A DNA stretch of 64,000 nt from Mobula birostris (taxonomy: Eukaryota), in contig NC_092375.1 in assembly GCF_030028105.1 (NCBI RefSeq), forward strand, positions 26,883,130-26,947,129, in the 5' to 3' direction. The position numbers and the translations under genes were made by a program. This document shows, one piece after another, positions 1 through 64,000 of this stretch. The notes under the pieces are model-generated. The model was not told the DNA's origin and ran no database searches. It worked only from the letters and a program-made list of their open reading frames with translations. Every line of letters begins with the position of its first letter. The first letter of the stretch is position 1.

Positions 1-600
1 GAAGGCAAGACAGCGGCTATATTTCATTAGGAGTTCGAGGAGATTTGGTTTCTCAACTAAAACATTTGAAAACCTCTACAAATGTACCATGGAGAGCATT
101 TTAACTGACTACAACACCGTCTGGTTGGGGGGGTGCAACTGCACAAGATCGAAGTAAGTTCTAGAAACTCGTAGGGTTAGTCAGACCCATCAGGGGTACT
201 AGCCTCTGTAGTATCCAAGACATCTTCAACGAGTAGTGCCTTAGGAAGGCAGCATCCATCAAGGACACCCGCTCCACCTCCCTCCCATCCAGGACATGCC
301 CTCTTCTCATTGTTACCAGCAGGAATCCTGAAGGCACATACTCAGCAATTCAGGAACAGCTCCTTCCTCTCTGCCATCCGATCTCTAAATGGACATTGAA
401 CCCATGAATACCACATCACTACTTTTAATAGTTTTTTTTTGCACTACTTATTTTAACTATTTAACAGACACACATATACTTACTATAATTCAGGATTTTT
501 TCTATATTTATTTTTCATGTATCACATTGTACTACTGTCATAAAGTTAACAAATTTCATGATATATGCCAGTGATATTATACCCGATTCCGGTTCTGATA
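1..600 (+). mobile_element. Rex1/Babar-type LINE 3' fragment
   Basis: Degenerate match to the C-terminal RT region and tail seen in the longer copy at 21.7-23 kb. Confidence 0.65.
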
Positions 601-688
601 TGAGCCCTGGTAGCACATGACAGAAAACACAATTTCAGAAGGGCAATCAAATTGTCAAATCTGTGGTAAGTTAATAAAGAGCAATTTA

Positions 689-862
<174 letters not shown>

Positions 863-1037
863 TTAAGAATGAAGCTATTTTCAAAAAAAAAACTGCTTCA
901 CAAAATCCAAGTTAATTGATAGGATTATGAAAGAAAACAGCCAACAGGAATGCATAGAGAAACTTTGAAAAAAATTCGTTGATACTTCAGTATGTTTCTC
1001 AGCACTATAGAGCATAGGAGTCAGGATTAACTGTGAA

Positions 1038-1218
1038 CACGAGGAAATCTGCAGATGCTGGAATTTCAAGCAACACACATAAAAGTTGCTGGGGAATGCA
1101 GCAGGCCAGGCAGCATCCCTAGGAAGAGGTACTGATGAAGGGTCTCGGCCCGAAATGTCGACTGTACCTCTTCCTAGAGATGCTGCCTGGCCTGCTGCGT
1201 TCACCAGCAACTTTTATG
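1038..1218. mobile_element. Fold-back Penelope-like (PLE) 3'-end insertion with hammerhead core
   Basis: Inverted arms. ctgatga-agggtctcggccc-gaaat-gtc-gact at 1132-1163. TSD aggattaactgtgaa at 1023-1037 and 1219-1233. Confidence 0.85.
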
Positions 1219-1299
1219 AGGATTAACTGTGAAACCTGTTTTATCTATTATCATACTTAAGCATGTAGGTATGCAGGTTAAATTGAAATCAAAACCAGA

Positions 1300-2020
1300 A
1301 CCCTGGAAGAACTTAGTGGGTCAAGCAGCAGCAGTGAAGGCAGAAGGTGCAAAACCCTGTACCAGGACTGACAGGGAACAGGAAAGATTGTCAGTAGATA
1401 GCAGGATGCAAAGGAGTGGAGAGAGGCTGGTAGGTGACAGGTGAAGCCAGGTGGGGAGGGGATAAAAATCCAGGTGGGTAAAGAGGGACGAACAAAGGGA
1501 GAGGAAAACTACTTGTGTAATTGAGTGTATGAGGGAGGAGAACTCAGGGTGGAGTTGGAAATACAATATTCACATCAGAGGACAAGCCTCCCCAGTGAAA
1601 TATGAAATGCTTCTTTTCCCCAGTTTTCCATTGTACTGGAGAAGGCCGAGGACAGATAGGTCAGAGTGGGAGTAGGAAGGTAGGTCGGAAAAGCTCAAGA
1701 TGGCCGCTGCTGACAGACTGCAGATACTCTACAACATGATCACCTGGTCTACACTTGGTTTCACCAGTGCAGTGGCCCCATGGTGAGCACCGAACGGAGT
1801 GGACCAGGTATTCCATATATACAGCTATAGAGGGGCAAACCACCCAACCCCCACCCCACTTACTGCTGTTTCTTAACAGTCTTTCATCTTCCCTCTTAGT
1901 CTTGTTGCAGGGCCTCACCCAAAATGTCAACCTACACCTTCTGCCCCTACAGGTGCTGCTTGACCCTCAGTTCTTCCAGCATTCTTTGTTCTAGGTTCCA
2001 GCAACTGCACTTCCTTTTGT
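1300..2020. mobile_element. Old, diverged inverted PLE fragments
   Basis: Degenerate similarity to the PLE endonuclease end and 3' UTR on both strands. Confidence 0.55.
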
Positions 2021-3509
2021 TGTGGTGACCACGAGGTTGAAATAGCAGAAAATACTTTCTAAATAGAATAGAGTTAAAAGGAAACTACTGAAAGATTCAT
2101 CTTAAAAGGGTGTGGAGAGGATGTTTCCAATAGTGGGGAAGCCTAGAACCAGAGGCCACAGCCTCAGAATAGAAGTTCCTTTAGAACAGAGATGAGGAAG
2201 CAAAACAGATCCAGATTATCAGCTCCACAGATCTCATTTGTTGCTGACAAATTTAAATAACTTCACAGTAATTGCTAGTTAGCTAAAAGTCCTTCAGCCA
2301 GAGGGGTGGGGAATCTGTGCAATTCATTGCCACTGACGGCAATGGAGGCCAAGTCATTGGGTATATTTAAAGCGGAGGTTGATAGGTTCAATTAGCAAGG
2401 GCACAAAGATTACTGGGAGAAGATAGGAGAATGTGGCTGAGATGGAAAATAAATCAGCCACGATCGAATTGCAGAGCAAACTTAGTTGGCCTAATTCTGC
2501 TCGTATTAAAAGCACCTGGAACGATTTTCTTGAAGTTTCTTTTTTCTGCTCATTCTATACAAATATTGGAAGTTGCCTTTAGGACATAAAGGTTCAAGTG
2601 GCATTAACTACCTCATGCCAAGTGGCCTCAAAGTGAAGTACTGCACCTCTGCTCTGGGCCTCTCCATACTGATCTCTTGTAGGTAAGCAATTTATTGTCT
2701 ACACGGTCCCTGGCATAATTTTGTTCTGTCTAGCACCACAGATTTGTTGGACTCCTTCTCATCCTAACATATGTTTGGGCTGAGTTTTCAAAATGTGCAC
2801 TGGCCAATGACACAAGAACTTTCACAGTGTGATTTCTAATCCAATGTTAATTAATGATAGGAAAGCAATAAAATAATGAAATTCATCAAAAATGCTAAAA
2901 GTAATTTGCTTATGAAGACTCAGATAAATCTAACAGGCAACTATACAGTATTTAAAGTAAAAACATCAAGGGGTTCATATTATGTAATTTTGTATTACAT
3001 CATTTTATTTGTCTTTTCTGCACTTTGGTTGTTTGTCAGTCTCTGCTTGTGTGCAGTTTTTCATTGATTCTATTGTATTTCCTTGTTCTACAGTGAAAGT
3101 CTGAAAGAAAATGTATCTCAGTGAAGCATATGGTGGCATAATGTACTTCGATAATAAATTTACTTTGAACTTTTACACTCATTGCAAGGACAGATTCAGA
3201 TGTGGTAGTTACATGTTGAACACAGGAAGCAAAACAGATCCAGATTATCAGTGCCACAGATCTCATATGTTACTGGCAAATTTAAGTAATTTCACACCAA
3301 TCGCTAATCAGCTAAGAGCCTTTTCACATTCTCAAGTAGATGATCATCAATCCAGTTCCAAAATACATAAACCAAATACAGCCAGCAGTGAGGCAGGTGC
3401 TACTGGTTAAGCTCCATTTTGGGCAGACAACTGGATTAAATTTAGCAGCAAAAAGATAAAAACGATTTCGAAAACTTGACAGATGAGGAAAGAGGCACAC
3501 TTTACTCAC

Positions 3510-3578
3510 CGACACTTCTTCTCCCTCAAGCAGCTCTTCCACGACCACAGTTTCACCAGCAGAACCAAATGCCTTTTC
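3510..3578 (-). CDS. GART: GART coding exon 5
   Basis: EKAFGSAGETVVVEELLEGEEVS, 69 nt, aag| acceptor and |gtgagt donor, in phase with its neighbours. Confidence 0.95.
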
Positions 3579-4680
3579 CTTTCGAAGATGATAAACGTCA
3601 GTTAAATCTAGCAAGACTGGAGCAGCCCATTGGTGGAAAAATGCTAATATAATAGTACTGATATGCTACACTTTCCACAAGTTTAGAACTGTAACCAGAC
3701 GATTTGTCAAAAAAAGAGGTGAAGGAAAAAAGATTGTCATGGTCCCAATCCCTTATCTCCACACTTCCTGGGCACATTGCCAAATATATCAGTTGAAAGC
3801 ACGGTGTATAGTCTTCACTGTGGGTGCAACAGGTACTCCCAAACTATCTGAATAGGTTTTATGGTTCATCTGCATTATCACAGAATTACAATATGTCAAT
3901 CTCCCACATCTTACAGCTCAGCTTTACTCCAGTGAAATACACCGATTCTGTATTAAGTAACATGCAGTTCCACTGAAGGATCAAATCACAAAACATAATA
4001 CCTAGCACACGATACAGGAGCGACTACATTCATATGACTGAACAGCATCATCTCGTTCATTTACTATAATTCATAAGAAATTAAAACTTATGACAGCTAT
4101 GGGGACTGCTTAGTGTTTTGCATCCATTCTATTAAAACAGTCAATAAGATTTTTTCCTACTTTTCAGCCCCCAGAAAAATATTCTGGGAGCAATGAGCCA
4201 ATATCAAAAGTTCATCCAGGTAATGCCTTGAATTCTTCTCACTCCACAAGCTGTCTCTAGTATCCAGTTTCACAATTCTTTGGTTAAAAGAATTTTTCTT
4301 CAACTCCCCTCAAATACAGAAAGTATTTGACTTAAAACTACATAATTTCATTGACAACTTTACAAAAAAAAACTAAATTAACGTATGAGAGGTGTTTGAT
4401 GGCTCTGGGGCTGTACTCACTGGAGTTTAGAAGCGTGAGGGGGGAATTTTATTGTAACCAATCAAATACTGTAAGGACTAGATGGAGTGAATGTGAAGAG
4501 GATGTTTCCTATAGTGGGCAAGTCTAGGACCAGAGGGCACAGCCTCAGAATAGAAGGATGCCCCTCTCAAACAGAGATGAGGAAGAATTTCTTCAGCCAG
4601 CGGGTGGTGAATCTATGGAATTCATTGCCACAAGTGGATGTGAAAGACAAATCATTTGAATATATTTAAAGTGGAGCTTG

Positions 4681-5227
4681 TGTAACACCCTGGGGAAGGT
4701 TTCACTGCTAATGTAATGGTTTCTCTGTAGCAGCAGTGTTTGGGTTATGACTAGCGATAACAGGGGCTTTGGAATGTGCGACGTCCAATGAGGGGAGTGT
4801 TTTTCTTTCTTGTGTGCAAGAGAGCGGGCTTTTGTTCAGTGGAAGATGGAGAGAGAAGATGCTAGAACGGAGAGGTCGTAGACTGCAGGACTGAGTGGAT
4901 GTGGAATGGGGTCGGGAGTTGACAACGCCCAGGGGAAATCAATGGAGAACGAACGGACGGAAAAATCGTTAGCTCCATCGTGTGCATTAGACTGTTTCAT
5001 TAAAATGGGCCCTTTTCTTTTTGTTTTCTTTATTAACCCTCCAGTCAAATTAAGAACTATAAAGCTAAATCGTCTAATTGCATATGGTGTACTGTTTATT
5101 ATCTTGTGATACTGATTTGTAACAGGGGAAACATCACACTGCAACCACACAAATGAGATTTTACAAGTTTGGTGGGCCGGAGTGTCTTCCCCTGGACTAA
5201 CGCCACCAACGGAACCTGAGAGTTACA
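4681..5227. mobile_element. Solo LTR (Gypsy-type) inserted in a CR1 3' fragment
   Basis: Termini TGTAAC...GTTACA and a 4-bp TSD cttg at 4677-4680 and 5228-5231. The CR1 tail resumes after it. Confidence 0.85.
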
Positions 5228-5609
5228 CTTGATAGATTCTTGATTAGTAAGGGAGTCAAAAGTTATGGGGAGAAGGCAGGGGAATGGGTTAAGAGATAAT
5301 GTATCAGCCATGATGGAATGGTGGAGCAGACTTGATAGGCTGAATGGCCTAATTCTGCCCCGATGTCTATTGGTCTTCCAAATGAACTTTCCAAAGTGCA
5401 ATCAAAGTATTACAAACAAAATTAAATACTGCACTTGCAGATCATGTTTCCACCTCACTTACAGTAAATAAGAACTGGAGCAGACATTTGGGACTGACCA
5501 TGTGTTGAGCATGAAGTATGCAAGGAGAAGGCTACAAACAGAATGTATTCAGCATTGTTTCTTCCACTCTCTGAAAGACACACATACAGAAAGGTAAAGC
5601 CTACCATAC

Positions 5610-5721
5610 CTGCATAATATCCTGGACTGCTTTGCAAGCCTCTTCCTTGTTAGCTGCAACAATAACACCCTTCCCAGCTGCCAAACCACTGGCTTTTACT
5701 ACTAGGGCAGGGAATTCAGCA
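5610..5721 (-). CDS. GART: GART coding exon 4
   Basis: (R)AEFPALVVKASGLAAGKGVIVAANKEEACKAVQDIMQ contains the ATP-grasp VVKAxGLAAGKGV motif. 112 nt, ttctttcag| and |gtatgg. Not shown in the ORF track. Confidence 0.96.
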
Positions 5722-5829
5722 CTGAAAGAAAAGCAAAAGTCATTCCATTGAAAGACATGGGGTAAAGTTTCTTATTTTCTGGTCCATTTACAATATTGAC
5801 TGTTTAACTAGTATATACTATTAAGCTTG

Positions 5830-7070
5830 AGAGATTCCAATGATGTCATGGTAAAGCAAGCAGGCGTTACAACCAGATCTAGGCGCAAGTGGGCAGCCAA
5901 CGCAGCTGTGGAGCAGGTAGTGTGTTCTCTGAAGATGTGAGATATCATCGGCAACCCCTGTGTCGGGAGGCAAGGCCTCGGCTCAGTTCACTTTCAGCAG
6001 TGGGGAAACGCAAGCGTAAGGAACAGGCGAGACATGGTACAGGCAGAAGTACGGATCCATGAGGAAGAGAAGCGGATTTCAAAGGCAGTGGAACAAGGGT
6101 CCCAGGGTGCCTGGACAAAATGGGATCTGCCTGAGCGCAAGATCTCATGGGCACAGTTATGGAGACTGGAGCCCTTCCGTATTTCCTTCCTCTTGCGATC
6201 CGTGTATGACACCCTTCCTTCACCATTACATCTGTACACATGGGGGATGAGAGAGGACCCGAACTGTAAGTTCTGTGGTCAAAAGGGGACGCTGGCTCAT
6301 ATACTGTCCGGGTGTAAAAGAGCTCTAACTCAAGGACGGTATAGGTGGTGCCATGATAAGGTGCTTCTGGCTCTTGCTGACACTCTAGAGCGAGAGAGAT
6401 ACAAGCAGAGGATGGCTGGTACAGATTTGAGGAAGGCCATCACCTTCATCAAAGAGGGAGCCAGGCCTTTTGTAACTAAACAACCAAAGCCCAATCTGCT
6501 ACTAACGGCCAGGTCAATATGGGAAGAAGGCTGCAGTTCCCGGATGTGGTGCACAGAACCCTACGCCCGGCGTTGTACTGTGGTCAACTGAAGACAGGAA
6601 AATTATTCTGGTTGAACTGACTGTGTTGTGGGAGGAGGGATGGGAAGAGGCCCATGAGAGAAAGGCCTTGAAGTACCAGCCCTTCGTGCAGGAGTGTAAA
6701 GACAAGGGATGGCAGGCATGGTTGTTCCCTGTGAAGATCGGCTGCAGAGGTTTCCCAGCCAAATCAGCATGGCGGTTGTTGTCAGCTCTGGGCCTGGATG
6801 AAAGGAGCAAAAAACAAGCAGCTCATAGGATGGGGGAAGAGGCAGAAAGAGCCTCTTGTTGGATTTGGAGTAGGTGAGAGGAGGGAAGCTGGAAGCCAGG
6901 AGCAGATAGGCAGTGATTTGGCCACCACTGCTGGCCCACCAACTGGACAGTGTTGTGGTTAAGGGTCGAAACACTCTGTGAAGGTTGGGAACCACCTGAT
7001 GAATCTGCTCCTGGCTGAAGGCTACGGTAACCTAAAAAGGTATCTGGAGAATGCACCTCAACAGGTGTAT
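5830..7070 (+). mobile_element. 3' part of an RLE-endonuclease non-LTR retrotransposon (Hero/NeSL-like), frameshifted
   Basis: CCHC knuckle CKFC...HILSGC, RYRWxHD, and PD-(D/E)xK-type region IILVELTVLWEE...EAHERKALKY. Confidence 0.85.
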
Positions 7071-7224
7071 GTAACAAGTATGAAATTGATACGTTACGCA
7101 TTACAAGCAATATGGAAAAATTGTGAGCTAAAAACATCATCCACTATGACTCAGAAGAATGCTATGCATATCATACATGGACAGGATAACCAACGAAGAA
7201 GTTCCACAGAGAATGAAAACAAAA

Positions 7225-7492
7225 CATACATTTACTTAAAAAAATCAGAAAACAGCAATCAAAATTCTTTGGTCACATCATGCGAAGAGAGACATTAGAA
7301 CATTTAGTTACAACTGGAAAGCTGGAAGGAAAAAGAGGCAGAGGCAGGCAGAGAATGAAAATGATAGATGGAATAACATCATGGTTAGAAACAGGGGAGG
7401 CAACAACTACAATTCGGAGGGTCAGGGACCGTGATGGATGGAGAGACATGATCACCTACGCCGAACGGCAAGGCACCTGAATAATAATAACT
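7225..7492 (+). mobile_element. RTE-clade LINE 3' end
   Basis: GHIMRRETLEHLVTTGKLEGKRGRGRQR motif followed by a (TAA)n tail. Confidence 0.85.
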
Positions 7493-8156
7493 ATGAGTTT
7501 TGTAAAAATTGGTTTCATAGCAGAGGAATGGAAATTCAATGTTAAACAATTGCCACTTGTTTTCAAACATTGACAAAAACCTTGAGACAAATAGTGAGAT
7601 GTAGACCCACCCTGTTAATTGAAACACTAGGAATTTGACCTAGTTGGTATCTGATGTGTGATTGCTATCTTGTATGTACAAGGATTAGACCTCAAGCCAC
7701 GGTGTCGCCCGTTTACAGCCGCCAAGAGAGAGGCATCGGAGCCGGTGCACTCCACCGAGGGCAGTGTGATGCGTCGTCCAGGCTGGAGTCGGTGCTGCCC
7801 ACCAGTGTTTGCTCGGCAGAAGACAAGCTGTACTGTGATCAACCGTAGATTTCTACGGCTCCCATGGCTCGGGTCTGGACCGCTTTTCCTTGCGTGGCTG
7901 TGTCTTAGTGATATCTTTACGTGCTTGCTATCTTGTATGTGCTGTGTGACTGTTTGCACTGTGTTTTGCACCTTGACCCCGGTGTAATGTTGTCTCGTTT
8001 GCCTGTATTCATGTCTGGTTGAATAACAATTGAACTTGAATTAAATTGATGGCCTGGATGTTCTGACTGGCAGTCTCAGCCACAAGTCATATTAAAATGA
8101 GCACTGCAGCAAAACCTTATTAATGTGCCCACCACTTGGTTAATGGCTCCTCTTAC

Positions 8157-8331
8157 CGCTGGATAAAGCTACACGCTTCCCCAGCGTCTGTAAATGCCTT
8201 CCATCGAGCACTGGGGATATCATGCCGATCCATAAAGTCTTTTGCGAAATGCTTGCTGGCTTCCAGTTGTGTTGCCTTTGCTGAAGGGCCAAAACATCTC
8301 ACTCCAGCAGCCATCAAGTCATCAACAATTC
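8157..8331 (-). CDS. GART: GART coding exon 3
   Basis: GIVDDLMAAGVRCFGPSAKATQLEASKHFAKDFMDRHDIPSARWKAFTDAGEACSFIQ, 175 nt, ttcttcag| and |gtaaga. Confidence 0.96.
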
Positions 8332-9464
8332 CTGAAGAACACATGACAGGAAAGAAGAAACGTCTCTTGAGCAACAGGCTCTGAAAGGTTTCCAAACAGG
8401 CTTTTAAAAACATTACTCTTCAATTTGGAAAAGTGTGAAGTGATACCCGAGGATAGGTTGAGCAAGCTAAGGTTTTGCTCTTTGGAGCAAGGAAGGATGA
8501 GAGGTGACTTTATAGAGGTGTGTAAAATAAAAGGCACAGGTAGAGTGGACAGACAGCTCTATTTCCTCCCCCCCTCCCGGCAAGAGTGGAAATAGCAAAT
8601 ACAAGGGTGCATATTTTTAAGGTGATTGGAGGAAAGTATTGGGGGGGGAGGGGAATGTCAGAATGGGGAAACAGAAGAATGTTGGGTGTGTAGAATGTGC
8701 TACCCAGGTAGAGGCAGATATATTCAGGACTCTGACTGAGACTCTTAGGCACATGAATGAAAGAGAAGTGGAGGGCTATGTGGGAAGGAAGGGTGGGTCA
8801 GATTGATCCTAGAGTAGGCTAAAAGGTCGGCACAACTCTGTGGGCTGAATAGCCTGTACTGTGTTGTACTGGTCTATGTTCTAAGTATACTGGAGGCTGG
8901 TAGGATAGGGGTGGAGTGCTTGAAGGAACTTATGCAACATTCTTTTCCTCTTCACACTCGTCAAGTGAACATCTGTGGCTCAGCCAGTTTTAAATGCCCT
9001 TCCCCAATCTTCCTGTTATTCTGTCACATTTTATGTAGACTAAACAAGCTCGTTTCATTTTGATCCCTATAAAAAGGACATTTCTGAGCCAGATCACCTT
9101 CACAAATTCCAGTCTTATTTAATAACTTAACTTTAAATCCCCTAGCTACCATTGTGGATTTGAAGTCACGTCTTTAAAACAACAATCCAGTCCTCTTGAT
9201 ATTAATCCAGAAACTTTATGCTACTGTGCCCCATCTACACAAGAGCTCTTTCTGAGCCGGTAACTGTTGGAGAACGATTGGTTGGCTGAGTTTTTATTAT
9301 TCTCCATTCTCAGATTGCTGGACAAAAGGGTTGATAGATGTTTGCCTTCTAAACCAGTTCACACAAGCCAATCCTGCTGACCCAGCTGAGGTCAACATTT
9401 CAGCTGGTTGAGCACTGGATAAACCCACGCAAGTGGTTTATTATTGCTAAAACAGAAGGGCAAA

Positions 9465-9500
9465 TCCTGCCACCTGGTGGCCAATACTGTTACATGCAGT
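9465..9500 (-). promoter_or_regulatory. Candidate CTCF site in a GART intron
   Basis: The minus strand reads ctgcatgtaacagtatTGGCCACCAGGTGGCAG, a near-consensus core with an upstream TGCA-type module. Confidence 0.55.
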
Positions 9501-9532
9501 CTTTAAATCTGTAATTTCGGGTTCTCTCTAAA

Positions 9533-10036
9533 GGCTGATTTATACTTCTGCATCAACCTGACGGCGTAAGTACAGCGTCACCACGAACCCTACGCAGAGT
9601 CTACGCAGATCCCTATACCGTAGCCTGACGCGCACCTCTCCCAAAATGTAACTACGCGTCGCGGCAACGCAGCAGACGCAACAACTGTGATTGGCCTGCT
9701 TGGTAGCATCGCATGTCATCCTACGCTGCAATAGCTTCCCATTGGATGACTGAAGGGCAGGGAAAGAACTCTGGCTGCAATGCTTTCCATAAAGCTTCAC
9801 AGACCTCCGAAATTATGGAGGACACATTTTACTTTTACGAAAAAAGACGCTCGCTTTAAACTTGTTCACCCCGAGAAAGACTACCATGACCATGAAGCCC
9901 TGCACGGGCAGGCGTGTGCGCACGCATGACGTGCGCAAATTGCAGAGTGACGCAGACACACCAACACACAAGTATAAATGCTCACAACGCGCATAGGCCA
10001 CTTGTGTAGGTTACAGCGTCGAGTTAACGCAGAAGC
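9533..10036. mobile_element. Non-autonomous DNA transposon, PIF/Harbinger-like
   Basis: Left end ggctgatttatacttctgc, partial inverted right end acgcagaag, CpG-rich interior. The superfamily is inferred. Confidence 0.5.
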
Positions 10037-10337
10037 TTAATACAGAAACTCTGAGCACAAGACACAGCAATAAATGATTGTAAACATTGCAGGCAGGGTG
10101 CAATGTCTCAGGGATGGTTTGAAAGCACATTCACTATCCTGAGATTTAGTCTGTAAGTTTGCATATAGCTAAACAAGATCAAAATTAAACTTTCCTCAAG
10201 AGATTATTTTAATGACACATAGAAAAATTAATACCTCACAACGCCATCCCAACATGCCTCCTATCCACACAGCTCTGGTTTTAGTGGAAGTGTGAATGAG
10301 TCTGGTATTGAACCAGTGAACTTTTGTGCATCAGAGT

Positions 10338-10566
10338 CAACACACGCAAACAAAATGCTGGAGGAACTCAGCAGGCCAGGCAGGACCCATGAAAAAGAGT
10401 AAACAATTGACATTGCAGGCTGAGACCCTTTATCAGGACTTGATAAGGGGTTCAGCCCAAAACATCAACTGGTTATACTTTTTCCATAGATGCAGCCTGA
10501 CCTGCTGAGTTCCTCCAGCTTTGTGTGTGCTGCTTTGGATTTCCAGCATCTGCAGATTTTCTCACG
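10338..10566. mobile_element. Fold-back PLE 3'-end insertion (older subfamily)
   Basis: Inverted arms with decayed hammerhead motifs. Flanking repeats tttgtgcatcagagt and tttgtgcatcacagt. Confidence 0.8.
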
Positions 10567-11384
10567 TTTGTGCATCACAGTTAAAATGGCTTCCAAGTTT
10601 AACCTTGAGTGAGCTTTCCAGTTCTCAGGGTAACGAGGACAACTTCCTCAAAAAGATGCTGTGAAAATGTAGCAAATCTGTTGGGCCAAGAGGAGCTGAA
10701 GCATTTCCCCCACCAATGACGCTATATTCGCAACACCCCCACTCCCCCCAAACTCTCCCCCCCCACCCCAGCTGACATCAACTCTTCCCCTGGGGTCTGA
10801 CTGTCCCAGAAGATCGGAAACCACCCATTGCCCCAGCCGACCCCACCACCTGGACATATACAAGGCAAATTTGGGGACAAGTACTGAAGAATAAACCAAG
10901 CAGCACGTCCCACACATCACACACATCCAAAAGCGCTAATGCTTATGTTTTACTTCAACAAACAAGTTCCAGGAGAGAAAGAATAAATAAATAGAGGATT
11001 ATAAAGAAAAATAAATCTCACAAAGCAAATATATACAGTTAGTTCCAAGATCAATCTCTACCAGTTTTGTTCACTGCAGTGCCTTGTAAGTTTTTAAATA
11101 ACTCAAGGCCCCTTCAAATGGTGTTACTGCGACTGTTCTTGAAAATGGTTCAAATGGATGACATTACTTTTAGAGTTTATTTTAATTTGACAGAAGCACC
11201 ATAGGTTATGGAATAATGTAAACACAAGTAAGTCACTAAAAAAGCTTTAAGAAAGTATTTTTAATCCTAATAAACAGATTGCATTACAAATAGGACTAGA
11301 AGAAAATCAATGCCAAGCAAAACCAAAAATGGGCATTTCCATAAGAAATACGCACTATTTTATTTAGGGATATACCATGGTAAC

Positions 11385-11568
11385 AGACCCGTACAGTCCA
11401 ATTATACCCATGTGACCATGTCTTTGAAGAGTGGAAGGAGCACCTGGAGGAAACCCACACAGCCATGGGGAGGACGTACAAACTCCTTGCAGACAGCAGT
11501 GGGAATTGAACTCAGGTCACTGGTGCTTAAAGCATCACATTAACTGCTACACCACCATGGTGCCCTAT
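11385..11568 (-). mobile_element. tRNA-derived V-SINE (HE1-like)
   Basis: The minus strand has A/B-box-like ggtggtgtagcagtt...gagttcaattccc followed by the V-domain ggagtttgtacgtcctcccc...gggtttcctcc. Confidence 0.75.
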
Positions 11569-12295
11569 GCAAGTATTATTTATATGCTACCATTTTATGA
11601 TACTTGTAGTACAGTAGTTACCACAATTTCAACTTAAAATCAGAATAGAGCTGCAAGTCTTTAGCAAACTAATCAGGAAAAGTATTGAGCACCAATTGAA
11701 CCAATCTATGCAGGTAACAACACTGTAGCATAATGACATTGTTCAAACTGCACAACTGACCAGCTTTTGCTGACGGCAACACACCTAACAATCAATGGTG
11801 TGCTTCACAGTCTGTGGGCACAAAGGCACACACTGTAATACAGTCGGGCAGTCAGACATCACTTCAGCCCTCAAAATCCCATTGAAGCTTTTAGAAAGTA
11901 TGAAGCTACTGAATGATGCATTTCCCTAAAAGAAAAATAAGCAATCTACAAATGACACAAATAATCATTTTACAACAATAAAAACTAGAAATCATTTTGA
12001 GGGTTAAGAGAAAAATAATATTCAGCATTTACCTGGAAAATAATGAACAGATTGAAAGATATTTATAAACGTACAAACAGAAAACATCCTATTGACCTAA
12101 ACCATTAAGGAGATTCCAACTAGACCTTTGCATTTATTAAGTTATTAAATTGCATTAATCTTATTCATTACTGGTCAAAACCTTCAAATTATGCCAAGAG
12201 TGAACACTGCTGTTCAGCCAACAATGCACTAAAATAGAGCCACTTCAGAGCAGTGGCACTCTCCTGTAGCCCAGTGTCAGAGACCTCGTGTTTAC

Positions 12296-12391
12296 CTGCA
12301 GCAAGGGGAGCCTCCGGACCAACCACCACCAGGCCAATGTTGTGGTCTTTGCAGTATTGGGCAAGAATTGCATGATTGCTGACAGAAACAG
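12296..12391 (-). CDS. GART: GART coding exon 2
   Basis: AVSVSNHAILAQYCKDHNIGLVVVGPEAPLAA contains the VVGPEAPL motif. 96 nt, polypyrimidine tract then ttgcag|, and |gtaaac. Confidence 0.96.
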
Positions 12392-14198
12392 CTGCAATGG
12401 GAAAAAAAAACAAGACTGTTTGCACAATGCATATGGAAAGATAACTTTTAAGAGAAATCTTTTGCAAGATGATTCTTTGAATTTATAGGTTACCAAAGTA
12501 AAACTATACATCATCGTATTAACTTTATGCACAAGCCTCCAGCTTCAATTTCAAAGAAATTGATATCAAAGGTAAAGTTCCTTATACCAAATGTACCATG
12601 GGTAGCCGCAAACTTCATATTTTTGTTTCTTATGGTGTTGACTAATATTCAAAACTCATTGTGACAATCCAACCATTTGGCAACTTTAATATAATGCAAC
12701 TTGTTAAATTTTAACACTGAGAAAAGTATTATATCACTAGTTCTGTTTAGCCATATAATTCAGAATAATTTGCAATATTACCAGAGATTTATGAAATGAC
12801 CTTAGCCTCAAAGCAAGAGACAGACATATTTAAGTAGGTCACTTGCTTTCCTCTGTCAGCTTTGATTATCAATATCAGAAAGGTTATCTACAGACAACAG
12901 AGATAACTGAGGTCATTTACAACTAATGCACAGATGAGAGGAGGTTTATTGAACAAAGGCAATGGAACGATAAGTGTTTTGCAATGGTTAAATAAATCCA
13001 TAGATTAGATGGTACTCCCAAACTATGAACAGATTAGACACATTAAATATACTAGAAATTAAAAAAGGAAATACACAAAATAATCAGCATCCTCCCCTTT
13101 CCACCATTGCGGATTTTAATTTGTTTTGTTTAAATTTTCAATTATTTATACTTGTACTTTGGATATTATCCCAAGGGGTTCAAGGATAGACCTACATAGC
13201 TTGGAGTATTTAAACTGTTTTTGAAGTAAGACCAAGATTTCAGCATGCCATTGGGTAGAAGATATTCATATTAAATACACCCACACATGGCGAAGAGCTC
13301 TGGATTGTAGAGGCAACATCAAATACTGGATCACTCAAAACTGCCACTATCTGTACCCTCATACAAAATGAATGGTTAACCAAACAGGTTTCAAAATCAA
13401 GTCGTTTCATCAGACATCAGACTTATATAATAGATTTTGCAGCATAATTTCAGAAAATTCTAAAGAATAACACAATTTCCAATCTTCACTCCATCAAAAG
13501 TTCCTCTTTGCTAAACCAGACTTATGAATTAATTATACATTACCCATCTTTAATACTTTTATTACACTAATTTTAACAACTAAATACATATACCCAAACT
13601 GCACAGGATAATATCAAATTACCTGCTTACATATCTATTAACATAAGGACAGTTGTGTTTTTTTGGTTTATAGGGATGGTTTTGGGAACAGCGTGGGAAG
13701 TTAGGGATCAGGTTAGAGTTTAGGGACAGGGATGAAGAGGATTTAGATGTCGGGGTAGAAAATGAAGAGTCCCGGAAGGATTTCAGAGTCCAAGTCGAAG
13801 CACTCCGCAGACAAATGTCAGAGATCCTAGAAGCCGTGTCACAGTCACTGAGGTCCCCCAGGTCAGAAACTGGTCCCAGATCGGGAGTCCATATTCAAGT
13901 CGGAGATCCGTGCAAGTCCAGAAGTCAAGGCCCGAAGGATAAACCTGTGATCAGTGAGTCCTGGGGTGAAGTCTGAAGACAGAGGCCCAATGTCTGCAAA
14001 TCTGAAAATCCAGGGACAAGGACCGGAGGTGGGTCTGCCTTGGGTTGGCAGCAGGTCTAGGTGTGTGAATGGGAGGGATGGGAAAGGGACTTGTTTTGTT
14101 GTTGTTGCTTCTGTCATTCTATAGAACACTGTGGGCCTGCTACGTGAGGCGACACTTGTAGCCTGCCCTTAGCACATCCGTGGATGTGCTGATTTTTA

Positions 14199-14504
<306 letters not shown>

Positions 14505-16237
14505 TTAACACTCCCTGAGCTCACAAGAATTAGCACAGCACACTCCCAGCCACTGATCCACAGCTCCTGTTCTGCCATCGCCCTAAAGGTTAACACGGTT
14601 CTGTTTATTACAGTAGGTTTGCACCTCTTTAGCTCACAACAGTACAGCAACATGGCTTTCGTTGTGCTTCCAGGAAATTTGCTGCTTGAGAGCAGTGCAT
14701 CAGTTCGCAGCCCAATACAGAAATATGAAATCACAGAAATAGGCATCATGTTTTCTACACAATTTGGGCCTTTTAAATTCTATTATAATCAATTTCATTG
14801 ACAAATAAAAAAGTCAAGTGTGAAAGAGATCATTACAACAGCAAAAATTACTGCATTCATGGTTAGAGTGAAGGTGGGGAGAACGTTTCCTATAGTAGGT
14901 GAGTTTAGGACTATAGGGCATCACCGAAAAAGAGAAGGACCTCGCTTTAGAACAGAGATGACTAGGAATATTTTTCTAGTGGTAAATCTATGGAATTCAT
15001 TGCCACAGGTTGCTGTGAAGGTCAAGTCATTGAGTATATTTAAGGAGGAGGTTGATAGGTTCTCAATTAGCAATGGGTGTCAAAGGTTACAGGGAGAAGG
15101 CAGGAGCATGGGGTTGAGAGGTATACTAAATCATTCATGGTGGAATGGTGGAGCAGACTCAATGGGCCAGATGGCCTAATTCTGCTCCTGTGCCTCATGG
15201 ATAACACTGTAAGACTTGAGTCTCATCCCACCTCTGCAAAAGCAAACATGATTAAATGTAGCCACATTTCAATGTAGCAGCCCATGAAATCAAAATATTG
15301 GATCTCAACGTTATAGCAAGAGTGGCACCAATTATAAATGGATCTTACTTACTAAAGCCCACTGTCAAACCTGACCTTTTAAAGTAGCTCGTGAGATAAA
15401 GCAACACATTGCAAAAATCAAAGTTTAAAAGAAAGGAATGATGTACTTAACATCTGCTGATACTTTGAAAGTAAACCGTTTCAATCAAACAAACTTCAAA
15501 AATATACTTCAAAATTTATTCTGTACAGATTGGATAGTTCTAGCCACTAACTATTGGATCACTGTGATATGAGAAGTCACAGACAATAGGGAACTCAGAT
15601 ATGTAATATGCTTCATGAGGGGAGAACTGCACAGACTGACCTCATGATCTACTCGTGCTTTCCAACCACTCAGATAATAGGCTCTTATTAACAAAATAGG
15701 CTCAGCCTCAGATTCTGTATATGGCCCAAGAATTTAATAAAGAAATTACAGATATATTAATTGTAAGACAAGTTTGGACAAGAAGACTATTTAGGCTGCC
15801 TTAATTCTCGCACCTTGAAGATCTTCCATGACTGTATCTTTATGTTTCCAGAGCATTTCCCTAGCCTCTAGCATTCCCATTTCTTGTTAGGAATCCTGAC
15901 ACTTCAGCAGAAAGAGTGCACCTTGACTCTCTCACCGTGAAACACGCCTTTTAAACCTATCTGTAAAATGGTTTCACACACACCTAATTAAAACTCAACT
16001 TCACTCGCCCAATCACTGAACTGTTACCACAATCAATGGTCTCATTTTCAAAGACTTTTCATCTCTTGTTCTCAATATTTATTGCCTATTTATTTATTAT
16101 TGTTATTACTTTTTTTCTTTCTTTTTGTATTTGGTTGTCTCCCCTGTTGGTGCAGTCTTTCAATGATTCTATTATGATTATTGGATTTATTGAGTATGCC
16201 CACAGGAAAATGAATCGCAGGGTTGTATACAGTAATA

Positions 16238-16743
16238 CAGACATCCCACCCGCAAAAACTCATTCAGGCACCATCAATTTGCAGAAGACCTCCGGAATTT
16301 CCAGGAGAGGTGGGATGTCTGCAATAGAGTAGCTCCTTAGCAGCTAGCCAGCTAGTTTAAATAACGTTAGCTATGCTAATGAATGAATGACACCTGTTAA
16401 ACTCACCTCAACGTGTCTTTTACAGTCTTAACCCACCATGGGCAATGGAAAAGGCACTGTTGCAAACAGTGTAGCGAGCAACACTGTCATTATTTTTGAC
16501 CCCTATTAGGCAGGGGTACACTTTAGTGTAGTCTGGGGTAACGTATGTTTTATATTTTCTTTTTTTGGAACACTCTACCATGGCGTGCGCGCGCTCTCTC
16601 CCTCGCACTTTCTGTTGCGCGCGCTCTCTCTCTTTCTCAAAAAAAATCGATTTCTAGGATATTGTATATAATTTGTGAGCATCAGGGAGCCACTATCAAT
16701 ATGCAGGAGACTCCTGGAACTTCCGGGAGAGGTGGGATGTCTG
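16238..16743. mobile_element. MITE with 13-bp TIRs (hAT-like) and a duplicated right end
   Basis: cagacatcccacc at the left end, ggtgggatgtctg at both ~16309-16321 and 16731-16743. Flanking gtaata repeat. It interrupts a LINE-tail repeat. Confidence 0.7.
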
Positions 16744-19700
16744 GTAATATATATGGACTTTAATAATAAATTTACTTTGAACTTTGCATCACATCTTTAC
16801 TGTTTGATATGGTAATCACTTTTACCTTTTGATTATGAAGACATTATGACATTATGCAGACATTTTTAGTGAGGAGAAAGAAAAATCAGTTGCTTGACAT
16901 CATGGAGATCTACAGGAACAAGCATGGAATGGAAAGTGACATTTTGACAGCTGCAGAGCATTGAAGAGTTACTACCTCTTTACCATGAATGTCTTGGTGG
17001 CAGGTCTACTACATGTGCCTTACAGGTGGTAGCTAGAGGACAGTGACTTATGGCAACCAAGACATCAGAGAAAAATGGACATGGAGGAGACGAAATGTAA
17101 TCTCTAGAGACCAGATCCCAAGGGTCAATGCTGCTATCTCCAGCCCTATGGGAGCAAAGCCACCAGAAGTCAAGGTTGTCCAAGTCATAGCTGGCAGAGA
17201 TCAATGGAGCTCGAGTCAACTATTCTATTTTCAGCAGGGGCAAATTCCCAATCCACTCTCTAAACTTCCCATTCCTTGTCTCGCTATCATGTAGGAGCAC
17301 GTTTGCAATCTAACACAGACCTTGACAATAGTCAAGGGCACAGAATGAAGTCTTGCACCAGTCTCCACGAGAAAGAGCAACGATAGGAATTCAGTGACCA
17401 CCCCTACACCTCAGCTACAAAATTTTGCTCCCGCCAGAAGGAAAATTCAAATCAAAACAGTGGACTGTCTGAGCGTTGCTCAAGAAAAAAACACTGCACA
17501 ATCTGATTGAAGAAGATCAACATGTACTTCCTATCTACTGCATGAAACTACCTGGTGTGTCAGTGCAGTCCATCATTTATCCCATATTTGCAATTAGGCC
17601 TCAAGTGTACTAGAAAGTCAAAGCCTTTTGATAACCAACTACCTTTGGAAGGAAAGGCCTCCATTAGGAGCAAATGTCAACTGAATGCCTGAGATACAAG
17701 ATGGTCTTAAGTCCTGCACTAAATACCTCTGATATATCTATCCTATACTAATGTTAACATGCCTACAGCAATCTCACATTGATTAAGTCATAATCTCAAA
17801 TCCCTGTTAAGCACAACCTGTGAAGGAAAGAGATATTCCAATGGGCGATTTTCTGTATTATGACCACATTGTAGCCACCTCCTTGAACCCACAATAATAG
17901 TTTATTAAAATCGCAAGTCAGAATGTCATTACCAATCTGTATAAATCAGCAGGTACAATGGTGTGCTGGTTAGGTTGCTAAACTAGTAGCCAAGAGATTT
18001 TAGTGATCGATACCTGGATAGTTGTTTGAGTCTTGCTATGGAACGTGGGGTATTTAAATTCAAATCATGAAATAAATCTGGAACTAAAGCTCATCCAGCA
18101 ATAGTAAACAGGATTGTCATGATTAAAAAAAAGTCCCATGTGATTCACTAACATCCTGCAGAGAATTAAATCTCTCATCCTCACTCACCCAGCCTAAACG
18201 TAGCGGAAGATTGTCCAAATGTAGTCCAAATTTAACTCATACTTAGCTCAGAGGCATTAGAGATGGAGTTTAAAAGCCAGCAACATGCTTTCCACGAATG
18301 CATATATAAAAGGAAAATTTAAAGGCAAGACCAGCTTAAGCATTTATAGTATATATATAGTCTCAGTGAATCTTTACTGAATACGTTGCAAGTTAGTGTG
18401 TTTGGCCTACTTAGTCTGAGCTGGGCAGATAACACAGCCACAGTGTTTGCCTGTAGGCAGGTAAGGGTGTAGATTGGGGGGGGGTATCAGCTCGATTTCT
18501 CTGTGTTACCCACTTTATACCTACTGGTTATAAGTGCAAAGTTACTGTCAAGAATGCCAGAAGCCAATTCTTTTTCCGCACTGCCAGCCCTCGCTCAGAC
18601 CTGTACACTCGATGGACCTGTAACATTACGTGATTGCCATCACTGATGAAACCAGTACCAAATTTTCAGTCTATACCTGGCTAGCCTTCAACTAACAATG
18701 AAGCTTCACCTTCAAACCAGGTCAAGATCTGAAAATTGACCAGAGTTTTCAGAATTTTTAGCCAACAGTAAGTACCATTACTATATTCCTTAAATGATCC
18801 CTTCAATCCCACTCCAAAACTCTCATCTGTGGATGAGTTTTATTTCCCACATTTACCTTCTGAATTACTCATTTTAATTCTTGCAATCTGTAATGCAAAG
18901 ATTATCTATAGAAATACATTATTTGTAAATTTTAAAGTATAAAATATTAATTATTTGCATTTACATAACAACTTGTGTAGCAAAATATTCAAAATCACTT
19001 TACTGGAACATTAGTAAAAATACAATGTGATATTGGACAAATGTTTAATTAGGAAGATAATTTTAATGGGTAAAAACTGTTTACATAGTGACTTTCACAA
19101 CTTAGGGCCTAGGTAGTTAGACTCAGCCACCAGTGTAGGAATGAGGGAAATCGGAGAAGCACTGGAACTGAAAACTGGAGGAATGGAATGGGGCTAGATG
19201 TATTTAGAGAGCTAGAAATGGGAGGTCATAGAAGGGCACACTCATATGAAACTTATATCAATATATTTTGGGAGCATATGTAAAATGTGATTTTATGCAT
19301 TTATCATAAATAAAGATGCCAGAATATTTGATTTCACTCAGGGTAAAGTTGCTTTGTCTATCCTAGTGAGAATGAGAACCACTGTGGAATTTTTGGGTAA
19401 CATATGTTGAATACATTTTGAGAATATCAGCATAATTTTTTTTATGGAAACTGTAGTTGTTGCATTTTTGCAAATTGAATTTTATTTCAAAAAAAACAAT
19501 AGATGTTTATAATACCATTTTTTAAAAAAAGTTATGAGATAAACTCTACCCCTGGTCTTGCTCACAGCAAGACAATAGGTAGCCTTGGTTTAAATAAAAA
19601 CAGAAAAGGCTGGAAACACACAACAGGCCAGGAAGTAACTGTGGAAAGAGTTAACACTCAAAGTGCCTGATTCTTCCTCCTCTTAGAAGCATTAAGAACT

Positions 19701-20297
19701 CCGTTTCTCCATTTACAAATACTGCTGACCCGTCCAGTTTTCCCCAGCATTTTCTTGTTTTGGTTCAGAAGTTCAGCATCTGCATTTTTCCCCATTTTCA
19801 ATCACTAGTCACCCGAGTGAAATAAAATATCGATTCCTTTTCAAAGACAACCTGGGGGGCTCTTTTTTTCCCGCCTGAGGTGAATTTCATATCTTAATTG
19901 CCGAATTTTGTTTTACGACCACTTTGAACATTTTTACTCGCATCATAGTGAGCAGAAACGCCAAACAAAAAATAAGCAGAATCAGATTTCACAATCACCA
20001 TATCACTAAAGTTGAAAACGTTTTAAGTCATCACAATCTCCTTGATAATTGTCATTTCTGGTAACAATTACTGAATCCACGCTGCAACATTCCCATTGCT
20101 TTCACTACTAAAAAATATCCAGACGAGGCCACTGTTATATTACTATTTGAAAAAAAAGTCAGGTGATAACTATTATCTAAATGCAGCACATGGTAGTTCT
20201 CTTACAGACTATACTATCGCTTACAATTCAAATCGATGAACGATGAGGGGGAAAATGCATTAAGACAATTTAAAGTAATAGAAGTCTGTAACCTCAC

Positions 20298-20560
20298 CTA
20301 CAGATCTCTGAAACCCAGCCACAAACACGTGCTGCACCAGGAACCCGGGCGAATAAAGGCACCTCTTCACGTTCAAATGGCGCTGCAAGGCTTTGCTGGC
20401 GAGGGCGGCGAAGTTACCCAAAGTGTCTGACGCTGCAGCCAATCACAAATACTTGAATCTAAAAGTCTGTACAGTACTGTTCTGTGTCAGCAGCAGTAAC
20501 TCGGCTGAGTGGTAGGAGATCTTGGGGTTAAGTGAAATAACTAAAATGGGGCGGAGTTTT
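20298..20560 (-). promoter_or_regulatory. Probable GART promoter and non-coding exon 1
   Basis: CpG-richer patch with a minus-strand donor gtag|GTGAGG at 20297, E-box CACGTG at 20326-20331, YY1-like aaatggcg at ~20376, CCAAT box (agccaatca) at ~20437 and GC box ggggcggagt at ~20547. The TSS is inferred. Confidence 0.65.
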
Positions 20561-20879
20561 CAGCCATTGATATTTAAAATATAAATTTGACTTTTTTTTG
20601 ATAAACAAGTTGTGAATGGAAGTAGTTGCTATTTTTATTTGTTTTGCGAACAAAGGACGGAGCTCAGGCCCAGCTAGAATCACAGATTTGTTCTGGATAT
20701 ATTAAAGGGCCTTGTTGATCCTAAAATCAGGGCCTTGAGTTTCGGGTCTCCATTTCGCCTTTCCGTTCTCTGTTCAAGCTCTCACCACTCCTAATGATAG
20801 GTTGTTCATCGCCAAACTTAACGGATTCACTATTGGTGATTTAAATTGCCAAGGTTTCAGCAGTCCCTCCCTAAATATC

Positions 20880-20915
20880 TCTCCTGAAGAAGGGTTTCGG
20901 CCCGAAACGTCGACT
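20880..20915 (+). ncRNA. Minimal hammerhead ribozyme motif (PLE-derived)
   Basis: ctgaaga-agggtttcggccc-gaaac-gtc-gact. The core is intact but the 5' strand of helix I is imperfect. Confidence 0.55.
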
Positions 20916-21709
20916 GATTACGGATTTATTTATGCTCTCTCGCTCTCTCTCTCTCATCTTTATTAACACACACGAAATGCTTGAGGAACTCATCAAGTCA
21001 CTTCATCAGAAACTGCTGTAAACACAAAATACTCTGCAGATGCTGGGAGGTGTCCTGACGAAGGATGCTGCCTGACCTGCTGAGTTCCTCCAGCGTGTTG
21101 ATCAGAACCTGATGAATGGCTAGGGGCCAAAACATCGACTTTTTATGTCTGAGTTCCCACAGAAATGTGTGTCTCTCTTCCTCTACTTTCACAATGTTGC
21201 TTAAGCTCTTTGGTCATTTCCCCATTATTGATGTTAATTCTGCTATGAATGTGTAAGGTATGTTTGAAATTGTTGAAATGTTATTGTTGGATCATAATTA
21301 AAGACCCCACTGACCCCAGGCTTTCTCTCCTGTTCTTCTCCCATCAAGCAGAAGATACAACAGACCGAAAGCTAATAGCACAAGGTTTAAGGACATTCTA
21401 ACCCACTCTTTCAGAGTCTTGCACGGACCTCTTCTGTGATAAAATGGACCCTTGTCCTTATAATCGATCTTGTTAATATCTTCCACTTTATTGTTAAACT
21501 CCACTGGAGCTTCTACACTTTACTCTGCATTGTTATTGTTTTACCTTATTCTACTTCAATACACCTTGTGATTATTTGATCTGTATAAGGAGTATGCAAG
21601 ACAGGTTTTTCACTGTATTTGGTACATATGACACTAATAAACCAATGCCACCGCCCATTACCAACAAAAGAAAGTCTAACAATGATCAACACTCACAAAA
21701 TGCTGGAAC

Positions 21710-22970
21710 TCAAAAGTTCAAGTAAAATGTATTATCAGATTACGTGCATGTCACTGCGTACAAGCCTGAGATCCTTTTTTTTTTCTTCTGCGGACATACT
21801 TAGCAAATCTATAGAACAATAACTAAACAGGATCAATAAACAACAATCTGTGTAAATGCAAATATAAATAAATAACGAGAGCATGAAGCAACAAGATAAA
21901 GAGTCCTTGAAGTGATCCCAACGCTTGTGGGAACACCAGAGATAGAATGAGTGTAGTTATCCCCTTTTGTTGAAGAGCCTGATGGTTGAGGGGTAGTCAC
22001 TCTTCTTGAACCTGGTAGTGCAAGTCCTGGGGCACCTGTACCTTCTACCTGATGGCAGCAATGAGAAAAGAGCATGGGCTGAGTAGTGAGAATCCTTGAT
22101 GGATGCTGCTTTTCTATGGCAACGTTTCATGTCGGTGTGCTCAGTGGTTGGGAGGCCTTTACCAATGTACTGGGCTGAAACCACTACTTTTTGTGGGATT
22201 TTCCTCTCAATAGCATTGCTGTTTCCATACCAGGCTGTAATGCAGCCAGTCAGTACATTTTCCACCACATGCCTATAGAAGTTTGCCAAGGTTTTTGATG
22301 ACATGCAGAATCTCTGCAGGCTCCTGAAGAAATAAAGGTGCTGTCATGCTTTCTTTGCAAGTACATTTATATGATGGGTCCAGGATAGGTCCTCTGAGAT
22401 AGTGACACCTAGGAATTTGAAGTTACTGACCATCTCCACCTCTGATCCTCCGATGACTACTGGCTCCTGAACCTCTGGTTTCCCTCTCCTGAAGTCTGCA
22501 TCAGTTCCTTGGTCTTATTGACATTGAGTGAAAGGTTGTTGTTATTACACCATTCAGCCAGGTTTTCAATCTCCCTCCTGTATGCTGATTCATCACCATC
22601 TTTGTTGTGGCCCACAACAGTGGTGTCATCAGCAAATTTGTATATAGTGTTGGAGCTGTATTTAGCCACGCAGTCATGGGTGTAAAGCGAGTAGAGCAGG
22701 GGGCTAAGCACACACCCTGTGGTAGTCCTGTACTGATGGAGATTGTGGAGGAGATGGTTTTGCCAATCAGAACAGACTGGGGTCTGCAAGTGAGGAACTC
22801 CAGGATCAAATTGAGGCCCAGGTCTTGGAGTTTGCTGATTAGTTTTGTGGGGATGATGGTATTAAATGCTGAACTGTAATCAATAAAGAACATCCTGTTG
22901 TTTGCTGTCCAGATGTTCCAGGGTTGTGTGAAGAGCCAATGAGATGGCATCTGCGGTGGACCTGTTGCTG
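21710..22970 (-). mobile_element. Rex1/Babar LINE, 5'-truncated RT fragment
   Basis: [39 protein letters not shown] and LNVNKTKEL motifs with frameshifts. Confidence 0.9.
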
Positions 22971-23587
22971 TGAACTCAGCAGGTCAGACAGCATCTATGG
23001 AAATGAATAAACAGTCGACATTACAGGCCGATCTGCTTCAAGACTGTAAAGGAAGGGAGAAGATGCTAGAATAAAAAAAGGTGGGGTAGAGGAAATGGGG
23101 CTAGCTGGAAGGTGAAATGTTACTATTTCCAAATCCTCTGCCTTCAACCAGAATAAGGATTGTTGGCTGGTACTCTATGGTGGCAATGTCATAAATTCAG
23201 TTGGACCAGCTGCATAAGTACTGGTTAAAAGTGTAAGTCAGGTTCTGGTTACCATGTGGTGACTGCCTCTCCCCTTCACAAAGCCTATTGGTTATCGGTT
23301 ATCCAGTCATCATTAGGACACAGGCCAGAAATACAATGGAATGCAATTGCTTCTTTGAATATTGTTCCATCTTCACTCAAATTTGATGCTATCCAGCACA
23401 AAGCAATCTACTTAATTTGCACCCCATTCACTGTCCTAAACTCCATGGCCAGCCACTGGGTGAAAAGGTGTAGTATTGATAAAGATCACCACAGCTACTT
23501 GCCCAGGCTATTCTGGCAGCATCTTCTAAACCATCATCTCTGCAAGCGAGAAGGTCAAGAGCTTTAATAAATCTCCTGTTGTTCCTC

Positions 23588-23775
23588 ACAAACAAGAGAA
23601 AATCTGCAGATGCTGGAAATCCACAGAGAATGCTGGAGGAACTCAGCAGGTCAGGTAGCATCTATAGAAAAGAGTGCAGTTGATGTTTCGGGCTGACACC
23701 CTTCATCAGGACTGCCCTTTATAGATGCTGCCTGTCCTGCTGAGTTCCTCCAGCATTTTGTGTGTGTTGTTTGTG
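23588..23775. mobile_element. Fold-back PLE 3'-end insertion with hammerhead motif on the minus strand (23678-23713)
   Basis: Inverted arms. TSD tcctgttgttcctc at 23574-23587 and 23776-23789. Confidence 0.85.
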
Positions 23776-24899
23776 TCCTGTTGTTCCTCGCTAAGTTACA
23801 CACCATCCTGCCGTGGAAATGTATCATTGTGGAGTAGCACACAAGATGCTGGAGCCACTCGGTATTCCTTCACTGTCCATAAGACATAGGAACAGAATTC
23901 TGCCATTCAGCCCATCGTGTCAGCTCTGCAATTCCATTATGGCTGATCCTGGATCCCACTCAACCCCATACACCTGCCTTCTCGCCATATCCTTTGATGC
24001 CCTGACCAATCAGGAAATGACCACCCGCCGCCTCAAATATATGCATGGACTAGGCCTCCGCTGCAGTCTGTGGCAGTACTCTGCAGATTTACTACTCTCT
24101 GCCTTAAAAAAAACCTCCTTACCTCTGTTCTAAAGGGTCACCCCTCAATTTTGAGGCTGTGCCCTCTAGTTCTGGATAGGAAATATCCTTTCCAAATCCA
24201 CCCTACCTTGTCATTAGTACTAAGTTCTGAAACTCTCAAACCCAAAACTATTTTGGGAGTACCATGACCAAAAGTACTGTAATAAACATCTGCCTTGCCA
24301 TTGATACCCAATAGCCTCACTCCAGAAATAAACTCAAAACTTTTGGGGAAAGGAGGCAGCGTGATACAAATTAGACAGCTCTTTCTAAAAGTTAGCATTA
24401 AGCATGGTGAATCAAATAAGCATCCACCCCTCCCCCACGCCCCGTGCTACATGATTGTCATATTTGATTTTAAGGGCACTTGTTACATATTCTCTTACAT
24501 TTGGAAGTTCTCTACGGCCCGACGTTCAAGTCCGATCTCTCCTACTAAGTGTCAAATCTTTTCAAACCAGATTGCACTGCAGTACATTGGAAATCATCGT
24601 TTTGGTATTGAGTCTCGCCTCTTTCAGGGGAAAAATATTTTGGTACTATTTGAAGTGTTTTATGGTGCAAATTGCAAATCTATTTGTTTTTTCTGTGGCA
24701 AATTTTATTCAAGATTTTGTATTGTTACTCGTCAATGCACCTGTAAAGGAGAACGAAATGATTGTTACTCCGTATTAGTGTACATATAATAATTCTTTTC
24801 GTCCAATACTAAGCGAGAATTTGCGGCCTAACGTTTGACAAAAGGATTTTAAAATTAAATGCTGTAATTCCATTCTGGAATGCTGCAAAGTTTGAAAAT

Positions 24900-25065
24900 T
24901 TGTCGGGCGCACCGCACTGCCATCCACAGGAGTGCGCTATGCCGTGAAGTTTTGAGAAATGTTTGTTGGAACTACAGCTCCCAGGAGCCAATTTAAACAC
25001 AAACCCATTGCTTCCGTCTCTGATGACCTCTCGGCCTGTGGTTTCCGGTCGCAGTTTCCTTCTGG
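24900..25065 (+). promoter_or_regulatory. Probable DNAJC28 promoter and short non-coding exon
   Basis: ACTACAgcTCCCAG at 24971-24984 (ZNF143/THAP11-type motif), ETS-like ttccgg, local CpG enrichment, a possible donor near 25065 and a possible acceptor near 25271. Confidence 0.55.
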
Positions 25066-25290
25066 TAATATATTGTCCCGAATACTTTAATTTTGGTGAT
25101 GAGGGCAGAAGGAATCCAACAGCTTAAAAAAAATGCACGTAAAGGCAAGTTGATTCACCCCCTTTGCCAGATGTAACGCTGTTGCTCAGAAAATGGGATT
25201 TTTTTAATACCAAAGGTTTTATTAAAACGTGCATCAAGTGATTCTGTCAGTGATTGTGTTTCCCATCGAAGGCGTCACTCCAGGGAGAAC

Positions 25291-26376
25291 ATGTTAACAG
25301 CAAAGACAAACTGGGTGATGACTTGCCTTCGCGGTGCTCGGATGCTCTCGGGTCACCGAACAATGAGCAAACACCTCCAAGATTGTTACAGATTGCTTAA
25401 TGTACCGGAAAACTGCAACCACGATGAAGCGAAGGAAGCCTATGTCAAACTTGCCAAATTATATCATCCAGATAGTGGCTCTGACGGCGCTGATCCTCAA
25501 AAGTTCATGCAAGTCGAAGAAGCCTACAAAGCTATTGTCAAGCATTTAGCAGAGAAAGGAAAGGCAGGGTCTGATCAAAGAATGGATGAAGAAGAAGAAC
25601 AATCCAAGTACCTGGCACCTCAGCACAGACAGTATCTGAGCTTTGAAGGCATTGGTACTGGTACACCTAGTCAAAGAGAGAAGCAGTATGGGAAGTTCAG
25701 AGTCAGTCGTGCAAATGATCAAGTGTTGGATTACAGAAAACAGAAACTACAAGCGCAGGATCTGGAAAATACTATGATGGTGATGGATATCCAGCATGGC
25801 AAGAAAACAAAAATAACCCAAGCAGTGGAACGGTTGGTGGAAGATCTCATCCAGGAGTCAATGGCCAAAGGTGACTTTGATAACCTTAGTGGTAAAGGGA
25901 AACCACTGCAGAAGTTTGCACAATATCCATACATCGATCCCATGACACACAATCTGAACAGGATTCTCATAGAAAATGGGTATCAACCAGAGTGGATTGC
26001 TTTGCGTAAAGAAATAAAGCAAACTATAGAGAAACTCAGAAGTGACATGATGAGTTACAGGAAAAAGCTTGGTGAGCCCCTGACTGTCCATACTCAGAAA
26101 CATTGGAACCTAATCTGTGAGCAATTCAGAAATGATATTAAGCAACTTAATAAAACGATAGATAGATTCAATTTGATTGTACCTCTACTGAACAGACAGA
26201 TGCTGCACTTTAACCCAGATAAGGAGATTGCTGTCATATTGAAAAACTATGATATGTTAACGGAGGCAAACAAAGCCACGTCAGAGATTATTGGAAAATC
26301 AACTGAGGAAAATAGTACAAAAAACACCTTACTGAATTGGATCAAACATTTGCTGAAATATGATCAGAGGAAGTAG
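25291..26376 (+). CDS. DNAJC28: DnaJ homolog subfamily C member 28
   Basis: Uninterrupted 361-aa ORF. J-domain with HPD (YRLLNV...LAKLYHPDSG...FMQVEEAY) followed by a DUF1992-type motif (VEDLIQESMAKGDFDNLSGKGKPL). It sits between GART and TMEM50B, as in other vertebrates. Confidence 0.96.
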   Translation: MLTAKTNWVMTCLRGARMLSGHRTMSKHLQDCYRLLNVPENCNHDEAKEAYVKLAKLYHPDSGSDGADPQKFMQVEEAYKAIVKHLAEKGKAGSDQRMDEEEEQSKYLAPQHRQYLSFEGIGTGTPSQREKQYGKFRVSRANDQVLDYRKQKLQAQDLENTMMVMDIQHGKKTKITQAVERLVEDLIQESMAKGDFDNLSGKGKPLQKFAQYPYIDPMTHNLNRILIENGYQPEWIALRKEIKQTIEKLRSDMMSYRKKLGEPLTVHTQKHWNLICEQFRNDIKQLNKTIDRFNLIVPLLNRQMLHFNPDKEIAVILKNYDMLTEANKATSEIIGKSTEENSTKNTLLNWIKHLLKYDQRK

Positions 26377-26793
26377 TGAAAGCCGGTAACTTTAATGATG
26401 GGAATGTTAATTTATTCATGTAATTATTTTTTTAGAATTGCAGCATAGGAGCACATTACTTGGAGAAGGCCATTCACTCAGATTATGGTATATTTTTAGT
26501 TTAATGCCACTTTATTCACAGTTTCTCCATGTCACATGATGCCTTTACCTGTCTAAAATCTGTCAATTTTAATCCTGATACTTCAAATTATCCTTTTGAG
26601 CAGAAAGAGGAACACAAAAAGATCAGCACAATATTGTGGGCCAAAGGCCCTGTATTGTGATGCTAAATCTGAAATTTTACTTAGAAATGTGTTTCAGCAT
26701 TTCCTTTCTTTATCATATTTATCTCATTCTAAATCTTTCTTCCATCTGCCAAGCCAAGGAATATTTACTGTATTCAGGAAGTAAGTTCACATC

Positions 26794-27130
26794 AATAAAT
26801 TCTCTTTGCTGTGGTATTTAAACTGCAATAATTCCATCCTGAAGAATACTGCATGTAAGGAAAAAAAATGGTGAATTTAATAAGAGCTATTTGCTTATTG
26901 TAATGATCATCAAATCTACTGATTTTTTTTAAAATAAAGGCTTAATAAAGCCTTAATTTTTGTGGCATAAAGTACATTAAACCACAAAAAATTGAAATGG
27001 TTAGAATTCATTATGCTGTACAAATAGTACTATGTAGGAACAGTTTTTTTCTGGAACTTGTTCACTTCTGAAATTGTTTTTTGTAATTCTCAACAAATAA
27101 AGTCTGTATGATTTTTTTTGCTGATGTATT
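26794..27130 (+). terminator. Candidate DNAJC28 polyadenylation signals
   Basis: AATAAA at 26794, 26933, 26944 and 27096, the last followed by a T-rich tract. The site actually used cannot be determined from sequence. Confidence 0.45.
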
Positions 27131-28079
27131 TAATCAAAATTATGTACCTCTACTGTAGTTTTCTTGATTGGTAGAGTGCTTCTGCATTTCTCGGTTGAAT
27201 TGGTTCATTAGATAGATAGATACTTTATTGATCCCAAAGGAAATTGCAGTGTCACAAAGCATTACAAGTGCACAGATATACAAATATTAGAAGAGAAGTA
27301 AGAAAGAATAAAAAATAAGAAATAATACTATCGTCACCAATACTGTTACAGTATTTTGCATTCTGTTCGTACAGATCAAATCATTACACTATCCATTAAG
27401 GTAGTACATGATAAACAATAACAATGCAGAATAATGTGTAACGGCTACAGATAAAATGCAGTGCAGGTAAACGATAAGGTGCAAGTTCATTGCAAGGTAA
27501 ATTGTGAGGTCAACATTTCATCTTATTGTACTAGATAGTTTGGAAGCTGTCCTTGAGTTTGGAGGAATGTGCCTTCAGGCTTTTGTATCTTCTCCCCAAT
27601 AGAAGAGGAGAGAAGAGAGAATCTTCCTGGCAGATGTGGTCTTTCATTATGCTGACTACTTTACCCAGGCAGTGAGAGGTATACAGAGTCCACGGAAGGA
27701 AGGCTGTTTTCCATGATGTTATCTGTGATTGTTATCCTCAAATTAGCCTCAAATGTGGCCTCAGCTCTCTTGGATTCATCTCTTATCCCAACTTACCTTT
27801 AAACTTTGTGGACAGTTTTCTAGTTCCATGCACATCCTTGTCACACAATTGAAATTGAATTCTACATCATTACAAACTTCTTGACTTTGATCGGCAATGA
27901 AGTGGTGCTGGGAAGTCAAAGTAATTACTATTTTATTAACTTATTTTGCTTTACATTGATTATTTTGATAATTAGATGGCAATTTCACTGGTTTTAATTA
28001 GTTATACTGTCAGAGTGATAATCTGTGAGCAGGGCACATACTGTATGTTTCAGATCCAGCACACTATTGAGATGAAAGA

Positions 28080-29400
28080 GTCAAAACCAGAAGGGGAGGA
28101 TTAATGTATGCTTGGAAAGGTGAGGATTAATTTAAGATAGACAACATGGCTGTGATAGGGGGAGATCCAATTTGATTGTATTATTGAAGAGATAATTTAT
28201 TGATGAGGGCAATGCATTGCCGAATGGCCTACTTCTGCTCCTTTGTCTTATGGTCTTATTATGTTATCTACATGGACTTCACTATGGTCTTTGACAAGAT
28301 CCCACAGGGGGATTAGAGCAGGCAGACAGCTATGGTGGGATTCAAGACAATTTGTGACCAGTGGTTTTCTCACAGCCATGAATGCTGAGATCAGTTCTTT
28401 GTTTTATACTGTATACATTAACGATATAGGAGATATTAGTAAGTTTCTAGAGGGCACGAAAATTTGTTGAGCTGACGGCAGGATAGTTGAAGGGTACAGT
28501 ATAATATTGACAATGATTCTCTTTGTAAAATGGCCTGGGCAATGGCAGATGGAATTTTAATCCTGAAGTGTGAAGTAATGCACTTTGGGGAGACCAATAT
28601 AAGTTGGGCATACACAACGCCTAGGAAGTACTGAGGAACAGAGAAAATGGTGTATAAGACCAAGGATCACAGGTAGTGTTGCGAAAAAGACATGCAGTTT
28701 ACTTGCCTGCCTTATCCGGGTGACAGAACTTAAAAGCTGCCAATGGTACAACATTATAAAATGTTGGTTAAGCCACAGTTGGGGTATTGAATGTAATTGC
28801 AATTGTGAAGGTGCAGAGGAACTTTACCATCAACTTGCTAGAATGCGGTGTTTTCATCGGCTTTGACTCAAAACGTCAATTGCCACCATCCCTTACTTTT
28901 GGTGCACGAATCATTCTCATAAATTGAATAGGTTAGGACTGTTTTCTGTAGAGCGTAGGGTTTGAGAGGAGATTTGATAGAGGTATCCAAAGCACTTCAG
29001 GATGTATACTGGATACGTTTCTCTGACATTAATTGTAGCTTTGAAACCTTTGAAAATTATGAGGGGGTATGGGTAGGGTAAATGCAAGCAGGCATTTTCC
29101 ACTGAGGTTGGGTGGGACTAAAACCAGAGGTCACAGGTTAAAGGTGAAAGGTGAGAAGTTTAAGGGGAAACTTCCTCACTCAGAGGATTGAGAGTGTGGA
29201 ATGAGCAGCCAGCACAAAGTAGTGCATGCTGGCTTAATTTCAACGTTTAAGAGAAGTTTGGATAGGTACATGGATGGATAGGAGTGATACGGAAGGCTAT
29301 AGTCCTGGTGCAGGTCGATGGGAGTAGGCAGTTTAAATGTTTTCAGCATGGACTAGATGGGCTGAGGGTGTTGTTTCTGTGCCTTATTTCTCTATGGCTC
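28080..29400 (+). mobile_element. Degenerate CR1 LINE fragments
   Basis: Decayed RT motifs (FDKIPH-, WQMEFN-like) and a CR1 3' tail. Confidence 0.7.
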
Positions 29401-30079
29401 TCACATACTACTCTACCAGCTGACTTCCCCCGCAGATTGTTTGTTGCAGTACAAGGATTCGTTTGTTTTCCTTGGAGCGAAAGAGACTTTGGGATGGGGG
29501 ATAGCCTGCTGAAGTATACCATTAGACATGGAAGTGTGATTAAGATACTCAGCCCATTGAATCTGCTCCACCATTTGATCATGGCTGATTTATTATACTT
29601 TATTTAGCCTTCTCCCTGGAACCCTTGACCTCCTTATTAATCAAGAACCTATCAATCTCTACTTTAAATAGATCTAATGATCTGGCCTCCACAACCGTTT
29701 GTGGCAATGAATTCCACGGATTCAAAAGTAAGACACTTTTATCCCCATAGCAGAGATGACGAAACCCTGAAGATATACGCTGAGGATCAGAGGAAGAACT
29801 TTTTTTCAAATAGTCGAACATGGAAAGCACTTCCAGAGTAGGTGGTGGAGGCAGAAACTCTCACGTTTGCTAAGTATCCGGGCAAGAACCTGGAGCGCCG
29901 AGACGTAGAATGCTAAGGACGAAATGGTGCATTTAGTATAGAAATGGGTACTAGAGGGTTAAAATGTTGGCCGAAAAGCTTGTTTTAGTTCTGTACGACT
30001 CAATTTTCCTCATATCATGTTCATCCCATTCTGCCATTTGGCTACCTCTTTTTTTTGCCTGAACCCACGGTCTACGCAT

Positions 30080-30326
30080 TAAATTACGGACATATCCCAA
30101 CCACTCTCCGACTTGCACCGCACGCCCTCCCGATGATTGACATATCAGAAGGCGATTCATGCTGCAGCCAATGACAACTCCTGTTCCATTCGATTCCCGT
30201 TCATGCAAATCAATGAAACATGACAGTGGATTGGTGAGTCCAGTGAGGTATTGTATTTCTATTGGTAGAAGCGGATGCCTGTCACTCGTGCGGGTTGGGC
30301 TTGGCAGCGGCATGCGGAGGCTGAAC
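30080..30326 (+). promoter_or_regulatory. Probable TMEM50B promoter and non-coding exon 1
   Basis: CpG-containing patch with clustered CCAAT/ATTGG boxes (~30168, 30230, 30261) followed by donor aac|GTAAGG at 30327. The next recognisable host exon on + is TMEM50B. Confidence 0.6.
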
Positions 30327-31760
30327 GTAAGGTGGACAGGGAGGTGCTGAAGAGGTTTGTGCGAGATAGGCTTTGCCTCGAGGAGGCCGAGGTCAGGTTC
30401 GTATGGTTATCTTAAGCAATAATCTATCTTTAAATGTTTGTAATGTATTTCTTATGGTCGCTTTCCGAAGTCTGAGGAGAAGGATGCCGAGTGTGAGCTG
30501 TATGTGTGGTTGGTGGTTTGTCTGGGAAGCTGCAGTAACCCTGTGTCCATTCCATAACCGGATGCATCCATCAGTGTTACAACCATGGATGCAAATGTGT
30601 CTTTATTTCATTTGTCTTCGTTATTGGATGAAAAGGTGAATGACTGATGTTGGGCACCGCATTTCCATGTTACTGGCCCAAAGATAATAATGCCTCCTCA
30701 CTCATTAATTTTTAAGATTATGGGGATGGGGTGATGTTGTAGGAAAAGATCTGATTGGCAAGTTCATTTTTATGCTCATCAAGAAATTGTATAAAGACAA
30801 AAAAAAGTATTGTTTTTAAACAAATCAATTAGCACAATACTTAGCACAATTTCTGGAGATGTTTTACTTTTACGTAATCTTTTCTTGCTCTGGTCTGTAG
30901 ATTATGGTCAGTTTATCTTCTGCATCAACGAGAATGCCTGTAACTGTAATAAGGGAAGTTTAGTAATAAATAGCTAGTGTTTGACTTGCTGCTATCCTTG
31001 CAGCGTAAGTACTCCATTGCATTAATGAGGGAGTGTGTTTCAGTTAAGAGAAAATCTTTGGGATGAAAAATTTGGCTGTTTACTTGCATGTTTTTCATGT
31101 AGCATTGTGGTATCCATAAGGACAGTTCTCAGACACAGCTTTTGGAGGTGAAGCTCCAATTCATTGGCCTGTTCAATAAAGCATGAGGTGAAGGGCCTTG
31201 TGTACAGACACTCCTGTATGTAGTGTCATTTTATGGACACACTCAGTTTATGCATATAAACTATCTTGTGTATTTGTATTTATTGTGTTTTTTTTATTGT
31301 GTTCTTCATATGTTTTGGTTGCTGTATTGGATCTGGAGTAGTAATTATCTTGTTCTCTTTTACACCTGTGTACTGGAAATGACATTAAACAATCTTGAGT
31401 CTTGTATTCAGCATCTGCAAAGCAAAGGTGCACAACCTAACTATCCCAATATAGAACTTCCAGTGGTACTAAAGCTGTCTTCTGTACCATGTATGGAACA
31501 AATTATAGCTCTTTCATATGAGTGGAATGTGTTCAAGTCATTCTCAATACTAAGGGATGCTTCAGAAGAAATGGTATGAAAGCAGTACTGCTGAAGAGAG
31601 TGGCTAACGCAAAGAATATAGAAGACAGTTTCAAACATCTTGGCCTTAATGTGGGATTGTTTCTTAACTTTGTTCTTCAAGCAAGTTTGGTCCAGAATTT
31701 AGAATGTGACATCTTGAAAAGGGTGGAAGGGGATAGAACAAATATACTGTAGTTCCTCAA

Positions 31761-31975
31761 CACACATCAAATTTGCTGGTGAACACAGCAGGCCAGGCAG
31801 CATCTCTAGGAAGAAATACAGTCGGCATTTCCGGCCGAGACCCAGGTTTCGGGTCTCAGCCTGATACGTCGACTGTACCTCTTCCTAGAGATGCTGCCTG
31901 GCCTGCTGCGTTCACCAGCAACTTTGATGTGTGTTGCTTGAATTTCCAGCATCTGCAGAATTCCTTGTGTTTGCG
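31761..31975. mobile_element. Fold-back PLE 3'-end insertion
   Basis: Inverted arms meeting near 31845. 16-bp TSD tactgtagttcctcaa at 31745-31760 and 31976-31991. Confidence 0.88.
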
Positions 31976-34154
31976 TACTGTAGTTCCTCAATTTTATGAC
32001 ATGTCTTCTCACTATGGCTGAACAATATGAAAGTTGCTCCATCAGTAATGTGAATCTAATATGGAGAAGTGCCTTTTGTAGTGGCAAAGGTTAAAATTGT
32101 GTTTATTATCAAAGCATATATGTAGTGTATATCCCTGAGATTTGTCTTCAACCTTCAGTCCAAAGTTTCAAAATTGAGTTTTGAGATGTATTTCCTTCAT
32201 TAGAAAAAAATAATGTAGAATTAGTTGCAGTTTATTTAAGAAAAAAATAACTCATCCAATATTTTCTGAAGCTTGCTGCTGCTTCTCAGTGGCCTGTTAA
32301 GAGCTCACTCTGTAATTAAATATAAAACCAAATATTACAACATTTTGAGTTCAGTTAAAAGAAGCACAAATTTCAAATAGAAATATATAAATTTCAGTGT
32401 AAGCCATTAGTAAAAAGCAATGTTATGTACTTTAGAATTTGAATCAAATTAAAAGACCGCAAGAATTTCTTTGCATTTATTAACGTTCATGTATTTGTCT
32501 CTTTCTCTGTTAGATGATTTGTGAAACCTTGCACTTGCAAAGAGTTCCACTCTGTGTTGATTATTGCTCAGATTAGATGGGCTAGGGATCTACCTGGAAT
32601 TTCCTGTGACTTCATAGGAGCTGTAATTGATCAGATTTGGCAATTTTTCGGGAAAGAGGTGGGTTATGGTAAGCCTGCAATCTCAGCTCCACCACTTGCT
32701 AAAATTAAATGCTTTATTTTTGTTTTTTTAAAAAATAAAGGAGAAGGAATATTTTGGGCAGACAGCTGGGCAATCCTGTTTGTAAGAAAATCCCGTGCTT
32801 TGCTACTGATCCCTCAAATGTTTCTCTCCAAGATTCCAGATTTAAGATTATTTACTGTAATTCCCAGTACACAATTGTAAAGAAGAACAAAATACTTGTT
32901 ACTCTGGCTCCAATGCAACACAGAAAAAAGACCAATATGATAAGGAACACAATAATATAAAATGACAAAATAAATGTAAATGCATAAGATGGCTTATATG
33001 CATAGATTGTATATCCGTAAAGTGTGCTAGGCACAGGAATGTCTGTACATAAGGAGACTGACAGGAAATGATAAAATAGTGGTGGCTGTGGGTGTGGAGG
33101 GGTGGGTTAGTGGATGGAGGTGTTGATTAGCCTTACTGTTTAGGGAAAGCTCCAAAAACACATTCAACTTTTTTCTTAATGCCCCTTTTGTGCAGTCTTC
33201 TCTATTTCATGACAATGGTGTCCTTTAAAATACTTCCACCTGCCCTTTTATATCATGGAAGTTGGAGAAAAATTGGCATGTGCAAAAGCTGTAACCATGT
33301 ATTTGGCTAAATTGGTAGCATCTATGTTTCTACATTAGAAGGTAAAAATTATGTATTCCAAACTATGGCTAAAATACAAATGTTATTGATGTTCTGCAAT
33401 ACTGACTAATAGTTGAACAATTGAATCTCTGATCATTCAAATGAGGTGTGACATAGATCTGTCTAATGCTAAGATGGATATAGTGGGGAAAATACTTGCG
33501 TTGATCTGGAAGGTTAGAAGAAGCCAGTAGGTGTTGAATCTATCTTAGGATTTTTGGAGAATTCCTACACTGGGCAATATGGATTTCTAAGCAGAGCATG
33601 GATAAGGAAGCAATTTTTGATGCTGTGATACCAAAAAAATGTTTTCAATTTTTATGTGTATTTTTGGAATGGATTAGTGAGAAGAGGCTTAACACCCAGA
33701 GCCAAATGTCAAGGGATAGCATTCCATTTTCATTGAGAATGCTCAGAGATTTCTGTTTTCATCTGTCAAAGAGCCAAGATGCCCCTTTGATAAATCCTTG
33801 GGATTTTAATTGGTATTTGAAAGCATATTTAATCACACATTAGTGAATTGGTGAAATGCTCTTTTACAGCATCCAAATATCTACTGGCACGAATCAGTGA
33901 AAAGTTTAGATTTACTCCTTGGATGTACTGCGTAACGGTATGGAACTTAGTGTCCATGCAAGAGGTATTCACACACACAATGCTGGAGAAACTCAGCAGG
34001 TCAGGCAGCATTATGAAAATGAATTCTGAAAAGGTATTCATATTTTATCTGTTATTTATAATCATCAGTGAAGAAAGAAATGAACAAAAGATTAATTTTA
34101 AATTTGTTCATTTTTGCATGCCTACATATTTTGAAGAATAAGTTTTTTTAAAAA

Positions 34155-34880
34155 AGTTCAAGTTCGAAGTAAATTTCATTATCAGAGTATATACACGTCA
34201 TCACATACGACCCTGAGATTCTTTTTCTTGCGGGAATACTCAGCAAATCTATAGAACAGTAACTGTAAACAGGATCAGTGAAAGAGCAAGAGCATAGAAG
34301 GTGACAAACTGCAAATGTTAATAAATAAATAGCAGTAGAAAAAGAGAACATGAAATAACAAGATAGAGTCCTTAAGTGAGATCATTGGTTATGAGAACAT
34401 GTCAATAGATGAGTGTAGTTTTCCTCTTTTGTTCAAGAGCTTGATGGTTGAGGGGTAGTAACTGTTTTGAACCTAGTGGTGCAAGTCCTGAGGCATTTGT
34501 ACCAGCAGTGAGAAAAGAGTATGGCTTGGGTGGTGAGGATCTTTGATGGATACTGCTGTCTTACAGCGGTGTTTCATGTAGATGTACTCAATGGTTGGGA
34601 GGGCTTTACCATGATGTACTGGGCCAAATCCACTACCTTTTGTAGGACTTATCACTCGAAAGCATTGGTGCCATGATGCAGCCAGGCAATATACTTTACA
34701 CTACACATCGAGAGAAGTTTAAGGATTTTGATGACATGCCGAATCTCTGCAGAAGCCTAAAGAAGTAGAGGTGCTGTCGTGGTTTCTTTGCAATTACATT
34801 TATATGATGGGTCTAGGACAGGTCCTCTGCAATATTGACACTCAAGAATTGAAAGTTACTGACCCTTTCCACCTCTGATC
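34155..34880 (-). mobile_element. Rex1/Babar LINE 3' fragment
   Basis: Colinear with 21710-22450. Confidence 0.8.
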
Positions 34881-37800
34881 AGCCAATGAGTTCCTCTAGC
34901 ATTTTGTGTGTGTTGCTTGGCATTCCCCAACATCTGTAGAGTCTCTAGGTCTGAGCTGTCTTCTAACAGGAAATGGGGGAATGAGGATGTCATTTGGCTC
35001 CTTGAGGTAACTGTAATGCAACTAGAGGAGATAAGCAACTTTGATAACTGTCCAAAAGGATTTGAAGATAGGCAAGTGATTTTCAAAATTGAGAGTCAAA
35101 GTAATCTGTATTGAAGGTAATAGGTGAATGGAGTTTGACATTTGCGGCAGACTTTTGAGCAAGTTTACAGAGGGTAGAATGAGGGAGGCATTGGGAGTGC
35201 ATTGGAATAGTAAACAGTAGAGGTAATAAATATAGACAAGCATTTTAGCAGCAGATGAGCTGACCAGCTACAAATGTGATGTAACAACTGTGGAACTAAG
35301 TGGTCTTTCATTGGCACCAAGTATATGGGCTGAAGTCTTATTGTATGAGTAAATATACCAAGGTTGTAAATAGTCCAAGTCGCTTCACACTGTCAGATAG
35401 AGACCGGGCTTAGGGGAAAAGACTTGTAGTTTTCCCTTTTCTAGGCTAATACTTGATATTGGGAGGATTGTCTTATAAGGAAAGTAGACGTCATATTCTG
35501 CAACTACTAGATTTTGGGGAGAGATGGGAATTGACTGAAACTAAGATCCTGTGATCAGAACGAGTGATCTGTGATCTGTCCTGCTGAGGGGTCTCGGCCC
35601 AAAACAACTGTACTTTTTTTCCCAGATGCTACCTGGCCTGCTGAGTTCCTCCAGCATTTTGTGTGTGTTGCTTGGATTTCCAGCATCTGCAGATTTTCTC
35701 TTGTTTGTGATCCTAACGAGTTGTCCATTTTGTTTCTTTAGGTAGTGAGTCTTTGGAATTTTACTTTCATTCCTTTATTTTAGGAAGAGAGTCTTTCTGT
35801 ATTTTAACATAAAGGTTGATAGTGTCTTGGTAAGCAAGGGGATATATGGGTACTTGCATTAAATGAAATTGTGGTATTCAACTTGCAATCAATCACCCAC
35901 GATCTCATCAAATAGTGCAGGAAACCCAAGGGTTCAGTTGCTCCTTTTTCGGATTTTTAGTTGAAGACCAATTTGCTGCGGTTAAGTTGTTTGTCTGACA
36001 TATCTTGATGGTGGGAGAGTGGAGAGGTGGTGGTTAAAAATCATCAGCAAGCAGTTGGAAAATGCAGCTGTTCCCTGGTGTTGCCATGGGGTGGCATATA
36101 ACTGAGAAATGGGAAGGGAATCAAGAGTGGTTTTCTTGAAGGGCAATTGGGTGTAAACATTGGAAGAGGTTAATTGCAGATATTTCTTTCACTACTGCCA
36201 GATAGATAATGGAGCCAGGTGACTACAGGACTGTTGACTCACAGTTTCTGTTCAGGAAACTTCAGTTTCCTATGCTTGGAGTCAGGATTTACGTGCTCAT
36301 AAATATATCTACATTAAAGGCACATTTTTAAAAATTGTTTTATTTGTCTTGCACATGATGTTGATTTTTCATTTTCCCAAACCCATTCCCCAATCTGTGT
36401 TGAGAATGTTAAAAGTAGTTATGGCTGAAGGAAAAGTGTTGGCCATTGTGAGCTGAACAAAGAAATTTCTTTTACACAGGGGTCAGAATGCAGATATCCA
36501 GCCTTCTGTTGTATTCGAGGCTGAGATAGCTTTTAGCCTCAAGGGACATCGAGATAAGGGATTATTCAAATACATTGATTTTTATGAACTGCTGTGGTAG
36601 GAAAAACATGCCAAATGGTCTGCGCTTAACAATAATGTATATGTTGTTGCTTCCCCGGAACCGTGTACAAACTTTGATTATGTACATGAATCTCCTTATT
36701 AGTACAAAGTTTACAGTTTTACCTCTTTCTGATCTGAATAAATGATTTTAAAAAAATGCTGTTGAATAAGAATCAATATAAATCTAAAAGTCGCAGGTCT
36801 GAACAGGAAGTAGAGATTTCTGCGCACACCCTGCCCTTTGTTGCTACTTGTTGTGATTATTCATTTTTTCCTTATGCTGAAGAGTAACTTGAACATCTTC
36901 CAGAACTGGTTCAATAGACTGCATTATAGATGGTCATTGGGCGTTCATGACAGGATACATGAGGAAAGATGTAATCGTGTTTTTAAAATAAGTGATTGGA
37001 ATTATTACCTAATTGTTAGCATTCTGATCTACCTCTTCCTTCTGCCCCCAATGAATTATTCTCAATATTTTTCAAAAAATTGTCCAGTACATTTTTTAAA
37101 CAATTTTTTCCCACACTTTTTCAATTTCTATGGTGCAAAACTCTTAGACACGCTAGATTTTTTAATATGGTTTCAGATGGTGTGGTCTGCACAAAGCCCT
37201 GATCTCAACATTGAGGTTTGGGATTACCTGGAGAGACAGTAGCAAGTGAGTTAGCCAGAAGTCTGCTGAAGAACTGTGGCAAGTTCTCCAAGATGCTTAG
37301 AACAACCTTCCAGCCAATTTTCTTATAAAACTGCATGACAGTGTACCTAAGACCGGAAGACATAGGAGCAGAATTAGGGCATTCAAACCCTCAAGTCTGC
37401 TCCGCTACTTCATCATGGCGGATTCATTTCCCCCTCAACCCATTCTCCTGCCTTCTTCACGAAACCTTTTATGCCCTGACTAATCAAGAGCTTATTAACC
37501 TCTGCCTTAAATACACCCAATGACTCAGCCTCCACAGCCACCTGTAGCAGCAAATTCCACAGAATCACCACCCTCCTGTTTAAAGAAATTCCTCCTCATC
37601 TCCATTCTAAATGAATGTTCCTCTTTTCTGAGGCTGTGCCCTCTGGTCCTAGACTCTCCACCATAGGACACATCCTCTCCACATCCACTCTTATCTAGGC
37701 CTATCAGCATTTGATAGGTTTCAATGAAATACCCCCCCCATCATTCTTCTAAATTCTAGCAAGTAAAGGCTGAGAGCCATCAGTTGCTCCTCGTACGATA

Positions 37801-37900
37801 AACCTTTCATTTGCAGAATCAATCTCGTGAACCTCCTCTGAAACCTCTCCAATTTCAGCACATCCTTTCTTAAATATGAGGCCCAAAACTACTCACAATG

Positions 37901-39503
37901 CAGGTGTCCCCCACTTTTCGAACGTTCGCTTTACGAAACCTCCCTGTTACAAAAGACCTATATTAGTACCCTGTTTTCGCTTTCAGAAGGTGTTTTCACT
38001 GTTACAAAGAAAGGCAGCGCGCGATAAAAAATCAGTACTCAATAAAAGGCAGCGTGCGCCCCGAGCAGCTGCTCTCCCCTGGATTCAGCATGGCATTGCT
38101 TAATCAGGTTGCATTGAGCAGCCGTTAGCAAGATGAGTTCTAAGGTGTCGGAAAAACCTGAAAGAGCTTGTAAGGGTGTTACACTTAGCGTAAAACTAGA
38201 CATAAGCATTTCGATCATGGTGGACGAAGCAAGGACAAAGTGAGTTTGGCTTGTGGAAGCTGACGAAGATGATGTTGAAGAGGTTTTGGCATCCCATGAC
38301 CAAGAACTGGTAGATGGAGAGCTGATGCAGTTGGAAGAGGAAAGGATAACAATCGAAACCGACTGCAGTAGCAAAAGTGAAGCAACTGCGTGAGATTTTC
38401 GCTGCAATGATAAAGTACGACTTTAATTTTGAAAGAGTATGTCGGTTTAGGCGATATTTGCAGGATGGTTTGAGTCCTTACAAAGAACTGTATGATAGAA
38501 AAATGCGGGAGGCTCAGCAGTCAAGCAAGCCTTCCACATCAGCCACAGCAGATGATGAACCTCGACCTTTGACGTCGAGGTGGGCAGTCATAGGAGAAGA
38601 TGAGCTGCCTGCCCTGATTGACGATGAGATGACACCCCTGTGTCGCACCACCCCAACCCCCGGGCCCTGGACAGATACTGTACCGATTCGCGGAGAATGC
38701 AGCGGTAGCCGGGAGGCACACAGCACATCTTTAAGAAAAAAGCCAAAATAAACATGCTAATTAATTAGGTGCTGCCTAGCACGTAATTGTCGGCCCAGAT
38801 CAGAGGCGATGCAATCGGTAATTGCCTCTGATCTGCGCCGACATTTATGTGCCTTGCAGCACCTAATTAATTAGCATGTTTATTTTGGCTTTTTTCTTAA
38901 AGATGTGCTGTGTGCCTCCTGGCTACCACTGCGTTCTTCACGGCAATGTATCGGGTCGGCGGCCCAGAGGGTGGGGGCCACTGCGCCACCTCAACCTGTG
39001 ACGACTCAGTCTAACACACCATCATCAGTGTGCTCGGCGCTGTTTTCCCAATTCTGGTAAGTGATACTACACTGTACATACATTATTTCTACTTTATATA
39101 GGCTGTGTATTTTTACGTGTTATCTGGTAGATTTGGCAGCTTCATAGTTTAAAGGTTACTGGAGAGAGTGTTTTTACCAACAGCACTTGCATGAGATTTT
39201 CTGCCGAGAGCGCTAGCGTGAGATTTTCGCTTTGGAGATCTGTGCAGGCAATCGTTGTAGAGAAGTATTTCTACTTCATATAGGCTGTGTATTTATCATA
39301 TCATTCCTGCTTTTACTACATGTTACTGTTATTTTAGGTTTTATGTGTTATTTGGCATGATTTGGTAGGTTATTTTTGGGTCTGCGAATGCTCACAAAAT
39401 TTTCCCATATAAAAAAATGGTAATTGCTTCTTCACTTCACGACATTCCGGCTTACGAACCGTTTCATAGGAATGCTCTACCTTCGGATGGCGGGGGAAAC
39501 CTG
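37901..39503 (+). mobile_element. Tigger/pogo-like non-autonomous DNA transposon
   Basis: TIR-like ends caggtgtccccc...gggggaaacctg|ta. Remnant EDDVEEVLASHDQELVDGELMQLEEE resembles Tigger transposase C-termini. Inserted at a TA of the CR1 host. Confidence 0.75.
38650..38985. repeat. Long inverted repeat (hairpin) inside the Tigger-like element
   Basis: Arms gggaggcacacagcacatctttaagaaaaaagccaaaataaacatgctaattaattaggtgctg and its reverse complement, centred near 38815. Confidence 0.9.
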
Positions 39504-40090
39504 TATTCCAAATGAGGCTTCACCAGTACATTATAAAGCCTCAGCATTATTTCGCAAACAACAGGAATTCTGCAGATGCTGGAAATTCAAGCAACACACA
39601 TCAAAGTTGCTGGTGAACGCAGCAGGCCAAGCAGCATCCGTAGGAAGAGGTGCAGTCGGCGTTTTAGGCCGAGACCCTTCGTCAGGACTAACTGAAGGAA
39701 GAGTGAGTAAGAGATTTGAGAGGGGGAGGGGGAGATCCAAAATGATAGGAGAAGACAGGAGGGGGAGGGATAGAGCCAAGAGCTGGACAGGTGATAGGCA
39801 AAAGGGGATACGAGAGGATCATGGGACAGGAGGTCCGGGAAGAAAGACAAGGGGGGGGGACCCAGAGGATGGGCAAGAGGTATATTCAGAGGGAGAAAAA
39901 GGAGAGTGAGAGAAAGAATGTGTGCATAAAAATAAGTAACAGATGGGGTACGAGGGGGAAGTGGGGCCTAGCGGAAGTTAGAGAAGTCGATGTTCATGCC
40001 ATCAGGTTGGAGGCTACCCAGACAGAATATAAGGTGTTGTTCCTCCAACCTGGTGTGGCTTCATCTTTACAGTAGAGGAGGCCGTGGATA

Positions 40091-40400
40091 GACATGTCAG
40101 AATGGGAATGGGATGTGGAATTAAAATGTGTGGCCACTGGGAGATCCTGCTTTCTCTGGCGGACAGAGGACATGTCAGAATGGGAATGGGATCTGGAATT
40201 AAAATGTGTGGCCACTGGGAGATCCTGCTTTCTCTGGTGGACAGAGACATGTCAGAATGGGAATGGGATCTGGAATTAAAATGTGTGGCCACTGGGAGAT
40301 CCTGCTTTCTCTGGTGGACAGAGACATGTCAGAATGGGAATGGGATGTGGAATTAAAATGTGTGGCCACTGGGAGATCCTGCTTTCTCTGGCGGACAGAG
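40091..40400. repeat. Four tandem copies of a 77-78 bp unit at the inversion junction
   Basis: The unit gacatgtcagaatgggaatgggat(g/c)tggaattaaaatgtgtggccactgggagatcctgctttctctgg(c/t)ggacaga starts at ~40091, 40169, 40246 and 40323. Confidence 0.92.
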
Positions 40401-40880
40401 AAAGCAGGATCTCCCAGTGCCCACACATTTTAATTCCACATCCCATTCCCATTCTGACATGTCTATCCACGGCCTCCTCTACTGTAAAGATGAAGCCACA
40501 CTCAGGTTGGAGGAACAACACCTTATATTCCGTCTGGGTAGCCTCCAACCTGATGGCATGAACATCGACTTCTCTAACTTACGCTAAGGCCCCACCTTCC
40601 CCTCGTACCCCATCTGTTACTTATTTTTATGCACACATTCTTTCTCTCACTCTCCTTTTTCTCCCTCTGAATATACCTCTTGCCCAACCTCTGAGTCCCC
40701 CCCCCCCGCCCCCTTGTCTTTCTTCCCGGACCTCTTGTCCCATGATCCTCTCGTATCCCCTTTCGCCTATCACCTGTCCAGCTCTTGGCTCTATCGCTTC
40801 CCCTCCTGTCTTCTCCTATCATTTTGGATCTCCCCCTCCCCCTCCAACTTTCAAATCCCTTACTCACTCTTCCTTCAGTT

Positions 40881-40916
40881 AGTCCTGACGAAGGGTCTCG
40901 GCCTGAAACGTCGACT
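40881..40916 (+). ncRNA. Minimal type I hammerhead ribozyme (intact core)
   Basis: AGTC-CTGACGA-agggtctcggcct-GAAAC-GTC-GACT: helix I agtc/gact, conserved core, GUC triplet, palindromic ACGU in place of helix III. Confidence 0.8.
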
Positions 40917-42289
40917 GCACCTCTTCCTACGGATGCTGCTTGGCCTGCTGCGTTCACCAGCAACTTTGATGTGTGTTGCTCAGCATTATTTCCTTGCTTT
41001 TATATTCTAGTCCTTTCTAAATTAATGCTAACATTACATTTGCGTTCTTCACCACTAGTTTAACCTGCAAATTAACTTTTAGGGAATCCTGCACAAGAAC
41101 TCCCAAGTAACTTTGCATCTCAAAGTTTCGAAATTTTTTTCCCCCATTTAGAAAATAGTCTGTGCTTTTATTTCTTCTGCCAAAGTGCCTGACCATACGC
41201 TTCCCAAAACTGTATTCCATTTGCCACTTCTTTGCCCATTTTCCTATTTGTCCAACTCCTCCTGCAGCTTTCCTGCTTTCTCAACGCTACCTGTCCCTCC
41301 ACCTATCTTTGTATTGTCCACAAACTTGTCCACAAAACCATCAATGCTGTCATTGAAATCATTAATGTGCAATGTAAAAAGAAGCACTTCCAACACCAAC
41401 TCCTGCAGAACACCGCAATCAGAAAAGTTACTTTTATTCCTGCTCTTTGTCTCCTGCCCATCAGCCAATGCTCTATCCATGCTAGTATCTTTCCTGTACT
41501 ACCATGGGACACTTGTCTTGTTAAGCAGCCTCGTGTGTGGCACCTTGTCAAAGGCCTTCTGAAAGTCCAAATACAAAACTTCCACCAATCCTCCGTTGTC
41601 AATTCTGCTTGTTATTTCTTCAAAGAATTCCAGCAGATTTGTCAGGCAGGATTTTCCCTTGAGGAAACCATACTGTCTACAGCCCATTTTATCATATGCC
41701 TCCAAGTATCTCGAGACCTCATCCTTAGTAATTGACTCCAACATCTTCCCAACTACTGAGGTCAGACTAACTGGCCAATAATTTCCTTTCTTCTGCCTCC
41801 TTCCCTTCTTGAAGAGTGGAGTGACATTTGCAATTTTCCAGTCCTGAGGAATCATTCTAGAATCTAGTGATTCTTGAAAGATCATTAATTATGCCTCCTT
41901 AAGAGAATTGATGCAGTTTTAAAGGCAAATTGAAATCATATTAAAGATTGATATTTAGGTTTTTTTTTTACTGCTCTTTATAGTACATCTTTAATTTAGA
42001 AACTCCATTATTTTTGAAAGCATCTTAGCTTTACAGATTTTTTTTCATATGCCTAAGACTGTTGCACAGTACTGTATCAAGAGCAGAATACTTACAGTAT
42101 GTAGGAGCTAGGCAAATGATTTTCAAATTTAATTTGATTTGCTCTGAAAGCAATCATTTGATTAAATATATCTAATTCAGTATTTTAAATCATTTTATAT
42201 TAAAAAGAAAGGAAAACATTTGTCTTCCATCTGAACATTTAGGACGTTACTAAATAACAACTGCTGTTCTGGATCTTTTCAATGATTTC

Positions 42290-43918
42290 AAATTCCCTGG
42301 CCCCAGTTCCTATACAGTACACCTCCATCCCCCCCCACCAGGAAGGCCTCAAAGCTCTCTGTTTCTTTCTGGACACCAGATGGCACTAGTACCCCTCCAC
42401 CATTACTCTCCTCCGTCTAACAAAATGTCCTCACTCTTAATAATTTCTCATTTGGCTCCTCCCACTTCCTTCAGTCAAAAGGTCTAGCCAAGGGCACTCG
42501 CACGGGTCCCAGCTATGCCTGCCTTTTTGTCTGCTACACAGAACAGTCTATGTTGCAAGCCTACACTGGCATCCATCCTCCACTTTTCCTACACTACATC
42601 GACGTCTGCATTGGTGCAGTCTCCTGCACCCAAGCAGAGCTCATCAACTTCTTCAACTGCCCCCAACTTCCACCCTGTCCTCATTCACCTGGTCCATTTC
42701 CAACACCTCCCTCCCCTTTCTTGATCTCACTGCCTCTATCTCTGGAGACAGCTTGTCTACTGATGTCTATTATAAACCCACATACTCTCACAGCTACCCT
42801 GACTATACCTCGTCCCACCCTGTTACTTGTAAAATTGCCATCTCTATTCAGTCTCCACCACATTTGCTCTCAGGATGAGGCTTTTCATTCGAGAACAGAG
42901 GAGATGTCCTCCTTTTTCAAAGATGGGAGCTTCTCTTCCTCCACCATCAACGCTGCCCTCAATCACTACGCTTCCATTTCACACACATCTGCCCTTACCC
43001 CATCCTCCCGCCACCCTGCCAGGGATAGGGTTCCTCTTGTCCTCGCCTACCACCCCACTAGCCTCCGCGTCCAGAACATAATTCTCTGGAGCTTCCGCCA
43101 TCTCCAACAGGATCCCACCACCAAGCACATCTTTCCCACCTCCTCCCCACTTTCTGCAGGCATCACTCCGTACGGGACTCCCTTGTTCATTTGTCCCTCC
43201 CCACTCCTGGCACTTATCCTTGCAAGCAGAAGAAGTGCTGCACCTGCCCCTACACCTCTTCCCGTACTACCATTCAGGGCTCCAAACACCTGTGAGTCAA
43301 TTGGGGTCATCCATTGTGGCTTCCTGTATATTAGGGAGACCAAATATAGGTTGGGAGACCACTTCGTCGAGCAGCTACTCTCTGTCTGCCAGAAGAAACA
43401 GGATCTCCCAGTGGCCACCCATTTTAATTCCACTTTCCATTCCAATATATCGAGAAGAAGCCACACTCAGGTTGGAGAAAAACTCATTGTATTCTCTCTG
43501 GGCAGCCACCAACCTGTTTGCATGAACATTGATTTCTTGAACTTCTGGTAATGTCCCCACCCCCTCACCATTCCCCATCCCTTCTTCCCTCTCACCTTAT
43601 CTCCTTGTCTCCCTATTGCCTCCTTCTGGTGCTCCTCCCTACCCCCTTTGTTTTTCTTCTGTCTTCTATTAGTTTTCTCCCTTCTCCAGTCCTGTATCTC
43701 TTTCACCAATCAACTTCCTAGCTCTTTACTTCACCCCTCCCCCTCCTGGGTTCACCTATCACCTTGTGTTTCTCTCTCCCTTTTCCCCACCTTTTAAATC
43801 TACTCATCTATTTTTCTCCAGTCCTGCCGAAGGGTCTTGGCCTGAAACGTCAACTGTACTCTTTTCCATAGATGCTACCTGGCCTGCTGAGTTCCTCTAG
43901 TAATTTGCGTGTGTTGTT
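42290..43918 (+). mobile_element. Degenerate Neptune-type Penelope-like element (RT plus GIY-YIG endonuclease, 3' UTR)
   Basis: KGLAKGTRTGPSYACLF and FLHYIDVCIG (RT), a PCKQKKCCTCPY Cys linker, LYIRETKYRLGDHF (GIY-YIG), then the same 3' end as the short copies. Confidence 0.88.
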
Positions 43919-44058
43919 ATAGCCAGCTCAGTTGTATTTGATTGGAAATGCTAGAGCTTTAGCATTAGGTCATGCACGCTGTTTGCATTTGTTTATCTGT
44001 TAGGCCATTGGAAAGATTATTTTATAAAAGTACAATGAGTTGCATGCTAGCTCAAGAA

Positions 44059-44928
44059 CAGTGGTCCCTAACCACCGGGCCACGGATCGGTACCAGGCCG
44101 CAAAGCATGTGCTACCGGGCCGCGAGGAAACGATATGAGTCAGCTGCACCTTTCCTCATTCCCTGTCATGCACTGTTGAACTTGAACATTAGGTTGCCAA
44201 CTGTCCCGTATTTGCCAGGACATCCTGTATATTGAGCTAAATTGGTTTGTCCCATATGGGACCGCCCTTGTCCCGTATTTCCCCCGCTAAGGTAGAGCAT
44301 TCCTATGAAACCTTTCATGCCGAAATGGTGTAAAGTGAAGAAGCAATTACCATTAATTTATACGGGAAAAATTTTTGAGCATTCCCAGACCCAAAAAATA
44401 ACCTACCAAATCATACCAAATAACACATAAAACCTAAAATAACTCTAACATATAGTAAAAGCAGGAATGTTATGATAAATACACAGCCTATATAAAGTTG
44501 AAATAATGTATGTACAGCATAGTCGGGAAGATTAAGCCAAAACCGATTTGTGGAAAAAAAACCCGGCACGTACGCGCATGCGCACACAGATGCCCGCGCA
44601 AGGCTTCATGGTAATGGTAGTCTTTCTCGGGGTAAACACAAGTGTCCTGTCAACACACACAAAAAATGCTGGTGAACGCAGCAGGCCAGGCAGCATCTAT
44701 AGGAAGAGTCGATGTTTCGGGCCGGGATCCTTCATCAGGATTTGACTGCTACTTTGTCCCTTATTTGGGAGTGAGAAAGTTGGCAACCCTAACTAAAAGA
44801 CATGTTGAGTTGAGTTTAACCCTACTTGAACACCCCTCCGCGCCCCCCCCCCCCCCCAGTCAGCCGGTCCGCAAGGATATTGTCAATATTAAACCGGTCC
44901 GTGGTGCAAAAAAGGTTGGGGACCCCTG
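44059..44928. mobile_element. hAT (Charlie-like) MITE with a composite interior
   Basis: TIRs cagtggtccctaacc / ggttggggacccctg. 8-bp flanks ctcaagaa / ctgtagaa match at 6 of 8 positions. Inner TIR pair taggttgccaac (~44190) / gttggcaacccta (~44779-44791). Confidence 0.8.
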
Positions 44929-44949
44929 CTGTAGAATATATAGGACTAA

Positions 44950-45090
44950 TGAAGAGTCGTGACGAAGGGTCTCAGCCTGAAACGTCGACTGCACCTCTTC
45001 CTAGAGATGCTGCCTGGCCTGCTGCGTTCACCAGCAACTTTTATGTGTGTTGCTTGAATTTCTAGCATCTGCAGAGTTCCTGTTGTTTGC
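44950..45090 (+). mobile_element. PLE 3' end with a mutated hammerhead core
   Basis: agtc-gtgacga-agggtctcagcct-gaaac-gtc-gact followed by the full tail. Confidence 0.8.
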
Positions 45091-45179
45091 ATGTAATAGT
45101 TGACTCCTTTTTCATTTGGCATTCTGGTTTGAAACACAGTATATACTAAAATGTTTTGCAATACATTTTGGGACACTGT

Positions 45180-47346
45180 ATATCAGACGACCCTAATAGG
45201 CGGACTGCAGGCTACGCCGACTCATTGGCACTTACGTGAACACACCTGTCATATACACTTGACCTATGCCCCTGTAGAGCGTGCGATGCCGAGTTGATTA
45301 AAACGTGTGCAATTGATACGGTTGGCGAAGTTTTAAGTCGTGATGAGAAAACCAGAAAACGGTTGTGGAGCTATTCAAGACGGTGCCATTGTCGACTAAC
45401 ATGGTAACAAGAAGAGTAGAAGTTTTAGCGGAGGAGTGTTTTTCCAATCTGCTCACTGATTTGGAGAAAGCAGAAGCCGTATCACTAGCCATGGACTCGT
45501 CCTGTGACTGAACCGATATGGAAGAGCTGTCTGTGTTCGCAAGATTTTTTGATGGGGAGACCTTTCGGGAAGAGCTACTTTGTTTGCTTCCTCTGCCTGG
45601 GTGCACAACTTGGGAAATAATTTTTAACGAATTGACACAGTTCTTTGAGAAGAATGGCTTGGATGTGAGCAAAATTGTCCATTGTCACCGATGGGGCTCC
45701 GTCGATGTGGGACAACACAAGGGCTTGGTAGGCAGGTTTGCAGCTGTTAACCCAGCACTCTTGGCATTTCATTGCATTATTCACAAATCAGTGTTGTGCG
45801 CTAAACTGTGTGGGGAAATGAAAGAGGCGATGGATACTGTGACGAGACTGGTAAATTTCGTTCATGAGATTTCTAGTCTGCAACATCACCTTTTCAGAGC
45901 ATTGCTGGAGGAAATGTCAGCGGAACACAAAGATCTTTTGCTGCATAATGATGTTTGCTAGCTGAGCAAAGGCCGTGTGTTGGAGAGGATGTGCGACCTG
46001 CACGATGAGCTTGTGTCATTTTTATCCAGCCTGCACAGCCAAAAAGCCTGAGGATTTAAGAGGTTTTTAAGTGACAGCAAGGTGATAGCACATGTTCTTT
46101 TTTTGTGTGACATCATGTCTCATCTAAATCAACTTAATCTGCAATTACAAGGCAACAACCACACTGTTGCGGACATGTACGACGCGATTAAAGCTTTCCA
46201 ATCAAAACTGAACCTTTTGGAGAGAGATATTCACGGGAGAAAGTTGTACTTTCCACGTCTGCGGGAGCAGTACGAGAAGAACGAAATGTGGGAGGATCCA
46301 TTGATGAAGGATTTCGTGACGAGCATGGCAGAAAACTTCAGGGAACGATTTGAAAGCTCGCCTAAACCCTCAGGTGACATTCTCCTCTTCCTGAGACAGC
46401 CGTTCTCCATTTCGGCTGACGGCCAGTGGACTGCAGAGGCCAAAAGGCTGGTGCCTTCCATAGATGAGGCAACTCTTCAGATGGAGGTCTTGAAAATGGG
46501 AACATCTGATTTGCTCAAAGCACAACACAAGGACATTGGGGTAAGTGACTTTTGGATCAACGTGGTTCCCCAAGCTCAATTCAAAAACACGAGAGCTATT
46601 GCAATGCTCCTACTCACACTGTTCCCCTCCACGTACATATGTGAGTCATTGTTTTCTTCAATGCACTCTATCAAGAACCAGGACAGAAACACACTCCAAT
46701 GCACATCTTGGCCAGTGCCTCAGGATTGCCACAACATAATACAGGCCCGACATCAGAAGGATTGCCTCATCCCGTCGCTGTCACTTCTCTCACTGATTGG
46801 TGAGTGAATCAATTTATTTTTGTCAATTTTATTGTGGTATAATAATATTACAACAACAATAATACTGGTAATTTCATTTATAGCTACACTTCATACTTCA
46901 AATGCTGCATAGCTTAATAAAAAAGAACAAATAGATTAAATGAGAGAACAGAAACAGTGGAAAAGTTTCCACAGTACTACTAAAACTCTTTGTGTGGAAG
47001 AGAAGTGGTGAAGACTACCAAGTTTAGTGGATGTGTGTATTTTAAGTCCCAGATGTGTTCTCAGTGTGACAGCTGACAGTTGTGATAGCTAGAGTCATAA
47101 TTAAATAGTTGGTTTTGGACTTAATTTTGTTTCAAGAGTGCATTTTTTTTTCTTGTGTGACCCACAACAGAGGCTTTGAGAATCCCAGGCCTAAATTATT
47201 ATTACTTCTGCTGCTGCTGCCGCCACCACCATCTGCCCATAAAACAACTTACTGGTGCAATGAAAAAAAAACCTGGTCGTTTTGGCTCTTGGCTTGGCAT
47301 GCTTGACATAATTTGGCCCTTGTGGAAAACTAATTGGGGAACCCTG
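45180..47346 (+). mobile_element. Disrupted hAT transposase (Charlie/Buster/SPIN-like) with right TIR
   Basis: EELLCLLPL, HCIIH, LLLHNDV.[W]LSKGRVL, LNLQLQG and PSTYICESLFS motifs with stops and frameshifts. End ttggggaaccctg at ~47334-47346. Confidence 0.88.
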
Positions 47347-47852
47347 CTGTATATATTTTGAGAAAATGTTTTTGGTAGTGCCTGAAATTTTCCATACCAT
47401 TCACCATTTACATCTCGTACTTGCTTTCCTAGGAATTTTGTATTTACTGTAAACATCTGTCATGTTTGCAGTGGCTATACAACTAAAATACTTGATAATT
47501 GAGGTCCACTAATACACTTCAACTGACTACAATATGTATATTGCTGATTTCTTGGGAATAGAATGTTGCACTTTCCTTTATCTCAAGTATCCAGAAATAG
47601 AACATTGAACTGAACACGTCCATTGGTCCACAATGTGCTGACGTTTTAACCCACTCCAAGATCAATCTAACCCTTCCCTCCCTCATAGCCCTCCATTTTT
47701 CTTTCATTATTGTGCCTAAGAGTCTTTGAGATGCTTTCCTCCAATCACCTTAAAAGTATATGCTCTAATTTTAGCCATTGTCACTCTGTGAAAGAGGTGC
47801 TGGCTGTCCATTCAATCTACATCTCTTACCATCTTTGCACCTCTTACCAAGT

Positions 47853-48041
47853 AACAGGAATTCTGCAGATGCTGGAAATTCAAGCAACACTCATCAAAGT
47901 TGCCGGTGAACGCAGCAGGCCAGGCAGCATCTCTAGGAAGAGGTACAGTCGACGTTTCAGGCCGGCCTGAAACGTCGACCGTACCTCTTCCTAGAGATGC
48001 TGCCTGGCCTGCTGCGTTCACCGGCAACTTTGATGTGTGTT
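47853..48041. mobile_element. Loop-less palindromic PLE 3'-end insertion
   Basis: Centre gtcgacgtttcaggcc|ggcctgaaacgtcgac. TSD cctcttaccaagt / cctcttatcaagt. Confidence 0.88.
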
Positions 48042-48609
48042 CCTCTTATCAAGTGTCCACTTGTCTGCCTTTGTTCCAGAGAGAAAAGCCATGACGCTCT
48101 CAACCTTTGCTCATATGCTTTGTTTTCTAATCCAGAGAACATTCTGGTAAATCTCCTCTGCTCTCTCTAAAGCTTCCACACTATTCCTACAATGGTGACC
48201 AGAACTGACCACAGTACTCCAAGGTGATCTAATCAGAGACCGTAAGACACAGGAACAGAGTTGGGCCATTCGGCCCATCGACTGTTCTGGCATTCCATCT
48301 TGGCTGATTTTTTTTTTTATTTTATTGAGGTACAGCATGGAATAGACCCTTCCAGCCCTTTCAGACACACTGCCAAACAATCCACCAATTTAACCATAGC
48401 CAAAGCACGGGACAGTTTACAAAGACCAACTAACCTACTAACCAGTGCATCTTTGGACTGTGGGAAAACCTAGAGGAAACCATGTGGTCATGGGGTGAAC
48501 ATAGTCCTTACAGGCAGTGACGGGAACCTCTCAACCCCCATTCTCATGCCTTCTCCCCATAACCGTTAATGCCCTTACTAATCTAGAACCCACTTCTGAC
48601 TTTAAAAAT

Positions 48610-50520
48610 GCCCAATGATTTGGCAGATTTATAGAGCTGCAACATTATCTTGTGGCTCTTGAACTTAATCCCTTCACTAACAAAGGCCAACACCTGTTTA
48701 ACCACTAATCAACTTGCATGGCAACTTTGAGGGATCTATGGTCTTGGACCCCTAGATCCTTCTGTTCCTCCATACAGTTAAGAATCTTGTCATTAACTTT
48801 GTATGCTGCCATCGTTCAGCATTCCAAAATGTATTACTTCACACTTTTCCAGATTGAACTCCATCTGTCACTTTTCAACCCAGTTCTGCATCCTGTCAAT
48901 GTCCTGTCATAACCCACAACAACCTTCTACACCATCACAACACTACCAACCTTCATGTTAACTGATAACTTAGTAACCCACCCTTCTACTTCCTCATACA
49001 TCCCAGAACAGATGCTGTGGAACAGTATTAATCATGGAACTCCAGGCAGAATATACTCCGTCTACCACCACCATCTGCCTTCTGTGGGCAAGCCAATTCC
49101 AAATCCACACAGCCAAGTTTCCCTGGATCCCATGCCTCCAGACTTTCTGAATGAGCCTACAATTTGTCATACATCTTCCTAAGATTCATATGCATTATAT
49201 CCCTGCTCTACCTTCCTCAATTTGTTTTGTCACTTTCTCAAAATGTCAGTTAGGCTCATGAGGCACAATTTGTCCCTAACTCAAATCCAGCTATGCTTCT
49301 CCAAATGCTTGTAAATCCTGATTCTAAGATCCTCTCCAGGACTTTGTCCGCTGCTGATAGAGACTCACTGGTCTATAAGTCCCAGGATTATCCCTATTTC
49401 CTTTCTTGAACAAAGGAATAAATTTGCCATCCTCCTATTGTCTGGTACTATTCCTGTGGCCAGTGAGGTCACAACAGTCATTACCAACAGTGCAGCAATT
49501 TCTACCCTCATTTTCCCATAGTAATTTAAGGTTCATCTCATTCAGCCCCAGGCATTTATCTATCTCAATGTTTTTCAAAAGTTCCAGCACAGCCTTTTTC
49601 TTAAACTTTACATGTTCCAGCACATTAGCCTGTTCTACACTGACTTCATGTTTATCAAGGTCCCTCTTACTGTTTAATACTGAAGTAAAGTATTCATTAA
49701 GGATCTCCCTTATCTGACTCTGGGTATGTTTCCCTTTTTCTTCCCTGAATAGTTCTACACTTTCTCTACTCATCCTGCTGTTCTTCAATTGCGTCTGGCT
49801 ATTCTCTAATCCTGTTGCCAAGGTTTTCTCATGTCCCTTTCTAGCTGTCCTAAATCCCTCTTAAACTCTTTTCTGACTACTTTCTAATCCTCAAGACCCT
49901 TGTCTGATCTTTTTCCCACCCCCTAAACCTTAAGTAAGTTTCTTTATTCCTCATGGCTAAATGTTCTACCTTGCTTGTCACCTGTGCTATCCTTCCCATA
50001 CTTCAATGGGACAAACCTATGCAGAACCCAGTTCAAGTGTTCCCTATACAACATCCACATTTCCATTGTACATTTCCCTAAGCACATCTGTTGCCAATTT
50101 GTGCTCCCAGGTTCTTGCATTAGAGCATCATAATGACCACAACATCGTAGATCCAAGTACTGATCCATGCTTTTAAGTTTATCGCCTGTGTTCCTGATTC
50201 TTCTTGCATTAAATTAGACACATCTCAAACCACCCAACTAATTGCATTTTTGCTCTATTCACTGCCTATCCTTCTTCGCTCTGTCTTTGCACAGTGCATC
50301 GACCCTTACATCAACTGCTCCCATCATCTGACCTTTCACTCTGGTTCCCATCCACCTGACAACCTAATCTATACCCGCCCTAGCAGCTCTAGCAAACCTG
50401 CCCTCAAGCACGCTGGTTCCTCTTGAGTTCTGTACAGCTCCTGCCTTCCACAGAAGAGATCCCAAAGATGGACAAATATGACACTCTGCCCATGCACCAA
50501 TTCTTCAGCATATCATTAAA
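48610..50520 (-). mobile_element. Degenerate CR1 LINE
   Basis: Decayed ORF2 motifs colinear with the young copy at 62.4-64 kb. Confidence 0.75.
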
Positions 50521-50893
50521 AATAAGAAATAAAAATGGTGGTAGGCCATTTGGCACCTTGTGTCTGCTCCACCTTGTACAGTTGCCAAACCTGTTTTCTG
50601 AACTATTTCCCTGCTTGGATCTGTTTGTACAACATGGGCAATACTATCTGAATCATGTAAGGATAATGTAATGGGTGAACAATGACACATATTGTTCATA
50701 AAAGAAACTGTTCTGCATAGCTCACATACACTATCATTGAGTTGTTGTGTTCACTTTAAGAGATGGTATCTGATGTAATGATGTCAGTATAAGGCAAACA
50801 ACAGGAATTCTGCAGATGCTGGAAATTCAAGCAACACACATCAAAGTTGCTGGTGAACGCAGCAGGCCAGGCAGCATCTCTAGGAAGAGGTGC

Positions 50894-50929
50894 AGTCGAC
50901 GTTTCAGGCCGAGACCCTTCGTCAGGACT
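50894..50929 (-). ncRNA. Minimal type I hammerhead ribozyme (intact core)
   Basis: The reverse complement is identical to 40881-40916. Confidence 0.8.
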
Positions 50930-51294
50930 AACTGAAGGAAGAGTGAGTAAGGGATTTGAAAGTTGGAGGGGGAGATCCAAAATGATAGGAGAAGACAGGA
51001 GGGGGAGGGATGGAGCCAAGAGCTGGACAGGTGATAGGCAAAAGGGATAAGAGAGGATCATGGGACAGGAGGTCCGGGAAGAAAGACGTGGGGGGGGGGG
51101 GTCCCAGAGGATGGGCAAGGGGTATATTCAGAGGGACAGAGGGAGAAAAAGGAGAGTGAGAGAAAGAATGTGTGTATAAAAATAAGTAACAGATGGGGTT
51201 CGAGGGGGAGGTGGGGCATTATTCTTCTCCTATCATTTTGGATCTCCCCCTCCCCCTCCAACTTTCAAATCCCTTACTCACTCTTCCTTCAGTT

Positions 51295-51330
51295 AGTCCT
51301 GATGAAGGGTCTCGGCCTGAAACGTCGTCT
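51295..51330 (+). ncRNA. Minimal type I hammerhead ribozyme (intact core, one helix I mismatch)
   Basis: AGTC-CTGATGA-agggtctcggcct-GAAAC-GTC-GTCT. Confidence 0.7.
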
Positions 51331-51429
51331 GCACCTCTTCCTAGAGATGCTGCCTGGCCTGCTGCGTTCACCAGCAACTTTTATGTGTGTTGCCAGTATA
51401 AGGCAATTGTCTTTTAGTTTGTTCGTAAT

Positions 51430-54190
51430 AGAAATAAAGGGCTGTGGCTTTTGTTAAGAATATAAAAGGATCCTTGCATGCTTTTATTCTCATAATCATA
51501 CGTTGGTGACTCCAAAGTTCTCGGACGATTCCGGATTTACTTAATGACGTAGACCAACACAGTCAATTTGAAGCTGCCTTTGTTTTAGAGCAACACGCTA
51601 CCTCATGGTTTGCACAGGTTCATGCAGCAAGAAATCACCATGGACAAAACTGAATTTTCCCACGTCGTAGCATCACTAAGGAGTTCCACTACAGCCAGAG
51701 TGGTGAGTCTACTAAAAGATCTTCCTGTATGTGGTAAATGTGTCACTCTGAAAACTCGCCTAATACAGACTTCTGGACTGTGGGTCTGAGTGTGCCAAAC
51801 AGGTGATCTCCTTGCCTGGCCAGGGTGACACTGAGCCTTCAGAACTAATGGACCACATGCCATCTCTCGTGGGCAGTCACCATCCTCCTTTTATTTTTAA
51901 AGAACTCTTCATGCAACAACTGCCTGATCAAGTTCACACAGCCCTTGCCAATACACCTGTGAAGGGCTATAAGGAGCTTGCTAAAGTGGCCAATAGTCTA
52001 CACTCAGCCAGACAGATACATCGTTCCTCCTTTACCTATCTTAACAAGCCCTGTCAGCAGAACCTCCAACAGACTTGTGCCTGCAGCTCTGAACTAGACA
52101 ATGCTGGGTCCATGTTTTTACCATGCATTCTTTGGCAAAAAGCCAAGAGGTGTGGACCACCATGCAGCCTTGATAGTGGGTTCCAGCTGTCATCTGTTTG
52201 TTATGGACATCCTTTCAGGGCACCGCTTCCCCTGTGACATGGGTGCTCTTATGAGTGTGCTGCCAGCATTGCCCATTGATTATAAGGCAGAGAGCGATGG
52301 ACCCTCACAGGAAACGGCCAACGGCAGCAGGATCCTGACTTGCAGGACGTGACTTGTGATGCTCTGCTTCAGTGGACAGTGTTGCATGTGGGACTTTTGG
52401 CTTGGCTGAAGTTGCTAGACCACTGCTCAGTGCAGATTTCCTTTGCACCAAGGTACCATTAGTAGATCTTGGGAACTGCCGCCTGTGGATGCAAAGGACT
52501 TTGAGTTGTTACTCTGCTCCCCCAGTAAGTTCCCCACGATGACTCTGTCACCTGCGTCACCACATGGGAATTCACCGGCCTGCTGAGCGAATTCCCTGCC
52601 CTCACCATGTCCATGTTCTCCACTGCAGCCACAAAACATGGGGTCGAGCGCCACATTCCCATAACTGGCGCGCCAGTCCATGCCTGTGCACGTAGACTGG
52701 ACTCAGAAATGCTGCCCAGTGTGAAGGCAGACTTTAAACATGGAAATTCTTAGCATTGTATACAGGTTGACTAGCTGTTCACCCCTACACATAGTGCTTA
52801 ACTCCAATAGTGATTGCGAACCAAGTAGCGGTTACCAGCGGCTTAATGTGGCCACCACTCCTGGTCCCACATATTTCCTGGCATGTTTAGCTGGAAAAAT
52901 ATTTTTTGCTAAAGTGGACTTAGTGACGGGCTACTTGTGTGCATTGAGGACATTCCCAAAACTGCTGTTATAACCCTGTTTGGCCTTCTTGAATTTCTGT
53001 GAATGCCATTTGAGCTAAAAAATGAAGTTCAGACTTTCCAGCGACTAATGGACTCTGTTAAAAGACTTAGATTTTCTTTTTGTTTACCCGAACGACAGAC
53101 TTGTCACCAGCGCATTCAAAACCGAACGTTTATCACATTTCCACACACTCTTCAAGTGCTTAAGCCAACGTGGGCAGTCTGGGTTGTCTACCATTCACCT
53201 TCTATGCCATCCCTGCCATCAAAGTCACCACTGTTAGGGACTTTCCATTGCCTCGCACTACCAAAGCACTGCAAGAGTGTTTAGATATGGTGAATTTCTA
53301 CCACTGTTTCATTCCATGTGCTGCTGAACTTACAATCCCCTGGTATGGTGCCCTTAAAGGCAGTTCCCCTTATTGTACATTTGAGTGGTCTGTGGACATG
53401 ATCGGTGCATTTGACAATACCAAACGAGCTCTTTCGAATGCGACCGTACTGATGACTCGGACCACGCTGTGGGTGCTGAGCACAAACGGAGGCATGTGGC
53501 AGCCACTCACCTTCAGCTGACATCTTGACACTCTTCTCCCCACCACCACCAAAAGGAAGTACAGCATGTTTGACCACAGTCTTCTCTGTCTCTACTATCT
53601 GGCTGTTTGCCATTTTTGTTTTCTACTGGAGGGTTGGCATTTCACAGCATTCAATCACCACAAGGTCCTCGTGCATGCAATGGTCAAAGCGTCAAACGCT
53701 GCCATCTGGCCTACATTTCGGAATTCATGACTGATATTCAGCACATCAAAGGGAAAAGTAATGCTATAGCTGATTACCTCTGGCCCGCTGTCGATGCCGT
53801 ACACATCGGGGTTGACTATGCCAGCCTGGCGGCTGACCAAGCTACCAACCCAGCAGTCATGGGCCTGTAGTTGGCTGACACCAAGACTGAGGATGCAGGA
53901 GTTTATCTCCTCTGTGATGTTGCCCTTGCCCCATAGTGCCTGCAAACTAGAGGTGTACTGTTTGTAACTTCATTCATTGCCTCTCTCATCTGGGTGGGAA
54001 GGCTTCATAGAATCTGGTTGCTTTAAAGTTTGTGTGGCACTCTCTTAGGAAGGACATGCAAGACTGGAGTGCAGCTTGAGTTGGATGTCAGCGGTCGAAA
54101 ATTAACCATCACTTTTCGGGCATTATCGGCACTTTTTGAGGTCCCTAAGCAATGGTGTGCCCACAACAATGGGACCTGATTGGTCCACAT
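51430..54190 (+). mobile_element. Degenerate Gypsy LTR retrotransposon internal region (gag-PR-RT-RH-IN)
   Basis: PBS-like tggtgac at ~51504. Motifs ELFMQQLP, CFYHAFFG, FPCDMGA (protease), SPLHIV, YQRLN, MPFELKNEVQTFQRLMD and HIKGKSNAIADYL, with many disruptions. Confidence 0.85.
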
Positions 54191-54759
54191 TTGGAGTAGA
54201 CCTGATGGGCCAAATGGCCTAATTCTGCTCCTATGTCTTATGGTCTTGTTTTCCTTTCTTAGATAAAGTGCCCAAAACTGCTAACAATATCCCAAGTGAG
54301 GCATCACCAGTTCTTAATAAAGCCTCAACATTACATCTTTGAAGCATGCATTTAGTTGTAGAAAATACTGAAAATGCTTTTGGAAAGGGGAGCAGTTAAT
54401 ATTTCAAGTCAAACATTAATTCTGTTTCACTTTACACAGATAAAGCTTCATCTTGTTAACGTTTTCTGCATTTTCTGTTATTATTTCATGTTTTCCAGCT
54501 TCTGCAGTTTTTTGATTTGACTGTAAGCATCACTTATTAATGTCAAAAGCAGTCCCTAAAAAAAAAAAAGGGACCTTTTGTTTTAGCATTCATAAATTGT
54601 GCACTTCCAAAAGAGGGAATGTTGTATGCATTATTTGCTGGAATGGGGCAATTCCTAGAGAATGGAGAAAGAGATTTTTGGAAAATAAATAATAATTGTG
54701 CATTTTTCTTCTACTTAGATTCTGAAGTGATTTTGACGGCTGAAGACACCATTGGTTGA

Positions 54760-54954
<195 letters not shown>

Positions 54955-55374
54955 TAGATGCCCGGAATTTAAAATACAGAAAGAACAAAATGAAAATTTT
55001 CTTGATGTTATTCATGAAAGTGAAATCAAGATGTCAGCAATTTCAGCATATGAGTACAGTGCTTTTCACTTGTCCTGTTACAGTATGTATTTGTCAAATG
55101 CAGTTCACTGTCGCCTGTTATTTTTAAACCAGTGAGATAAATTTATCATGAAGCACATTTTGTAATGACAGTTTCATGAGCTATAAACAAGACCACATAA
55201 ACTATTTGATTTTACGTAGCCCTTTAAACTGGTGAGATGTGAACAGGAGTGTTAAAACTTAACATCAGGCTGGATGGGAATATTAGAATAGAGATCAGTT
55301 TTGAGGTTTTTAAAAAAAGGATGAGAAAACTAGAGAAGCAAGGTAGTTTATTGAAACAGTCCTGTATCTGAGCA

Positions 55375-55836
55375 GTCATACAGTCCATAGGATCTTCATA
55401 GCAGTCAGCGAGTCCATTCTCACATACGGATGCGAGATGTGGACACTCACCAAGACTATGCGAAAGACTCTAGATGGTTGCTATACACGAATGCTCCGGA
55501 TGGCTCTTGACGTGAGTTGGCAACAGCACATTACGAGCGTGGAGCTCTATAATAACCTACCGATGCTCACCACTAAAATCGAGGTGAGAAGACTGCAACT
55601 AGCAGGGCACTGTCTACACCACCCTGAGCTACCTGCCAGCCTAGTCATCATATGGGAGCCCATGGGAGGATGAACCCTGGGCGCCCTCCCAAGACTATGG
55701 TCAACACACTCCTAGAAGACAGCGGCGCAGCTAATGTAGATGAACTGAACACACTGATCAGGGAGAGGGAGAAGTGGAGAGTCCATCATTGTGCCCGACG
55801 CCGGCCCCCTAGGCCTGAGTCGACGTAGTGGTAGTA
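55375..55836 (+). mobile_element. RTE/RTEX-like LINE 3' fragment
   Basis: SILTYGCEMWTLTK...LDGCYTRMLRMAL...RRLQLAGHC, with a (GTA)n-like tail. Confidence 0.8.
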
Positions 55837-56869
55837 TATCTGAGCCCTAGCATGCAAAAAGATTTTATTTTGTACACGGGCATTGCTGGAAGGCCAAATT
55901 TGTTACCTATCCTTAATAGCAATTGAGAAGGTGGTGATGAGCCAGCTCTGTGAAATGCAGTGGTATTCCCAGGGACATATGGTGTTATACAGCTTGCTAA
56001 TTATTCAGTTGAATTTCTGCTAAATGGCAAGTCCCAGTATGGTGAAGATGACAGACACAACAATGATAATGCCTTTTGATTGCAAGAGTAGGTGGATACA
56101 TTTTCACATCAGATATTTGATCATTGTCTAAATCTTTTCAGTTACTTGGCTCTCTTTTCACCTCTTGCCTTTATGGTGTCTGGGTCTTGCTTTATGCAGA
56201 CATTTATTGCAAAATTGCAAATGTCACAAGTTCTGTCCAGTCATCCCCACTTCTGACCTAGTAAGAGAAGGAAGGTTATGATGAAGCAGCTGAAGATTGT
56301 TGAGCCAAGGGCATTGCCCTGAGCAACTTCTATAGTGATACCCTGATGCTTGTATAACTGGCATCCAAAAATTCCAGTCATTTTCTTTTCAATTTGGGAC
56401 CTACCACTGCTGTTTATATTCCTCTTAATACCCATTGACTTTTAAGGCATAAAGCTGTTTTGGTATTGGCAAGAAGAAACTTTATCACCTTGCATCTGGA
56501 GTTCATCATGATGTTCCTAGTGAAATGCTAAATAAGCATAGTGAGTAAGTGCCACTTAATACCACTAACAACCTCTTCTAAAAGTGGGAAGAAATAAATG
56601 GTGAAATAGATTAAAACCTGAGAATGGAGATTGTGGATGGGTGGATACTTAGGACAAAGCAAGGTTGGAAACCACTCAGCAAAGAAAATTTGGTGCTGTG
56701 GATGGAAGAAGTCTCTGCATATATTGGAAGATGTTGATGCTGATTTTAAAACTAGTGTTAGGACACACAATGTCAGTGTAGTTGGGAGAGTATAGGATTA
56801 CAGGTATAAAGGTGAACTGAGTTTTTGTAAAGTATTAGTTTTTGGGAAGTGGAAGGGTGACCTCAATAG

Positions 56870-59800
56870 CACCAGAACTGGAGGGGGGCTAATATCTTAG
56901 TGGGGACGTTTGCTCGTGCTGCACAGGGGTTGGGGGGCTAATATCTTAGTGGGAAGGTTTGCCCGTGCTGCACAGGGGTTGGTGGTTTAAACTGATTGCG
57001 GGGAGATGGGAGCCAGAACAAGCGAAACAGATAGTGGAGTGATTGTGGAGAAAGATGTCATTAAGCCTACCCACTAGTTCAGGAATTAAAGACCGAGCAT
57101 CGTGTGACTAATGTTTTGAGCTGCACATATTGCAGTGCAAGTATTGAAGGAAAGGCAGATGAGCTTAGGGCATGGATCAGCACATGAAATTATAATGTTA
57201 TAGCCATTAGTGAATCATGGTTGCAGGAGGGGCAGGACTGGCAGCTTAATGTTTTGGGGTTCCATTGTTTTGGAAGTGGTAGAACGGGAGGGATGAAAGG
57301 CATTACTAGTCAGGAAAAATGTCATGGTGGTGATCAGTTAGGACAGACTGGAGAACTGATCTGATGAGGCTTTATGGGTAGAACTGAGGAAAGAGAAAGG
57401 TATGACCACATTAATGGGTTTATGTTATAGACCACCCAACAGTCTGTGCGATTTAAGAGAAGCAAATTTGCAGAAAAATCACAGACTGATGCAAGAAACA
57501 AAAGGTTGCAATAGTAGGTGATTTTAACTTTCCACATATTGACTGGGATTCCCATGCTGTAAAAGGGCTGAATGGAAAAGAATTTGTCAAATGTGTTCAG
57601 GAAAGTTTCCTTCATCGGTACATAGAAGTCCTAGCTACAGAGAGTGTGATACTAGATAAGGGAATAAGACAGGGCAGGTGACAAGTTTGTGTAGGGAAGC
57701 ACTTTGCATCTAGTGATCACAATGCCATTAGTTTCAAGGTAGTTATGGAAAAGGATAGGTCTGGTCCTCTGGTTGAGATTCTAACTTGGAGAAAGGACAA
57801 TTTTCATGGTATCAGAAAGGTTCTGGCAGGTGTGGATTGGGATAGCTTGTTTTCTGGCAAATGTGTACTTCGTAAATGAGAAGTCTTCAAAAGTGAATTT
57901 GTGAGTCGTTTTTATGTTCCTGTCAGAATAAAAGGCAAGGGTAACAGATTTGGGGAACCTTTATTTTCAAGAGATATTCAGGCCTTGGTTAAGAAAAAGG
58001 AGGTGCTTGGCAGGTATAGGCAGGCAGGAACAAATGAGGTACTTGAGTATAAGAAATGCAAGATAACATTTAAGAAGGAAATCAGGAGGGCTAAAAGAAG
58101 GCATGAGATAGGTCTAGCAGACAGTGTGAAGGAGAATTCTAAGGACTTCTACAGGTAGATTAAGAGCATAGGACCCAATTGGTCCACAGGAGGAGCAGAG
58201 TGGTAATCTATGTGTGGAATTGAAAGAGATGGAGGAGATTTTAAATGGAGTTTTTGTATCTGTATTTACTGGGGGAAGATGGACACAGAATCTATGGATG
58301 TGAGGCAATGCAGCAGCAAGGTAATGGACCCTAAACAGATTACAGAGGAAGAGATGTTTGCTGTCTTGAGGCAAATTATGGTGAATAAAACCCCAGCTCC
58401 TGGCAGGGTATTCCCTTGGGCCCTATGGGAGGCAAGTGCAGAAATTACAGGGGCCCTAGCAGAGATATTTAAAACATCCTTAACCACAAGTCAGGTGCAG
58501 GAGGATTATAGGATGTTGTTCCATTGCTTAAGAAAGACTCTTAAGAATAAGCCAGAAATTTGTAGGCTGGTGAGCCTGACATCAGTAGTGGAAAGTCAGT
58601 GGAAGATATTCTCAGGGACCGGATATGTAAGTATTTGGATAAACAGGGATTGATTGGGAATCATTATCATGGCTTCATCCCAAGATACCAGGAAAGTTGA
58701 TGAAGGCAAGGCAGTGGATGTTGTCTACATGGACCTTAGCAAGGCATTTGACCAGGTCCCACATGGGGGCTTGGTTAAGGAGGTTCAGCCACATGGCATT
58801 CAAGATGAGGTAGCAAATTGAATTAAACGTTGCTTTGCAGGAGAGGCCAGAGAGTGGCAGTAGATGTTTGCCTCTGACTGGAGGCCTGTGACCAGTGGTG
58901 TGCCGCAGGGATCGGTGCTGGGCCCATTGTTGTTTGTCATCTATGTCAATGATTTGGATGATAATGTGGTAAACTAGATCAGTAAATTTGTGGATGACAC
59001 CAGGAATGGAGGCTTTGCGAGAATGACTAGCAAAGCTTACAACGGGACCTGGACCACCTAGATAAGTGGGCTGAAAATGGCAGATGGAATTTAATGCAGA
59101 CCAGTGTGAGGTGTTGCACTTTGGGAGGACCAATTGGGATAGTTGTTGCACAGTGAGCTGTAGGGTATTGAAGAGTGCAGTAGAAAAGAGGAATCTGTGA
59201 ATACAGATCCATAATTCCTTGGAAGTGGCATCACAAGTTAATAGGGCACATTGCCTTCATAAATCTGTGTATTGAGTACAGGTACTGAGTCGCTCTGGTG
59301 GTCCTCTTTCTTCCCCCCCCCCCCCCACTTTCTTCAGTGGCCTTCTGTCTCTTTCACCAATCAACTTCCCAGCTCTTACTTCATCCTTGCCCCCCGCCAG
59401 CTTTCATTTATCACCTTGTGTTTCCCTCTCCCCTCCCTCACCTTTTAAATCTACTCCTCTGCTTTATTCTCCAGCCCTGCCGAAGAGTTTCAGTCCGAAA
59501 TGTCGGCTGTATTTTTTTCCCCTAGATGCTGCCTAGCCTGCTGGGTTCCTCCAACATTTTTGTGTGTGTTAGTGATACAGGAGTTGGGATGTTATGTTAA
59601 AATTGTATAAGGTGTTGGTCAGGCCTAATTTGGATAATTGTGTGCACTTTTGGTTACCTGCCTATAGGAAAGATATAAATAAGATTGAAAGAGTGCAGAG
59701 AAAATTTAGTAAGATATTGCCAGGACTTGAGGACCTGAGTTTTTGGGAAAAGTAGGGGAAGGTTGAATAGGTTAGGATTTTATTCCCTAGAATATAGAAG

Positions 59801-60155
59801 ATTGAGGCAAGATTTGATAGAAGCATACAAAATTATGAGGGGTATAGATAGGGTAAATGCAAGTAGGCTTTTTCCACTGAAGTTGGGTAAGACTACAACG
59901 AGAGGTTATGGGTTAAGGATGCAAGGTGAAATGTTTAAGGGAAGCATGAGGGGAGGCTTCACTTGGTGGCGAGAGTGTGAAATGAGTTGCCAGCGTAAGT
60001 GGTGAATGCAAATCTTTCAAACTTAAGAGAAATTTGGATAGGTACATGTATAGGAGGGGTTTGCAGGTCTATGGGACCAGGCTGGTTGATGGTTTGGCAC
60101 AGACTAGATGGGCTGAAGGGCTTGTTTCTTTGCTGTAGTGTTCTATGACTATGTC
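56870..60155 (+). mobile_element. Long degenerate CR1 LINE (end of ORF1, APE endonuclease and RT) containing a PLE 3' fragment at ~59290-59570
   Basis: IAISESW, YRPP, GDFNFPHIDW, SDH and VPQGSVLGP motifs. A 49-bp tandem duplication lies at ~56884-56982. Confidence 0.85.
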
Positions 60156-61721
60156 TCTAAATGTTACAGGATAGTTTAATTTTAAAGATACTAGGGTGAA
60201 ATGAAGCTGAAAGATGGTGAATTGATGGAAGCATACATCAAAATCGGATTTAATATCACTGGCATACATCATGAAATTTGTTGTTTTGCGGGAGCGGTGC
60301 ACTGCAATACATAATAAACTATAAATTATAATAAATATGTAGGCAGAAGAGATGAAACTGTTCCTGAAACGTTGAGTGTGTGTCTTCAGGCTCCTTCCCC
60401 TCATTGGTATCAATGAGAAGAAGACATGTCCTGGGTGATGGAGGTCCTTAATGATGGATGCTAGCTTTTTTACGCATCGCCTTTTGAAAGTGTTCTGGAT
60501 GCTGGGTGTCCATGATGGAGCTGACTGAGCTTACAACTTCCTGCTGCTTTTTCCGATCCTGTAGACTTGTGGAAATAGAATCTCAACTCGGTCAAACACC
60601 AAGATTTTAAATTGTCAAAACAGATAGACCTACATGCAAAATATTCATGCCAACAGTTATAAGTGCTAAAGTTGTTTCATGGCTTTAAGATGCTTTGCCA
60701 AACCATGGTTTATATGGGGTTTGTAATGTGACCTGGTTTTTTATTAAAGCACATTTGATAACTTTGACTACTGTGCTGTGTTGTGGCCATTGTAGTCTAT
60801 GAAAGCCAAGGAAATGCATGTTATATTTAATGGTTGCCAATAAAATTCAAACACAACGCAATATTTTGTATAATTGGCTTTTTAAAAATCATTCCTGACC
60901 TATTTATCACAATATGTATCCTGGTCACATGGATAAGTTGGGCTGAAAGGCCTGTTTCTGTGCTGTGTTACTTTATCCTCTGCTTTTCAAGGTCATTAGC
61001 AGACACTGCTCATCCCTGCCAAATTGGATGGTATCACCGTGTTTACACTGATACTGGTCTGGTATTTTGACTTGTTTTTTGATGGGGTGCTCATATTAGA
61101 GACAGCATTCACTCGTATCTATCTGTACAGGGGTTTGTCTTTTAATGTTAAAATGTTGGATTTGGAAAGCATGTGGAATTGAATTGCTATCTCAAGGGTT
61201 TCTTCAGGTCCACTGTAAAATGAAGAATCTAATAGCTGTGTGTACACATATAAAATGGAGAAAGAGATTGAACATTTTGAGCCACCTTTAAAGTATTACA
61301 AAAGATTAAGGAATAAATTTGAAGTGTAATTTCCTGGGCATCAAACGTGACCCGGTTAATTGTTCGGTCATTATTGAAATTCTTACTTCCCTTGCAGATC
61401 AAATATAGATCTATCAAAATAGCTAATGATGTCTTGGGAGATTTTTTCCATTTATAATTAGGACTGATTGTTGCTATTTTTACTCCAAAAAACTTAGACA
61501 ACAGAATCAACAAATGGCTTGTATGGCTTTACATTAATACTTATGGTTGGCATTATACCAAATCTGTATTCAGTGACAAAGACAGTTTTATTTCATTTAC
61601 TGTAAGGTAAAGAGTTTAAAAGTAACAATGGAGAAAGAAATTAAAGTAAAATAGTATTTTATTAAAAAAAATGTAGAAAATAATTGGATATAATTAAGAA
61701 AATATGTGAAGTCCAAAAAAG

Positions 61722-62400
61722 AATTGAATTGACTTTATTACTTACATCCTTTGTATACATGAGGAGTAAAAATCTTTACGTTACGTCTCCGTCTAAATGT
61801 GCAATGTGCAATTTATAATAAATAGTGTATGCTATAAGACAGTCAATATAACATTGAAATGCAGTTGTGTCAGCATGAATTAATTAGTCTGATGGCCTGG
61901 TGGAAAAAGCCTGTTGATTCTGGCTTTTATGCTGCGGTACCGTTTCCCGGATGGTGGCAGCTGGAACAGTTTGTGGTTGGAGTGACTTGGGTCCCCAATG
62001 ATCCTTCGGGCCCTTTTTACACACCTGTCTTTGCAAATGTCCTGAATAGTGGGAAGTTCATATCCACAGATGCGCTGGGCTGTCTACACCACTCTCTGCA
62101 GAGTCCTGCGATTAAGGAAGGTACAGTTCCCATACCAGGCAGTGATGCAGTCAGTCAGGATGCTCTCAATTATGCCCCTATAGAAAGTTCTTAGAATTTG
62201 GGGGCCCATACCAAACTTCAGCCTCTGAGGTGAAAGAGGCGCTGTTGTGCCTTCACCACACAGCCAGTATTTTCAGATCACGAGTGAGTTCCTCGGTGAT
62301 GTTTATGCCAAGGAACTTAAAGTTGTTCATCCTCTCAACCCCAGATCCATTGATATCAATAGCCTGTCTCCATTCCTGCTGTAGTCCACAATCAGCTCCT
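61722..62400 (-). mobile_element. Rex1/Babar-like LINE 3' fragment
   Basis: The minus strand resembles the Rex1 C-terminal region and ends in a (caatt)n-type tail. Confidence 0.65.
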
Positions 62401-62401
62401 T

Positions 62402-64000
62402 TAACATAGAACATAGAATAGTACAGCACAGTACAGGCCCTTCGGCCTACAGTGTTGTGCCGACCCTCAAACCCTGCCTCCCATATAAGCCCCCACCTTA
62501 GATTCCTCCGTATACCTGTCTAGTAGTCTCTTAAACTTCACCAGTGTATCTGCCTCCACCACTGACTCAGGCAGTGCATTCCACGCACCAACCACTCTCT
62601 GAGTAAAAAACCTTCCTCTAATATCCCCCTTGAACTTCCCACCCCTTACCTTAAAGCCACGTCCTCTTGTATTGAGCAGTGGTGCCCTGGGGAAGAGGCG
62701 CTGGCTATCCACTCTATCTATTCCTCTTATTATCTTGTACACCTCTATCATGTCTCCTCTCATCCTCCTTCTCTCCAAAGAGTAAAGCCCTAGCTCCCTT
62801 AATCTCTGATCATAATGCATACTTTCTAAACCAGGCAGCATCCTGGTAAATCTCCTCTGTACCCTTTCCAATGCTTCCACATCCTTCCTATAGTGAGGTG
62901 ACCAGAACTGGACACAGTACTCCAAGTGTGGCCTAACCAGAGTTTTATAGAGCTGCATCATTACATCGCAACTCTTAAACTCTATCCCTCAACTTATGAA
63001 AGCTAACACCCCATAAGCTTTCTTAACTAGCCTATCCACCTGTGAGGCAACTTTCAGGGATCTGTGGACATGTACCCCGAGATCCCTCTGCTCCTCTACT
63101 CTACCAAGTATCCTGCCATTTACTTTGTACTCTGCCTTGGAGTTTGTCCTTCCAAAGTGTATCACCTCACACTTCTCCGGGTTGAACTCCATCTGCCACT
63201 TCTCAGCCCACTTCTGCATCCTATCAATGTCTCTCTGAAATCTTTGAAACACCACCAACCTTTGCATCGTCTGCAAACTTGCCAACCCACCCTTCTACCC
63301 CCACATCCAGGTCGTTAATAAAAATCACGAAACGTAGAGGTCCCAGAACAGATCCTTGTGGGACACCACTAGTCACAATCCTCCAATCCGAATGTACTCC
63401 CTCCACCACCACCCTCTGCCTTCTGTAGGCAAGCCAATTCTGAATCCACCTGGCCAAACTTCCCTGGATCCCATGCCTTCTAACTTTCTGAATAAGTCTA
63501 CCGTGTGGAACCTTGTCAAATGCCTTACTAAAATCCACATAGATCACATCCACTGCACTACCCTCATCTATATGCCTGGTCACCTCCTCAAAGAACTCTA
63601 TCAGGCTTGTTAGACACGATCGGCCCTTCACAAAGCCATGCTGACTGTCCCTGATCAGACCATGATTCTCTAAATGCCTATAGATCCTATCTCTAAGAAT
63701 CTTTTGCAACAGCTTTCCCACCACAGACGTAATATAATTACCCGGACTATCCCTACTACCTTTTTTGAACAAGGGAACAACATTCGCCTCCCACCAATCC
63801 TCCGGTACCATTCCCATGGACAACGAGGACATAAAGATCCTAGCCAGAGGCTCAGCAATCTCTTCTCTCGCCTCGTGGAGCAGCCTGGGGAATATTCCGT
63901 CAGGCCCCGGGGACTTATCTGTCCTAATGTATTTTAACAACTCCAACACCTCCTCTCCCTTAATATCAGCATGCTCCAGAACATCAACCTCACTCATATT
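62402..64000 (-). mobile_element. Young CR1 LINE (RT domain to 3' tail), running off the right edge
   Basis: Long ORF pieces with [45 protein letters not shown] and LVRPHLEYCVQFWSP. (ctatgtt)n tail. One frameshift and one stop. Confidence 0.95.

What the first reader, a model, noticed from the sequence alone, without database searches (positions are those of the whole stretch)
40881..40916. A dispersed family of minimal hammerhead ribozymes carried on Penelope-like element 3' ends
Seen: the 36-nt motif AGTC-CTGANGA-AGGGTCTCGGCC(C/T)-GAAAC-GTC-GACT recurs at ~1132(+), 10410(-), 10440(+), 20884(+), 21109(+), 23678(-), 35581(+), 39654(-), 40881(+), 43820(+), 44708(-), 44955(+), 50894(-), 51295(+) and 59473(+), in varying states of decay. 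It has the hammerhead core (CUGANGA, GAAA, GUC), helix I (agtc/gact), a short helix II, and only the palindrome ACGU where helix III should be. Known: Penelope-like elements carry such minimal type I hammerheads, which are thought to need dimerisation. Inference: about one copy per 4-5 kb here implies a very large genome-wide ribozyme-bearing repeat family that standard annotation would label only as a SINE or unknown repeat.
Basis: partly seen in the sequence, partly recalled or inferred. Interest (0 to 1): 0.85.

Follow-up and report, generated by a model that had tools for sequence, protein, structure and literature searches.

The report
Hammerhead motifs on Penelope retrotransposon tails
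The repeated 36-letter motif is the minimal hammerhead ribozyme motif that Penelope-like retrotransposons are already known to carry near their 3' ends, here in a very abundant family of a probably ray-like fish genome, and whether it still cuts RNA could not be tested.

Summary
A covariance model finds 17 full-length and 4 partial copies in 64 kb, and shuffled sequence gives none.

The motif lies about 290 nt downstream of the stop codon of a Penelope-like element (PLE) ORF. That ORF ends in a GIY-YIG endonuclease and is 94% identical to a Mobula hypostoma protein. The motif is followed by a 65-100 nt terminal module.

Insertions carry the published PLE signature. Seven are head-to-head inverted pairs of 5'-truncated copies, each flanked by a 7-14 bp target-site duplication. 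Each pair has the roughly 35-nt extra "tail" on one arm only.

The motif meets the published features of PLE minimal hammerheads (Cervera & De la Pena 2014). One exception is a G.U instead of G-C at 10.1-11.1 in the youngest subfamily.

Only 2 of 17 copies pass a strict descriptor. Rfam hammerhead models do not detect the motif. Covariation within the window is not significant, and cleavage in vivo could not be tested.

Verdict: a real, very abundant member of a known kind. The scan's first stage noted it many times elsewhere in this genome. One possibly new detail is that 5 of 7 inverted-pair junctions fall inside the motif.

The parts
40881..40916 (+). Minimal type I hammerhead motif, structurally intact copy. 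The predicted cleavage site is between 40912 and 40913.
   Evidence: 62.3 bits. Helices I and II are in the minimum-free-energy fold.
40384..40980 (+). Plus arm of an inverted-pair PLE insertion. It is 5'-truncated inside the endonuclease-coding part and has the short 3' end.
40396..40587 (+). End of the PLE ORF (C-terminal part of the GIY-YIG endonuclease) with its stop codon at 40585-40587.
   Evidence: translation. (94% identity to the P0001 C-terminus).
40588..40880 (+). C/T-rich 3' UTR between the stop codon and the motif. It is poorly conserved between subfamilies.
   Evidence: 57-62% identity between subfamilies A and B. (loose ends at 40580 and 40881).
40917..40980 (+). Terminal module downstream of the motif, ending at the short 3' end. 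It is as conserved as the motif.
39555..40290 (-). Minus arm of the same insertion, with the long 3' end (extra tail of about 35 nt, 39555-39589). Its motif at 39654-39689 carries two core substitutions.
   Evidence: The arms are 97.1% identical.
39540..39553 (+). Left copy of the 14-bp target-site duplication of this insertion. The right copy is at 40979-40992.
   Evidence: Read by eye from the flanks printed.
40090..40401 (.). Tandem array of 77 bp x 4 made of endonuclease-coding sequence, next to the centre of the inverted pair (about 40393).
50795..51409 (.). Youngest inverted pair. The minus arm is 50795-51242 (long end, intact motif 50894-50929). The plus arm is 51223-51409 (short end, motif 51295-51330 with one helix I mismatch).
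   Evidence: The arms are 98.2% identical.
42550..43961 (+). Older 5'-truncated copy of a diverged subfamily (B): an ORF of 333 codons (RT C-terminus plus degenerate GIY-YIG), a UTR, and the motif at 43820-43855 with A6 changed to C.
1036..1233 (.). Inverted pair with its junction in the motif. The plus-arm motif at 1128-1163 keeps the catalytic boxes but has lost the helix I 5' strand.
10334..10570 (.). Old inverted pair (arms 77.7% identical) with its junction at the 5' border of the motif. Both motifs are decayed.
23589..23773 (.). Inverted pair. The minus arm carries the motif at 23678-23713. The plus arm starts at or within 4 nt of the predicted cleavage site.
31758..31973 (.). Inverted pair with both arms truncated at the 5' base of helix II.
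   Evidence: partial hits.
47849..48048 (.). Inverted pair with both arms truncated inside the 3' strand of helix II. It forms a near-perfect palindrome centred at about 47963.
   Evidence: partial hits.
20880..20915 (+). Isolated motif with intact catalytic boxes, cut off right after helix I.
21105..21140 (+). Diverged motif copy with a different helix II sequence and G12 changed to A.
35577..35707 (+). Single copy that begins at the motif (decayed core) and has the long 3' end.
44955..45089 (+). Single copy of the young subfamily that begins at the first base of the motif (C3 changed to G). It has the long 3' end.
44645..44791 (-). Separate older copy with its motif at 44707-44742. It is not a true partner of 44955, since no shared target duplication was seen.
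59324..59584 (+). Subfamily B copy. Its motif at 59473-59508 has A6 changed to C and a two-sided change in helix I (U-A to C-G).

Best explanation
The motif is the minimal (helix III-less) type I hammerhead of an endonuclease-bearing Penelope-like retrotransposon. The Cys-rich linker ahead of its GIY-YIG domain suggests the Neptune type.

Shown here:
- The motif lies in the 3' non-coding region, about 290 nt after the ORF stop. It is 64-68 nt upstream of a short 3' end and about 100 nt upstream of a long 3' end.
- Motif plus downstream module form one conserved block, while the UTR upstream diverges.
- Most insertions are dead on arrival. They are 5'-truncated and are often two copies joined head to head within one target-site duplication. 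One arm has the short end and the other has the long end.

Inferred from published work on other PLEs:
- The RT-endonuclease cuts both target strands and primes reverse transcription on both, starting at internal sites of the RNA. This gives the inverted pairs and the one-sided tail.
- In transcripts of active master copies the motif folds helices I and II. Two motifs pair through ACGU to build helix III, and each RNA is cut after C17 (here 40912/40913).
- The two motifs would come either from two terminal repeats of a tandem transcript or from two RNAs held by a dimeric element protein. The protein probably assists cleavage.
- Cleavage of the 3'-terminal copy would separate the template from its priming site. 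The insertions seen here must therefore have come from uncut RNA.
For: - Motif anatomy and excess over chance.
- PLE carrier.
- Inverted 5'-truncated copies and a 30-40 bp tail at one end only are described for PLEs (PMC8557442).
- Cleavage and extension of both strands, internal initiation and a protein-assisted hammerhead are described for an Anolis PLE (PMC11167929).
- In the window, 7 of 8 inverted pairs share a 7-14 bp target duplication, and 7 of those 7 have one long and one short end (chance 0.008).
- Conservation between subfamilies A and B: motif 33/36 and 27/36 identical, against UTR 57-62%, even though the motif holds several CpGs.
- Genome-wide contigs break at 40580 (just before the stop codon at 40585-40587), at 40881 (first base of the motif) and at 40980 (short end). 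Depth is highest in the motif bin. The only variant of 10% or more listed inside the motif is 40904 T>C, which keeps the 10.1-11.1 pair.
- The family was active over a long span, since arm-to-arm identity ranges from 78% to 98%.
Against: - No hammerhead family of Rfam matches, even at E up to 10 on 81 nt.
- Covariation among the 17 window copies is not significant: 79.0% of cells are paired against 78.0% in shuffles, and 72 of 500 shuffles reach the covariation score.
- The motif is no better conserved than the downstream module: column identity 0.855 against 0.815 and 0.863. Conservation alone therefore does not single out ribozyme function.
- The motif-plus-module RNA folds no better than shuffles (z = -0.31). 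The monomer fold pairs core bases GACG with CGUC.
- The youngest subfamily has G.U at 10.1-11.1 instead of the usual G-C.
- No raw RNA reads were available, so there is no evidence of cleavage. A break at 40913 is not among the 18 loose-end rows shown (1423 rows not shown).
- Published minimal PLE hammerheads cleave poorly in vitro. In the Anolis element the ribozyme was not needed for insertion in vitro, and no RNA-seq reads ended at its site.
- No full-length copy is in the window, so a 5' terminal repeat with a second motif was not seen.
Confidence: 0.85

Rival explanations
1. The block is conserved for a job other than RNA cleavage, and its hammerhead shape is inherited but no longer used catalytically. 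Possible jobs are binding of the element's RT-endonuclease, pairing of two template RNAs through the ACGU/GUCGAC palindromes, or joining of the two cDNAs made on the two target strands.
For: - The motif and the downstream module are equally conserved.
- 5 of 7 single-event inverted pairs have their junction inside the 36-nt motif. P is 0.003 or less under three simple nulls, chosen after the fact.
- Published work reports low in vitro activity of minimal PLE hammerheads, dispensability for insertion in vitro and successful PLE clades without hammerheads.
- G.U replaces G-C at 10.1-11.1 in the youngest subfamily.
Against: - All 13 core positions are kept in the youngest copies despite several CpGs in 36 nt.
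- The only common variant inside the motif keeps a base pair.
- A catalytic-core mutant and rescue series showed genuine ribozyme cleavage in the Anolis element.
- Seven pairs is a small sample, and the junction positions inside the motif differ from pair to pair.
Confidence: 0.25
2. The short units (motif plus terminal module, about 100-140 nt) are an independent non-autonomous family that merely borrows the PLE machinery. They would be a SINE or monomers of a non-LTR retrozyme, not truncated PLE copies.
For: - Several arms begin at or within a few nt of the first base of the motif: 35577, 44955, both arms at 10434/10443, and 1128.
- 520 DNA contigs break exactly at 40881.
- Rare contigs join motif to motif head to tail: 'goes back 35' in 3 contigs of X1 and 1 of X9.
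- A 2026 preprint argues that animal retrozymes derive from PLE terminal repeats.
Against: - Longer copies of the same subfamily run continuously from ORF through UTR into the motif.
- The letters beyond the 40881 break are C/T-rich with low agreement, like the UTRs of other subfamilies.
- No tandem array of the motif is in the window.
- There is no tRNA-like head and no Rfam tRNA, 5S or SRP match.
- Short arms share target duplications with partner arms, as PLE insertions do.
Confidence: 0.1
3. The hammerhead resemblance is a chance feature of a repeat.
For: Rfam models do not match, and covariation is not significant.
Against: - A descriptor that needs all boxes, helix II, a paired 15.2-16.2 and helix I finds 0 to 0.01 hits per shuffled window.
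- The motif also shows features not imposed by the boxes, namely the extra nucleotide after A9 and the palindrome.
- It sits where PLE hammerheads are known to sit.
Confidence: 0.02

Closest known systems
Minimal hammerheads (min-HHR) of metazoan Penelope-like elements (Cervera & De la Pena 2014, PMC4209133; text parts 1-2 of 4 read)
   Same: - CUGANGA, GAAA and UH boxes.
- An unpaired nucleotide between A9 and 10.1.
- No helix III, with a palindromic 15.2-16.2 that implies a dimeric active form.
- A short helix I (4 bp plus one G.U).
- Location in the terminal non-coding region of a PLE.
- Mostly solitary or opposite-strand pairs on truncated copies, and many diverged families per genome.
   Different: - Helix II here is only 4 bp, against 7-8 bp in the Schistosoma families and 6 bp in Drosophila virilis.
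- The youngest subfamily has G.U at 10.1-11.1.
- Local density is about one motif per 3-4 kb of this window, which is far above the 4,000-9,000 per genome reported for coelacanth and Xenopus if the window is typical.
- The paper's supplementary figures listing vertebrate families were not available to me.
Hammerhead of the Poseidon element of Anolis carolinensis, PAc (Frangieh et al. 2024, PMC11167929; passages and section 3 part 1 read)
   Same: [quoted passage not shown]
- A hammerhead lacking helix III, with reverse transcription starting downstream of it at internal sites.
- A one-sided tail signature.
- Both target strands used, which fits the inverted pairs seen here.
   Different: - In PAc the ORF start overlaps the hammerhead. 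Here the reading frame opened by the ATG after the motif stops after 16 codons in the terminal copies, and no full-length copy was available to see the ORF start.
- PAc belongs to the Penelope/Poseidon clade, whereas this element has the Cys-rich linker described for Neptune/Nematis. That linker was seen by eye in P0001, and no tree was built.
Non-LTR retrozymes of animals (Cervera & De la Pena 2020, PMC7229834, search listing only; Li et al. 2026 preprint, abstract and part of results read)
   Same: Type I hammerheads that need a second copy, a relationship to PLE terminal repeats, and presence in a cartilaginous fish according to the preprint.
   Different: Retrozymes are head-to-tail tandem arrays that give circular RNAs. 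In this window the motif is never in tandem, and the copies are PLE truncation products.
Rfam hammerhead families (types I, II, III, HH9, HH10; names recalled)
   Same: The same catalytic core and type I topology.
   Different: No match at gathering score or at E up to 10. The likely reason is that these models expect a helix III.

Membership tests
Minimal hammerhead of PLEs (Cervera & De la Pena 2014) | Catalytic boxes CUGANGA ... GAAA ... UH in type I order | tested here: met
   The boxes are present in 40881-40916. 7 of 17 window copies keep all boxes (read by eye). 2 of 17 pass the full descriptor, against 0 in 200 shuffles.
Minimal hammerhead of PLEs (Cervera & De la Pena 2014) | [quoted passage not shown] | tested here: met
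   There is an A at 40892, and that alignment column is 90% or more A.
Minimal hammerhead of PLEs (Cervera & De la Pena 2014) | Conserved G10.1-C11.1 pair | tested here: inconclusive
   The flagged copy has G.U (T at 40904). Among 16 distinct rows there are 8 G-C, 7 G.U and 1 unpaired. In genome-wide contigs 19-28% of depth has C at this place.
Minimal hammerhead of PLEs (Cervera & De la Pena 2014) | No helix III loop, with 15.2-16.2 palindromic so that two copies can build helix III | tested here: met
   ACGT occupies 40908-40911. 7 of 17 copies have CG at 15.2/16.2, 5 have TG and 5 have CA, the latter two being the CpG decay products.
Minimal hammerhead of PLEs (Cervera & De la Pena 2014) | Located in the terminal repeats (pLTRs) flanking a PLE ORF | tested here: inconclusive
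   The position 3' of a PLE ORF is shown. No full-length copy is in the window, so an upstream repeat with a second motif was not seen.
Minimal hammerhead of PLEs (Cervera & De la Pena 2014) | [quoted passage not shown] | tested here: inconclusive
   There are 3 two-sided changes in 9 pairs. The covariation score is 0.206, reached by 72 of 500 shuffles. The sample is small and consists mostly of dead copies.
Hammerhead ribozyme (any type) | Site-specific self-cleavage after position 17 | not testable with these tools
   No raw RNA reads were on offer. Contigs cannot show RNA ends.
Rfam hammerhead covariance models | Score at or above the gathering threshold | tested here: not met
   No hammerhead match at gathering on the whole window, at E up to 10 on 8 kb or at E up to 10 on 81 nt.
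Endonuclease-bearing Penelope-like element | One ORF with a reverse transcriptase followed by a C-terminal GIY-YIG endonuclease | tested here: met
   The window ORF 42550-43551 finds 15 relatives at E 7e-72 to 5e-17. P0006 has RVT_1 at 22.7 bits (below cutoff) and then GIY-YIG at 23.2 bits (cutoff 22.6). Window 40396-40584 is 94% identical to the P0001 C-terminus. The window ORFs themselves gave no Pfam hit at E 0.01 or less.
Endonuclease-bearing Penelope-like element | Insertions with an adjacent inverted 5'-truncated copy and a 30-40 bp tail at one end only | tested here: met
   Eight inverted pairs were found. Seven share a 7-14 bp target duplication, and 7 of those 7 have one long and one short 3' end differing by about 35 nt.
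Non-LTR retrozyme | Head-to-tail tandem repeats each carrying a hammerhead | tested here: not met
   No tandem array contains the motif. The only same-strand neighbours within 1 kb, 20880 and 21105, belong to different subfamilies. Rare head-to-tail joints do occur in contigs.
SINE | Head derived from a tRNA, 5S or 7SL gene with an internal pol III promoter | tested here: not met
   ARAGORN finds 0 genes and Rfam finds 0 matches at gathering. Short units begin directly with the motif.

The most novel reading that the evidence does not exclude
In this lineage the minimal hammerhead may matter less as a cutter than as the self-complementary spot where an insertion is closed. Two template RNAs, or the two cDNAs primed on the two target strands, would meet and be joined at the motif's palindromes (helix II, ACGU/GUCGAC, helix I).

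This would explain why 5 of 7 single-event inverted pairs have their junction inside these 36 nt. It would also offer a reason why PLEs retain hammerhead-shaped sequence even where cleavage is weak or dispensable.

A second, quantitative reading is that this genome may hold the largest hammerhead-motif family of any vertebrate, on the order of 10^5 or more copies.
Probability: 0.15. Interest if true: 0.6.

Novelty: new member of a known kind. Interest (0 to 1): 0.25.

Why it matters
The finding adds a cartilaginous-fish lineage, with very high copy density, to the known association of minimal hammerheads with Penelope-like elements.

The window is a clean natural record of the PLE insertion signature that was only recently explained biochemically: two-strand priming, two alternative start sites and a one-sided tail.

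For annotation, these copies should be labelled as PLE termini and not as SINEs or unknown repeats.

The open question in the field is what the hammerhead does for the element. This finding does not answer it. The abundance of dated inverted pairs would, however, allow a genome-wide test of whether junctions prefer the motif.

Tried and rejected
- Rfam: no hammerhead match. The only hits near the site were spurious microRNA matches to the long hairpin at the centre of the inverted pair.
- Covariation on the 17 window copies: not significant.
- Thermodynamic signal: helices I and II appear in the minimum-energy fold, but the module is no more stable than shuffles. The predicted homodimer does not adopt the hammerhead dimer fold. 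I give these predictions no weight either way.
- Conservation of the motif against the downstream module: no difference. Two of 28 rows were dropped because their motif part is the read-through of the partner arm.
- Sequencing runs: 24 rows, none on record as RNA.
- Read laying: the one raw-read DNA run (X21, another organism) laid 0 reads, so there was no read-level census of ends. The 'RNA?' runs X9 and X15 are contigs of uncertain kind whose profile resembles the DNA run, so they say nothing on expression.
- One X9 contig ends exactly at 40912. I reject it as evidence of cleavage, because contigs end at variable places and 40912/40913 is a decaying CpG.
- Cross-species DNA of relatives' 3' regions could not be fetched, so covariation between species was not tested.
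- Pair 44743/44954 was first counted as an inverted pair and then rejected. It has no shared target duplication, a 160-nt unrelated spacer and different subfamilies.
- Copies 20884 and 44738 were first taken to begin at the motif. Their upstream letters resemble UTR remnants, or align to the UTR, so I do not count them.
- Literature searches for PLEs in cartilaginous fishes returned nothing specific to hammerheads in rays or sharks. The Li et al. preprint sampled one unnamed chondrichthyan. I did not ask for supplementary files. The supplementary figures and tables of PMC4209133 and of the preprint may list cartilaginous-fish families.
- The organism is not established. 'Ray-like' rests only on the best protein relatives.
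Full report
**1. The observation**

In hammerhead numbering (recalled, and as used in PMC4209133):
- 40881-40884 is the 5' strand of helix I.
- 40885-40891 is C3-A9 (CUGACGA).
- 40892 is an extra unpaired A.
- 40893-40904 is helix II: G.U, G-C, G-C and U.G around a 4-nt loop.
- 40905-40907 is G12-A14.
- 40908-40911 (ACGU) occupies positions 15.1, 15.2, 16.2 and 16.1 with no loop.
- 40912 is C17.
- 40913-40916 is the 3' strand of helix I, and 40917 can add a G.U pair with 40880.

The 28-nt pattern with up to 3 mismatches occurs 10 times, against 0 in 100 shuffles. With only the boxes fixed it occurs 9 times, against 0.02 expected. A covariance model built from 17 aligned copies finds those 17 plus 4 partial copies and nothing more. 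An iterated profile of the motif plus the downstream module finds 30 arms.

**2. What carries the motif**

Self-comparison shows that the motif is part of a longer repeat. Upstream of it lies a C/T-rich stretch of about 290 nt. Upstream of that is the end of an ORF that is 94% identical over 63 residues to the C-terminus of P0001, an uncharacterized protein of Mobula hypostoma.

An older, diverged copy at 42550-43961 keeps a 333-codon ORF. It finds 15 relatives in Mobula hypostoma, Hypanus sabinus, Rhincodon typus and two unnamed eukaryote sets (E 7e-72 to 5e-17).
- The window ORFs gave no Pfam hit.
- The relatives hit GIY-YIG at their C-terminal part (19.6-23.2 bits; only P0006 passes the 22.6 cutoff).
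- P0006 also hits RVT_1 ahead of GIY-YIG (22.7 bits, below cutoff).

Reverse transcriptase followed by a C-terminal GIY-YIG endonuclease is the architecture of canonical Penelope-like elements (PMC8557442, passages). A Cys-x5-Cys-x2-Cys stretch ahead of the endonuclease in P0001 (seen by eye) fits the linker that the same paper ascribes to Neptune-type elements. I built no tree, so the clade is an inference.

**3. Anatomy of the insertions**

Most copies are short, and many are head-to-head inverted pairs. The flagged site belongs to one such pair. The minus arm is 39555-40290 and the plus arm is 40384-40980. They are 97.1% identical and meet near 40393 inside endonuclease-coding sequence, next to a 77-bp x 4 tandem array.

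Reading the flanks printed by eye, 7 of 8 pairs are bounded by a direct duplication of 7-14 bp of target. The flagged pair has 14 bp, at 39540-39553 and 40979-40992. Each pair is therefore one insertion event.

In all 7, one arm stops at a short 3' end and the other runs about 35 nt further to a long 3' end. The chance of 7 mixed pairs out of 7 with independent ends is 0.008.

This matches published descriptions of PLEs. Those describe an inverted 5'-truncated copy next to the element and a 30-40 bp tail at one end only (PMC8557442). It also matches the biochemistry of an Anolis element, whose protein cuts and extends both target strands and starts reverse transcription at internal sites of the RNA (PMC11167929).

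Arm-to-arm identity ranges from 77.7% to 98.2%. The lineage has therefore inserted here over a long time.

**4. Is it a hammerhead of the known PLE kind?**

Cervera & De la Pena 2014 (text parts 1-2 read) define minimal hammerheads of PLEs by these features:
- the catalytic boxes;
- a nucleotide between 9 and 10.1;
- a conserved G10.1-C11.1 pair;
- palindromic 15.2-16.2 with little or no helix III;
- a short helix I;
- location in the terminal repeats.

They also note solitary motifs on truncated copies and pairs on opposite strands 100-700 bp apart.

The window copies meet these features, with two reservations.
- The youngest subfamily has G.U at 10.1-11.1. Counts are 8 G-C and 7 G.U among 16 distinct rows. 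In genome-wide contigs the only variant of 10% or more listed inside the motif is 40904 T>C, at 19-28% of depth, which restores G-C (15 rows of that table were not shown).
- No full-length copy is in the window, so an upstream repeat with a second motif was not seen.

A strict descriptor of my own required the boxes, a helix II of at least 3 bp, a paired 15.2-16.2, U16.1, H17 and helix I. It is passed by 2 copies (40885+, 50898-), by a third if helix I may be 2 bp, and by essentially none of 200 shuffled windows.

**5. Evidence on selection**

Between the young subfamily A and the diverged subfamily B, identity is as follows:

| Segment | Identity A vs B |
|---|---|
| Motif | 33/36 and 27/36 |
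| UTR | 57-62% |
| Downstream module | 63-69% |
| ORF end | 82% |

In contigs of a DNA run of the likely source organism, 161,638 pieces lie on 40470-41100. Summed depth is highest in the bin 40888-40909. The best-supported breaks are at 40580 (just before the stop codon at 40585-40587), at 40881 (the first base of the motif, 520 contigs) and at 40980 (the short end). The letters beyond the 40881 break are C/T-rich with low agreement, as expected from other subfamilies' UTRs.

Conservation across subfamilies thus starts exactly at helix I. This holds even though the motif contains several CpGs, which visibly decay in old copies (TG or CA at 15.2/16.2 in 10 of 17 copies).

Several results point the other way.
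- Over all window copies the motif is no better conserved than the module behind it (0.855 against 0.815 and 0.863).
- Covariation in helices I and II is not significant.
- Folding energy is unremarkable.
- Rfam models do not see the motif.

The data show a constrained block. They do not show by themselves that the constraint is catalysis.

**6. How it most likely works**

Identity as a PLE minimal hammerhead: about 0.85-0.9. Catalytic use in vivo: about 0.4-0.5.

The model, taken from the literature and fitted to this anatomy, is as follows.
- In master-copy transcripts, two motifs pair through ACGU to form helix III, and each RNA is cut after C17. Cleavage is probably helped by the element's protein, which was needed for cleavage in the Anolis element.
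- The starts of reverse transcription lie 64-100 nt downstream of the cut. A cut 3'-terminal motif would therefore lose its priming site.
- The insertions in the window all contain the motif joined to the module, or begin downstream of it. They therefore derive from uncut RNA. This agrees with the Anolis result that unprocessed RNA is the main substrate.

I could not test cleavage. No raw RNA reads were offered, the raw DNA run laid nothing, and contigs cannot show RNA ends.

**7. A detail that may be new**

5 of the 7 single-event pairs have their junction inside the 36-nt motif:
- at the 5' border (10434/10443);
- at the 5' base of helix II (31845/31850);
- inside the 3' strand of helix II (47962/47965);
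- near C3 and a few nt after the cut site (1128/1155);
- at helix I and the cut site (23685/23714).

Under three simple nulls chosen after seeing the data, P is 1.5e-5 to 3e-3.

Two single copies (35577, 44955) also begin at the first base of the motif. The self-complementary motif may stall the polymerase. It may instead let the two cDNAs, or two template RNAs, pair. The sample is small, and I did not search the literature specifically for this point.

**8. Comparison and novelty**

The association of minimal hammerheads with PLEs is established for fishes, coelacanth, amphibians, reptiles and many invertebrates. A 2026 preprint finds hammerhead-bearing retrozymes related to PLE terminal repeats in one cartilaginous fish. 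My searches found no paper on PLE hammerheads in rays or sharks, and supplements were not seen.

The first stage of this scan flagged the same thing on many other pieces of this genome. Eight notes were listed, and 400 notes hold both words. None was marked as checked.

I file this as a new member of a known kind. It is notable for its density and for the clean insertion signature, not for a new mechanism.

Noticed in passing
window 40090-40401: A tandem array of 77 bp x 4 (97% matches), made of endonuclease-coding sequence, sits next to the centre of the inverted pair. It may be a product of repeated template switching at the junction.
   Followed up: partly
window 40341-40445: The centre of the inverted pair forms a long near-perfect hairpin. 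It draws sub-threshold matches to several unrelated microRNA families in Rfam (best 32.6 bits, all below gathering). These are artefacts of the palindrome.
   Followed up: yes
window 25291-26376 (+): An uninterrupted 361-codon ORF has a DnaJ domain and the DNAJC28 conserved domain (E 5e-23). It is probably the single-exon host gene DNAJC28.
   Followed up: no
window 21050-21100 (+): This copy joins the 5' half of the motif directly to the middle of the terminal module. That is an internal deletion removing helix II, the cut site and about 20 nt beyond.
   Followed up: no
window 40881-40917 as laid: A few contigs join motif to motif head to tail ('goes back 35': 3 contigs in DNA run X1 and 1 in X9). 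Rare tandem motif dimers therefore exist somewhere in the genome.
   Followed up: no
window 46082-46807 (+), 6034-6591 (+), 63224-63997 (-): Remnants of other mobile elements are present: a hAT dimerisation domain (E 3e-4), a zf-RVT (E 7e-5), and an RVT_1 reverse transcriptase ORF (E 1e-22) that is not the Penelope-like one.
   Followed up: no
window 39256-39499 vs 44278-44516: Another dispersed repeat (87% identity, opposite strands) lies next to two of the Penelope insertions. A further repeat boundary near 41062 shows up as loose ends in all three contig runs.
   Followed up: no
runs X1-X18: At least three differently labelled organisms (A, B, C) hold half or more of the sampled words of 39400-40100. 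The young subfamily is therefore shared by related species or labels.
   Followed up: no
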